From NCBI RefSeq assembly GCF_006345805.1, contig NC_043014.1, forward strand, positions 5,642,001-5,706,000: 64,000 nt of DNA. The letters run 5' to 3'. The stretch is from Octopus sinensis (taxonomy: Eukaryota). The notes beneath the pieces are model-generated. The model was not told the DNA's origin and made no database searches. It saw only the letters and a program-made list of their open reading frames with translations. The translations under genes and the position numbers were made by a program. Shown here piece by piece: positions 1 to 64,000 of the stretch (positions are counted from its first letter, which is position 1; every line of letters starts with the position of its first letter).

Positions 1-69
1 CGATAGAAGTTAGGTTCTTGTACCAGTATAATCAATCAAGTCTCTTCCAGACGCTTTTTTCATTCTGAA

Positions 70-460
70 ATCCTGGATTATAGTCACAAATGTATCGCTA
101 TCAATGCTGTATGTCTGGAGTGGGATGTAATGAAGGACTGTCATATCGTTAGGCCTAACTCATCGCCAGTCAATACCACCATGACCGATATCCAAGCTAC
201 AGTGGAGAAGGCTAGCCACTGGATTTGGTTAAAAAGGGACATGTACAATGGCTAGAATAATATTGAGCTTTATCTGATAACCAGCTGATCTAGCAAGCGG
301 GGCTCATATCAGTGAGTGGGCCGGTGCACATTGATGCCGTCGAGAGGTAGGCCCCGAAACGGCGCGCATTCTCTCCTGATGACCACATACACTTGCTGGC
401 TTCCGGTATGCGGAGTTTTTGACTGAAAGCACTTGCATGTGCAAGTTGTTTGCAAGACAT
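70..460 (+). mobile_element. 3' remnant of an RLE-type non-LTR retrotransposon (HERO/R4-like): ORF C-terminus plus 3' UTR
   Basis: 70-255 translates open to ...ATVEKASHWIWLKRDMYNG*, resembling the A(A/V)EKASxW(L/I)WLKR terminus I recall for HERO-like elements. The structured GC-rich 305-460 recurs inverted at 2567-2723. Family call is from memory. Confidence 0.45.
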
Positions 461-750
461 GTCTGGAGTGGGGTGTAATGAAGGGACAGTGATCATTTCG
501 AATGTCTATCAGCCACATACGTTTCAGTGAAACTCCACCTTGCTCCAGATTTTCCTTCGGGAAAAGTCTGTTTTTTCGCGAAGGAGCTTTTATGATATGT
601 TTTACTTCTTCTTCTCTCGTGTCTCTCTACACTGCTGCCGGGTTGCGGTTAAATGTTTTGTTTATTCTTTTTCTTTCGGTTATTCCCACTGACAGCATTT
701 AGCTCCTGCTTGAGGGCGATCAGTTTGCGACTGAGTGATCTCTTCCTACT

Positions 751-1562
751 ATGCATGCATGTATGAATGTATGTATGTGTGTATGTATGTGTGTATGTAT
801 TATGTATGTGTGTATGTATGTATGTATGTATGTTTGCATGTATGTATATATGTACGTATGTATGTATGTATGTATGTATGTATGTGTGTATGTGTCATGT
901 ATGTACGTATGTATGTATGTACGGATGTATGTATGTGTGTATGTATGTATGTATGTACGTATGTATGTATGTATGTATGTATGTGTGTATGTATGTATGT
1001 ATGTATGTGTGTATGTGTGTATGTATGTACGTACGTACGTATGTATGTATGTATGTACGTATGTATGTGTGTGTATATGTATTATGTATGTGTGTATGTA
1101 TGTATGTACGTACGTATGTATGTATGTGTGTATATATTACGTATGTATGTATGTATGTATGTATGTACGTATGTATGTATGTCTGTATGTATGTATGTAT
1201 GTATGTATGTATGTATGTATGTATGTATGTGTGTATGTATTATGTATGTGTGTATGTATGCATGTACGTATGTACGTGTGTATGTATGTATGTTCGTATG
1301 TATGCATGCATGTATGTATGTATTATGTATGTATGTGTGTTTGTATGTATGTATTTACCTACGTATGTATGTATGTATGTATGTATGTATGTATGTATGT
1401 ATGTATGTATGTATGTGTGTATGTATGTATGTACGTATGTATGTGTGTATGTATGTATGTATGTACGTATGTATGTATGTATGTGTGTATGTATGGTTGT
1501 ATGTATGTATGTATTATGTGTGTGTGTATGTATGTATGTATGTATGTGTGTATTTACGCACG

Positions 1563-1593
<31 letters not shown>

Positions 1594-1975
1594 TGTATGT
1601 ATTATGTATGTTTGTATGTATGTATGTGTGTATGTATGTGTTTGTGTATGTATGTATGTATGTATGTATGTATGTGTGTGTGTGTATGTATGTATTATGT
1701 ATGTGCGTATGTATGTACGTATGTATGTGTGTATGCATGTATGTGTATGTATGTATGGATTATGCTTATCTGTATGTACGTATGTATGTATGTTTGTATG
1801 TATTATGTATGTGCGTATGTATGTATGTACGTACGTATGTATGTGTGTATGTATGTATGTATGTATGTATGTATGTATGTATGTATGTATGTGTGTATGT
1901 ATGTATGTATGGATTATGCTTATCTGTATGTATGTGTGTATGTATGTATGTATGTATGTATGTATTCATGCATGC
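751..1975. repeat. Compound (TATG)n/(TG)n microsatellite, ~1.2 kb
   Basis: Visible tetranucleotide run; source of the MYVC/HTYI pseudo-ORFs. Confidence 0.97.
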
Positions 1976-1990
1976 ATATATGTGTATATA

Positions 1991-2223
1991 TATTTCTTTA
2001 CCACCCACAAGGGGCTAAACATAGAGGGGACAAACAAGGACAGACAAAAGGATTAAGTCGATTACATCGACCCGAGTGCGAAACTGCTACTTTATTTATC
2101 GACGCGAAAGGATGAAAGGCAAAGTCGACCTCGGCGGAATTTGAACTCAGAAACGTAACGACAGACGAAATACCGCTAAGCATTTCGCCTGGCGCGCTAA
2201 CCACTCTGCCAGCTCGCCGCCTT
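1991..2223 (-). mobile_element. tRNA-derived SINE, family A (CORE-like; head ggcggcgagctggcagaa, tail aaagaaata)
   Basis: Reverse complement matches the family seen repeatedly here. Other copies at ~4823-4992(-), 5504-5730(-), 32985-33210(-), 35590-35815(-), 39410-39640(+), 59411-59640(+). Confidence 0.85.
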
Positions 2224-2566
2224 TATGTATATGTGTATTACTTATACGTATGTATCTGTTTATGTATATACGTATATCGCTTCCACAACGATATTCTCAC
2301 GTCGAATATTTTAATTAGATTAACAGAAGTAATTTAATTATCTGAAAATTTGTTTATAAATTGTTATGAACAACCATATTAATAGGCGGTTGCAGAACGT
2401 TTGTGTACAAAGAAAGTAGCTCTCTCAATGAGTATTAAATGTTTTCAAAGAATACCCATTAAATAAATACAAATTTAAGCAATAGAAAATAAATCTAATC
2501 CCCTAACAAACTGGGATATTTAATAATTTTACGGGTTCTGCCTTTGTCATTAAAGTATTTCTGTAA

Positions 2567-2723
2567 ATGTCTTGCAAACAACTTGCACATGTAAGTGCTA
2601 CCAGTTAAAAGCTCCGTATACCGGAAGCTAGCAAGTGTATGGGGTCATCAGGAGAGATTGCGCGCCGTTTCGGGGCCTACCTCCCGACGGCATCAATGCG
2701 CACCGGCCCCACACACTGATATG
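2567..2723 (-). repeat. Inverted ~156-bp copy of 305-460
   Basis: Direct base comparison, roughly 88% identity by eye. Confidence 0.85.
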
Positions 2724-2988
2724 TAATTATTTTGTGTCTGCACCGAATCACAAAACCTTTCATTCATAAATCTACACCCACACTTCTGATTATAGAAATA
2801 TCATTGGTTTATGATTAAATTTTCGTCAAGGCTAGGTTATGGTGGGTTGAATATATAAATTGAATATATGAATATTGTAAATTGAATGTATACAGAAAGT
2901 CAGTAACAAACCTCCAGCTTAGATCTATCCTAAATTTATTGTTAAACCAACACAAAATATCGCATACAAGGAACGTCTATACATCCCA

Positions 2989-3132
2989 ATGGATTTTGCA
3001 AAACTGGCCAGGAATATTTCGCAACGTTTATCCATGTCTTCACTCATAGCTTTTGGAATACTGCTCATTCTGACCATAACGATTCTTAACCAAGATTTAA
3101 GAATGAGGAAAATGGAAGAGAAATCAGAACAA
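2989..3132 (+). CDS. Short-chain collagen C4-like protein, exon 1 (signal anchor/TM)
   Basis: ATG at 2989; MDFAKLARNISQRLSMSSLIAFGILLILTITILNQDLRMRKMEEKSEQ with a hydrophobic stretch. GTGAGT donor at 3133, phase 0, compatible with exon 2. Confidence 0.75.
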
Positions 3133-3351
3133 GTGAGTAGAGAAATTTGTATATACTTGTGTGTGGAATTTTCTGTCTTTCAGTTTTTGGTGGGTATATA
3201 ACATACACCGATATACACAATTTTGTATATATTTCCAAAAAAAAAACAATAAATGCAAACAAACAAACAAACAAAAAAGCAAACATACATATACACGTAG
3301 AGACATACAGACATACATACTTATATGAGTAGCACAATCCTGTATATTGTG

Positions 3352-3545
3352 ACCCCCTTTCGGTCATGAATGACCATGGGGCTGTATCTAGAAAGTTACC
3401 CTCCGAGGCACAATTCCGGGAAAGGTTGTTTCTGGAAGACCAGCGGTCGCCCATGCATACCAGCCTCCCCTCACCACACCACCGATGTTATCCAAGGGAA
3501 AGGCATAGGGGCCGATACAGCTTGGCACTAGTGTCGTGGCGGCTC
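3352..3545 (-). mobile_element. SINE family D 3' part (LINE-like tail ...catgaccgaagggggtc)
   Basis: Reverse complement of the 3' half of the full copy at 21795-22130. Confidence 0.75.
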
Positions 3546-3549
3546 ATTT

Positions 3550-3860
3550 ATTAACGTGCAAGTGGCTGAGTACTCCACAGACACGTATACCGTTAACGTA
3601 CTTCTCGGGGGAGATTCAGCATGACACAGAGTGTGACAAGGCTGGCCCTTTGAAATACAGGTAGAACAGAAACAGGAAGAAGGAGTGAGAGAAAGTTGTG
3701 GTGAAAGAGTACAGCAGGGTTCACCAACACCTCCTGCCGGAGCCTCGTGGAGTTTTAGGTGTTTTCGCTCAATAAACACTCACAATGCTCTGTCTGGGAA
3801 TTGAAACCGCGATCCTACAACCGCGAGTCGCTGCTCTAACCACTGTGCCATTGCGCCTCC
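3550..3860 (-). mobile_element. tRNA-derived SINE, family C (head ggaggcgcaatggcc)
   Basis: tRNA-like A/B boxes in the head. Copies at 22195-22495(+), 28182-28560(+), 36212-36515(+), 38680-38985(-). Confidence 0.85.
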
Positions 3861-3877
3861 TCAGTCCTGTATGTATG

Positions 3878-3931
<54 letters not shown>

Positions 3932-4126
3932 TATATTGTGTGTGTGGTGTGTGGTGTGTGTGTGTGTGTTGTGCGTGTGTATCTGTGTATGTATATTGTG
4001 TCCACAGGACATGATTAACGCTTTATCTTACAGAGCCCATATATGTCGTTCACTACTGAGAATCCATCATGTACATATATATATATACATATATATACAC
4101 GTGTATATATATGTATATATGTATAT

Positions 4127-4202
<76 letters not shown>

Positions 4203-4204
4203 TT

Positions 4205-4545
4205 ATTATAAAATACAAAATATCCCGATTGACGAAACAAAGAAAAGGACGGGTCATTCGAAGTTTTCTATCTTCAGTCAAGAACCAGGTTATCCTAGCA
4301 ATTTCGGCTGGTTATACTCGAAATTGCTCTAATCTTGACAGCCCCAAGTTAAAACTAAGCTAAGAGCATTACATTACATGGAAGAAATCAGCGAATGTAT
4401 ACAAAAACAAAGAGGGAGAAAATGGACAATGTTACACAAATATAAATACAATAACAAATACAATATGAATGATAAAAGGACATAACAACAGGTGTCTTTC
4501 GACTAAGGACGAATTGAATTAAGCTGGCGCGTGTGGAAATGAAGC
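4205..4545. mobile_element. (TA)n-embedded dispersed repeat, possibly Penelope-derived; related copy ~34085-34450
   Basis: Shared blocks cattcgaag..tcttcagtcaagaacc, gcaatttcggctg, gtgtctttcgact; both copies flanked by (TA)n. Penelope origin is inference. Confidence 0.5.
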
Positions 4546-4592
4546 TTTACATATATATACACACATATATGTATATATATATGTATGTGTAT

Positions 4593-4631
<39 letters not shown>

Positions 4632-4727
4632 CGTATACATATACACACACAGATATATGCATAAATATACATATATATATATATACATACACATATACAT
4701 ATATATACACATATACATACTTACATT

Positions 4728-4776
<49 letters not shown>

Positions 4777-5138
4777 TATTGTATATATATATTATGTAAT
4801 ATTATATATATTTGTATGTATATATTTCCTTATTGCCCACAAGGGGCTAAATATAGAGGGGACAAACTAGGACAGTCAGAGGGATTAAGTCAATTACATC
4901 GACCCCAGTGCGTAACTGGTACTTTATTTATCAAACCTTGAAAGGAAACATAACGGCAGACGAAATACCGCAAAGCATTTCGCCCGGCGCGCTGGCGTCT
5001 CTGATGCTGTTGTGTTTACGTCCCCGTCAATTAGCGGTTCTGCAAAAGAGACCGATAGAATAAGTACTGGGCTTACAAAGAATAAGTCCCGGGGTCGATT
5101 TACTCGACTAAACGCGGTGCTCCAGCAATGTATGTATG

Positions 5139-5172
<34 letters not shown>

Positions 5173-5987
5173 TGTATGTATGTATGTATGTATGTATGTG
5201 TATGTATGTATGTATTTATGTATGTATGCTTGGAGAGGCAAGCGGGGAAGATAGAAGCCAAACTAAGTGCTTATGTATATTCTCATCAGACTTTAACAGA
5301 ACAAAAGAGCCTGACACAGAGGACGACAGTCAAAACAGTTACAGATCGAAGAGCTCTGGATTTATGTAAATGGTGAGAAGTATATTTTCCTCTGAATTGA
5401 TCTAGATCAAAATTTAAAGCCATAACACTCTCACGTGGATAATTCATTTTTTTCAAATAGTTTGTCCTTTGTTATTTATATGCTTATATTTCTAATTCAT
5501 ATATATTCCTTTACTACCCACAAGGGGCTAAACACAGAGGGGACAAACAAGGACAGACAATGGGATTAAGTCGATTACATCGACCCTAGTGCGTAACTGG
5601 TATTAATTTATCGACCCCGAAAGGATGAAAGGCAAAGTCGACCTCGGCGGAATTTGAACTCAGAACGTAACGACAGACGAAATACGGCTACGCATTTCGC
5701 CCGGCGTGCTAACGTTTCTGCCAGCTCGCCCGTCTCATTTGTGTTGTGCTGTGTGTGCGGACATGCGCAGTGGCGCGCGTGTGGGAAGATACGTACGGGA
5801 TTTCTTTCTTTTAGTATTTCTTTACTTATCTATCTATCTATTTATTTATTTAGCGACGTGACGGACAAACTACTTTTAAAATATAAATTCTGTTTGTTAA
5901 TTTTATCTGTTCCGCAATCGGAAGAAGACGAAGGTGGCTGTGAGACAAGAGTCTTGGGGAATATGACAAATGAGAATAGCACTGGTC

Positions 5988-5988
5988 G

Positions 5989-6026
<38 letters not shown>

Positions 6027-6063
6027 AACTATTACTACTACTACTACTACAACGATTACAACA

Positions 6064-6095
<32 letters not shown>

Positions 6096-6116
6096 AACGA
6101 CTACTACTACAACAAT

Positions 6117-6149
<33 letters not shown>

Positions 6150-6264
6150 AACTATTACTACTACTACTACTACAACGATTACAACTACTACTACTACTAC
6201 TACTACTACTACAACGACTACTACTACAACAATTACTACTACTACTATTACTACTACTACTACA

Positions 6265-6302
<38 letters not shown>

Positions 6303-6378
6303 AACTCCTATTACTACAACAACAACAACAACAACTACTACTACTACTACTACTACTACTACAAATAATAATAATAAT
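5988..6378. repeat. (ACT)n/(ACA)n trinucleotide microsatellite
   Basis: Visible run; source of the poly-L/poly-Y pseudo-ORFs. Confidence 0.95.
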
Positions 6379-6379
6379 A

Positions 6380-6784
6380 CTCTTTTACTCTTTTACTTGT
6401 TTCAGTCATTTGACTGCGTCCACGCTGGAGCACCGCCTTTAATCGAGCAACTCGACCCCGGGACTTATTCTTTGTAAGCCCAGTACTTATTCTATCGGTC
6501 TCTTTAGCCAAACTGCAAAGTAACGGGGACATAAACACACCAGCATCGGTTGTCAAGCAATGCTAGGGGGACAAACACAGACACACAAACACACACACGT
6601 ATATATATATATACATATATACGGCGGGCTTCTTTCAGTTTCCGTCTACCAAATCCACTCACAAGGCTTTGGTCGGCCCGAGGCTATAGAAGAAGACACT
6701 TGCCCAAGGTGCCACGCAGAGGGACTGAACCCGGAATCATGTGGTTGGTAGACAAGCTACTTACCACACAGCCACTCCTGCGCC

Positions 6785-6786
<2 letters not shown>
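6380..6786 (-). mobile_element. tRNA-derived SINE, family B (head ggcgcaggagtggctgtgtggtaag; internal (TA)/(TG); tail gtaaaagagtaaaaga)
   Basis: Full copy. Others at ~12190-12610(-), 13285-13470(+), 14560-14940(-), 19440-19640(-), 23270-23675(+), 25430-25970(-), 31530-31930(-), 32243-32660(+), 35165-35460(+), 39765-40075(-), 55613-56022(+). Confidence 0.85.
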
Positions 6787-6821
<35 letters not shown>

Positions 6822-6825
6822 TCTT

Positions 6826-7073
6826 TCTAGCAGAAGCACAAGGCCTCAAATTTTGGGGAAAGAATTAAGTCCTGAGTTCAAAGGGATTATGCTCTGAGTT
6901 CAAATTCAACCGACCTCAACTTTGCCTTTCATTTTTTCGGGGTCGATAAATTAAGTACCAAGGAAACATTGGAGTTGATATAATCAACTACTCCCCTCCC
7001 CCAAAATTCCAGACCTTGTGCCTATAGTAGAAAGGATTATTATTATCATTGTTATTATTATTATTATTATTAC

Positions 7074-7127
<54 letters not shown>

Positions 7128-7237
7128 CATTATTATTATTATTATTATCATTATTATTATCATTATTATTGTGGCCAATAAAAAAGAATTGATTATTATT
7201 ATTATTATTATTATTATCATTAACATTATCATTATTA

Positions 7238-7269
<32 letters not shown>

Positions 7270-7280
7270 CATTAACATTA

Positions 7281-7320
<40 letters not shown>

Positions 7321-7340
7321 CATTATTATTATTATTATTA

Positions 7341-7380
<40 letters not shown>

Positions 7381-7391
7381 CATTAACATTA

Positions 7392-7434
<43 letters not shown>

Positions 7435-7445
7435 CATTAACATTA

Positions 7446-7485
<40 letters not shown>

Positions 7486-7550
7486 CATTATTATTATTAT
7501 TATTATCATTATTATTATTATTATATTATTATATTATATCATTAACATTA

Positions 7551-7590
<40 letters not shown>

Positions 7591-7602
7591 CCATTAACAT
7601 TA

Positions 7603-7639
<37 letters not shown>

Positions 7640-7707
7640 CATTAATTATTATTATTATCTTATTATATTTTATTATTATTATTATTATTATTATTATCAT
7701 TAACATA

Positions 7708-7747
<40 letters not shown>

Positions 7748-8088
7748 CATTAACTATCATTAATTATTATTATTATTATTATTATTATATTATTATTATC
7801 ATTATTATTATTATTATCATTATTATTTTATTATTATTAATTATTATTATTATTAATCATAACATATCATTATTATTTTATTTTATTATTATTATTATTT
7901 TATTATTATTATTATTATTATCATTATTATTATTATTATCATTATTATTATTATCATTATTATTATTATTATTATTAATTATTATTATTATTATTTTTAT
8001 TATCATCATTATTATTTTATTATTATTTATTATTATTATTATTATTATTATCATTTTATTATTATTATTATTATCATTATGATTATTA

Positions 8089-8123
<35 letters not shown>

Positions 8124-8233
8124 TATTATTATTATTATTATTATTATCATCATTATTATTTTATTATTATTATTATTATTATTATCATAATCATTAATTA
8201 TTTTTATCATCATCATCATTATTATTATTATTA

Positions 8234-8275
<42 letters not shown>

Positions 8276-8730
8276 CATTATTATTATTAAGGAGCGGCGA
8301 GAATCGTTAGCACAGCGGGTGAGATGCTTAGCGATATTTCGTCTGCCGTTACGTTGTGAGTTCAAATTCCGTCGAGGTCGACTTTGCCTTTCACCCTTTC
8401 GGGGTCAATGAATTAACTACCAGTAACGCACTAGGATCAATGTAATTGACTTGCTCCCTTCCCCCAAAAAATTTTCAAGGCCTTGTGTCTAGAGTAGAAA
8501 TAATAATAATTATCATTATTAAGACGGCGAGCTGGCAGAATCGTTAGCATAGCGGGAGAAATGCTCAGCGCTATTTCGTCTGCTGCAGCGTTCCGAGTTC
8601 AAATTCCGCCGAGGTTGACTTTGCTATTCATCCTCTCGATATCTATAAATTAAGTACCAGTTATCTACTGAGGTCGATGTAACCGACTGGCCTCTCCTCC
8701 AAATTTCGAGCCTGGCGTTTGAAGTAGAAA
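6826..8730 (+). mobile_element. Three family-A-related SINE pieces (ATT-tailed subtype) around a 1.25-kb (ATT)n tract (7037-8288)
   Basis: The ctttcatcctttcggggtcgataaattaagtacc core recurs at ~6930, ~8390 and ~8630; tail ...ccttgtgcctatagtagaaagg runs directly into (ATT)n. Confidence 0.75.
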
Positions 8731-8732
8731 AG

Positions 8733-8811
<79 letters not shown>

Positions 8812-9044
8812 GTTAACTGAAACATGAACGAAGAGAAAACACAACAACTCGAGGATGTGGAACAAGTATAGGGTTATTGGATGCTCAGGAAAGGAAAGAA
8901 AGAAGGAGGATTTAACGTTTCGAGCGGAGCTCTTCGTCAAAAGCATAGAAAAAGGATAGGTCCAAGGAAGGGAAGTCGGAGAAAGAAAATCGCCAACGTT
9001 ACACACGCGGTCACGGAAATGGATGCGTGACATTCAATCATATA

Positions 9045-9131
<87 letters not shown>

Positions 9132-9386
9132 CACAACGTAAACAACATGAAATATGAACATTTTTAGCGAACAACAAATGAAACAAATGGAAAACAAGAG
9201 AAGCAACATAAAAAATCGAGTCTTCATCAGTTGGCGGCTGTTTTTCTACTTCGTATTTCGAGCAGTTCACGACAAACCCAATTAAATAAAATTTGGGATT
9301 TTGCGATGGGTCAAGTTGGTAACAAAAACAGGACAGTGAAAACAAACAGGAAGGGCTGCTAAGCCTAAACGAGGTGAGTTATATAT

Positions 9387-9433
<47 letters not shown>

Positions 9434-9495
9434 ATATATATATAAATGTATGTATACATGCATAAATACACACACACACACAGCACACACACAAG

Positions 9496-9562
<67 letters not shown>

Positions 9563-9742
9563 GTATTTATACATATTGTTACAGGGGCAAGAAAAGGTAA
9601 ACAAACAGAAAACATCATGCCCCTTGTTCCATTAGTTGGAATTGAACCGGCGCTCCAGTTGTTCAGGACAATGGTATTTCCCTTTCTCCTGTCAAGATCA
9701 CGACTATTAATGATCCTAAGCAGTGATCTATGATCCCAACAC

Positions 9743-10590
9743 TGTCACGGAAAGCTAAAAAAAATTTAAATACTACTCTTTATAAATGCGGCTGGCTTTG
9801 GGTTAGTTGGTCAGTCGACGCGGGACAGCCGGTCAGACCGTGAGCGGAGCAGATAAGGGAGTGAGATGGAGATGGTGGAGTCGGCGAGAGGCAACGACAA
9901 AGATGAGAAAGACAAACAGTGAGTGTGAGAAATGACAAGCGAGAGAAACTGAGGAAGATGGCAGTGAAGGGGGCAGAGAGAGACATTTTGAACTCGGACT
10001 GTTATAGTGGGAGTTTTTGTGATGATTCAGAGGGTGTTGCGGACGAGGAACATGCGGTAATGTTTATTTGTGTTTTGAATTTCGATGTTTAAATGTTTTA
10101 AAAAGAAAGGGAAAGAAAAGAGAAAGGAAAACGTGTTGTGGGCTGTTTTTAAAAGAAAAGAAAGGGAAAAAAAAGAGAACTTGGAACTTTAAGGGACTGT
10201 CGATTTTGAACTTTGTGTTAGATGTAAACAAAACGATGTGTCTTGAAAAAAAAAAAAGAGAAAATCGAACTGTATTGAGTCAAATGCAATTGATTTGGTT
10301 TTTCGAACTCTGAATTATGTTTAAATGCAATTGATTATTCTTCGATCTCTGTATATGATTTGTCAACCTTTCTTTTGGAATGTTTTGATTTTGTTTTTAA
10401 AAATTGTTAAACTACGCAACCTCTGCCTGCTGTGTCTCTTTCTTTGTTGTTGTGTTGGTCTCTAGCTGCGTTCGCCGCCTTCCACCCGCTTTTCGTGGTG
10501 GATTTCCGGTTTTCTGAGCGTCGTCGTCGCGACTTGGGGCCCGTGGTGGAATCGGAAGGCCTAGGGTCCTGAGTGGCGCACGGCGTAACG
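9743..10590 (+). mobile_element. Possible solo LTR
   Basis: Begins TGTCACGG and ends ...GCGTAACG (imperfect TG..CA inverted termini). No TSD found. Confidence 0.3.
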
Positions 10591-10879
10591 ATATATTGAA
10601 GGTTGATTGATATGGCCATTCAGAGTGGCCATTGGCGTTTCACACCTATAAAGCACATAACCGCATAGGGGATCATCAGACCCAACTGACCATCTACAAC
10701 TGGAAAGAGGAAAACGTCATGGCCAGTTAATTTTGCAAGCAAAGAAATATACATCTGGAATGTACCCACCAGTAATGCTCCAGGTGGAACGGTTATATCA
10801 CTCCTTGCATCTGTTCTAACGGTGTCGATTTTGAAGTTGCTGTAGTGGTTCAATACGACGAATGGGAATTTCCCAGCTG

Positions 10880-11140
10880 ATTGCATCAAGAAATGTTTCT
10901 GGTGCGGGCATTGGCTGACACTTCATTCCTGGAGTTTTTCCTCGATTTTTGCTCTACTTCAAGGCAAAGCTTACATCGATTGCTCCCGCTGATATATGAC
11001 CCGGGTTGTTCAGAGAACTTCCATTTAATCCTGTATGACGGTCCTTGCTATTTGAAGCACCATGTGTGGCTGGCCAGGGACATGATGTTGAGAACAATCC
11101 AAAGTCAAATGTTTAGTAATCCTAATTTGGAGTTTGGTTT
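10880..11140 (-). pseudogene. Penelope-like element GIY-YIG endonuclease C-terminal remnant
   Basis: Minus strand gives SLASHTW..YRIKWKFSEQPGSYISGSNRCKLCLE..CPHQKHFLM with stops and shifts, matching the PLE LSKHIW..IKWKI..CxLCLxEK..CRH terminus. Confidence 0.65.
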
Positions 11141-11193
11141 ATAATGTAAACTATAATAAATATCCTGAATATTCCGACGTTCTATTTCTATGA

Positions 11194-11455
11194 TGGAAGG
11201 TGTTTGTAAGCCATTTAAGAAACGCACAAAAGCCGTTCGATTCACTTCAACATTTAAGCTTAATTTGTCAAAATATTTTCGTCGCTAAAATCCGCGACCT
11301 GTTCACTGACAAAAATCCGTGCTGCATCTCGGATTTTTGTCAGTGAACAGGTCGCGGATTTTAGCGACGAAAATATTTTGACAAATTAAGCTTAAATGTT
11401 GAAGTGAATCGAACGGCTTTTGTGCGTTTCTTAAATGGCTTACAAACACCTTCCA
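11194..11455. repeat. Perfect inverted repeat, 126-bp arms, 10-nt loop
   Basis: 11194-11319 is the exact reverse complement of 11330-11455; loop tgctgcatct. Confidence 0.95.
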
Positions 11456-11556
11456 CGCTGCAATTGTTTTCGTTCCAGCACACGATCTCAGATCAAATCA
11501 CTTGCTATGCGAGTACATCTCCGTTTTTCTATGATGTTATTTCTATTTCTTCACAG

Positions 11557-11608
11557 AACCGTGTCCTCTCCAAAAAATCGCTCGATGATAAACCCGTTAA
11601 CACACCAA
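11557..11608 (+). CDS. Short-chain collagen C4-like protein, exon 2
   Basis: Acceptor tttctatttcttcacAG, donor GTAAGA; 52 nt, NRVLSKKSLDDKPVNTP plus 1 nt. Links phase 0 of exon 1 to phase 1 of exon 3. Confidence 0.7.
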
Positions 11609-12390
11609 GTAAGAATTCCTTTTATAACAATCTAAGCAGTGAAGACAAAAAAATTATGAGGAATATTTAAGACCCAGATTAAATATTATAAAATATTCAG
11701 TATTCTCCGACTGACTTCTAATCTCACCAATGTTTAATCGGTTCTCCATCGCTATAAACTATTTCTCAATAAAATATTCAGTACTAAGGCACTTGCTTAC
11801 AGTTACTTAAAATATCTTATTCACAATAATTTCCTCAATCAAAAGTAATATGCTCTGATATTAACCGCATGAAAGGAAACAGCAATATTTTGTGTTCATG
11901 CGTGACTACAATCTGAAAGAAAAAATGTGAGTTATTTACCAAACAGTTTCCATGGTAATGTAGACAGTAAATATACGATAATGTGTAGGTCGCCCTGACA
12001 CTAAATTCAAATCAATCGCATCAAAAATCGATAACTTTATGTAATATTAATTAAATAGGAACAGCAACAAACACACACACAGGCACACACATACACATAC
12101 ATGCATACACAGGCACACACATACACATACATGCATACACAGGCACACACATACACATACATGCATACACAGGCACACACATACACAAAGTCGCTTGACA
12201 GTGGCCATGTTGAAGCATCGTCTTTAGTTGAACAAAGCGACCCCTGCACTTACTCTTTGTAAGCCTAGTACTTATTTTATCGCTCTTTATTGCCGAACCG
12301 CTACTTTACGGGGACGTAAACGCTCTAACATCGGTTGTGAAGCGATGGTGCGTGTTGTGTGTGTGAGGCAAACACAGACATATATATATA

Positions 12391-12459
<69 letters not shown>

Positions 12460-12986
12460 CGGGCTTCTTTAATTTCCGCTTACCAGATCCACTTTGGTCA
12501 GCCCGACGCTATAGTAGAAGACACTTGCTGAAGGTGTCACGCAGTGGGACTGAACCCAGAACCATGTGGTTAGAAAGCAAGCTTATTACCACACAGCCAC
12601 ACCTGCGCCTTAGATATGTATTTATACTTATTTACTCATATCTGTATGTACACTCATTTACATTCATAGAGAGATTCATACGTTCAAACTATTATATTCT
12701 CGGATAAATTTCTCAAATATTTCACAATTTCCTTCCTTTAAATTTTATTCTTATCCAATCTCGATTCAATCATTTACTTCTTTATTTCTATCTCACATTC
12801 ACTTGCCCTTTCTTTCTCTCTTAACCTTTATACTTCTGTCTTCTCTACCAATTCCCCACCTATCCTTCTTTCTAATCTTCCAGTTATTCTCCCCACAATT
12901 CCCAAATTTTTAGCCGACAATTTCCTTTGTTTATAATTCACTTGAAACATTGCTGTTTAAAAGAAATGATTGTTTGAATTACACAG

Positions 12987-13061
12987 AACCTGGTCTAGGA
13001 TCCCTGTATACCCGCTGGGGTAGAACAGCCTGTCCTCCTGATGCAGATCTTATATATGATG
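12987..13061 (+). CDS. Short-chain collagen C4-like protein, exon 3
   Basis: acacAG / GTTAGT; encodes (K)PGLGSLYTRWGRTACPPDADLIYD(G), the YxRWGRxxCP start of the C4-like domain. Confidence 0.88.
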
Positions 13062-13091
13062 GTTAGTATTGGATATACTTAATTTCAATCA

Positions 13092-13166
<75 letters not shown>

Positions 13167-13595
13167 CGACATACATACACACACACATTCTGGTATTGTA
13201 TAGCAATATTTCTCTTCATTATTGAGAATCTAATTCTATTTATTTGGTTGGTAAATTATTGACCCCTGTCTTTGTTCCCCTAGCATTGCTTGACAACCGA
13301 TGCTGGTGTGTTTACGTCCCCGTCACTTAGCGGTTCGGCAAAAGAGAGACCGATAGAATAAGTACTGGGCTTACAAAAAGAATAAGTCTCGGGGTCGAGT
13401 TGCTCGACTAAAGGCGGTGCTCCAGCATGGCCGCAGTCAAATGACTGAAACAAGTAAAAGAGTAAAAAGAGAGTATTCGTTTTCAGACCCAAACGGAAAG
13501 TGTCAGTTAAGAGACGGAAAGACTAGAAAGTCTAGATTTAATTGAAAAAGTCAACCATTCAGGCGGAGCAGATCCGATGGCTTAAGTAAAGAAAA

Positions 13596-14383
13596 TATTT
13601 ATATATAAAAGAAAGGTTGTGTGTCTGTCTACTCCGATTTAGATTCCTAATTACTCCCACATTTTGTGATGCAGTTTAACCAAAAGCGGGTATCTTATAG
13701 TCGTGATTCATATCGAGCCCTTCTGGGTATTAGCGCGCGTCTACGATGAGTCTACGATTTTAAAAATAATTTACCATCATTTTTTTCCATTTTAATGCAT
13801 TTTTTCGCTATTGTATAAGGGAAGTAACTCTCTAAAAATGTCTACGATGAGTCAACGATTAAAAAAAAATTTACCATAATTTTTTTTCCAATTTTAATGC
13901 ATTTTTTTGGCTATTTTTTGGCTATAACTCTCTAAAAATGCATTATAGTTATTTCCCTTACAAACCCGAGCAACGCCGGGCGATACTGCTAGTCTTTATA
14001 TATAAAAGTGAAGTTGTGTGTCTGTCTCCTACGATTTAGATTCCTAACTACTCCCACATTTTGCGATGCAGTTTAACCAAAACCGGGTATCTTATAGTCG
14101 TGATTCATATCGAGCCTTTCTGGGTATTAGCGCGCGTCTACGATGAGTCTACGATATAAAAAAAAATTTACCATCATTTTTTTCCATTTTAATGCATATT
14201 TTTTTTAATAAAGGGAAGTAACTCTCTAAAAATGTCTGATGAGTCAACGATTTAAAAAAGAATTTGCCATAATTTTTTTTCCATTTTTAATGCATTTTTT
14301 GCTATTTTTTGGCTATAACTCTCTAAAAATGCTTTATAGTTATTTACCTTACAAACCCGAGCAACGCCGGGCGATACTGCTAG
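13596..14383 (+). mobile_element. Non-autonomous Helitron, head-to-tail dimer (13596-13992, 13993-14383)
   Basis: 5' TC(TTTATATATAAAA), 3' hairpin cccgagcaacgccggg then CTAG. CTAG|TC junction; flanked A...T. Confidence 0.85.
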
Positions 14384-15072
14384 TAAATAATAAACTAAGA
14401 GAGTGCACGGACTTTTCTACTGGATTTCACGTTTGCTGTATCTTTTCACCTATAGGCTCAGTGACATATATATATCCCGTATACCCAAACGTCTCTCTCA
14501 TTATTGCTCTTTCTAAGTATACATATATGTATGTATCTGTGAGTATGTGTATACTCTCTCTTTCACTTGTTTCAGTCATTTGACTGCGGCCATGCTGGAG
14601 CACCGCCTTTAGTCGAGCAAATCGACCCCGGGACTTATTCTTTTTGTAAGCCCAGTACTTATTCTATCGGTTTCTTTTGCCGAACCGCTAAGTGACGGGG
14701 ACGTAAACACACAAGCATCAGTTGTCAAGCAATGCTAGGGAGACAAACACAGACACACAAACACACACACATATATATATACATATATACGACAGGCTTC
14801 TTTCAGTTTCCATCTACCAAATTGGTCGGCCTGGGGCTATAGCAGAAGATACTTGCCCAAGATGCCACGCGGTGGGACTGAACCCGGAACCATGTGGTTG
14901 GTTAGCAAGCTACTTACCACACAGCCACTCCTGCGCCTATATATAAATTTCATAATCTCTCGAAATTAATTTGAAGAAAGACAAAACTTCAATCTAAATA
15001 TTACTCACCAGAATCCTGCATTACCATATTACAACTAGTTTCATAACGTTCGGTGTTTTATATATATATATA

Positions 15073-15377
15073 CTAGCAGTATCACCCGGCGTTGCTCGGT
15101 TTGTAAGGGAAATAACTATATAAGCATTTTTAGAGAGTTACTTCCCTTATATAAGCCGAGCAAAAATCATTAAAAATGCGGAAAAATGACGGTAATTTTT
15201 TTTTAAATCGCAGACTCATCGTAGACGCGCGCTAATACACAGAAGGGCTCGATATGAATCACGACTATAAGATACCCGGTTTTGGTTAAACTGCACCGCA
15301 AAATGTGGGAGTAGTTAGGAATCTAATTCGGAGGAGACAGAGTCTCACACACACAACTTCAATTTTATTTATAAAGA
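15073..15377 (-). mobile_element. Non-autonomous Helitron, same family, shorter copy
   Basis: A|TC...hairpin...CTAG|T on the minus strand. Confidence 0.85.
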
Positions 15378-15634
15378 TATACTGGTGATGTCGTTGTTCA
15401 TTGTCACCATTCATCATACGTGCGATTCGGTGACCAATTAATTTAACCGCTGTAAACTCAAACTAACGAAGCTCTTATCGATGATATAGTGCTTATACTA
15501 TTTCCAATGGGGATGTGTTCTGTCAAATAGTACATAAAAAAAAAACAATCGGAAATAACTTGATTAAAGTCTCTTTTCCGTATCGCTTCAGTAGTACAAA
15601 CCGCATTCGATTCTCCTGGCTCGTATTTTCCTTA

Positions 15635-15730
15635 CTAAAGCACTTTCAAATCACAACGTTCCATGTGCTGTCTGTTTGACATGACTACCTGCTGTTGTTA
15701 TGATGTTACCAGCCAGGGCACGCTGTCACC
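15635..15730 (+). pseudogene. 96-nt duplicated fragment of exon 4 within intron 3
   Basis: 91/96 identical to 16211-16306; CGA changed to TGA. Confidence 0.9.
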
Positions 15731-16042
15731 TAGCATATAGGACATCCCAGAATGCCAATTTATGATGGTAAGCCTGTTATATTTCGTATGACTTCAGGTT
15801 TGGTTCATAGTCCTTATTCTATTTAATAATCGTATAATATTCCTCACTATATCAATATTCCATAATTTTGCTATTTTCATTACGCATAATGAAGTTCTTC
15901 CTCTATTCAGTTAATTTCTTACACATAAGATTGGGGGAGCTTACATGATTTATGATTACTTTCAATTAGTTTCTGTTCTTTAACGTTCTACGTTATATTA
16001 TATATTGCTTATTTGATAAATACATATTCTTACCATTTCTAG

Positions 16043-16533
16043 GTGTGGTTGGTGGACAATTCGCTCAACAAACTGGTGGTGGAAGTAATTTCTTATGTCT
16101 ACCAAATGATCCGATTTGGGCCAATTATACTACAGACGTTGAAGTGGCCGCACAGATATATGGATGCGAATATGAGATACCAATTGCTAATATGTTTTCA
16201 TTCGCTAACGCTAAAGCACTTTCAAATCATAACGTTCCGTGTGCTGTCTGTTTGACACGACAACCTGCTGTTGTTATGATGTTACCAGCCAGGGCACGCT
16301 GTTACCCTGGCTGGACAATTGAGTATTCGGGTTATGTAATGACAGCCAACAACGATCAGAGGGGCAGGCATGAATATGTGTGTGTGGACCACGCACCGGA
16401 AGCTGATCCAGCAGGTTTCAGAAACGAGGATGCAGCATCATTGTTTTTCGTTCAAGCTATTTGTGGTTCATTGCCATGTCCACCGTATGTCCATGGCCAA
16501 GAATTAAGCTGTGTTGTGTGCAGTAAATACTAA
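16043..16533 (+). CDS. Short-chain collagen C4-like protein, exon 4 (C4/NC1-like domain, stop)
   Basis: ccatttctAG acceptor; GGGSNFLCLPNDP..YGCEYE..NHNVPCAVC..MMLPARARCYPGWTIEYSGYVM..YVCVD..CGSLPCPPY..ELSCVVCSKY*. Spliced CDS 144+52+75+491=762 nt = 253 aa. AATAAA at 16795. Confidence 0.92.
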
Positions 16534-17050
16534 ATAGAACTCAACTGCGTCCGTTTCAATTTGAAAATATATATGGAAAGATTGCATGTGATAATGACAT
16601 AGAGCAGTATATAAATACATAATTTTGTGTCATGAAATTTCATTCAAGTTATTCATTTGGTTAAAATAAGCAGCTGCATAATTTTTTAAACTGTATTCTA
16701 AACGAGAACATCGAAGGCGAATAATGCAAACCTCAGCGAATAATTCTTGAAAAACATATAAGCTTTTGTTTATCGTTATACATTTATATACTGAAATAAA
16801 ATGATATGTGATTTTAAAAGACAATGTCCTCTTTCTTTAAATACAACAAACCCTACCTAATATCATACATGAATATCTTTCTTTCAAGCATAATCTCAAA
16901 ATTCAAGAAGTGTTAATACGTGACACAAATAGCATTCAGAATAGATGCAAATACACTGATTCTATTTCTTTACAACACACAAAGGGCTAAATACAGAGGG
17001 GACAAACAAGAACAGACAAACAGATTAAGTCGATTACATCGACCCCAGTT

Positions 17051-17645
17051 CGAGCTGGCAGAAACGTTAGCACGCCGGGCGAAATGCTTAGCGGTATTTC
17101 GTCTGCCGTTACGTTGTGAGTTCAAATTCCGCCGAGGTCAACTTTACCTTTCATCCTTTCGGGGTCGATAAATTAAGTACCAGTTACGTACTGGGGTCGA
17201 TGTATTCGACTTAATACCTATGTCTGTCCTTGTTTGTCCCCTCTGTGTTTAGCCCCTTGTGGGTAATAAAGAAATAGGTATTTCGTCTGCCGCTACGTTC
17301 AGAGTTCAAATTCCGCCGAGATCAACTTTGCCTTTCATCCTATCGGGGTCGATAAATTAAGTACCAGTTACGCACTGGGGTCGATGTAATCGACTTAATA
17401 CCTATGTCTGTCCTTGTTTGTCCCCTCTGTGTTTAGCCCCTTGTGGGTAATAAAGAAATAGATATTTCGTCTGCCGCTACGTTCGGAGTTCAAATTCAGC
17501 CGAGGTCAACTTTGCCTTTCATCCTTTCGGGGTCGATAAATTAAGTACCAGTTACGCTCTGGGGTCGATGTAATCGATTTAATACCCTATGTCTGTCCTT
17601 GTTCGTCCCTTCTGTGTTTAGCCCCTTGTAGGTAGTAAAGAAATA
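17051..17645 (+). repeat. SINE-A head plus three tandem 3' modules (~183-bp period) inside an antisense SINE-A
   Basis: Junctions aaagaaata(g)gtatttcgtctg at ~17278 and ~17461. Host minus copy split into ~16965-17050 and ~17646-17780. Confidence 0.85.
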
Positions 17646-18439
17646 GGTACTTTAGTTATCGACCCCGAAAGGATGAAAGGCAAAGTCGACCTCTGCGGAT
17701 TTTGAACTCAGAACGTAACGGCAGACCAAATACGGCTACGCATTTCGCACGGCATGGTAACGGTTCTGCCAGCTCGCCACCATGCGAATACACTGATTCA
17801 CCACACTACTTACAAACTGAAAACAGAAAATACATGATGGTTCAAAATATAAGACCTCCCACACGTATCTACCTTAAATATAAGCAAAGTTTTCTACTCA
17901 GCTCCCTCATAAAATGTATTTCACATCTACACAAATATAGTTTAGCTAACTATCAGGTTACTATGACAATGGGATATACACACTGACAGTAATTGAAAAG
18001 CCTTCACCTTTCAGATAAATACTGACACTATCATAAATGATTTTAACTAATACCTACACAAACTTTCTACTTCTCCACAAAACTCATAGATAGCCTGATA
18101 CTCGAAGCAATAAGGCGTATATATATTCATACAATTTCCTGAAAGTTGATGTAGAACAATAACGATTTAATCACCAAGAAAGATGATCCCACTGGAAAAG
18201 AATTGTCCGGAAAGTTCGTGCCGATTTATAGTAGCTTACCTTTCGACTTATTTTAGAACATGGTTGAGTCCATAAAATAGGATTTGTAGGTCTCTCTTGT
18301 CTCTCTGTCTTTTTTCCATGTTGCTGTATGAAAACTTAAGGTGGTTTTAGAGTCGGTTCATGGCTGCTATTTTCAGCATGGTGGTATCCCGTAGATACAC
18401 TAATTTACAATTTCATATATATATATATATATATATATA

Positions 18440-18630
18440 ACGGGAAGCTTTATGAAAATAAACAAAAGACAAAGGGAGGTGGAATACAAACAAACAATTG
18501 TATTAGTATGGCGCTCAGGAATATAAATAAAACAAGTCTTTTACGTTTCGAGCCTACGCTCTTCAACAGAAAGATACACAGAAAAGAAACACGGAAAGAA
18601 ACAAGAGAGAAAAAAATGCGTGCAGAAGCT
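18440..18630 (-). mobile_element. ~200-bp (TA)n-embedded element with a candidate minimal hammerhead; second copy 33760-33985(+)
   Basis: Both copies read tcttt-CTGTTGA-a-gagc(gtag)g(c/g)tc-GAAAC-GT(A/T)-aaaga. Confidence 0.6.
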
Positions 18631-18640
18631 AGCGAATAAA

Positions 18641-18697
<57 letters not shown>

Positions 18698-18748
18698 ATA
18701 TATATATATATGTATTATGTATGTATGTATGTATGTATGTATGTATAT

Positions 18749-19178
18749 TAGTAAATAGGGTTCAGCAAAGATTTGCTTTACCACATACCGAAGTTTAGAA
18801 ATAGCAGCCAAAAAACGTTAGCTATGTCTTCTACTTTAAAAAGGGACTCCCAGAAAAAAACAAAATACTTGAAAACAATCACACAGGCAGAAAGGAAAAT
18901 TAACGAAAATCAATCAATATCTGGTCCCCTATGGACGCGCGTTCGGAATTAGGATGGAATAAAGAATATACAATTATACTTTACCAACCGTTTTCCTCTT
19001 CAGCATAGGACCCCAAAATTCGAAGGTACTTTTCCTCTCTGCCTGTGTGATTGTTTTCAAGTATTTTGGTTTTTCTGGGAGTCCCTTTTTAAAGTAGAAG
19101 ACATAGCTAACGTTTTTTGGCTGCTATTTCTAAACTTCGGTATGTGGTAAAGCAAATCTTTGCTGAACCCTATTTATT
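18749..19178. repeat. Inverted repeat, ~150-bp arms, ~130-nt spacer
   Basis: 18749-18899 versus 19030-19178, few mismatches. Confidence 0.9.
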
Positions 19179-20349
19179 AAGTATTACTTAAGTTTACCAT
19201 GACTTGGTCCTTTTTTCATGCCGAACTCTACTTGGTGAACTTATTGATTACTTCTTACTTAATTAATTTTACCCTTTGTTATTATTGAATATATATATAT
19301 ATATATATATATAATATAATATTATATATATATATATATATATATTCACATACGTTACACCCCTTTAAATGTACTAGCTCTACCTTTTCGATACCCTTAA
19401 AGCCAAGACCTTTTCATCATCCCTCGTATATGTGTGTGCATATATTCTCTTACATGTCTCAGTCATTTGACTGCGGTCATACAGGAGCACCGGCCTTTTA
19501 TTCGAAGAAATCGACCCCAGAACGTATTCTTTGTAAACCTGGTACTTATTCCATCGGTCTGTTTTGCCGAACCGCTACATTACGGGGCCTTAAACACACC
19601 AACATCAGTTGTGAAACGATGCGGAGGGGGTGACACACACATTCACAAAGACACATATAAATATTCATACATACATACATACATACATACATACATACAT
19701 ACATACATACATACATACATACATACATACATACATACACACACGCACACGCACACACACACACACATAGACATATATATATGTATAGGCGTAGGAGTGG
19801 CTGTGTACGTAACTTGCTTACCGCTTACTTCCCATGAGTCTTTCCTGTCAGTGTACGCATGCGTCATTGTGTTGTGCACTGAAGAAGATAGCTGGCAGTA
19901 TTTAGCCAGCCAAGAAGAAGCTGCTGCAAAGTAAGACTTTTGTCTCTTGAGTCCAGTAGGGGTTGTTGTCTGTGGTTATATTTTTTTACAAACAAGGAGT
20001 CCTCACTGGATTCAGGACTTTGGTCTGCTTGCAGTTCAGCAATATTGTTCACATTAAGTGAAAAGTATAGTTGGTGGGGTGGGATATCCTGCCACCAAAC
20101 GTTATTCACTTTTTTGTGAATAGTGTGAGTTTTTACAACAACGTTTACCAATAATTGGAAAGCTGTATTTCAAGTGGATCAGTCCAGGTTCTAATCGGAG
20201 TACCATAGGGCTTGGAGTACCTGAATGTCCAGAAGAATTTTGGTTGTGTTTTATTGAACTGTTTGCTTTTTCTCTTCTTCCCTTTTGTTTCCTTTTGATT
20301 TCTTTCTTTTCTTTTTGAAATTTGTGAACTATCGTTTTGGACTTTTTAC

Positions 20350-20985
20350 TTTTTAATTAAAAACATTGCAAAAAATACGGATAAGATTATAGAGTGGGAG
20401 ATTGTCCCACCTAAGGAGTGGCTCAGAGAGCAAGAGGAGAGGACAGTGGTGTTGAGAACGTATTCGAAGGTTCTCGACAAACATTACCGTCTTCTCCAAG
20501 TAGCTGATTGAGCAGGAGTTGACGGAACATCTGCCAACCATTAAGTATATTCTAGGGGTATCAAATATGCAACGGTTTGGTTGCTATTTGACACCCCAGA
20601 GGAGGCTCGCAGCTTTACGAACCAGCCCTTGAGGGTTGAGAAATTTTGTTTCTTCCCGCTTATTGTGGGAAAAAATTGATGAGGGCTTGGTTCTGTGGTT
20701 AGCCACCGGGAATTGAACCCCAGTGGATAGAGGATGCTATCCGTCGGGGTCTGGGGAGCAGAGGACCCAAGCTTCTCAATGGGAAATTTCTGCTTGCGGG
20801 TGATTGGGTTAGATCAAAAGCTGTTTTGACCCTGCGGACCCAATCAGCAATGAATCTGGTTATGCCAGATTTTTTGAAAATGGCCAGGTGCAAGTACCCG
20901 GTGATTCTTGAGGGTCCCCCCATGTGTCATCGGTGCCTGGAACTTCGCCATATAAAGAAAGACTTGTCCTCAGGAACAAAGCAAA
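20350..20985 (+). pseudogene. L1/Tx1-like ORF1 remnant with gag-type zinc knuckle
   Basis: Ends KYPVILEGPPMCHRCLELRHIKKD-(frameshift)-CP, a CX2CX4HX4C motif; many stops. Confidence 0.5.
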
Positions 20986-21100
20986 GTCATGGAGGCAGTT
21001 GATTGTATATATATATATACATACATATATATATATATTATATATTATATATATATATATAATATATTATATATATATATATGTATATATATATACATAT

Positions 21101-21460
21101 GTAGGTTGCGAGGAGTAAATGTCGCGGTTTATATTTTAATTTCGCGCATGCGTATTGCATATTTTTGACTTTGTCGACTAAACATATGGTAGAGTCAGTT
21201 GGTCAGCATCTGTGAGAGACACAGCCCCATGACGCAATTCACTCTGCCACAAATTTGGAAACGACATGCTATGCTGCTTAGCATTCGCGAGGGAAGTTCC
21301 AATATGAACGTGTACCAATACGTAAATGTATCGAGAGCGACAAAAATCAAACATCCAGTTAGCATCATGGTGTCTGGAGTGATCACTAGTGATGGCGACG
21401 TTATGCCAGCATTCATTTTCCTACATGGTCTCAACACAGAGGCCTACATCAGGTGCCTGG
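21101..21460 (+). pseudogene. Internally deleted Tc1/mariner-superfamily transposase relic
   Basis: TKIKHPVSIMVSGVITSDGDVMPAFIFLHGLNTEAYIRCL resembles the KHPxSVMVWG..G.VxPxFI..LNxxxY motif. Confidence 0.55.
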
Positions 21461-21794
21461 ACCTTGGTAGTGCCCGCGGGAGGCAGCATTCACCAACTTA
21501 AACAAGGACACCGCTCAGAAGTGTTCCAATAGATTCCAAAGTCGTATTTCAAGATATTTTGATAAATATATCTGTTAAAATGAGATCTCAGTGTTATTTT
21601 CATTTTTTCGTAATTTGGACGAAAGGTGTGGTCAGCCCGAGGCTATAGTAGAAGGCACTTGCCCAATGTGCCACCCAGTGGGACTGAACTCGGAAGCGTG
21701 TGGTTGGGAAGCAAATTTCTTACTACGTAGCCACGCCTGTATGTATATATGTGTATACATACATATATATGTATATGTGTGTGTATTTATTTAT

Positions 21795-22130
21795 GGCTTA
21801 GTGGTTAGTGCGTCGAACCTACGATCGTGACGTTGTGAGTTCGAATTCCCGAACCGGGCTGCGTGTTGTGTTCTTGAGCAAGACACTTTATTTCACGTTG
21901 CTCCAGTTCACTCAGCTGTAGAAATGAGTTGCGACGTCACTGGTGCCGAGCTGTATCGGCCCCTTTGCCTTTCCCTTGGATAACACTGGTGGCGTGGAGA
22001 GGGGAGGCCGGTATGCATGGGTGACTGTTGGTCTTCCATAAAACAACCTTGCCCGGACTTGTGCCTCGAAAAGGAACTTTCTAGGTGCAATCCCACGGTC
22101 AGTCATGACCGAAGGGGGTCTCAAATATAT
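21795..22130 (+). mobile_element. tRNA-derived SINE family D, near full length
   Basis: tRNA-like head ggcttagtggttag..gttcgaattcc; central ttgagcaagacact..ctcagctgtagaaatgag; tail shared with 3352-3545. Confidence 0.8.
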
Positions 22131-24095
22131 ATATATATATACTGTTGTGTCTGAGGAGAGTCATTTTCTTTTTGAGCTTTATAACGTAACACGTGGAGGC
22201 GCAATGGCCTAGTGGTTAGGGCAGCGGATTCGCGGTCGTAGGATCGCGGTTTCGATTCCCAGACCGAGCGTTGTGTGTGTTTATTGAGCGAAAACACCTA
22301 AAAGCTCCACGAGGCTCCGGCAGGGGGTGGTGGTAATCCCTGCTGTACTCTTTCTCTCACTCTCTCTTCTGTTGGCCTGCTCGCTTAGCCAGCGGGGTGG
22401 CGTCATTCGATGGCTAAAACAATGCGAACGCATTGTGACCAGCGATGTGTAGCAACATCTGATGGTCTGGTCGGTCACGTGATCACGTGATAACGTAACA
22501 CATTCCATTTATTTCTTATTTATATTTTCCTGAAATTTTCGTTGCGTCTTTTCAATAGTCTTGACTCTGTCCGTTATTTATCTGCGTTCCTTCTTGTTTG
22601 TTTGTGCGCATGTGTATGAGTCAGTGTGTGTGTGTGTGTGTGTGTGTGTGCCTATGCATGTATGTACGTATGTATGTGTGTGTGTATGTATGCATATGTA
22701 TATATATACATATATGTGTGTGTGTGTGTGTGTGCATCTGTATGTATGTATCCTGTATAGTCATGTGCTTGCCTGTTTGTGTTTGTGTATTTTCTATGTA
22801 TGCGTGTGTGAGCGTGTGTTTGTATATGTATGCACCTCTGTCTCCTTGTGTGTGCATGTCTGTGTGTATGTGTGTGTGTGTTATGCAACTATGTACCATG
22901 TTTGTATGCATGGATGGATGTGTATCTCTATACGGGTGGATTCGTGTCTCCATATGTGTCCTTGTGTGGAGTAAAGCGTGTTTGTGTATTTTCTATGTAT
23001 GTGTGTGTGTGAGCGTGTGTTTGTATATGTGTGTATGTGTGTGTGTGTTATGCAACTATGTATCATGTTTCTATGTACGGATGGATGTGCATCTCTATAC
23101 GGGTGGATTGTGTGGGGTAAAGTGTGTGTGAGTATATAGTCATGTGTGTCAGTCTATATATGCGTATGTGTGCTTGTCTGTTCTTATAACCTATGTACCT
23201 ATCCGTCTGTATGTTGATCTGTTTATTTTCATATCCATTTGCTTACATACAAAAAAAAATACAATATAGGCGCAGGAGTGGCGGTGTGGTAAGTAGCTTG
23301 TTTATGAACCACATGGTTCCGGGTTCAGTCCCACTGCGTGACACCTGGGACAAGTGTCTTCTACTATAGCCTCGGGCCCACCAAAGCCTTGTGAGTGGAT
23401 TTGGTAGGCGGAAACTGAAAGAAGCCTGTCGTATATATGTATATATGTATATATATATGTGCATATGTGTGTCTGTGTTTGTCCCCTAGCATTGCTTGAC
23501 AACCGATGCTGGTGTGTTTATGTCCCCGTTACTTAGCGGTTCGGCAAAAGAGACCGATAGAATAAGTACTGGGCTTACAAAAGAATAAGTCCCGGGGTCG
23601 AGTTGCTCGATTAAAGGCGGTGCTCCAGCATGGCCGCAGTCAAATGACTGAAACAAGTAAAAGAGTAAAAGAGTAAAGGAGTGCATACACACACACTTAC
23701 ATCCATACACACACATACATACATACATCTATCTACATAAATCTACATAACAGTCCACTAAATATTCTACTCTACCTGTGTAACCTGTGGGTGTGGAGGT
23801 ATTATATCTACTATGTATATTTCCTATTTGGTATTGAGGAGGTTTCATTTATAAGAACTTACTCCCGTAATTGTCCGAGTGTTGGGTCTTTTGGGTGCTT
23901 GGATAAGATGCGTGTGTCTAGTTGACCCAAGTTGCCTCCATGGTAGTCTTTGGCATGTATTTTGGTGGAGGATGGAGGACTGTTTTTTGTCGTCATATTG
24001 TCTCAGATGTTTATTTATTCGTTCCGCAATGCTCCTAGATGTCTCCCCTATGTACCTCAGGTTTATTTTTTACAAAAACGATATATATATATATA

Positions 24096-25377
24096 CGAGG
24101 GGCGTTCAATAAGTAATGCCTCTGACCCACTTGCACTTGTTTGATCTAGCTGAAATTTTGCAATTATTTATATCTCTATAGATTAAGTGGCAAATTACAG
24201 CTCTGAACGGTTTGTGGTTTCTGATTTACAGGTGTTTGAACTGAGTCAAGTGTGAAATGGAGCCTGTTGAGTGTCGAGCAGTGATCTGGTTTTTGTATTT
24301 GAAAGGACGCACACCACGGAAGACTTTTGATGAAATGAAAGTAACTTATGGTGATGATGCCCCATCATATGACCTTGTAAAACGCTGGCATCGTGAATTC
24401 AAACATGGTCGGAACTCTGTGGAAACAGCTCCCAGATTTGGTCGCCCTCTTTTGCCATTGATGAGGCATCTGTCCGTCAAGTTGAGGCTGCCATTTTGGA
24501 AGATTGACGCATAACTATTCGCCAAATAGCCCATGAGGTCAAGATTAGTACCGGGTCTGTGGAAACTATCATTCATGACCATTTGCATATGAAAAAGGTG
24601 TCTGCCAGATGGATTCCCAGGTTGCTCAAACCTTTCCAGAAGCAAGAACGCGTCGATTGCTCGAGGGTGAATTTGGAGATGTGCCAAGAAGATGAGTCAA
24701 CATTTTTCAAAAGACTGATTACACAGGATGAAACCTGGGTCCATCACTATGATCCAGAGTCCAAAGCCCAGTCAATGCAGTGGAAGCACCGTGACTCACC
24801 TCCTCCAAAGAAGGCAAGGGTGCAGCCCTCCGCTGACAAGGTCAGGCTCACACGTCTCTGGACCAGGACGGAGTAGTGATGACAGATTTCCTGGCAAAGG
24901 GTGTCACAATTACAGGAGTCTATTATGCTTCACTTTTGAGGAAATTAAGAGAAGCTATCAAAATCAAGAGGCGGGGCAAAGGATCAGCAAGGCATCCTCC
25001 TCCTGCAGGACAACGCTCCGATCCACACTTGTGTGTCGCCAGACCAGAAGCACAGGCGTGCGGCTATGAACTCATCCCCCATTCCCCCTACTCTCCTGAC
25101 TTGCACCCTCTGATTTTCACCTCTTCCCAGCCATGAAGTTGTTTTTGAAAGGAAAGCGTTTCCAGAAGATGCAGCCTTGATTTCTGAAGTCACGTCGTGG
25201 TTGGAGGACCAAGAGGGCGCTTCTCAAAAATGGTCTTCAGAGCTGCATATCAAACGATGGGAATAAACGTGTAACTCTGGGTGGTTCCTATGTAGAAAAA
25301 GACTAATAACTGTGCCAAGTTTCGTTGCTCTACTGCTATGGAAGTGGGCCAGGGCATTACTTATTGAACGCCCCTCG
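24096..25377 (+). mobile_element. Full-length mariner transposon (1282 bp) with frameshifted transposase from ATG 24257
   Basis: TA|CGAGGGGCGTTCAATAAGTAATGCC ... GGCATTACTTATTGAACGCCCCTCG|TA TIRs. WIPRLL, ITQDETWVHHYDPE and PHSPYSPDL motifs split over frames. Confidence 0.95.
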
Positions 25378-25635
25378 TATATAGATAATATATATATATA
25401 AAGATATATATATATATATATATATATACATCTTTTTATCTTTTTACTTGTTTCAGTCATTTCAATATGGCCATGCTGGAGCACTACCTTTAGTCGATCG
25501 AGCAAATATAAAGGCGGTGCTCCAGCATGGCCACATTCAAATTACTGGAGCACCGCCTTTATATTTGCTGATCGACTTAAGGCGGTGCTCCAGCATGGCC
25601 ACATTCAAATGACTGAAACAAGTAAAAGAGTAAAA

Positions 25636-25670
<35 letters not shown>

Positions 25671-25865
25671 CTCTTTTACTTGTTTCAGTCATTTGAATGT
25701 GGCCATGCTGGAGCAGCGCCTTTAGTCGATCGAGCAAATCGACCCCAGAATAAGCCTAGTACTAATTCTATCGGTCTCTTTTGGCGATACGCTAAGTTAC
25801 GGAACGTAAACACACCAGCATCGTTGTCAAGCGATGTTGGGGGGACAAACACAGACAAAACAAAT

Positions 25866-25911
<46 letters not shown>

Positions 25912-26171
25912 TATACATACATACATACATACATACATACGACAGGCTTCTTTCAGTTTCCGTCTACATTCGACTAAGAAATTCAAGGCAGTGCTCCAGC
26001 ACGGCCGCAGCCAAATGGCTGAAACAAGTAATAATATATATATAGATATATATATATATATATTATATATATAATATATATATATATTATCATACATATA
26101 TACATACTACATACATACATACATACATACCATACATATATATATATATATATATAATATATATATATATA

Positions 26172-26249
<78 letters not shown>

Positions 26250-26372
26250 TAGAAGGTGCAGGGAACAGGTCGTATGTGGAGACCCTTTGTAGAAAATAGA
26301 AATAAACAGTCTTGACTGCTATTTCTGATTTTTTCGGTATGTGGCTAAGCAACCTGTTGCCTGCATCTTCTA
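26250..26372. mobile_element. Small TIR-bounded (MITE-like) element in (TA)n
   Basis: tagaaggtgcagggaacagg versus cctgttgcctgcatcttcta, 18/20 inverted match. Confidence 0.45.
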
Positions 26373-26392
26373 TTTATATACAATATATATAT

Positions 26393-26429
<37 letters not shown>

Positions 26430-26471
26430 GTATATATATATATATATTATATATATATTATTTATATATAC

Positions 26472-27024
26472 GCGAGAAAGAAGCAACAAGAATGGATAGG
26501 TTTTTAGTAACAATCGTTTCATACAAGGACAGGCTTTATTAAAAGTTGTAAAAATTACAGCATATAAACGTGTCCCGTACTCATCACTAAAATACATGTG
26601 AGTTCTCTAGACTCCTAGTGGTTGAGGCTATACTCATGAAGTAATGTAGATAATTAAGTAACATAAACAGATTTCCAAAGTTCATTAAGTTCTTAAAGAT
26701 GATTACAGTCTTATCACAGATTTTAAAAAGTTTAATAGCATCACCTTCTCTGTGATGCTATTAAACTTTTTAAAATTCTGTGATAAGACTGTACATCATC
26801 TTTAAAGAACTTTAATGAACTTGTGGAATCTGTTATGTACTTAATTATCTACATTACTTCATGAGTATAGCCTCAACCACTAGGATGTCTAGAGAACTCA
26901 CATGTATTTTAGCTGATGAGTACGGGACACGTTTATATGCTGTAATTTTTACAACTTTTAATAAAGCCTGTCCTTCTATGAAACGATGTACTAAAACCTA
27001 TCCATTCTTGTTGCTTCTTCTCGC
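26472..27024. repeat. Fold-back palindrome, ~273-bp arms, 7-nt loop
   Basis: Arms 26472-26744 and 26752-27024, loop cttctct; differences are mostly 1-nt indels. Confidence 0.92.
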
Positions 27025-27139
27025 TTAATCACCCCACATTACTGTATTGTTAAAACAGTATAGTTTTTTTTGGTGCATCTAAGTTAGGTACCAATTTCAA
27101 GTAAATTCATTTAAATTACTTGAATCTTTATTGCTTTTG

Positions 27140-27173
<34 letters not shown>

Positions 27174-27305
27174 CTGAACTTTACAGAAGTTCCTGCCGTT
27201 AATGGTTATATTTACATGCCGAAATCTACCAGTAAATAATTGTTGGTTTTTTGAAAAACCATCGAAGAAATTATTTACTCTTATTATTATATTATATTAT
27301 ATTAT

Positions 27306-27360
<55 letters not shown>

Positions 27361-27461
27361 CTTACATATGTACATGTCTGTCTGTATGTATATATATGTG
27401 TGTGCGTGCATATATGCATGTATATATATATATGCATATATGTATATATGTGTATAAATAA

Positions 27462-27513
<52 letters not shown>

Positions 27514-27900
27514 TTGTGTGTATATATGTTTGTGTTTGTGTGTGAGTGTGGTCTGTGTCATACACACCACAAAAGAATATTCTACTATATATAATCTATA
27601 AACTGTGATCAACATTACGCTCACTATTTTGATTTACAGATTATTTTGAACTAGATATTATATCAAGTTTCCTTTATTGCTTTTCCTATTTCTGATAATA
27701 TCGCAGAACGCACATTCAATCCCAAACGAAATGATTTATTAAGATTTCAAAGGGAAACGACGTAAATTTGTATGCTTTTCTCAAATTTGTTTTTTTATGA
27801 GAATTGTTGACCAAACTTACGTAAATAGGGACTGCGTCGTATATTCTTATTAAATTGATGTGTGCATGTGTTATGTAAGTGCGTTGGTTTGTGTGTGTGT

Positions 27901-27939
<39 letters not shown>

Positions 27940-29001
27940 GTGTGCGTGCACGTCTGTGCTAACATCTCGGTTCTTGCTGCTAACATGCAAATCCGTACAA
28001 CTTATTTCAAAGGTGATTGACAAATGAAAGACCAGCCTTTTTAGCAACCTCCTGGGACCGAAGCGAGTCAATTGAGACAAATGTTTTTGTTTGTTTTTAT
28101 TTTTTTATTTTAAAGAAGAAAAAAAAAACAACAAAGTGAAATGAGAAGAAACATTTATTGACGAATAAATAAATTAATTAGTGGAGGCGCAATGGCCCAG
28201 TGTTTAGGGCGGCGGACTCGCGGTCGTAGGATCGCGGTTTCGATTCCCAGACCGGGCGTTGTGAGTGTTTATTGAGCGAAAACACCTAAAAGCTCCACGA
28301 GGCTCCGGCAGGGTTGGTCGCGATCTCTGCTGTACTCTTTTACCACAACTTTCTCTCACTCTTACTTCCTGTTTCTGTTGTACCTGTATTTCAAGGGGCC
28401 GGCCTTGTCACTCTCTGTGTCACGCTGAATATCCCCGAGAACTACGTTAAGGGTACACGTGTCTATGGAGTGCTCGGCCACTTACACGTTAATTTCACGA
28501 GCAGGCTGTTCCGTTGATCGGATCAACCGGAACCCTCGTCGTCGTAACCGACGGAGTGCCTCAAAAAAAAAAAAAAAAAAAAAAATTAATTAATTATTTT
28601 ATCTGAAGTAGCTGCCATTATTTGTTTGCAGTTAAAAGAAATTAGTCCTTATATAACGAAACAAAATCAGATATGAAATCTACGAGCAGAATTAATTATA
28701 CATATTGTTCTTTTTCAGATTTCACATATTTTTGTAATTTTGTCTGATAGCACGTGCATCGATTTTTTTTTTCTTTGGTAATTTCCTTGTATGTTGATGG
28801 CCATGCAGAAAATTACCACAAAGCTCCTCAACTTTTGTCTAAGTTCTCGCCGACTAACGTTTGATGTGTATACACTTTTGTATATTGTCCAACTGTTTAT
28901 GAGGGTTCTAAATTACTGTAAAAAGTTAGGGTTAGGGTTAGGGTTATTGTAAAAACAAAAAACATGCATGGGGCACGACATAATATGATATTTCTAAGTT
29001 G

Positions 29002-31415
29002 AGGCGGCGAGCTTGGCAGAAACGTTAGCACACGGGCGAAATGCTTAGCGGTATTGCGTCTGTCGTTGCGTCTGAGTTCAAATTCCGCCGAAGTCGACTT
29101 CGCCTTTCATCCTTTCGGGCGTAAGTAAGTACAGTTTACGCACTGGGGTCGATGTAATCGACTTAATCCGTTGTTGTCCTGTTTGTCCCCTCTGTGTGCC
29201 CTTGTGGGTAGTAAAGAAATAAGTATTCATCTGAGTTCAAATTCCGCCGAGGTCGACTTTGCCTTTCACCTTCGGGTATAAATTAAGTACCAGTTACGCA
29301 CTGGGATCGATGTAATCGACTTAATCCGTTTGCTGTCCTTGTTTGTCCCTCTGTGTTTAGCCCTTGTGGGCAATAAAGAAATAAGTATTTCGTCTGAGTT
29401 CAAATTCCGCCGAGGTCGACTTTGCCTTTCATCCTTTCGAGGTCGATAAATTAAGTACCAGTTACGCACTGGGATCGATGTAATCGACTTAATCCGTTTG
29501 TCTATCCTTGTTTGTCCCCTCTGTGTTTAGCCCTTGTGGGGTAGTAAGAAATAAGTATTTCGTCTGAGTTCAAATTCCGCCGAGGTCGACTTTGCCTTTC
29601 ATCCTTTCGAGGTCGATAAATTAAGTACCAGTTACGCACTGGGATCGATGTAATCGACTTAATCCGTTTGTCTATCCTTGTTTGTCCCCTCTGTGTTTAG
29701 CCCCTTGTGGGCAATAAAGAAATAAGTATTTCGTCTGAGTTCAAATTCCGCCGAGGTCGACTTTGCCTTTCATCCTTTCGGGGTCGATAAATTAAGTACC
29801 AGTTACGCACTGGGATCGATGTAATCGACTTAATCCGTTTGTCTATCCTTGTTTGTCCCCTCTGTGTTTAGCCCCCTGTGGGCAATAAAGAAATAAGTAT
29901 TTCGTCTGAGTTCAAATTCCGCCGAGGTCGACTTTGCCTTTCATCCTTTCGGGGTCGATAAATTAAGTACCAGTTACGCACTGGGATCGATGTAATCGAC
30001 TTAATCCGTTTGTCTATCCTTGTTTGTCCCCTCTGTGTTTAGCCCCTTGTGGGTAGTAAAGAAATAAGTATTTCGTCTGAGTTCAAATTCCGCCGAGGTC
30101 GACTTTGCCTTTCATCCTTTCGAGGTCGATAAATTAAGTACCAGTTACGCACTGGGATCGATGTAATGACTTAATCCGTTTGTCTGACCTTGTTTGTCCC
30201 ATCTGTGTTTAGCCCTTGTGGGTAGTTAAAGAATAAGTATTTCGTCTGAGTTCAAATTCCGCGAGGTCGACTTTGCCTTTCATCTTTCGAGGTCGATAAA
30301 TTAAGTACCAGTTACGCACTGGGATCGATGTAATCGACTTAATCCGTTTGTCTATCCTTGTTTGTCCCCTCTGTGTTTAGCCCCTTGTGGGTAGTAAAGA
30401 AATAAGTATTTCGTCTGAGTTCAAATTCCGCCGAGGTCGACTTTGCCTTTCATCCTTTCGAGGTCGATAAATTAAGTACCAGTTACGCACTGGGATCGAT
30501 GTAATCGACTTATCCGTTTGTCTATCCTTGTTGTCCCCCTCTGTGTTAGCCCCTGTGGGCAATAAAGAAATAAGTATTTCGTCTGAGTTCAAATTCCGCC
30601 GAGGTCGACTTTGCCTTTCATCCTTTCGGGGTCGATATAATTAAGTACCAGTACGCACTGGGATCGATGTAATCGACTTAATCCGTTTGTCTATCCTGTT
30701 TGTCCCCTCTGTTGTTTAGCCCTTGTGGGTAGTAAACAAATAAGTATTTCGTCTGAGTTCAAATTCCGCCGAGGTCGACTTTGCCTTTCATCCTTTCGGG
30801 GTCGATAAATTAAGTACCAGTTACGCACTGGGATCGAGTAATCGACTTAATCGTTTGTCTGTCTTGTTTGTCCCCTCTGTGTTTAAGCCCTTGTGGGGCA
30901 ATAAGAAATAAGTATTTCGTCTGAGTTCAAATTCCGCCGAGGTCGACTTGCCTTTATCCTTTCGGGGTCGATAAATTAAGTACCAGTTACGCACTGGGAT
31001 CGATGTAATCGACTAATCCGTTTGTCGTCCTTGTTTGTCCCCTCTGTGTTTAGCCCTTGTGGGCAATAAAGAAATAAGTATTTCGTCTGAGTTCAAATTC
31101 CGCGAGGTCGACTTTGCCTTTCATCCTTTCGGGTCGATAAATTAAATACCAGTTACGCACTGGGATCGATGTAATCGACTTAATCCGTTTGTATCCTTGT
31201 TTGTCCCCTCTGTGTTTAGCCCCTGTGGGCCAATAAAGAAATAAGTATTTCGTGAGTTCAAATTCCGCCGAGGTCGACTTTGCCTTTCATCCTTTCGAGG
31301 TCGATAAATTAAGTACCAGTTACGCACTGGGGTCGATGTAATAATCGACTTAATCCGTTTGTCTGTTCTTGTTTGTCCCCTCTGTGTTTAGCCCCTTGTG
31401 GGTAGTAAAGAAACA
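29002..31415 (+). repeat. SINE-A-derived tandem array: one full SINE plus 13 ~171-bp 3' modules, flanked by a 15-bp TSD
   Basis: TSD gatatttctaagttg at 28987-29001 and 31416-31430. Module starts at ~29223, 29386, 29556, 29727, 29898, 30069, 30238, 30407, 30575, 30745, 30913, 31079, 31246. Confidence 0.93.
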
Positions 31416-31739
31416 GATATTTCTAAGTTGTTCTAATATTTAGGACTCTGGACATGTCAATTTCTATGAGAAAATATTGTTACAACGTAATTACTAAATC
31501 TGAAAATACAGAAAAAAGCATAGTAACTCTCTCTTTTACTCTTTTACTTGTTTCTGTCATTTGACTGCGGTCATGCTGGAGCACCGCCTTTAGTCGAGCA
31601 AATCGACCCCGGGACTTATTCTTTGTAAGCCCAGTACTTATTCTGTCGGTCTCTTTTGCCGAACCGCTAAGTGACGGGGACGTAAACACACCAGCATCGG
31701 TTGTCAAGCAATGCTAGGGGGACAAACACAGACACACAA

Positions 31740-31790
<51 letters not shown>

Positions 31791-32413
31791 TACAACAGGC
31801 TTCTTTCAGTTTCCGTCTACCAAATCCACTCACAAGGCATTGGTCGGCCCGGGGATATAGCAGAAGACACTTGCCCAAGATGCCACGCAGTGGGACTGAA
31901 CCCGGAACCATGTGGTTGGTTAGCAAGCAACTATTCATGTATATAAAAAAACCCATACACTACCTACAAAGACCACAAGCGTCAAATGACGTACGACGAG
32001 GCTTTGGTATTTGCCCACCATTTTACGTTTATTTTTGTCCACCATTTCTAATACGTTAGAAAGTTTTTCGCTGTTGTTTGAAAACATGTTTGATTTTCGT
32101 TTGCTTTCTCGCTCGCTCTAATACACCCCTTTACCATTAGTGAGATGAGTGTAAACGTTGTACTGGCAGGTTTTGGCCTATATATTTATTTATATTTGTC
32201 TGCAAAGCTAGAATCCATACACCATGAAATAAATATCAACAAGGTGCAGGATTGGCTGTGTGGTAAGTAGCTTGCTTACCAACCACATGGTTCCGGGTTC
32301 AGTCCCACCGCGTGGTACCTTGGGCAAGTGTCTTCTACTATAGCCTCGGGCCAATCAATGCCTTGTGAGTGGATTTGGTAGACGGAAACTGAAAGAAGCC
32401 CGTCGTATATATG

Positions 32414-32444
<31 letters not shown>

Positions 32445-32679
32445 TTGTGTGTCTGTGTTTGTCCCCCTTGCATTGCTTTACAACCGATGCTGGTGTGTTT
32501 ATGTCCCCGTCACCTAGCGGTTCGGCAAAAAGAGACCGATAGAATAAGTACTGGGCTTACAAAAGAATAAGTCCCGGGGTCGAGTTGCTCGATTAAAGGC
32601 TGTGCTCCAGCATGGCCGCATTGAAAATGACTGACACAAGTAAAAGAGTTAAAGAGTATAAAGAGAGAGTCAGTCGGAA

Positions 32680-32960
32680 ATACGTAGCAAAGGGACACTG
32701 GTTTCACTGATCCAGGCATATATCAAACTTGGTTCAGTCATTTACAATGATTCTTAGGCTGCCTACGATAATTGAACGTGTTTGGGCTATCACTATTACG
32801 TGATAAACCATTCTGGAAATATTATTGATCAAATACATACACAAAACATTGAACGCTTCTGGAGGGACATAAAAGAATTAATAAGAAGGCCAAGTATTCG
32901 GTTAAAATATTGGCATCAACACCGGGCCAGGGGCCATATATTAATTAATTTCCTCACAGA
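32680..32960 (+). pseudogene. Merlin (IS1016/ISXO2-like) transposase relic
   Basis: LVSLIQAYIKLGSVIYNDS*AAY..LGYHYYVINHSGNIIDQIHTQNIERFWRDIK matches the SD.W.AY..GY.H..VNHS..HTQxIExxW motifs. Confidence 0.75.
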
Positions 32961-33212
32961 GGGATCGGAGATGATTTATTTCCTTACAACTCACTACCCA
33001 GAAAGGGGCTAAACACAGAGAGGACAGACAAACAAACAGATTAAGTCGATTACATCGACCCCAGTGCGTAACTGGTACTTAGATTATCGACACCAAAAGG
33101 ATGAAAGGCAAGTCGACCTCGGCGGAATTTGAACTCAGAACGTAACGACAGACGAAATACCGCTAAGCATTCCGCCCGGCACGCACGCAAATGTGTCTAC
33201 CAGCTCGCCTTA

Positions 33213-33275
<63 letters not shown>

Positions 33276-33300
33276 CACACACACACACACACACATATAT

Positions 33301-33345
<45 letters not shown>

Positions 33346-33350
33346 TATAT

Positions 33351-33381
<31 letters not shown>

Positions 33382-33991
33382 TATATGTGTGTGTGTATAT
33401 ATATATATATATAGATATATAATATATATACACACACACACAATATATATATATATATATATATATGAATATATCTATATATATATATATTTATATTAAA
33501 TATATATTATATATATATATAATATATATATACATATATATACATATATATACATATATATACTATATATTATATATATATATAATATATATATGTATTA
33601 TATATATATGTATAAATATATTATACCATAAAATATATATACATAAAATCTATATGTATATAATAATATATTTATGTGTGTGTTACCAAAAGGATTGAGT
33701 AACCCATCAGTTTAATGTAAATTATTTTTACTATAATATAATAACATTCATATATATATGTTGATTCGCTAGCTTTTGCACGCATATTTTTCTCTCTCCT
33801 TTCTGTGTTTTTTTTTCTCTGTGTATCTTTCTGTTGAAGAGCGTAGGGTCGAAACGTTAAAGACTTGTTTCATTTATATTTCCTGAGCGCCATACTAATA
33901 CAATTGTTTGTTTGTATTCCACCTGCCTTCGTCTTTTGTTTATTTCCGTAAACCTGCCTTCGTATTTTGTCTATGTTCATAAAGCTTACCG

Positions 33992-34037
<46 letters not shown>

Positions 34038-35082
34038 GATATATATATATATATATATATTTTATGTATATTTATGTATATGTAAAAAATACAAACTGGG
34101 ACAAGAACGCAAAACATTTAGAAGACGATACAAAAAAACACGGGCGGGACATTCGAAGCCTTCAATCTTCAGTCAAGAACCGGATCATCCTCGCAATTTC
34201 GGCTGATTAATCTTGAGATCGCTCCGATCCGGCCAGCCCTAAGGAAAGACTAAGCTACGAGCATTAGATTTCTTGGAAGAAAGCCTCGAATGTATACGAA
34301 AGAGGGACAGATAAAAACGGACGATGCCACACGAATATAAAATACAAAAAGCAATAATAGTAATAATAACAGGACAAAAACAACGGGTGTCTTTCGACTT
34401 TAGACTGTTCAACTTAGCTTAGCTGGCGTATTTGGAAAATAATGCCTTACGGCATACACACACACACACATGTATATATATATATAGATAATCCAAACAA
34501 GAAAACACAGAAAAAAACAGCAACGTGAGGACGTGGAACAATTAAAGTATTATTTGACGCTCATATGTATATGTATATATATAAATATATATATATATAC
34601 ATACATACATATATATATATGTGTATACATACATATATATATATATATATATGCATATACATACATATATATATATATATACATACATAGATATATATAT
34701 ATAATATATATATATATACATACATACATATATATATTGTGTATACATACATATATATAATATATATATATGCATATACATACCAATATAATATATATAT
34801 ATACATATATATATATTGTATACATACATATATATATATATATATGCATATACAACATATATATATATATATACATACATAGATATATATATATATAAAC
34901 ATACATAATCACACACAAACACATATATATATATATATATTAATTATATATTATATATATATATAACATATATACATACATATAAGTATATATATATATA
35001 TAACATACATATCTATATATATATATGTATATAGATATATATATATATATATATACATATATACATATATACATACATATAA

Positions 35083-35118
<36 letters not shown>

Positions 35119-35154
35119 CATATAAGTTATTTATATATATATACATATATATAT

Positions 35155-35853
35155 ATGCACATGTGTGACAATCTGTGATTTCGGGTTCACTCCCACGCCT
35201 GACACCACGGGCAAGTGTCTTCTACTATACCTATATATTCCTGTATTGTGTCTATTCTTCCTCCACCCCTACCCAACGCTCACACAATCGCTTGACAAAC
35301 GATTTTGCTGTGTTTACGTCCTCGTAACTTAGCGGTTCGGCTAAAGAGATCGATAGAATATGTACTGGCTTACAAACAATGAAGTCCTGGCGGGGTCGAT
35401 TTGTTTCGACTGAAGGCGGTGCTCCAGCATGGCCACGGTCAAATGATTGTAACAAGTCAAAGATAGACGAATCCTGGAAGCTCGCTTCGCCTAAAATCTT
35501 CTGTACAAAATATAAAACCAATAGGATCTAGATGCATACCAGGGCGCGTACTTATCACGTCTCAAGTATATTATTAGATGTAGCAACTATTTATTTATTA
35601 CCCACAAGGGTAACACAGAGGGGACAAAAAGGACAGACATCGTATTAAGTCGATTACATCGACCCCAGTGCGTAAACTGGTACTTAATTGATCGACTCCG
35701 AAAGGATGAAGGCAAACTTCGACCTCGGCGGAATTTGAATCACAACGAACGGCAGACGAAATACCGCTAGCATTTCGCCGACGTGCTAACGTTTCTGCAC
35801 CATTCGCCGCCTTTCCTATTGATGTAGTACATCGAATAAAAGACACACACACT

Positions 35854-35884
<31 letters not shown>

Positions 35885-36652
35885 CACACACACACACATA
35901 TATATATATATAATAAATGCACCGTTTTAAATCCTAGCCAGGGTCATGGGCCCGGTTTCCCGGTTTCTGTGGCGTATGTGCGCCCCCCCCCCCAACTGGA
36001 GGGAGACGCCGGTCCATCGAAGTGTTACTCACTTTTGCCAGCTGAGTGGACTGGAGCAGGGTGAAATGAAGTGTTTTACTCAAGAATACAACTTAAAACA
36101 CCTTTTATCAATTCAAAATGAACAATTAAATTACACATTCTAGAAAATTTTTCATTTTGAATTGCTAAAAGGTGGTTTTTTTCTAATTTTTGATATATAT
36201 ATTATATTGTGTGGAGGCCCAATGGCCCAGTGGTTAGGGCAGCGGACTGGCGGTCGGAGGATCGCGGTTTCGATTCCAGTCCGGGCGTGTGTGTGTGTTT
36301 ATTGAACGAAAACACCTAAAAAGCTCCACGAACCTCCGGCAGGGGGTGGCGATCCCTGCTGTACCCTTTCACCACTCTTTCTCCCACTCTTTCTTCTGTT
36401 GGCCTGCTCGATTAGCCAGCGGGGTGGCGTCGTTCGAAGGCAAAAACAATGCGAACGCATTGTGACCAGCGATGTGTAACAACATCTGATGGTCTGGTCG
36501 GTCACGTGATCACGTGATATTATATTGTGTAAAATTTGATTTAGTATTTCTAAATTGTGTTTTTTTGTTTGTAAGTTTTGGAATTCACTCCTCAAATAAT
36601 ATGAGTATCTCATCAGTTACTATAATATCAAAAAACATTCATATATATTATA

Positions 36653-36704
<52 letters not shown>

Positions 36705-37158
36705 CCACCACACCTACCGGAGCCTCGTGGAGCTTTAGGTGTTTTCGCTCAATAAACACTCACAAAACCCGGTCTCAGAATCGAAACCGCGATTCTACAA
36801 TAACGAGTCCGCCGCCCTAATATATATATATATATATATATATATGTAAATGTAAACATATATATGAAGGTGATATCATTGTTTAAGTGTGAATGTGTGT
36901 GGGTGTGTCTATTAGATGATAGCGTCAAATCATCTGCATCCAATGATAAGCATTAGCGTTACTTAGTACACGCCCACACTGTGTAGCCTTAATATCATTG
37001 GTTTAGAAACGAACAATTCGATTTTGGGCGGGGCAAGTTTCTGGCATAAATACGTAAATATATAAAAGTATGTCTAGGAAAGTCATTCATTAGTCTCCGG
37101 CATAAGTCGACACAGACACAAGGTGCGAGATCGCGCGCGCACATACACCCCCTCTCTA

Positions 37159-37190
<32 letters not shown>

Positions 37191-37200
37191 TCTCTATCTA

Positions 37201-37232
<32 letters not shown>

Positions 37233-37964
37233 ACACACACAGACAGACAGATTACTTCCTATCTACATGTTACAAGAGACGTTAAGGCGACTATAGTAAA
37301 CAATCAATATGAAACTGCCTAAGAGCATATATATATATATATATATAGATCAAAATAAAATAAAAACATGATGCGAAGGATTCAGCGGTACATATGTTTC
37401 GGGCCTTTATTAGACAGATTTATAACAATGCATAATGTATGTCTGTGGCCTTCTTCAGCCGCGCACAACAGGTTCCACAAGGACATGTGTTACATCAAAT
37501 ATTCTTGGTTGGGGATGCAAATCCTCTCATTCGCGTGCGACATAATGCGGCAGCAGCATAGAATTGAAGCGTCCATCTCTTTCTTCTCTCAATGTAGAAT
37601 ATTCTACATTGAGAGAAGAAAGAGATGGACGCTTCAATTCTATGCTGCTGCCGCATTATGTCGCACGCGAATGAGAGGATTTGCATCCCCAACAGAATAT
37701 TTGATGTAACACATGTCCTTGTGGAAAGTTGTGCCCGGCTGAAGAAGGCCACAGACATACATTATGCATTGTTATAAATCTGTCTAATAAAGGCCCGAAA
37801 CATATGTACCGCTGAATCCTTCGCATCATGTTTTTATTTTATTTTGATCTATATATATATATATATATATGCTCTTAGGCAGTTTCATATTGATTGTTTA
37901 CTATAGTCGCCTTAACGTCTCTTGTAACATGTAGATAGGAAGTAATCTGTCTGTCTGTGTGTGT

Positions 37965-37996
<32 letters not shown>

Positions 37997-38006
37997 TAGA
38001 TAGAGA

Positions 38007-38038
<32 letters not shown>

Positions 38039-39285
38039 TAGAGAGGGGGTGTATGTGCGCGCGCGATCTCGCCTTGTGTCTGTGTCGACTTATGCCGGAG
38101 ACTAATGAATGACTTTCCTAGACATACTTTTATATATTTACGTATTTATGCCAGAAACTTGCCCCGCCCAAAATCGAATGTTCGTTTCTAAAACCAATGA
38201 TATTAAGGCTACACAGTGTGGGCGTGTACTAAGTAACGCTAATGCTTATCATTGGATGCAGATGATTTGACGCTATCATCTAATAGACACACCCACACAC
38301 ATTCACACTAACAATGATATCACCTTCATATATATGTTTACATTTACATATATATATATATATTAATATAGGGGCGGGGACTCGTTATTGTAGAATCGCG
38401 GTTTCGATTCTGAGACCGGGTTTGTGAGTGTTTATTGAGCGAAAACACCTAAAGCTCCACGAGGCTCCGGTAGGTGTGGTGGCGATATATATATATTATA
38501 TTATATATATATATATATATATATAATATAATATATTATATATATATATATATGAATTGTGTTTTTATATTATAGTAACTGATGAGATACTCATATTATT
38601 TGAGGGAGTGAATTCCAAAACTTACAAACAAAAAAACACAATTTAGAAATACTAAATCAAATTTTACACAATATAATATCACGTGATCACGTGACCGACC
38701 AGACCATCAGATGTTGTTACACATCGCTGGTCACAATGCGTTCGCATTGTTTTTGCCTTCGAACGACGCCACCCCGCTGGCTAATCGAGCAGGCCAACTG
38801 AAGAAAGAGTGGGAGAAAGAGTGGTGAAAGGGTACAGCAGGGATCGCCACCCCCTGCCGGAGGTTCGTGGAGCTTTTTAGGTGTTTTCGTTCAATAAACA
38901 CACACAACGCCCGGACTGGGAATCGAAACCGCGATCCTCCGACCGCCAGTCCGCTGCCCTAACCACTGGGCCATTGGGCCTCCACACAATATAATATATA
39001 TATCAAAAATTAGAAAAAAACCACCTTTTAGCAATTCAAAATGAAAAATTTTCTAGAATGTGTAATTTAATTGTTCATTTTGAATTGATAAAAGGTGTTT
39101 TAAGTTGTGTTCTTGAGCAAAACACTTCATTTCACGTTGCTCCAGTCCACTCAGCTGGCAAAAATGAGTAACGCTGCGATGGACTGGCGTCCCCTCCAGT
39201 TGGGGGGGGGGCGCACATACGCCACAGAAACCGGGAAACCGGGCCCATGACCCTGGCTAGGATTTAAAACGGTGCATTTATTATA

Positions 39286-39330
<45 letters not shown>

Positions 39331-40078
39331 CTCTGTCTTTGTTGATGATATAATTTGTCGTGTGTGTGTGTGTGTGTGCTTTTATTCGATGGTACTACAT
39401 CTAATAGGAAAGGCGGCGAGATGGCAGAAACGTTAGCACGTCGGGCGAAATGCTTAGCGGTATTTCGTCTGCCGTTACGTTGTGAGTTCAAATTCCGCCG
39501 AGGTCGAGTTTGCCCTTCATCCTTTCGGGGTCGATAAATTAAGTACCAGTTACGCACTGGGGTCGATGTAATCGACTTAATACCGATGTCTGTCCTTTTT
39601 TGTCCCCTCTGTGTTTAGCCCCTTGTGGGTAATAAATAAATAGGTGCTACATCTAATAATATACTTGAGACGTGATAAGTACGCGCCCGTATGCAGCATA
39701 GATCCTATTGGTTTATATTTTGTACAAGAAGATTTTAGGCGAAGCGAGCTTCCAGGATTCGTCTATTCTTTGACTTGTTACAATCATTTGACTGTGGCCA
39801 TGCTGGAGCACCGCCTTCAGTCGAAACAAATCGACCCCGCCAGGACTTATTGTTTGTAAGCCTAGTACATATTCTATCGATCTCTTTAGCCGAACCGCTA
39901 AGTTACGAGGACGTAAACACAGCAAAATCGTTTGTCAAGCGATTGTGTGAGCGTTGGGTAGGGGTGGAGGAAGAACATAGACACAAATACAGGAATATAT
40001 AGGTATAGTAGAAGACACTTGCCCGTGGTGTCAGGCGGTGGGAGTGAACCCGAAATCACATGATTGTCACACACGTGC

Positions 40079-40080
<2 letters not shown>
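35155..40080. repeat. Giant spacer-less palindrome, ~2.45-kb arms, axis between 37600 and 37601
   Basis: Centre aatgtagaat|attctacatt. SINEs, microsatellites and unique DNA are mirrored; arms differ mostly by small indels. Confidence 0.93.
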
Positions 40081-40145
<65 letters not shown>

Positions 40146-40557
40146 CATATTTGTGTGTATGTATCACAGTAGGTGATTTAAGTATATACGCATATATATA
40201 TATATATAATATTAATAAATAGAACATATGCATATATATAAAACATATATGTACGTACCTACCTCTACATGTACATATACACGCATATATGAGTACAGGA
40301 CACCAAAAAAACGTCGAACACAATGAGAAACGAAACATAGACACAACCCAGGAACTGGACATTTTTTAAACAACAAATAAATAGAGTACAGGACAATTAA
40401 CACAAGAAAAACCCCTTCTTCAGTGGCCATGGTTTCATCTACTCTATGTTTCGAATGTGAAGGCGAGACGTATCTTCGATAAGAAGCTTTCCTTCCTGCG
40501 AAAAGCAAATCAATTAAAATTGAGATCTTTCGCAGAGGGGTATATATATATGTATAT

Positions 40558-40600
<43 letters not shown>

Positions 40601-40704
40601 TATATATAACATATATATAATGAAAATAATGCAATACGAATGTATTGCTTTCCAGTAGAAGATAGCCCGTAAGGGTAAAATTATACATATAAAAGTAAAT
40701 AAAT

Positions 40705-41020
40705 GGTACAACGAAGTACCGATATTTACTGGAAAATACCGATCGTAATAAATACGACGCTATTGTATAGCTTCACTGCGTATATACTAGTAAAGACGTG
40801 TGTGTGAAACAAACATGAAATAAATTTGTCTTACCTCTAGGAAGAACATCCGTTTCTAGGTTTTTCATTTTTCAGATGTTCTTCCTAGAGGTAAGACAAA
40901 TTTATTTCATGTTTGTTGCACACACACGTCTTTACTAGTATATACGCAGTGAAGCTATACAATAGCGTCGTATTTATTACGATCGGTATTTTCCAGTAAA
41001 TATCGGTACTTCGTTGTACC
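40705..41020. repeat. Inverted repeat, 146-bp arms (one mismatch), 24-nt loop
   Basis: 40705-40850 versus 40875-41020. Confidence 0.93.
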
Positions 41021-41547
41021 GCCGTGATGGTGTCAAGCCTTTCTGGTGACGTTGATGTTCGCCTGGGGCTAAATGCAACAGTAACACCCCCACCACCCTG
41101 CCCTGTCCCTAGCCATATACAGATGGCTAATGTCCCTTATGTTATGGAGCAAGTTACTGTCTATATCTCATTTAGAGAATTATTATTGCTGTCGAACAGA
41201 TTTTCGAAATCAGTAAATGTATTTACTTGAAATTCTTTATATATATATCCTGCACGGGGAGTTGGTCGTCGAGGAGCGGTGCCTGCCATACGTTGATAAT
41301 AGGCAAACACCTTGAAACCTGGGTCCGTATGTGGCATCCGCTCATCGGGGAATGATCTCCCTTTGCAGGATAGAGGACGCCGTGATGGTGTCCAGCCTTT
41401 CTGGTGACGTTGATGTTCGCCTGGGGCCAAATGCAACAGTAACACCCCCACCACCCTGCCCTGTCCCTAGCAATATTCAGATGGCTAATGTCCCTTATGT
41501 TATGGAGCAAGTTACTGTCTATATCTCATTTAGAGAATTATTATTGC
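41021..41547. repeat. 169-bp direct repeat pair (41021-41189, 41379-41547)
   Basis: Near-identical copies, 358-bp period, first copy abutting the hairpin above. Confidence 0.9.
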
Positions 41548-41625
41548 AATATATATATACATATACATATATACAAGCATATATGTGTGTGTATGTATCA
41601 CAGAAAGTAATTTAAATGTATACGT

Positions 41626-41677
<52 letters not shown>

Positions 41678-41753
41678 TATATATGTAGGTCCCGGGTTGA
41701 TTCGGGGTTAACCACAGTAAATAAGGTACTCAAAACATAGCAGAGTAAAATTA

Positions 41754-42158
41754 ATTTATTATATAGAAGGAGCTTCTACAGGACTAGAACTGTTTCATTC
41801 AAGAGAAATATTCAGGAAGCTAGTTAACAAGAATGGTATTGGCATTTATACATTTAGGCAGGTTTAAAGGGGTGTTGGTGGGGGACTTTTTGGGGGTAGG
41901 CATAGCGCAAAAAATCATACTTGGGGGAGTGGTCAAGGAGTCAGTGTTAAATTAGATAGGAGAATAAATAAAAAATAATAAATAATAAATAAAAAATAAA
42001 AAATAAAAAATAAAAAATAAAAAATAAAAAATATAAAATATAAATATAAAAAATAAAAAATAAAAAATAAAAAATAGAAAATAGAAAAGAAAAAAATAAA
42101 AAAATATAAAAAAATATAAAAAAAAAAAAAAAAATAAAAAATAAAAAATAAAAAATAA

Positions 42159-42206
<48 letters not shown>

Positions 42207-42722
42207 AAAGGGGGGAATAGAGTTTTAGGTAAATAAGGAGATTCTCACTTATACCTCTACACATACACACATATATATATACAATCACACATACATATAC
42301 ATATCTACACATACACATATATGTATACATACACACACTCACTTGCATACACGTATACACACATGTATATATACACACACGACCACACATACATATACAC
42401 ACAGAAAAATATATATATACATTTTTATATTTTATATTTTTTATTTTTTATTTTTTATTTTTTATTTTTTATTTTTTATTTTTTATTTATTATTTATTAT
42501 TTTTTATTTATTCTCCTATCTAATTTAACACTGACTCCTTGACCACTCCCCCAAGTATGATTTTTTGCGCTATGCCTACCCCCAAAAAGTCCCCCACCAA
42601 CACCCCTTTAAACCTGCCTAAATGTATAAATGCCAATACAATTCTTGTTAACTAGCTTCCTGAAGATTTCTCTTGAATGAAACAGTTCTAGTCCTGTAGA
42701 AGCTCCTTCTATATAATAAATA
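41754..42722. repeat. Inverted repeat, ~300-bp arms around a (TA)/(CA)-rich spacer
   Basis: atttattatatagaaggagc...ggagaataaat mirrored at ~42420-42722. Confidence 0.88.
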
Positions 42723-42730
42723 AATATATA

Positions 42731-42806
<76 letters not shown>

Positions 42807-42934
42807 CATATACGTATATATTTAAATCATTTGCTGTGATACATACACACACACACATAGACATATAAATATATGTATCTTTTACCCGCACACACACACA
42901 TATATACCCCGCCATATATATATACAATATATAT

Positions 42935-43012
<78 letters not shown>

Positions 43013-43028
43013 CATATATATAATATAT

Positions 43029-43130
<102 letters not shown>

Positions 43131-43554
43131 GAATGAGGTAATCAGATCGGATGGTTCATATTTATAGATATTTATTTATATATTACATTTTTTACATATA
43201 TCTATCTATCATATCATTCAGATCATATCATTCGGATTATTAGCGCTTTCTCCCATTCCAGTGGGGTTTTCAAATCAAATCAATTCCTTTGTGGGGAATT
43301 TGAACATTTTATAGAGTTTCGTAGTAGTGGGGAGGAATAAGACAGTACAAGAGGGTGAGGAGGAAGTGAGACAGAGAAAACATGTGTGTATGTGTGTGTG
43401 TGTGTGTGTGAGTGTGCATGTGTGTGTGTGTATGTGTGTTGTGTGTGTGTGTGTGTGTGTGTGTGCGTTTGTATCTGAGAGGGAAGAAGAAGTATTTCCT
43501 TTGGCCTGCTGGACCCCCTAGGGATTTCTAAGAATTTTAGCTCTCTGTCCATTC

Positions 43555-46500
43555 TGGAGCCAACTCTGACCGATTGTTGCCAGCCATTCTCTGCGGCAAT
43601 ACTGACGGACACCACTAAACACACCATCCAAATCGAGGTATACAACCTTTTAGTTCAGTGTCTTCGCGCCGCACCATCATCGTCGAAGTCCTCCGTGGGA
43701 CGGCTTAATCCGATGCGGCCCAGGAAGTGGACCTAACTCAGACCGATTGTTGCCAGCCATTCTCTGCGGCAATACTGACGGACACCACTAAGCACACCAT
43801 CCAAATTGAGATATACAACATTTTAGTTAAGTGTCTTCAGGCCGCACCCTCACCGCCGAAGTCCTCCGTGGGACGGCTAAAACCGATGCGGCCCAGGAAG
43901 TGGAGCCAACTCTAACCGATTGTTGCCGGCCATTCTCTCCCCCAATACTGACGGAAACCACTAAACACACCAACCAATTGAAGTATACAACCTGTTTGTT
44001 CAGTATCTTAGCGCCTCACCCTCATTGGCGAAGTCCTCCGTGGGACGGCTAAAACCGATGTGGCCCGTGAACTAAAGCCAAGTCTGATCGATTGTTGCTG
44101 GCCATTCTCCGCGGCACTACAGACGGACACCACAAAACACACCATCCAAATTGAGATATACAACATTTTACTTCAGTCTCTTCCCGCCGCACCCTCATCG
44201 CCGAAGTCCTCCGTGGGACGGCTAAAACCGATGTGGCCCGTGAAGTAAAGCCAACTATGATCGATTGTTGCCGGCCATTCTCCGCGGCAATACTGACGGA
44301 TACCACTAAACACACCATCCAAATTGAGATATACAACATTTTACTTCAGTCTCTTCCCGCCGCACCCTCATCGCCGAAGTCCTCCGTGGGACGGCTAAAA
44401 CCGATGTGGCCCGTGAACTAAAGCCAACTATGATCGATTGTTGCTGGCCATTCTCCGCGGCAATACAGACGGACACCACAAAACACACCATCCAAATTGA
44501 GATATACAACATTTTACTTCAGTCTCTTCCCGCCGCACCCTCATCGCCGAAGTCCTCCGTGGGACGGCTAAAACCGATGTGGCCCGTGAACTAAAGCCAA
44601 CTATGATCGATTGTTGCCGGCCATTCTCCGTGGCAATACTGACGGATACCACTAAACACACCATCCAAATTGAGATATACAACTTTTTACTTCATTCTAT
44701 TCCCGCCGCACCTTCATCGCCGAAGTCCTCTGTGGTACGGCTAAAACCAATGTGACCCGGGAAGTGCAGCCAACACTGATCGATTGTTGCCGGCCATTCT
44801 CCGCGGCACTACAGACGGACACCACTAAACTCACCATCCAAATCGAGATATACATCTTTTTACTTCAGTCTCTTCCCGCCGCACCGTCATCACCGAAGTC
44901 CTCCGTGGGACGGCGAAAACCGATGTGGCCCGCGAACTAAAGCCAACTCTGATCGATTGTTGCCGGCCATTCTCCGCGGCACTACAGACGGACACCACTA
45001 AACACACCATCCAAACTGAAATATACAACTTTTTACTTCAGTCTCTTCCCGCCGCACCCTCATCGCCGAAGTCCTCAGTGGGACGGCTAAAACCGATGTG
45101 GCCCGTGAAGTAAAGCCAACTATGATCGATTGTTGCCGGCCATTCTCCGCGGAAATACTGACGGACACCACTAAACCCACCATCCAAATTGAAGTATACA
45201 ACCTTTTAGTTCAGTGTCTTCGCGCCGCACCCTCATCGCCGAAGTCCTCCGTGGGACGGCTAAATCCGATGCGGCCCAGGAAGTGGAGCCAACTCTGACC
45301 GATTGTTGCCAGCCATTCTCCGAGGCAATACAGACGGATACCACTAAACCCATCATCCAAATTGAGGTATACAACCTTTTAGTTCAGTGTCTTCGCGCCG
45401 CACCGTCATCGCCGAAGTCCTCCGTGGGACGGCTAAAACCGATGCGGCCCAGGAAGTGAAGCCAACTCTGACCGATTGTTGCCGGCCATTCTCCGAGGCA
45501 ATACAGACGGATACCACTAAACCCACCATCCAAATTGAGGTATACAACCTTTTAGTTCAGTGTCTTCGCGCCGCACTGTCATCGCCAAAGTCCTCCGCAG
45601 GACGGCTAAATCCGATGCGGCCCAGGAAGTGGAGCCAACTCTGACCGATTGTTGCCAGCCGTTCTCCGAGGCAATACAGACGGATACCACTAAACCCATC
45701 ATCCAAATTGAGGTATACAACCTTTTAGTTCTGTGTCCTCGCGCCGCACCCTCATCGCCGACGTTCTCCGTGGGACGGCTAAAACCGATGCGCCCAGGAA
45801 GTGCAGCCAATCCTGACCGATTTATGCCGGCCATTCTCCGCGCCAATACAGACGGACACCACAAAACAAACTATCCAAATCGAGGTATACAACTTCTAGT
45901 TCAGGGTCTTCGAACCACAAACACTCATCACCGAAGACCTCCGTGGGACGGCTAAATCCGATGCGGCCCAGGAAGTGGAGCCACTCTGACCGATTGTTGC
46001 CGGCCATTCTCCGCGGCAATACTGACGGACACCACTAAACACACCATCCAAATTGAGGTATACAACCTTTTAGTTAAGTGTCTTCAGGCCGCACCCTCAC
46101 CGCCGAAGTCCTCCGTGGGACGGCTAAAAACGATGCGGCCCAGGAAGTGGAGCCAACTCAGACCGATTGTTGCCGGCCATTCTCCGCGCCAATACTGACG
46201 GACACAACTAAACACATCATCCAAATTGAAGTATACAACCAGTTTGTTCAGTATCTTAGCGCCGCACCCTCATTGGCGAAGTCTTCCGAGGAACGGCTAA
46301 AACCGATGCGGCCCTAGAAGTGGAACCAACTCTGACCGATTGTTGCCGCCATTCTTCGCGGCAACACTGACGGACACCACTAAACACACCATCCAAATTG
46401 AGGTATACAACCTTTTGGTTCAGTGTCTTTGCACCGCACCCACATCGCGAAAGTCCCCGTGGGACAGCTAAAACCGATGCGGCCCAGGAAGTGGTGCTAA

Positions 46501-49500
46501 CACTGACCGATTGTTGCCGGCCATTCTCCACGGCAACACTGACGGACACCACTAAACACACCATCCAAATTAAGGTATACAACCTTTTAGTTAAGTGTCT
46601 TCATCCCGCACCCTCACCGCCGAAGTCCTCCGTGGAACGGCTAAAACCGATGCGGCCCAGGAAGTGTAGCAAATTCTGACCGATTGTTGCCGGCCATTCT
46701 CTGCCCCAATACTGACGGAAACCACTAAACACACCATCCCAATTGAAGTATACAACCTCTTTGTTCAGTATCTTAGCGCCTCACCCTCATTGGCGAAGTA
46801 CTCCGTGGGACGGCTAAAACCGATGCGGCCCAGGAAATGGAGCCAACTCTGACCGATTGTTGCCGGCCATTCTCCGCGGCAATACTGACGGACACCACTA
46901 AACACACCATACAAATTGAGGTATACAACCTTTTAGTTCAGAGTCTTCGCACCGCACCCTCATCACCGAAGTCCTCCGTGGGAAGGCTAGAACCGATGCG
47001 GCCCAAGAAGTGGAGCCAACTCTGACCGATTATTGTCCGGCTATTGTCCGCGGCACTACAGACGGACACCACTAAACACACCATCCAAATTAAGGTACAC
47101 AACCTTTTAGTTCAGTGTTTTCTCGCCGCACCCTCATCACCGAAGTCCACTGTGGGACGGCTAAAACCGATGCGGCCCAGGAAGTAGGGCCAATCCTGAC
47201 CGATTGTTGCCAGCCATACTCCGACCCAATACTGACGGACACCACTAAACGCACCATCCAAATTGTAGTATACAACCTTTTAGTTCAGTGTCTTCGCGCC
47301 GCACCCTCATCGCCAAAGTCCTCCGTGGGACGGCTAAAACCGATGCGGACCAGGAAGTGGAGCCAACTCTGATCGATTGTTGACGGCCATTCTCTACGGC
47401 AATACTGACGGACACCACTAAACCCACCATCCAAATTGAGGTATACAACATGTTTGTTTAGTGTCTTCGCGCCGCACCCTCATCGCCAAAGTCCTCCGTA
47501 GGACGGCTAAAACCGATGCGGCCCAGGAAGTGGAGCCAATTCCGACCGTTTTTGACGGCCATTCTCCGCGCCAATACAGTCGGACACTACTAAACACATC
47601 ATCCAAATTGAGGTATACAACCTTTTAGTTCAGTGTTTTCGCGCCGCATCCTCATCACCGAAGTCCTCCGTGGGAAGGCTAAAACCGATGCGGCCCAGGA
47701 AGTGGAGCCAAATTTGACCGATTGTTGCCGGCCATTCTCCGCGGCAATACTGACGGACACCACTAAACGCACCATCCAAATTGAGGTATACAACCTTTTA
47801 GTTCTGTGTCCTCGCGCCGCACCCTCATCGCCGACGTTCTCCGTGGGACGGCTAAAACCGATGCGCCCCAGGAAGTGCAGCCAATCCTGACCGATTTATG
47901 CCGGCCATTCTCCGCGCCAATACAGACGGACACCACAAAACAAACTATCCAAATCGAGGTATACAACCTTCTAGTTCAGGGTCTTCGAACCAAACACTCA
48001 TCACCGAAGACCTCCGTGGGACGGCTAAATCCGATGCGGCCCAGGAAGTGGAGCCAACACTGACCGATTGTTGCCGGCCATTCTCCGCGGCAATACTGAC
48101 GGACACCACTAAACACACCATCCAAATTGAGGTATACAACCTTTTAGTTAAGTGTCTTCAGGCCGCAACCTCACCGCCGAAGTCCTCCGTGGGACGGCTA
48201 AAACCGATGCGGCCCAGGAAATGGAGCCAACTCTGACCGATTGTTGCCGGCCATTCTCCGCGCCAATACTAACGGACACCACTAAACACACCATCCCAAT
48301 TGAAGTATACAACCTGTTTGTTCAGTATCTACGCGCCGCACCCTCATCGGCAAAGTCCACCGTGGGACGGCTAAAAACGATGCGGCCCAGGAAGTGGAGC
48401 CAACTCAGACCGATTGTTGCCGGCCATTCTCCGCGCCAATACTGACGGACACAACTAAACACATCATCCAAATTGAAGTATACAACCTGTTTGTTCAGTA
48501 TCTTAGCGCCGCACCCTCATTGGCGAAGTCTTCCGAGGAACGGCTAAAACCGATGCGGCCCTAGAAGTGGAACCAACTCTGACCGATTGTTGCCGCCATT
48601 CTCCGCGGCAATACTGACGGACACCACTAACACACCATCCAAATTGAGGTATACAACCTTTTGGTTCAGTGTCTCTGTCTTCGCGTCTAATCCTCATCGC
48701 CGAAGTCCTCCGTGGAACAGCTAAAACCGCGGCCCTGGAAGTGGAGCCAACTCTGACCGATTGTTGCCGCCATTCTTCGCGGTAACACTGACGGACACCA
48801 CTAAACACACCATCCAAATTGAAGTATACAACCTTTTAGTTAAGTGTCTTCATCCCGCACCCTCACCGCCGAAGTCCCTGTGGGACGGCTAAAACCGATG
48901 CGGCCCTAGAAGTGCAGCCAACTCTGACCGATTGTTGCCGGCCATTCTCCGCGGCAATACTGACGGACACCACTAAACACACCATACAAATTGAAAGTAT
49001 ACAACCTGTTGTTCAGTATCTTAGCGCCGCACCCTCATTGGCGAAGTCTTCCCGAGGAACGGCTAAAACCGATGCGGCCCTAGAAGTGGAGCCAACTCTG
49101 ACCGATTGTTGCCGCCATTCTTCGCGGTAACACTGACGGACACCACTAAACACACCATCCAAATTGAGGTATACAACCTTTTGTTCAGAGTCTTCGCACC
49201 GCACCCTCATCACCGAAGTCCTCCGTGGGACGGCTAAAACCGATGCGGCCCAGGAAGTGTAGCAAATTCTGACCGATTGTTGCCGTCCATTCTCTGCCCC
49301 AATACTGACGGAAACCACTAAACACACCATCCCAATTGAAGTATACAACCTGTTTGTTAAGTATCTTAGCACCTCACCCTCATTGGCGAAGTACTCCGTT
49401 GGACGGCTAAAACCGATGCGGCCCTAGAAGTGCAGCCAACTCTGACCGATTGTTGTCGGCCATTCTCCGCGGCAATACTGACGGACACCACTAAACACAC

Positions 49501-52500
49501 CATACAAATTGAGGTATACAACCTTTTAGTTCAGAGTCTTCGCACCGCACCCTCATCACCGAAGTCCTCCGTGGGAAGGCTAGAACCGATGCGGCCCAAG
49601 AAGTGGAGCCAACTCTGACCGATTATTGTCCGGCTATTGTCCGCGGCACTACAGACGGACACCACTAAACACACCATCCAAATTAAGGTATACAACCTTT
49701 TAGTTCAGTGTTTTCTCGCCGCACCGTCATCACCGAAGTCCACTGTGGGACGGCTAAAACCGATTCGGCCCAGGAAGTGGGGCCAATCCTGACCGATTGT
49801 TGCCGGCCATACTCCGACCCAATACTGACGGACACCCCTAAACGCACCATCCAAATTGAGGTATACAACCTTTTAGTTCAGTGTCTTCGCACCGCACCCT
49901 CATCACCGAAGTCCTCCGTGGGACGGCTAAAACCGATGCGACCCAGGAAGTGGAGCCAACTCTGATCGATTGTTGACGGCCATTCTCGCGGCACAATACT
50001 GACGGACACCACTAAACCCACCATCCAAATTGAGGTATACAACCTGTTAGTTCAGTGTCTTCGCGCCGGCACCCTCATCGCCAAAGTCCTCCATAGGACG
50101 GCTAAAACCGATGCGGCCCAGGAAGTGGAGCCAACTCTGACCTTTTTTGACGGCCATTCTCCGCGCCAATACAGTCGGACACTACTAAACACATCATCCA
50201 AATTGAGGTATACAACCTTTTAGTTCAGTGTCTTCGCGCCGCATCCTCATCACCGAAGTCCTCCGTGGGAAGGCTAAAACCGGTGCGGCCCAGGAAGTGG
50301 AGCCAAATTTGACCGATTGTTGCCGGCCATTCTCCGCGGCAATACTGACGGACACCACTAAACGCACCATCCAATTTGGGGTATACAACCTTTTAGTTCA
50401 GTGTATTCGCCCCGCACCCTCATCGCCAAAGTCCTCCGTTGGACGGCTAAAACCGATGCGCCCCAGGAAGTGCAGCCAATCCTGACCGATTTATGCCGGC
50501 CATTCTCCGCGCCAATACAGACGGACACCACAAAACAAACTATCCAAATCGAGGTATACAACCTTCTAGTTCAGGGTCTTCGAACCAAACACTCATCACC
50601 GAAGACCTCCGTGGGACGGCTAAATCCGATGCGGCCCAGGAAGTGGAGCCAACACTGACCGATTGTTGCCGGCCATTCTCCGCGGCAATACTGACGGACA
50701 CCACTAAACACACCATCCAAATTGAGGTATACAACCTTTTAGTTAAGTGTCTTCAGGCCGCACCCTCACCGCCGAAGTCCTCCGTGGGACGGCTAAAACC
50801 GATGCGGCCCAGGAAATGGAGCCAACTCTGACCGATTGTTGCCGGCCATTCTCCGCGCCAATACTAACGGACACCACTAAACACACACCATCCCAATTGA
50901 AGTATACAACCTTTTAGTTCAGTGTCTTCGCGCCGCACCCTCATCGGCAAAGTCCACCGTGGGACGGCTAAAAACGATGCGGCCCAGGAAGTGGAGCCAA
51001 CTCAGACCGATTGTTGCCGGCCATTCTCCGCGCCAATACTGACGGACACAACTAAACACATCATCGAAATTGAAGTATACAACCTGTTTGTTCAGTATCT
51101 TAGCGCCGCACCCTCATTGGCGAAGTCTTCCGAGGAACGGCTAAAACCGATGCGGCCCTAGAAGTGGAACCAACTCTGACCGATTGTTGCCGCCATTCTC
51201 CGCGGCAATACTGACGGACACCACTAAACACACCATCCAAATTGAGGTATACAACCTTTTGGTTCAGTGTCTTCGCGTCTAATCCTCATCGCCGAAGTCC
51301 TCCGTGGAACAGCTAAAACCGATGCGGCCCTGGAAGTGGAGCCAACTCTGACCGATTGTTGCCGCCATTCTTCGCGGTAACACTGACGGACACCACTAAA
51401 CACACCATCCAAATTGAAGTATACAACCTTTTAGTTAAGTGTCTTCATCCCGCACCCTCACCGCCGAAGTCCTCTGTGGGACGGCTAAAACCGATGCGGC
51501 CCTAGAAGTGCAGCCAACTCTGACCGATTGTTGCCGGCCATTCTCCGCGGCAATACTGACGGACCGCACTAAACACACCATCCAAATTGAGGTACACAAC
51601 CTGTTTGTTCAGTGTCTTCGCTCCGCACCCTCATCGCCGAAGTCCTCCGTGGGACGGCTAAAACCGATGCGGCCCAGGAAGTGGAGCCAACTCTGACCGA
51701 TTGTTGCCGGCCATTCTCCGCGCCAATACTGACGGACACTACTAAACACACCATCCAACTGAGGTATACAACCTGTTTGTTCAGTGTCTTCGCGCCCCAC
51801 CCTCATCGCCGAAGTCCTCTGTGAAACGTTCTAGAACCGAAGCGGCCCAGGAAGTGGAGCCAACTCTGACCGATTGTTGCCGGCCATTCTCCGCGGCAAT
51901 ACTGACGGTCACCACGAAACACACCATCCAAATTGAGGTATACAACATGTTTGTTTAGTGTCTTCGCGCCGCACCATCATCGCCGAAGTCCTCCGTGGGA
52001 CGGCCTAGAATCGAAGCGGCCCAGGAAGTGCAGCCAAATCTGACCGATTGTTGCCGGCCATTCTCCGCTGCAATACTGACGGACACCACTAAACACACCA
52101 TCCAAATCGAAGTATACAACCTTTTAGTTCAGTGTCTTCGCGCCGCACCCTCATCGTTGAAGTCCTCTGTGGGACGGCTAAATCCGATGCGGCCCAGGAA
52201 GTGGAGCCAACTCTGACCGATTGTTGCCAGCCATTCTCCGCGGCAATACTGACGGACACCACTAAACACACCATCCAAATTGAGATATACAACTTTTTAC
52301 TTCAGTCTCTTCCCGCCGCACCGTCATCACCGAAGTCCTCCGTGGGACGGCTAAAACCGAATAGGCCCGTGAACTAAAACCGGCTAATCTCCCCGGCACT
52401 ACAGACGGATACCACTAAACACACCATCCAAATTGAGATATACAACTTTTTAGTTCAGTGTCTTCGCGCCGCACCCTCATCGCCGAAGTCCTCGGTGGGA

Positions 52501-54866
52501 AGGCTAAAACCGATGTGACCCGGGAACTGGAGCCAACTCTGATCGATTGTTGCCGGCTATTCTCCGCGGCACTACAGACGGACACCACTAAACACACCAT
52601 CCAAATTGAAGTATACAACCTTTCAGTTCAGTGTCTTCGCGCCGCACCCACATCGCCAAAGTTCTCCGTGGGACGGCTAAAACCGATGCGGCCCAGGAAG
52701 TGAAGCCAACTCTGATCGATTGTTGCCGGCCATTCTCCACGCCCACACTGACGGACAGCACTAAACACACCATCCAAATTGAGGTACACAACCTGTTTGT
52801 TCAGTTGCTTCGCGCCGCACCCTCATCGCTGAGTCCGCCGTGGGACGGCTAAAACCGATGCGGCCCAGGAAGTTGAGCCAACTCTGACCGATTGTTGCCG
52901 GCCATTCTCCGCGGCAATACTGACGGACACCACTAAACACACCATCGAAATTGAAGTATACAACCTTTTTATTCAGTATCTACGCGCCGCACCCTCATCG
53001 GCAATGTCCACCGTGGGACGGCTAAAACCGATGCGGCCCAGGAAGTGGAGCCAACTCAGACCGATTGTTGTCGGCCATTCTCCGCGGCAATACTGACGGA
53101 CACCACTATACACACCATCCAAATTGAGGTATACAACCTTTTAGTTCAGTGTCTTCGCGTCTAATCCTCATCGCCGAAGTTCTCCGTGGAACAGCTAAAA
53201 CCGATGCTGCCCAGGAAGTGGAGCCAACTCTGACTGATTGTAGCCGGCCATTCTCCGCGGCAATACTGACGGACACCATTAAACACACGATACAAATTGT
53301 GGTATGCAACCTTTTACTTCAGTGTCTTCGCCCAGCACCCTCATCTCCGAAGTCCTCCGCGGAACGGCTAAAACCGATGCGGTCCTGGAAGTGGAGCTAA
53401 CTCTGACCGATTGTTGCCGGTCATTCTCCGCGGCAATACTGACGGACACTACTAAACACACCATCCAACTGAGGTATACAACCTGTTTGTTCAGTGTCTT
53501 CGCGCCCCACCCTCATCGCCGAAGTCCTCCGTGAAACGTCCTAGAACCGAAGCGGCCCAGGAAGTGGAGCCAACTCTGACCGATTGTTGCCGGCCATTCT
53601 CCGCGGCAATACTGACGGACACCACTAAACACACCATCCAAATCGAAGTATACAACCTTTTAGTTCAGTGTCTTCGCGCCGCACCCTCATCGTCGAAGTC
53701 CTCCGTGGGACGGCTAAATCCGATGCGGCCCAGGAAGTGGAGCCAACTCTGACCGATTGTTGCCAGCCATTCTCCGCGGCAATACTGACGGACACCACTA
53801 AACACACCATCCAAATTGAGATATACAACATTTTACTTCAGTCTCTTCCCGCCGCACCGTCATCACCGAAGTCTTCCGTGGGACGACTAAAACCGAATAG
53901 GCCCGTGAACTAAAACCAAGTCTGATCGATTGTTGCCGGCCATTCTCCGCAGCACTACAGACGGATACCACTAAACACACCATCCAAATTGAGATATACA
54001 ACATTTTACTTCAGTCTCTTCCCGCCGCACCCTCATCGCCGAAGTCCTCTGTGGGAAGGCTAAAATCGATGTGACCCGGGAACTGGAGTCAACTCTGATC
54101 GATTGTTGCCGGCTATTCTCCGCGGCACTACAGACGGACACCACTAAACACACCATCCAAATTGAGATATACAAAATTTTACTTCAGTCTCTTCCCGCCG
54201 CACCCTCATTGCCGAAGTCCTCCGTGGGACGGCTAAAACCGATGTGGCCCATGAACTGAAGCCAACTCTGATCGATTGTTGCTGGCCATTCTCCGCGGCA
54301 CTACAGACGGACACCACTAAACACACCATCCAAATTGAGGTATACAACCTTTCAGTTCAGTGTCTTCGCGCCGCACCCACATCGCCAAAGTTCTCCGTGG
54401 GACGGCTAAAACCGATGCGGCCCAGGAAGTGGAGCCAACTCTGACCGATTGTTGCCGGCCATTCTCCACGTCCACACTGACGGACACCACTAAACACACC
54501 ATCCAAATTGAGGTATACAACCTTTTAGTTCAGTCTCTTCCCGCCGCACCGTCATCGCCAAAGTCCTCCGTGGGACGGCTAAAACCGATGTGGCCCGTGA
54601 ACTGAAGCCAACTATGATCGATTGTTGCCGGCCATTCTCCGCGGCACTACAGACGGACACCACTAATCACACCATCCAAATTGAGGTATACAACTTTTTA
54701 CTTTAGCCTTTTCGCACCGATCCCTCATCGGCGAAGCTCTCCGCGGGACGGCTGAAATCTCTGGAGCCATCTCTGACCGATTGTTGCCGGCCATTCTCCG
54801 CGGCCATTCAGACGGACACCACTAAACACACTTACCCAAATTGAGGTATACATGTTTTTAGTTCAC
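43555..54866. repeat. 173-bp tandem satellite, ~65 monomers, with higher-order repeats
   Basis: Consensus ggagccaactctgaccgattgttgccggccattctccgcggcaatactgacggacaccactaaacacaccatccaaattgaggtatacaaccttttagttcagtgtcttcgcgccgcaccctcatcgccgaagtcctccgtgggacggctaaaaccgatgcggcccaggaagt; ORF-track periodicity of 173. Confidence 0.97.
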
Positions 54867-55783
54867 CTATTCTTTCGTTGTTTAATGCCATCTTCCTCTG
54901 TCTTGTTTTTCCCTATTGAAGTAATTTTATTATTTTTAGTTTCTGTGGTTTATTTCAGATTTCACTTAAATTTTCATCGGCGAAATTTCGCTTTAATTGT
55001 TTGATAATTTAAAATTTTATACTTTTGCTCTTTTTACTTAAATTATCTAAACGAGATTTTGTATTTAGAATGCACAGATTGTAAATTATGCGATAAAACG
55101 AGAGATTAATTGAAGTAAAAGCAATAAATGAATTTTATCAAATTTTCCATCTCAATATCTGAAAATATTGTGATTATTGTTTAATATCAAGTTTCCCTGA
55201 CCCGATTGTGCAAATAATTTGAGCAGGATTCTTAGCGTTTGGATAAAATTACACAGAAAAGTGTTATCTGATCGTATGGAGAAGAAAACAAACATACATA
55301 TTTACATACATGCATTTATATATATACATGTATATAAATACATGTATAACTACATACATATATAAGTACATACACACACATATTTATACACGCACATTCA
55401 CACATATGCTCACACATACACTTACAAATGCTGTGTGCTTGTTGTCAGAGTTTCGGTAAACAAACGAGTCAATATGACCTCCACCCAGAAACATTTCATG
55501 TAAAATGTTGAAAGATATTTAAGTAATAAAATGCGTTTCTGAAGAATCATAACTGGCAAGTAAGTTAAATATCCTCACACGCGCGCGAATACATGTAAAC
55601 GTTAGTATAGGAGGGGTAGGAGTGTCTGTCTGGTAAGTTGCTTGTTTACGAACCACATGGTTCCGGGTTCAGTCCCACTGCGTGGCACCATGGGCAAGTG
55701 TCTTCTATTATATCCTCGGGTCGACCAAAGCCTTGTGAGTGGATTTGATAGACGGAAACTGAAAGAAGCCCGTCGTATATTTG

Positions 55784-55846
<63 letters not shown>

Positions 55847-56022
55847 ATGTATGTATGTATGTGTGTGTGTATGTGTTTGTGTGTCTGTGTTTGTCCCTCC
55901 TACATCGCTTGACAACCGATGTTGGTGTGTTTATGTACCCGTAACTTACCGGTCAGGTAAAAGGGACCGATATAATAAGTACTAGGTTTAAGTCCTGCGG
56001 TCGATTTGCTCGACTAAAGGCG

Positions 56023-56574
56023 CCGAGCAAGTCGGGCGGGACGTCGACGAGAACGGCGGCCACGCCGCCGCCGTTGCAACGTCCCAGAATGGAAATTCCG
56101 CCGGTGACGCTGCCGCTCGACGAGCGGCACGGTGAACGCCGAGCTAAGGCATGCGCTTTAAGAGGGAGACACTTTTGGAAAACAACTCTAGTTCGGTTAC
56201 GGTTCCGGCATAGAGGCGTTCAGCCGTTATCGCTTAGAGGCAGCCTGGCACCATGGTGAGTGCTCAAACAGTTGCTCCTATCCTGCAGTTTCTCTCGCAC
56301 TGAACGGGATAGTCGTAGCTGAGTTGGCGTTGCCGGTGCCCGCCTAAGGTCGGCGGAAGCGTCGGCGGTAGTGAAGGACGACGCGTGAGTGCGCCACCTC
56401 CGTGGCGGCGCACCGTACCCCCGACGCGACTCGGGTCACTGCGTATAGCGTAATGCATCGGTAGGATAAAACTAACCTGTCCCATGACGGCCTAGACAAC
56501 TGACGCTCCATGTTATTGAGTGAACAATCCAACATCGAAGGATCAAAAAGCGACGCCACTGCGAACGCTTGGCC

Positions 56575-56617
<43 letters not shown>

Positions 56618-56816
56618 CGGCGGATGCATAGCTCATCGCTGTTCGGAAAGAATTGATGAGCCACGCTCATCGAAATCGAGCAAGCTTTTGTCGTTTTGCT
56701 CAACGTGTAGTTTCCATCCACGCTGAGCACGCCTTGGGTCACCTATGCTACCGTTTGACATACGTACCGCCCCAGTCAGATTCCCCGACCGACACTGTTC
56801 TTGACTAAGGGTCGCG
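56023..56816 (-). rRNA. 28S rRNA pseudogene, 3' part (domains V-VI), truncated
   Basis: Reverse-complement hallmarks cgaaggatcaaaaagcgac, gccacaagccagttatccctgtggtaacttttctgacacc, taccgccccagtca. ~40-nt peptidyl-transferase-centre deletion at 56533/56534; mutated sarcin-ricin loop; fused to SINE-B at 56022. Confidence 0.93.
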
Positions 56817-59410
56817 ACTAAGAGATCTCCCACTGCCCCACAAAGGAAGGGTGGTAAATTACATAAGTGAAATCCGAGCCGGTAATTTATATTTGTGATC
56901 GGTTCCACACCCTAAACTAAGTCTCTATGACTCCCCGATTCAGTCCGATGGATCTAATGTTGAGGGCTAATCCCTCAGCGTGTTGTAGGTGCTCAACATA
57001 GCAGTTCTGCTAAATAGCTGTCAAAATGACCGGTCTCTAGTGCTCAAGGCGTCCAGTGGGTTGCTCGCAGACGAGCACCAGGCGCCACAGGCATCAACAG
57101 GGAGACTGTATACATCCACCGGCCGCCCAAGCTCTTCTCTCAGAAGAGGAATGAGCGGCCGGTATTTGTACACTTTTTCTAGAGCTACCTCCCTCAAGAC
57201 AGCTCCCTATTCGAAACGAACGGTCACATCAACGACTACCACCTTCTCATGACTGCTAAAAACAAGATCTGGTATAAGTGTGGTGCCCTCCACATGATAG
57301 GAGGGCTCCACACTGACCCTCAAACTGTGGGTCACGGCTTCTCGTGCTACCAAGCCACATAATTTATTATAATTCATTATAATTTATTATACTTGGCAAG
57401 TCTGAGCTTCTTAAGAGGAGCATAGTCTCCACTGACATGCGATATAGTCTCCGTTCCTACTCTACAGCTTGGACACGTGGAGACACCACGGCCACCCCGT
57501 GTCAAGGCTTCACGAGTGGGAAAACATTGGAGGGCATCATGAGTAAACCCAAGAAGCATCCCTCCATTATCTATTATAAAAGAATTCCCCTGCGTGAGAC
57601 CATAAAGAATCTCGGTAGGGAGTACTGCTGTAGCAAGAAGAATTATTGTTGGGGTTTCAGTGGAACCCGGCATATTTTATGAATATACCGGGACACCTGC
57701 TCCACTGAATCTAAATCGAATTCCGGGTATAAAATTTAAGTCCCAGTTAGGACAGCTTATGTTCAGGCTGGACTTCACACAAATCGATACCAGTGAGACT
57801 CGGTGGAGTTTCATTATTGTCAAGGTGGGATTTGCCCCAGCCCCTGATGGAGAACAACGCGCACTTGCCGATATTGATCGCCAGCCCGACCGTACGATAG
57901 AACTCCAGATATCAAACCATAAGTGCCTGAAGCCCATCGCACGAACTCGAGACTAGTACCAAATCGTCAGCGTACGCAAGGCCTGCCACCATAGACCTCT
58001 TAACACTGAGACCGTCGCTACTAGGCAAAATGTCTAGCAGAGGATGGGCGAAAGCGCATTTCTTTGCCTAACACCACGCTGAATCTCTATGGGCTCGCTT
58101 AATTGGCTCCCAACCGAGAATCTGGTTACACTGCCTTCATATACCCCCTCCACGAGCCTTATTAGGTGCTCGTGGAAGCTCAGTCTTCCAACCCCCGCAT
58201 ACACAAGTGAGTGCGGGACCGTGTCGAAGGCTTTTACTAGGTCTATGAAAGCGACTTCCAGCAGCGATATTCTTGACCATGACGGCCACCCCATCGATCG
58301 GCTGACTAGTTGTCAACCTCGATGAATCTCCGTTGGGCAGGATTCAGTGAAGTTACCTGAAGCATTCTCCTGGCGACCCTCTTCGAAAACAGACGATACG
58401 CTGCACAGCATATCGTCAGTGGTTGCCAATTAGAGGTGACCATGGGATCATCTGTCCTTTCGAAATCAGGACGGATCTTCCTTGCTTCAGGACATCGGGA
58501 AATTTCCCGGCCAGCAACATGCTGTTGTACAGGTTTGTGAGGATGATGGGGTCCATGGACTTGATTTCTCGAACAGTAAGTTCATCAGGACCCTCCACTG
58601 AAGATGGATTCATTCCTCGTCGGCTCTTCTTAATTTCCTTCATAGTGGAAAGCCTCACAAAAGACCCTTATCAACTATGGAGGAGACTGATTACTCCGAA
58701 AGGTCGACTTCAGAGCCAGAGACGGAATAGCTCTATAGCGGGCATGGGAATAAGACACCCATGCTCTGAATCCTCACCCATTACAGCTGCTTGGAACATT
58801 TTCCTGTATTTATGTTGAAACCGCTTCATGTTGTTACACCTCCCACACCTACCGGCCACCTCCTCTCTACGTGCCTTACAATGCTCCACCCAGTCCTCAA
58901 CCTTATTTCCGAAGAAATCCCAAACCCCGGGTGATGCGTCCTCCGTGGACTCCAACAGGAACTCGGAGAAGACGGCCTCCCACCGGGAGTGACGGGGAAG
59001 TGCAGCATCGAAGAACAAGTCTCACCAGTTGTTATTTAGAGAAGACTCACCTTCGCGTTGAGTTCTCACCTGAGATTTCTTAGCCAGGCCAACCCTCTTA
59101 GTACCCACCTGTTTAGGTGTTTTATTGAGTAGGTACTGTGTAATGGCCACGTTGATCCTTTTGCACCCAGCTGCTGCCAGCTCAGCTTCCCTCTCGACGA
59201 GTATTGCTACTTCCTCTATGGACCAGCAACCTCTGCTGACATGGCCTGAGGCCGTCGCAGAAGCATCTCCCCTTGCATACTTTATCACCATTTCTTCCTT
59301 GTGCTGTGCGATCCTATGCGCATTAACTGCGAGAGGATGCCCGTGGCGTCAAAAAAGAACGGCTGCAGTGGTCGCAATGGAAGGGAAGCTGAACAGAGCG
59401 GGATGTATCA

Positions 59411-59640
59411 GAGCTGGCAGAATCGTTAGCACGCCGGGCGAAATGCTTAGCTGTATTTCGCCCATCGCTACCTTCTGAGTTCAAATTCTGCCGAGGTCGA
59501 CTTTGCCTTTCATCCTTTCGGGGTCGATAAATTAAGTACCAGTTACGCACGGGAATCGATGTAACCGACTTATGCCCTTTGTCTGTTCTTGTTTGTCCCC
59601 TCTATGTTTAGCCCCTTGTGGGCAATAAAGAAATAAGAAA
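59411..59640 (+). mobile_element. SINE family A inserted in the R2 ORF between its zinc fingers
   Basis: gagctggcagaatcgttagc...gggcaataaagaaataagaaa, antisense to R2. Confidence 0.92.
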
Positions 59641-59811
59641 CCAATGCGCTACTACAGCGTGGCATCTCATAAACTGGAACGGCCCGCTTTCCCTATCGCA
59701 TTTCTCTCACTTGTATACCGGCTTTATTCCATGCGTATACTCCATTTGTTCCTCCATCGTCGGGGGGGGGGGGAGATGAGGACTTACGATGCCAACCGGG
59801 CCCGATTGCAA

Positions 59812-59961
59812 CCAGGAGCGCGCCTAGTTCCCGCCGCCGGACGGACACCCGTCGAGTTCGGGTTCGGGAATAGCAACCCGATTCTCTTTAGATGCGAAGC
59901 CGGCAGCTTGCTTGCGTGCCGGTCTGCGTGCTTGCGTGACGGATCCGACGCCTTTCGTGAA
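59812..59961 (-). other. 150-bp 28S fragment embedded in the R2 5' region
   Basis: 146/150 identical to 61430-61579, same orientation. Confidence 0.93.
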
Positions 59962-60374
59962 CAAGGAACCATCCGTACAGCCAAGGAACGGCCCAACATA
60001 TGACCATAACACCCTAATCGAGTTCAAACCCCACAAACAATAAAGGGTGACCCCCGCCCCCCAGAGTAAGCTACGGGTCCGTTTGGAACAACCGCAACAT
60101 TGCGCCAATAGAGCACAACCGACTATTAACTAGTCCACACGGGACGCGTGGTGGTGAGTCCATCGGTGCCCTAGCTAATCTTAGCGGGGAGGTCCGTGCT
60201 TCTCAGTCAGGATTGCCCATATCTCTGCAAGGTTTCCAACCACCAAGTGGCATCGTTTTGAGAGAAGTGGAACACATTTAGTTTGTCCAAAGTGAGATGG
60301 CCGATCCGGCATGATTGCACGTACTGACATAGTCCCTCCCACGGACGTAAGCCCTCTGAGAGCGGCAAGGAAGT

Positions 60375-62210
60375 GAGTCATAGTTATTCACGCCGTTTAC
60401 CCGCTATTTGGTTAAATTTCTTCAATTTGACATTCAGAGCACTGGGCCGAAATCACATCGCGTTTGTGCGGATAACCGATGCTCTGTTTTAATTAGACTG
60501 TCGAATTCTCCCCGTCCATACCAGTCCCGAGTCGACCGTTCGCCGCTGGCGGAACGCCTGCCATGAGTCCGTGGTATGACAACCGATCCCGCGCGAGGAG
60601 GAGTCAGGCCGCGAGCACCGACGCGACAGCGAGTCCGAAGCCGTGCCGCTCAACGGCATCTCGAGTGAGGAGCCGTGTTGTTCGCGCCCACTACGCCCCA
60701 AGAGCCCTGTATAAAATCGTGTACCGCCAGACAACGCGCTGGGAGGCGAGGAGCACTCTCGCGAGAGAAGGCCACACGCGGATCCGGCGGCGGCGACCAC
60801 CACGTGCGCTCTCCACTGCGCCAAGAAGGCTCGGCGTAGGCAACGGGACCGAACGCAGCCGCAGACACCGTGCAGGGAAAACGGTCCCCGTTAGCCGAAT
60901 ATGCGACCACACAGCGGCGCGAAACGGGTTATTCGTGGTGGCGGCGGCGACGGCCGGAACGGTGACCTGGATGGCGAGTCTGACGCCAACGCTACAGCGC
61001 CAGACCGATCCGCCGTTTCGCGTGAAGACGTGCTCCGGCGCCCGTCGGCGCTACGCCGAGCGAATGGGGAAATGTTCACGCGGGTGCGCGGTGACACACA
61101 CCGACCGATCCGCTCCTCGAAGTCAATCCTTTTTCCGAAATTAAGAATCCACTTTGCCGACTTCCCTTACCTACATAGGCGCTATCGACGAGGGGCTGTA
61201 CATCTCGGTGACCGGCTGCGGATGCGTTACGGACCTGGATTTTCCAGGACTGCCGAGAACGCGCCGGACGCCACCCGAGACGCGGAGCTCTGCAGGTATC
61301 ATATCCGTACCGCCAGATGAGCCGATTGCACGGACGCGGTCCTTTACGAAAGAACTCCCAGTAACGCTCCTGGCTCGCTTGCGTTACCGCTGCTTCGCCC
61401 AGGCGCCGACTTCGACGACGGATGCCCTGCCAGGAGCGCGCCTAGTTCCCGCCGCCGGACGGATACCCATCGAGTTCGGGTTCGGGAATAGCAACCCGAT
61501 TCTCTTTAGATGCGAGGCCGGCAGCTTGCTTGCGTGCCGGCCTGCGTGCTTGCGTGACGGATCCGACGCCTTTCGTGAAAGCTTTCGCCCGCTTCTTCCG
61601 ACCGACTGACCCGTGCTCGACCGCCGTTGACACGGAACACTTCTCCAATTCGGTCTTCGAATGTCTCGTTCCACCGAGATCTGCACCCGCAGTCGGCTTC
61701 ACTCGTTCTCACGCCCGCAACTTCCATGCATGCCGCAGCGCCCTCCTACTTGCCCGGACATTGGAAAGACGCCCTGCCGGAGAACACGCAACCTGTCTCA
61801 CGGCCGCCCCGGCATCGGTCACTCACTCCAGCTCCATCCGTTTTCGGGGTCTGTCGATTCGGCAGGTAAGTTATTGCACACGCCTTAACAGATTCCGACT
61901 TCAGTGTCCACCGTCCTGCAGTCTATATCGACCGAGACCCTTTCAGGGATCTAATGGGCGAAGCCTAGGACACCTTATCCGGACGTTCAGTTCATCCCAC
62001 ATCACCAGTTCTGCTTACCAAATGTGGCCCACTAGGCAACGTGCATTCGTTGGTCGCAATGGCTACGATATACGGCTGCCTCCGATCGGGAGAGGAGCGG
62101 CACGCTTTCCCCGTTCCGAGTTCAAGAGTAGATCGTGGCCGTCAGCGTCCCCGGGCCTCCAGTCGTTTGCTTTACCGGACAGAATTGCGCGTTGTTTTCC
62201 CGCTGACGCT

Positions 62211-62249
<39 letters not shown>

Positions 62250-63392
62250 AACGGCTCGATTGGTCTTTCGCCACTACACTCGGTTCCGACGATCGATTTG
62301 CACGTCAGAAGCGCTTCAGATTTCCACCAGTGTTTCCTCTGGCTTCGTCCCGACCGGGCGTGGATCGCCATCTTTTGAGTCCCCGGCCGCATCATACACC
62401 TGAGTAGGAGCGGCAACGCAAGCGCCCGGAAATGCAGACGTGAACGCGCGTACTCGACCCGGGACCGATGCCTCGAGGCACTGCGCGCACGCTGGCGGTG
62501 ATGACGACGCCCATAGCCGCCGCGACGACCGCCGCACGGGGAGGACGTGTGACGTTATTGCTTTGACTGTGTCATCGGAGTTCGTGAAGTGAAAGGCTGC
62601 AACGACTCGCAGTGGACTGGGACTCCTCTGTCCGTGTTTTAAGACGGGCTGGGTAGGTTGCCGATGCTCGTCGCTGAGCGGCAGGTACGCGCGGATTTTC
62701 GCGAGGGAGGCAACATGGCGAGGTGCGTTAGCCCATCTCCGTCGGTTAGCCGTGCCATCGATTTCGTGGAGCGACGGGCTCGGTCGAGAGAAGTGCGTCG
62801 GTCCTGCCCCGAGCCAGCGGAAGTCAGCAGCGGCGTGGCGCTGCCCTGCGACCTGCGGACTCCACGCAACTAGCGGCTCGACGGGAACTGGTCGTGACGA
62901 CAGATCAGGGTGTAAGTGCGTCCGATGCCGGCGTCCCGGAAATCGAGCGCCGACAAGGCAGCAGACCACCGCCCGCGGAACGAGTTTCCTCCAACGGTGT
63001 GACTTTCCACAGACTGAGTCCCCACGAGAAGCAGTGGACTAAGTCCCCGCGCGATCGCAGTGAGTGGTCCTACCCGTTTACCCCTGGGCGGTTTCTCGAG
63101 CTCTTGAACTCTCTCTAAAGTTCTTTTCAACTCTCCCTCGCGGTATTTGTCGGCTATCGAACTCGTCGTCGTATTTATCCTTGGATGGAGCTTACCACCC
63201 ACTTTGGGCTGAGTTCTCAAGCAACCGGACTCTCAGGCCGAAGAAAAACGCCGATCACCGCCGGCTCTGAATGGGACTGCTACACATCGTGCATCACATC
63301 TCTCGACGACGAGATTCGGCGTTGGGCTTCTCCCAGTTCACTTGCCGTTACTTAAGGAATCCCGGTTGGTTTCCCGGTTGGGAATCCTGGTT
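60375..63392 (-). rRNA. 28S rRNA pseudogene, 5' part
   Basis: Conserved blocks (ctgagggaaacttcggagggaaccagctacta, ccgtgttttaagacggg, gacattcagagcactggg, cttaccaccc..ttgggctg) carry substitutions. The 5'-terminal ACCCGCTGAATTTAAGCATAT region is absent. Confidence 0.93.
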
Positions 63393-63740
63393 GAAGATCC
63401 GCAGAGAGGAACGCCGACCGACGGCGGCGGCAAGTGGTGACCACAGAAGGGAGACAGAGGACAGGAGAAGACGAGACACACCGGACGGGCGGTACCGCGT
63501 GCGAAACCGTGCCTCACTTCCGTTCACTCTTCATCGTCGTGTTCTTCAGCGTTTCTGCTGTGCTCCGCTACCTAGTCCGCCGCGGCGCTGCGCAACGATG
63601 ACGGATTGAGCGGCGTGCGCTAGTCAGGCGGGAAGATGGATTGGAAGGATGAGCTGCGGTGACATTGAGCGGTCCGGATGGAAGTGTCCGTCGCCGCTTC
63701 TTTTCCTTCCGCTTCCCCTGCGTGCCCTTTCCTGCGATTC
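63393..63740 (-). other. ITS2-like spacer
   Basis: GC-rich sequence between 5.8S and 28S. Confidence 0.7.
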
Positions 63741-63905
63741 CGCCTTCCGTCCGGATGGGGCCCCTGGGACGATGGGATCCCGGGGTCGCGATGTGCGTTC
63801 AAGTTGTCGATGTTCACTGTGTCCTGCAATTCACATGAGTTCACGCGGTTATACCGGTATAACCACGTGAACTCGACAAGCCGGATGATCCCTCGTCCAG
63901 AGTTT
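63741..63905 (-). rRNA. 5.8S rRNA pseudogene
   Basis: Reverse complement atgtgaattgcaggacacagtgaacatcgacaacttgaacgcacatcgcg. The GATGAAGAACGCAG motif is replaced by a 38-nt palindrome. Confidence 0.9.
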
Positions 63906-64000
63906 CGGTATTTCCTGCTACAGAGTTTTGCGTGTGATATATTACTCGCGAACGACGTTACTGTAAAAGGGGGCGCGACACTCGACGCCACGCGTTGCCC
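63906..64000 (-). other. 3' end of ITS1 (window edge)
   Basis: Immediately upstream of 5.8S on the rDNA strand. Confidence 0.6.

What the first reader, a model, noticed from the sequence alone, without database searches (positions are those of the whole stretch)
43555..54866. Unrecognised 173-bp GC-rich satellite flanking the end of an rDNA unit
Seen: ~65 head-to-tail monomers, richer in GC and CpG than the flanks, ending ~1.15 kb from the truncated 28S 3' end, with no 18S beyond it. Each monomer has two dyad symmetries (ttgccg..cggcaa; gccg..catcg..gtcc/ggac..cgatg.cggc) and no CENP-B box. Inference: either expanded intergenic-spacer subrepeats of a terminal rDNA unit or a (peri)centromeric satellite at an NOR boundary. 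I do not recognise it as a described family.
Basis: partly seen in the sequence, partly recalled or inferred. Interest (0 to 1): 0.75.

Follow-up and report, generated by a model that had tools for sequence, protein, structure and literature searches.

The report
Local 173-bp repeat beside dead rDNA
An octopus genome carries an 11-kb run of about 65 copies of a 173-base unit that occurs only once at the matching place in a related octopus, next to an old, broken ribosomal RNA gene; it looks like an ordinary local repeat expansion, not a centromere or a working rDNA spacer.

Summary
The array is real: window 43555-54865, period 173 bp, 65.6 head-to-tail copies, all on one strand and found nowhere else in the window. 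The neighbouring 28S (minus strand, 56171-63400) is a decayed pseudogene. Universally conserved motifs are mutated, its 3' end is missing, and a degenerate R2 retrotransposon sits at the canonical R2 site.

The window comes from an Octopus species. A collagen-C4-like exon at 16 kb is 97% identical to an O. bimaculoides protein, and that species' locus is colinear with the window. At the matching position O. bimaculoides has one copy of the unit (about 184 bp), followed by the same right flank at 86% identity. That copy lies outside all window monomers.

Array monomers are only 86% alike. Edge monomers keep outgroup-like bases, and the core holds a 15-monomer block duplication at 97%. The dyad symmetries exist but show no covariation and fold no better than shuffled sequence. 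There is no CENP-B box, and CpG is not enriched beyond base composition.

Best reading: a locus-specific tandem expansion of spacer-side DNA beside an orphan rDNA relic, with no sign of function. Whether the unit descends from the true octopus IGS, and its genome-wide copy number, could not be tested.

The parts
43555..54865 (+). 173-bp tandem array: 65 full or near-full monomers plus a final 100-bp partial. Edge-type monomers are numbers 3-9 and about 51-64; core-type monomers lie between them.
   Evidence: TRF. nhmmer gives 66 hits, all on the + strand. Mean pairwise identity is 86% and mean identity to consensus is 92%. Edge monomers share O. bimaculoides bases at positions 95, 102, 158 and 169.
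46669..51512 (+). Internal 15-monomer (about 2.6 kb) block duplication: monomers 19-31 against 34-46, mean 97% identity.
   Evidence: The monomer identity matrix shows a lag-15 run. Near-identical ORFs lie at 47898-48236 and 50493-50831.
54866..56170 (.). AT-rich spacer between the array and the 28S relic. The first 384 bp are orthologous to O. bimaculoides. The rest holds microsatellites and a dispersed repeat (about 55605-55952).
   Evidence: Window 54766-55249 aligns to L009 33107-33832 at 86.3% over 437 positions, with one 273-bp insert present only in O. bimaculoides. TRF rows at 55292-55894. The dispersed repeat also matches L009 and other window sites.
56171..56790 (-). 28S pseudogene, 3' block (Rfam model about 2700-3165). 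The 3'-terminal ~235 model positions are missing.
   Evidence: cmscan 139 bits, model 2781-3401, with the last 232 positions aligned to 8 nt. SRL reads AGTGCGAGAGAAAC at 56301-56288; the PTC motif has 7/64 mismatches. A conserved motif matches at 56786-56754.
56800..60367 (-). Degenerate R2 non-LTR retrotransposon in the same orientation as the 28S, at the canonical R2 target. Boundaries are approximate.
   Evidence: A raw frame translation matches PDB R2 proteins 9nl2/9nl3/9dou (E 2.6e-31) in Myb, N-terminal, RT and endonuclease stretches. Pfam RVT_1 hits fall in two frames. The 28S motif GCGGGAGTAACTATGACTCTCTT ends at 60371. There are at least 2 frameshifts and at least 5 in-frame stops.
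59326..59601 (-). SINE-like insertion inside the R2 5' region.
   Evidence: It has the same translated signature as the SINE arrays at 29-31 kb.
60368..63400 (-). 28S pseudogene, 5' block (Rfam model 1 to about 2310).
   Evidence: cmscan 797.7 bits, model 1-2310. The 5'-terminal conserved 30 positions are reduced to 1 nt; conserved motifs are mutated.
63741..63904 (-). 5.8S rRNA relic. ITS2 lies at 63401-63740 and the start of ITS1 at 63905-64000.
   Evidence: cmscan 38.8 bits, below the gathering score of 42.

Best explanation
The array is a locus-specific ("private") tandem expansion of a 173-bp stretch of GC-rich DNA. It lies 1.3 kb downstream of an ancient, R2-invaded, decayed 28S pseudogene, an orphan rDNA relic, in an Octopus genome.

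Shown: a congener (O. bimaculoides) carries the same sequence as a single unit with the same right flank. All window monomers are closer to one another than to that unit. Edge monomers keep outgroup-like bases. The core carries derived variants and a recent 15-monomer block duplication.

Inferred mechanism: a first duplication arose between the short imperfect direct repeat that brackets the unit in the one-copy state (CCTT..CTTCA). The array then grew by unequal sister-chromatid exchange or replication slippage, mostly from the middle and partly in multi-monomer blocks. A later deletion or rearrangement replaced the original left flank.

I infer no sequence-specific function. The array is most likely neutral, possibly heterochromatic, DNA beside a silent rDNA relic.
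For: - Organism and orthology: an exon at 16045-16533 is 97% identical to an O. bimaculoides protein. Its locus L009 (CM046620.1, 41.33 Mb) is colinear with the window at 81-93% identity.
- One-copy state: L009 33026-33209 equals monomer positions 93-173 followed by 1-103, with no N gap nearby. The right flank is shared at 86.3% identity.
- Outgroup position: the O. bimaculoides unit is 86% identical to the consensus and 80% on average (maximum 84%) to single monomers, while monomers average 92% to the consensus. It is roughly equidistant from all monomers, including the positional counterpart.
- Edge monomers 3-9 and 51-64 share O. bimaculoides bases at positions 95, 102, 158 and 169.
- Block duplication at lag 15, 97% identity.
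- The direct repeat CCTT..CTTCA lies at both ends of the unit in L009, and the array junction equals right-end left half plus left-end right half.
- No copies elsewhere in the window or in the other octopus loci fetched from O. bimaculoides, O. vulgaris and O. sinensis.
- No structure signal.
- A second array in the window (29002-31415, SINE-derived) also has an empty site in O. bimaculoides. Such local amplifications therefore recur in this lineage.
Against: - Only one outgroup is available, and it comes from a short-read-based assembly that could have collapsed an array.
- A contraction by unequal exchange would restore exactly the same one-copy structure, so "never amplified" and "lost" cannot be told apart in O. 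bimaculoides.
- Monomer divergence from the consensus (8%) is similar to the per-lineage species divergence (about 7.5% from the flank). Amplification could therefore be as old as the split.
- Genome-wide copy number was not measurable here. The absence test covers only the few other octopus loci fetched.
- The window's left flank is not orthologous, so the left junction gives no support.
- The window could in principle be a paralogous segment and not an ortholog.
Confidence: 0.6

Rival explanations
1. The array is what remains of genuine IGS subrepeats. Functional octopus rDNA units carry the same 173-bp subrepeats (enhancer- or terminator-type spacer repeats). This relic unit kept and drifted its copy of them, and O. 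bimaculoides contracted its copy to one.
For: - Position: the array is on the 3' (spacer) side of the 28S, 1.3 kb away, where IGS subrepeats usually begin.
- Its GC (52.5%) resembles the rDNA (55%) and not the 36% genome background. A GC-rich patch surrounds the unit in L009 as well.
- The decay of the monomers (8% from the consensus) is of the same order as that of the 28S relic (about 12% in conserved motifs).
Against: - O. bimaculoides has one unit at the orthologous site.
- No 18S, promoter or ETS follows the array within 43 kb.
- The 28S relic lacks its own 3' end, so continuity from the gene into the IGS is broken.
- The O. bimaculoides unit is not nested among the monomers.
- The functional IGS could not be examined.
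Confidence: 0.15
2. The array predates the split of the two octopus lineages. The single copy in O. bimaculoides is an artefact of short-read assembly collapse, or a secondary contraction. The array would then be an old shared feature and not a lineage-specific expansion.
For: - GCA_001194135.2 contains many N gaps in this region. I recall, from my own knowledge and not checked here, that it is Illumina-derived.
- Monomer-to-consensus divergence (8%) is about equal to the per-lineage species divergence.
- Most of the 24 differences between the O. bimaculoides unit and the consensus could be changes specific to the O. bimaculoides lineage (about 13 expected).
Against: - Sequence is contiguous through left flank, unit and right flank with no gap, and no monomer-monomer junction is present.
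- Monomers 14% apart would not collapse cleanly.
- The unit is equidistant from all monomers instead of closest to the positional counterpart.
Confidence: 0.15
3. The array is one block of a genome-wide (peri)centromeric or NOR-adjacent heterochromatic satellite family.
For: - The monomer length (173 bp) is in the nucleosome-sized range typical of centromeric satellites, and copies are head-to-tail.
- C-bands in octopods cover centromeres and terminal NORs (PMC6160780).
Against: - The array is only 11.3 kb and is bounded by non-satellite DNA on both sides.
- A gene exon lies 27 kb away.
- The orthologous position is 41.33 Mb on a 47.89-Mb chromosome, whereas Ag-NORs are terminal in the octopods studied.
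- The congener has one copy.
- The unit is absent from the other octopus loci fetched.
- Homogeneity is low and only one partial higher-order block is present.
- No protein-database or metagenome trace.
Confidence: 0.05

Closest known systems
IGS-derived satellites (e.g. the tomato rDNA-spacer-derived satellite, PMC2679016; As51 satDNA colocalised with 45S rDNA in Characiformes, PMC13170303)
   Same: A tandem array physically linked to the spacer side of an rDNA unit. It is GC-rich relative to the genome and is amplified independently of the genes.
   Different: Those families share demonstrable sequence with the functional IGS and occur at many or large loci. Here homology to a functional IGS is untested, only one 11-kb locus is known, and the adjoining rDNA is a dead relic.
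Orphan or pseudogenised rDNA units carrying R2 insertions (R2-inserted 28S genes of arthropods and other animals; dispersed rDNA pseudogenes)
   Same: The 28S is interrupted at the canonical R2 site by an R2-clade element in the same orientation. The unit has escaped concerted evolution and is decaying.
   Different: That literature describes the gene relic, not a satellite grown next to it. Here the relic is only the neighbourhood of the array.
Locus-specific macrosatellites and minisatellites born from single-copy DNA by microhomology-mediated tandem duplication and unequal exchange
   Same: A congener has the one-copy state. Short direct repeats bracket the unit. Edges look older and the core younger. 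Block duplications are present. Copy number differs 1 against 65 between relatives.
   Different: No population data on copy-number polymorphism are available. At 14% pairwise divergence the array is older and more diverged than typical hypervariable minisatellites.
Alpha-satellite-like centromeric repeats (about 171 bp)
   Same: Monomer length of about 171-173 bp, head-to-tail arrangement, and a partial higher-order block.
   Different: No CENP-B box. The array is kilobase scale, not megabase scale. It is known at a single locus, has low homogeneity and has one copy in a congener. No sequence similarity was tested or claimed.

Membership tests
rDNA IGS subrepeats | Lies between the 28S 3' end and the promoter/18S of the next unit | tested here: not met
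   The array is on the 3' side of a 28S relic, but no SSU rRNA or further rDNA follows in the 43.5 kb beyond it. The 28S relic has lost its own 3' end.
rDNA IGS subrepeats | Present in the spacers of intact, functional rDNA units | not testable with these tools
   No functional octopus rDNA unit could be fetched. The protein-search routes were exhausted.
rDNA IGS subrepeats | Homogenised by concerted evolution (copies nearly identical) | tested here: not met
   Mean pairwise identity is 86%.
rDNA IGS subrepeats | Tandem state shared by the orthologous spacer of a related species | tested here: not met
   O. bimaculoides L009 has about 1.06 copies. Caveat: this is a short-read-based assembly.
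Centromeric / pericentromeric satellite | Long arrays (hundreds of kb) forming the bulk of a region | tested here: not met
   The array is 11.3 kb and has both ends inside the window.
Centromeric / pericentromeric satellite | High genomic copy number, on several chromosomes | tested here: inconclusive
   The unit is absent from the other O. bimaculoides, O. vulgaris and O. sinensis loci fetched and from JGI metagenomes. No whole-genome or read search was possible.
Centromeric / pericentromeric satellite | CENP-A / kinetochore association | not testable with these tools
   This needs CUT&Tag, ChIP or FISH.
Centromeric / pericentromeric satellite | CENP-B box (only some families have one) | tested here: not met
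   0 matches to TTCGNNNNANNCGGG in the window.
R2 retrotransposon (for the insert in the 28S) | R2-type protein: Myb/zinc-finger N-terminus, RT, C-terminal restriction-like endonuclease | tested here: met
   Four matched stretches to PDB R2 proteins, E 2.6e-31. RVT_1 fragments. A C2H2-like motif in frame 1.
R2 retrotransposon (for the insert in the 28S) | Inserted at the conserved 28S target (..CTCTTAAGG/TAGC..) in the orientation of the rRNA | tested here: met
   The upstream 28S motif ends at 60371 and the Rfam model reaches about 2310 there. The strand is the same. The downstream ~300 nt of 28S are deleted, so only the 5' junction is seen.
rRNA pseudogene | LSU homology combined with loss of universally conserved elements | tested here: met
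   809 bits over a 3401-position model. The SRL has 2/14 changes and the PTC motif 7/64; the 5' and 3' termini are deleted. The reference motifs were typed from general knowledge of eukaryotic LSU rRNA.

The most novel reading that the evidence does not exclude
The 173-bp unit is a piece of ancestral octopus rDNA spacer that was caught seeding a new satellite. In the source species it has spread beyond this locus and marks NOR-adjacent or pericentromeric heterochromatin. That would make it the first sequence-defined cephalopod satellite whose one-copy ancestral state survives in a congener.
Probability: 0.07. Interest if true: 0.6.

Novelty: new member of a known kind. Interest (0 to 1): 0.3.

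Why it matters
If the reading holds, this locus is a clean, datable example of how a tandem array arises from one-copy DNA. A congener shows the one-copy state. The bracketing short repeat is visible. The array shows old edges, a young core and block duplications. It also documents an R2-bearing rDNA relic in an octopus. I found no paper describing octopus satellite families or octopus rDNA spacers in the searched library. The practical value is for annotation: the array should not be taken as a centromere or NOR-boundary marker without copy-number and FISH data.

Tried and rejected
- Translated a satellite ORF and searched 5.8 billion proteins to find the repeat in other assemblies: no hit.
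- Searched paper full texts for six sequence strings from the satellite and the SINE: none found.
- Scanned JGI metagenomes for a conserved 20-mer: 8 loci, all bare 20-mer chance matches.
- Searched with the R2 translation to reach related rDNA contigs: one distant fish hit only.
- Tried to reach the O. bimaculoides sequence beyond L009 through paralogous collagen-like genes P0003, P0013, P0016 and P0040: all lie on the wrong side.
- The O. vulgaris and O. sinensis loci reached through P0004 and P0005 showed no copy of the unit. The O. vulgaris locus matched the window only through dispersed repeats and a paralogous exon at 80%.
- Rfam on three related loci (L009, L014, L015): no rRNA.
- Structure hypothesis for the dyads: rejected.
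- Short higher-order repeat: rejected, only a lag-15 block duplication.
- CpG-island reading: rejected, observed/expected is about 1 everywhere.
- Molecular-clock dating of the amplification: abandoned. Flank divergence, unit-to-consensus divergence and monomer-to-monomer divergence give inconsistent ages.
- Paper searches for octopus satellites, IGS or rDNA FISH returned only Ag-NOR and C-banding work.
Full report
**1. Observation**

TRF finds a single array at 43555-54865 with period 173, 65.6 copies and 86% matches. A profile made from 20 monomers recovers 66 consecutive + strand copies and nothing else in the 64-kb window. GC is 52.5% in the array against 36% to the left and 37% in the spacer to the right. 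CpG observed/expected is about 1.0 in all compartments, so there is no CpG enrichment beyond base composition. No CENP-B box is present.

**2. The rDNA next door is a relic**

- Rfam places a eukaryotic LSU rRNA on the minus strand at 56171-63400. It scores only 809 bits for a 3401-position model. The 5.8S at 63741-63904 is below its gathering score. The 28S 3' end therefore faces the array, 1305 bp away.
- Universally conserved elements are damaged:
  - The sarcin-ricin loop reads AGTGCGAGAGAAAC.
  - The peptidyl-transferase motif has 7/64 mismatches.
  - The 5'-terminal 30 positions are reduced to one base.
  - The last ~235 model positions are missing.
- The reference motifs were typed from general knowledge of LSU rRNA. 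The Rfam alignments show the same pattern.
- Between the two recognisable 28S blocks lies a degenerate R2 element in the same orientation.
  - The blocks are model 1 to about 2310 at 63400-60368 and model about 2700-3165 at 56790-56171.
  - A raw frame translation matches solved R2 proteins (9nl2, 9nl3, 9dou; E 2.6e-31) in four stretches. RT fragments lie in two frames, and there are several in-frame stops.
  - The 28S sequence immediately upstream of the canonical R2 target ends at 60371.
  - A SINE is inserted at 59326-59601.
  - Window 59450-60250 is not recognisable as rRNA on its own, as expected for an R2 5' region.
- No SSU rRNA occurs in 1-43554.

**3. Organism and orthologous locus**

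- An exon with a splice-acceptor-like start and a stop codon (16045-16533) is 97% identical to an O. bimaculoides "short-chain collagen C4" protein. O. vulgaris, O. sinensis and Argonauta paralogs follow at 75% or less.
- That gene's locus is L009: GCA_001194135.2, CM046620.1, 41,334,321-41,368,157, on a 47.9-Mb chromosome. It is colinear with the window at 81-93% nucleotide identity.
- The source is therefore an Octopus species other than the sequenced O. bimaculoides. Less likely, it is a diverged paralogous segment.
- The other paralogs of the gene cluster all lie on the far side.

**4. One copy in the congener**

- L009 33026-33209 matches monomer positions 93-173 followed by 1-103 (E 9e-19 and 5e-24). 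No N gap lies nearby.
- It runs straight into the same right flank as in the window. Window 54766-55249 aligns to L009 33107-33832 at 86.3% identity over 437 positions. The only interruption is a 273-bp palindromic insert present in O. bimaculoides alone.
- L009 ends about 900 bp short of the position of the 28S relic. Whether O. bimaculoides shares the relic is therefore unknown.
- The left flank is not conserved. L009 carries a LINE fragment and other sequence there.
- In L009 the unit is bracketed by an imperfect short direct repeat..ATCCTTCTTCAGT.. on the left and ..AACCTTTTACTTCACT.. on the right. The monomer-monomer junction of the array (CCTTTTAGTTCAGTGTCT) is the right-end left half joined to the left-end right half.
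- The unit is absent from the other octopus loci fetched.

**5. Anatomy and history of the array**

- Mean pairwise identity is 86%, and mean identity to the consensus is 92%.
- The O. bimaculoides unit is 86% identical to the consensus and 80% on average (maximum 84%) to single monomers. It is roughly equidistant from all of them, including the last partial monomer that abuts the shared flank. It therefore behaves as an outgroup to the array.
- At positions 95, 102, 158 and 169 the O. bimaculoides base is shared by monomers 3-9 and 51-64, the two edges. The core carries the alternative base.
- Edge monomers from opposite ends are each other's nearest relatives. Monomers 19-31 and 34-46 form a 15-monomer block duplication at 97% identity.
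- This is the expected picture for growth from the interior by unequal exchange, partly in multi-monomer steps.
- Dating is unreliable. Flank divergence, unit-to-consensus divergence and monomer divergence give inconsistent ages. A contraction by unequal exchange would recreate the same one-copy structure. "Never amplified" and "contracted or collapsed" therefore cannot be separated for O. bimaculoides.

**6. No sign of sequence-specific function**

- The dyads (GTTGCCG/CGGCAAT; GCCG..CATCG..GTCC/GGAC..CGATG.CGGC) are present in the consensus.
- The monomer folds no better than shuffles (z = -0.46).
- Across 62 distinct monomers, pairing is 88.5% against 88.2% in shuffles, with one compensatory change against 2.0 expected.
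- The dyads are partly broken in the O. bimaculoides unit.
- ORFs in the array are short and have no database relatives.

**7. Interpretation**

- The best-supported account is a locus-specific tandem expansion of spacer-side DNA beside an orphan, R2-bearing rDNA relic (confidence 0.6).
- Two rivals cannot be excluded with these tools: descent from true IGS subrepeats (0.15), and an ancestral array collapsed or contracted in O. bimaculoides (0.15).
- The genome-wide centromeric or NOR-boundary satellite reading is poorly supported (0.05). The array is small and bounded, a gene lies close by, and the orthologous site is interstitial. Ag-NORs are terminal in the octopods examined cytologically (PMC6160780).
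- A second, SINE-derived 171-bp array in the same window also has an empty site in O. bimaculoides. Local amplification of ~170-bp units therefore recurs in this lineage.

**8. Novelty**

I found no paper describing octopus satellite families or octopus rDNA spacers. The sequence is therefore undescribed as far as I can tell. The phenomenon itself is well known. I rate it a new member of a known kind, of modest interest (0.3). Its main use is as a tidy example of array birth with the one-copy state preserved in a relative.

Noticed in passing
window 29002-31415 (direct repeats at 28987-29001 and 31416-31430); L009 26375-26389: A 171-bp (338-bp dimer) tandem array, ~14 copies, of a tRNA-derived SINE-like unit sits between 15-bp direct repeats GATATTTCTAAGTTG. 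O. bimaculoides has the uninterrupted empty site. This is a second lineage-specific ~170-bp array within 25 kb of the first, apparently an insertion followed by in-situ amplification.
   Followed up: partly
window 17093-17649: Three tandem 184-bp copies of the same SINE-like unit (94% matches).
   Followed up: no
window 35885-39309: A near-perfect 3.4-kb palindrome. The arms are about 35885-37469 and 37728-39309, 92-98% complementary, with a 258-nt spacer. It lies 4 kb left of the satellite. O. bimaculoides has N gaps at the matching place.
   Followed up: partly
window 56800-60367 (-): A degenerate R2 retrotransposon at the canonical 28S site. It has frameshifts, in-frame stops and a SINE inside it. 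About 300 nt of 28S after the target are deleted. A protein search found no close R2 relative (best hit a fish protein at 37% identity).
   Followed up: yes
window 16045-16533 (+), with upstream exons probably between 2.7 and 13.3 kb: The terminal exon of a short-chain collagen C4-like gene, 97% identical to an O. bimaculoides protein. In that species it is the last member of a tandem paralog cluster (CM046620.1, 41.33-41.48 Mb).
   Followed up: partly
window 24245-25135 (+) and 23848-24069 (-): A mariner/Mos1-type transposase remnant (HTH_48, E 1.3e-8) with frameshifts. Next to it is a weak GIY-YIG fragment of the kind found in Penelope-like elements.
   Followed up: partly
window 750-1983, 5989-6362, 7036-8289: Very long microsatellites: (TATG)~312, (ACT)~125 and (ATT)~419. 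Dozens of (AT)n and (TG)n tracts occur throughout the left 43 kb.
   Followed up: no
window 28930-28941: A short interstitial telomere-like motif (GGTTAG x2, within GGTTAGGGTTAGGGTTA) just left of the SINE array.
   Followed up: no
L009 33346-33618 and L009 31432-32070 (-): Features present only in O. bimaculoides next to the single 173-bp unit: a 273-bp palindromic MITE-like insert in the right flank, and the C-terminal part of a LINE reverse transcriptase (212-aa ORF) in the left flank.
   Followed up: partly
window 55605-55952 and many other sites (e.g. 6380-6790, 23260-23680, 31530-31930, 32240-32660): A dispersed ~400-bp repeat, 90-95% identical to copies in the O. vulgaris locus L014. 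One copy sits in the spacer between the satellite and the 28S relic.
   Followed up: no
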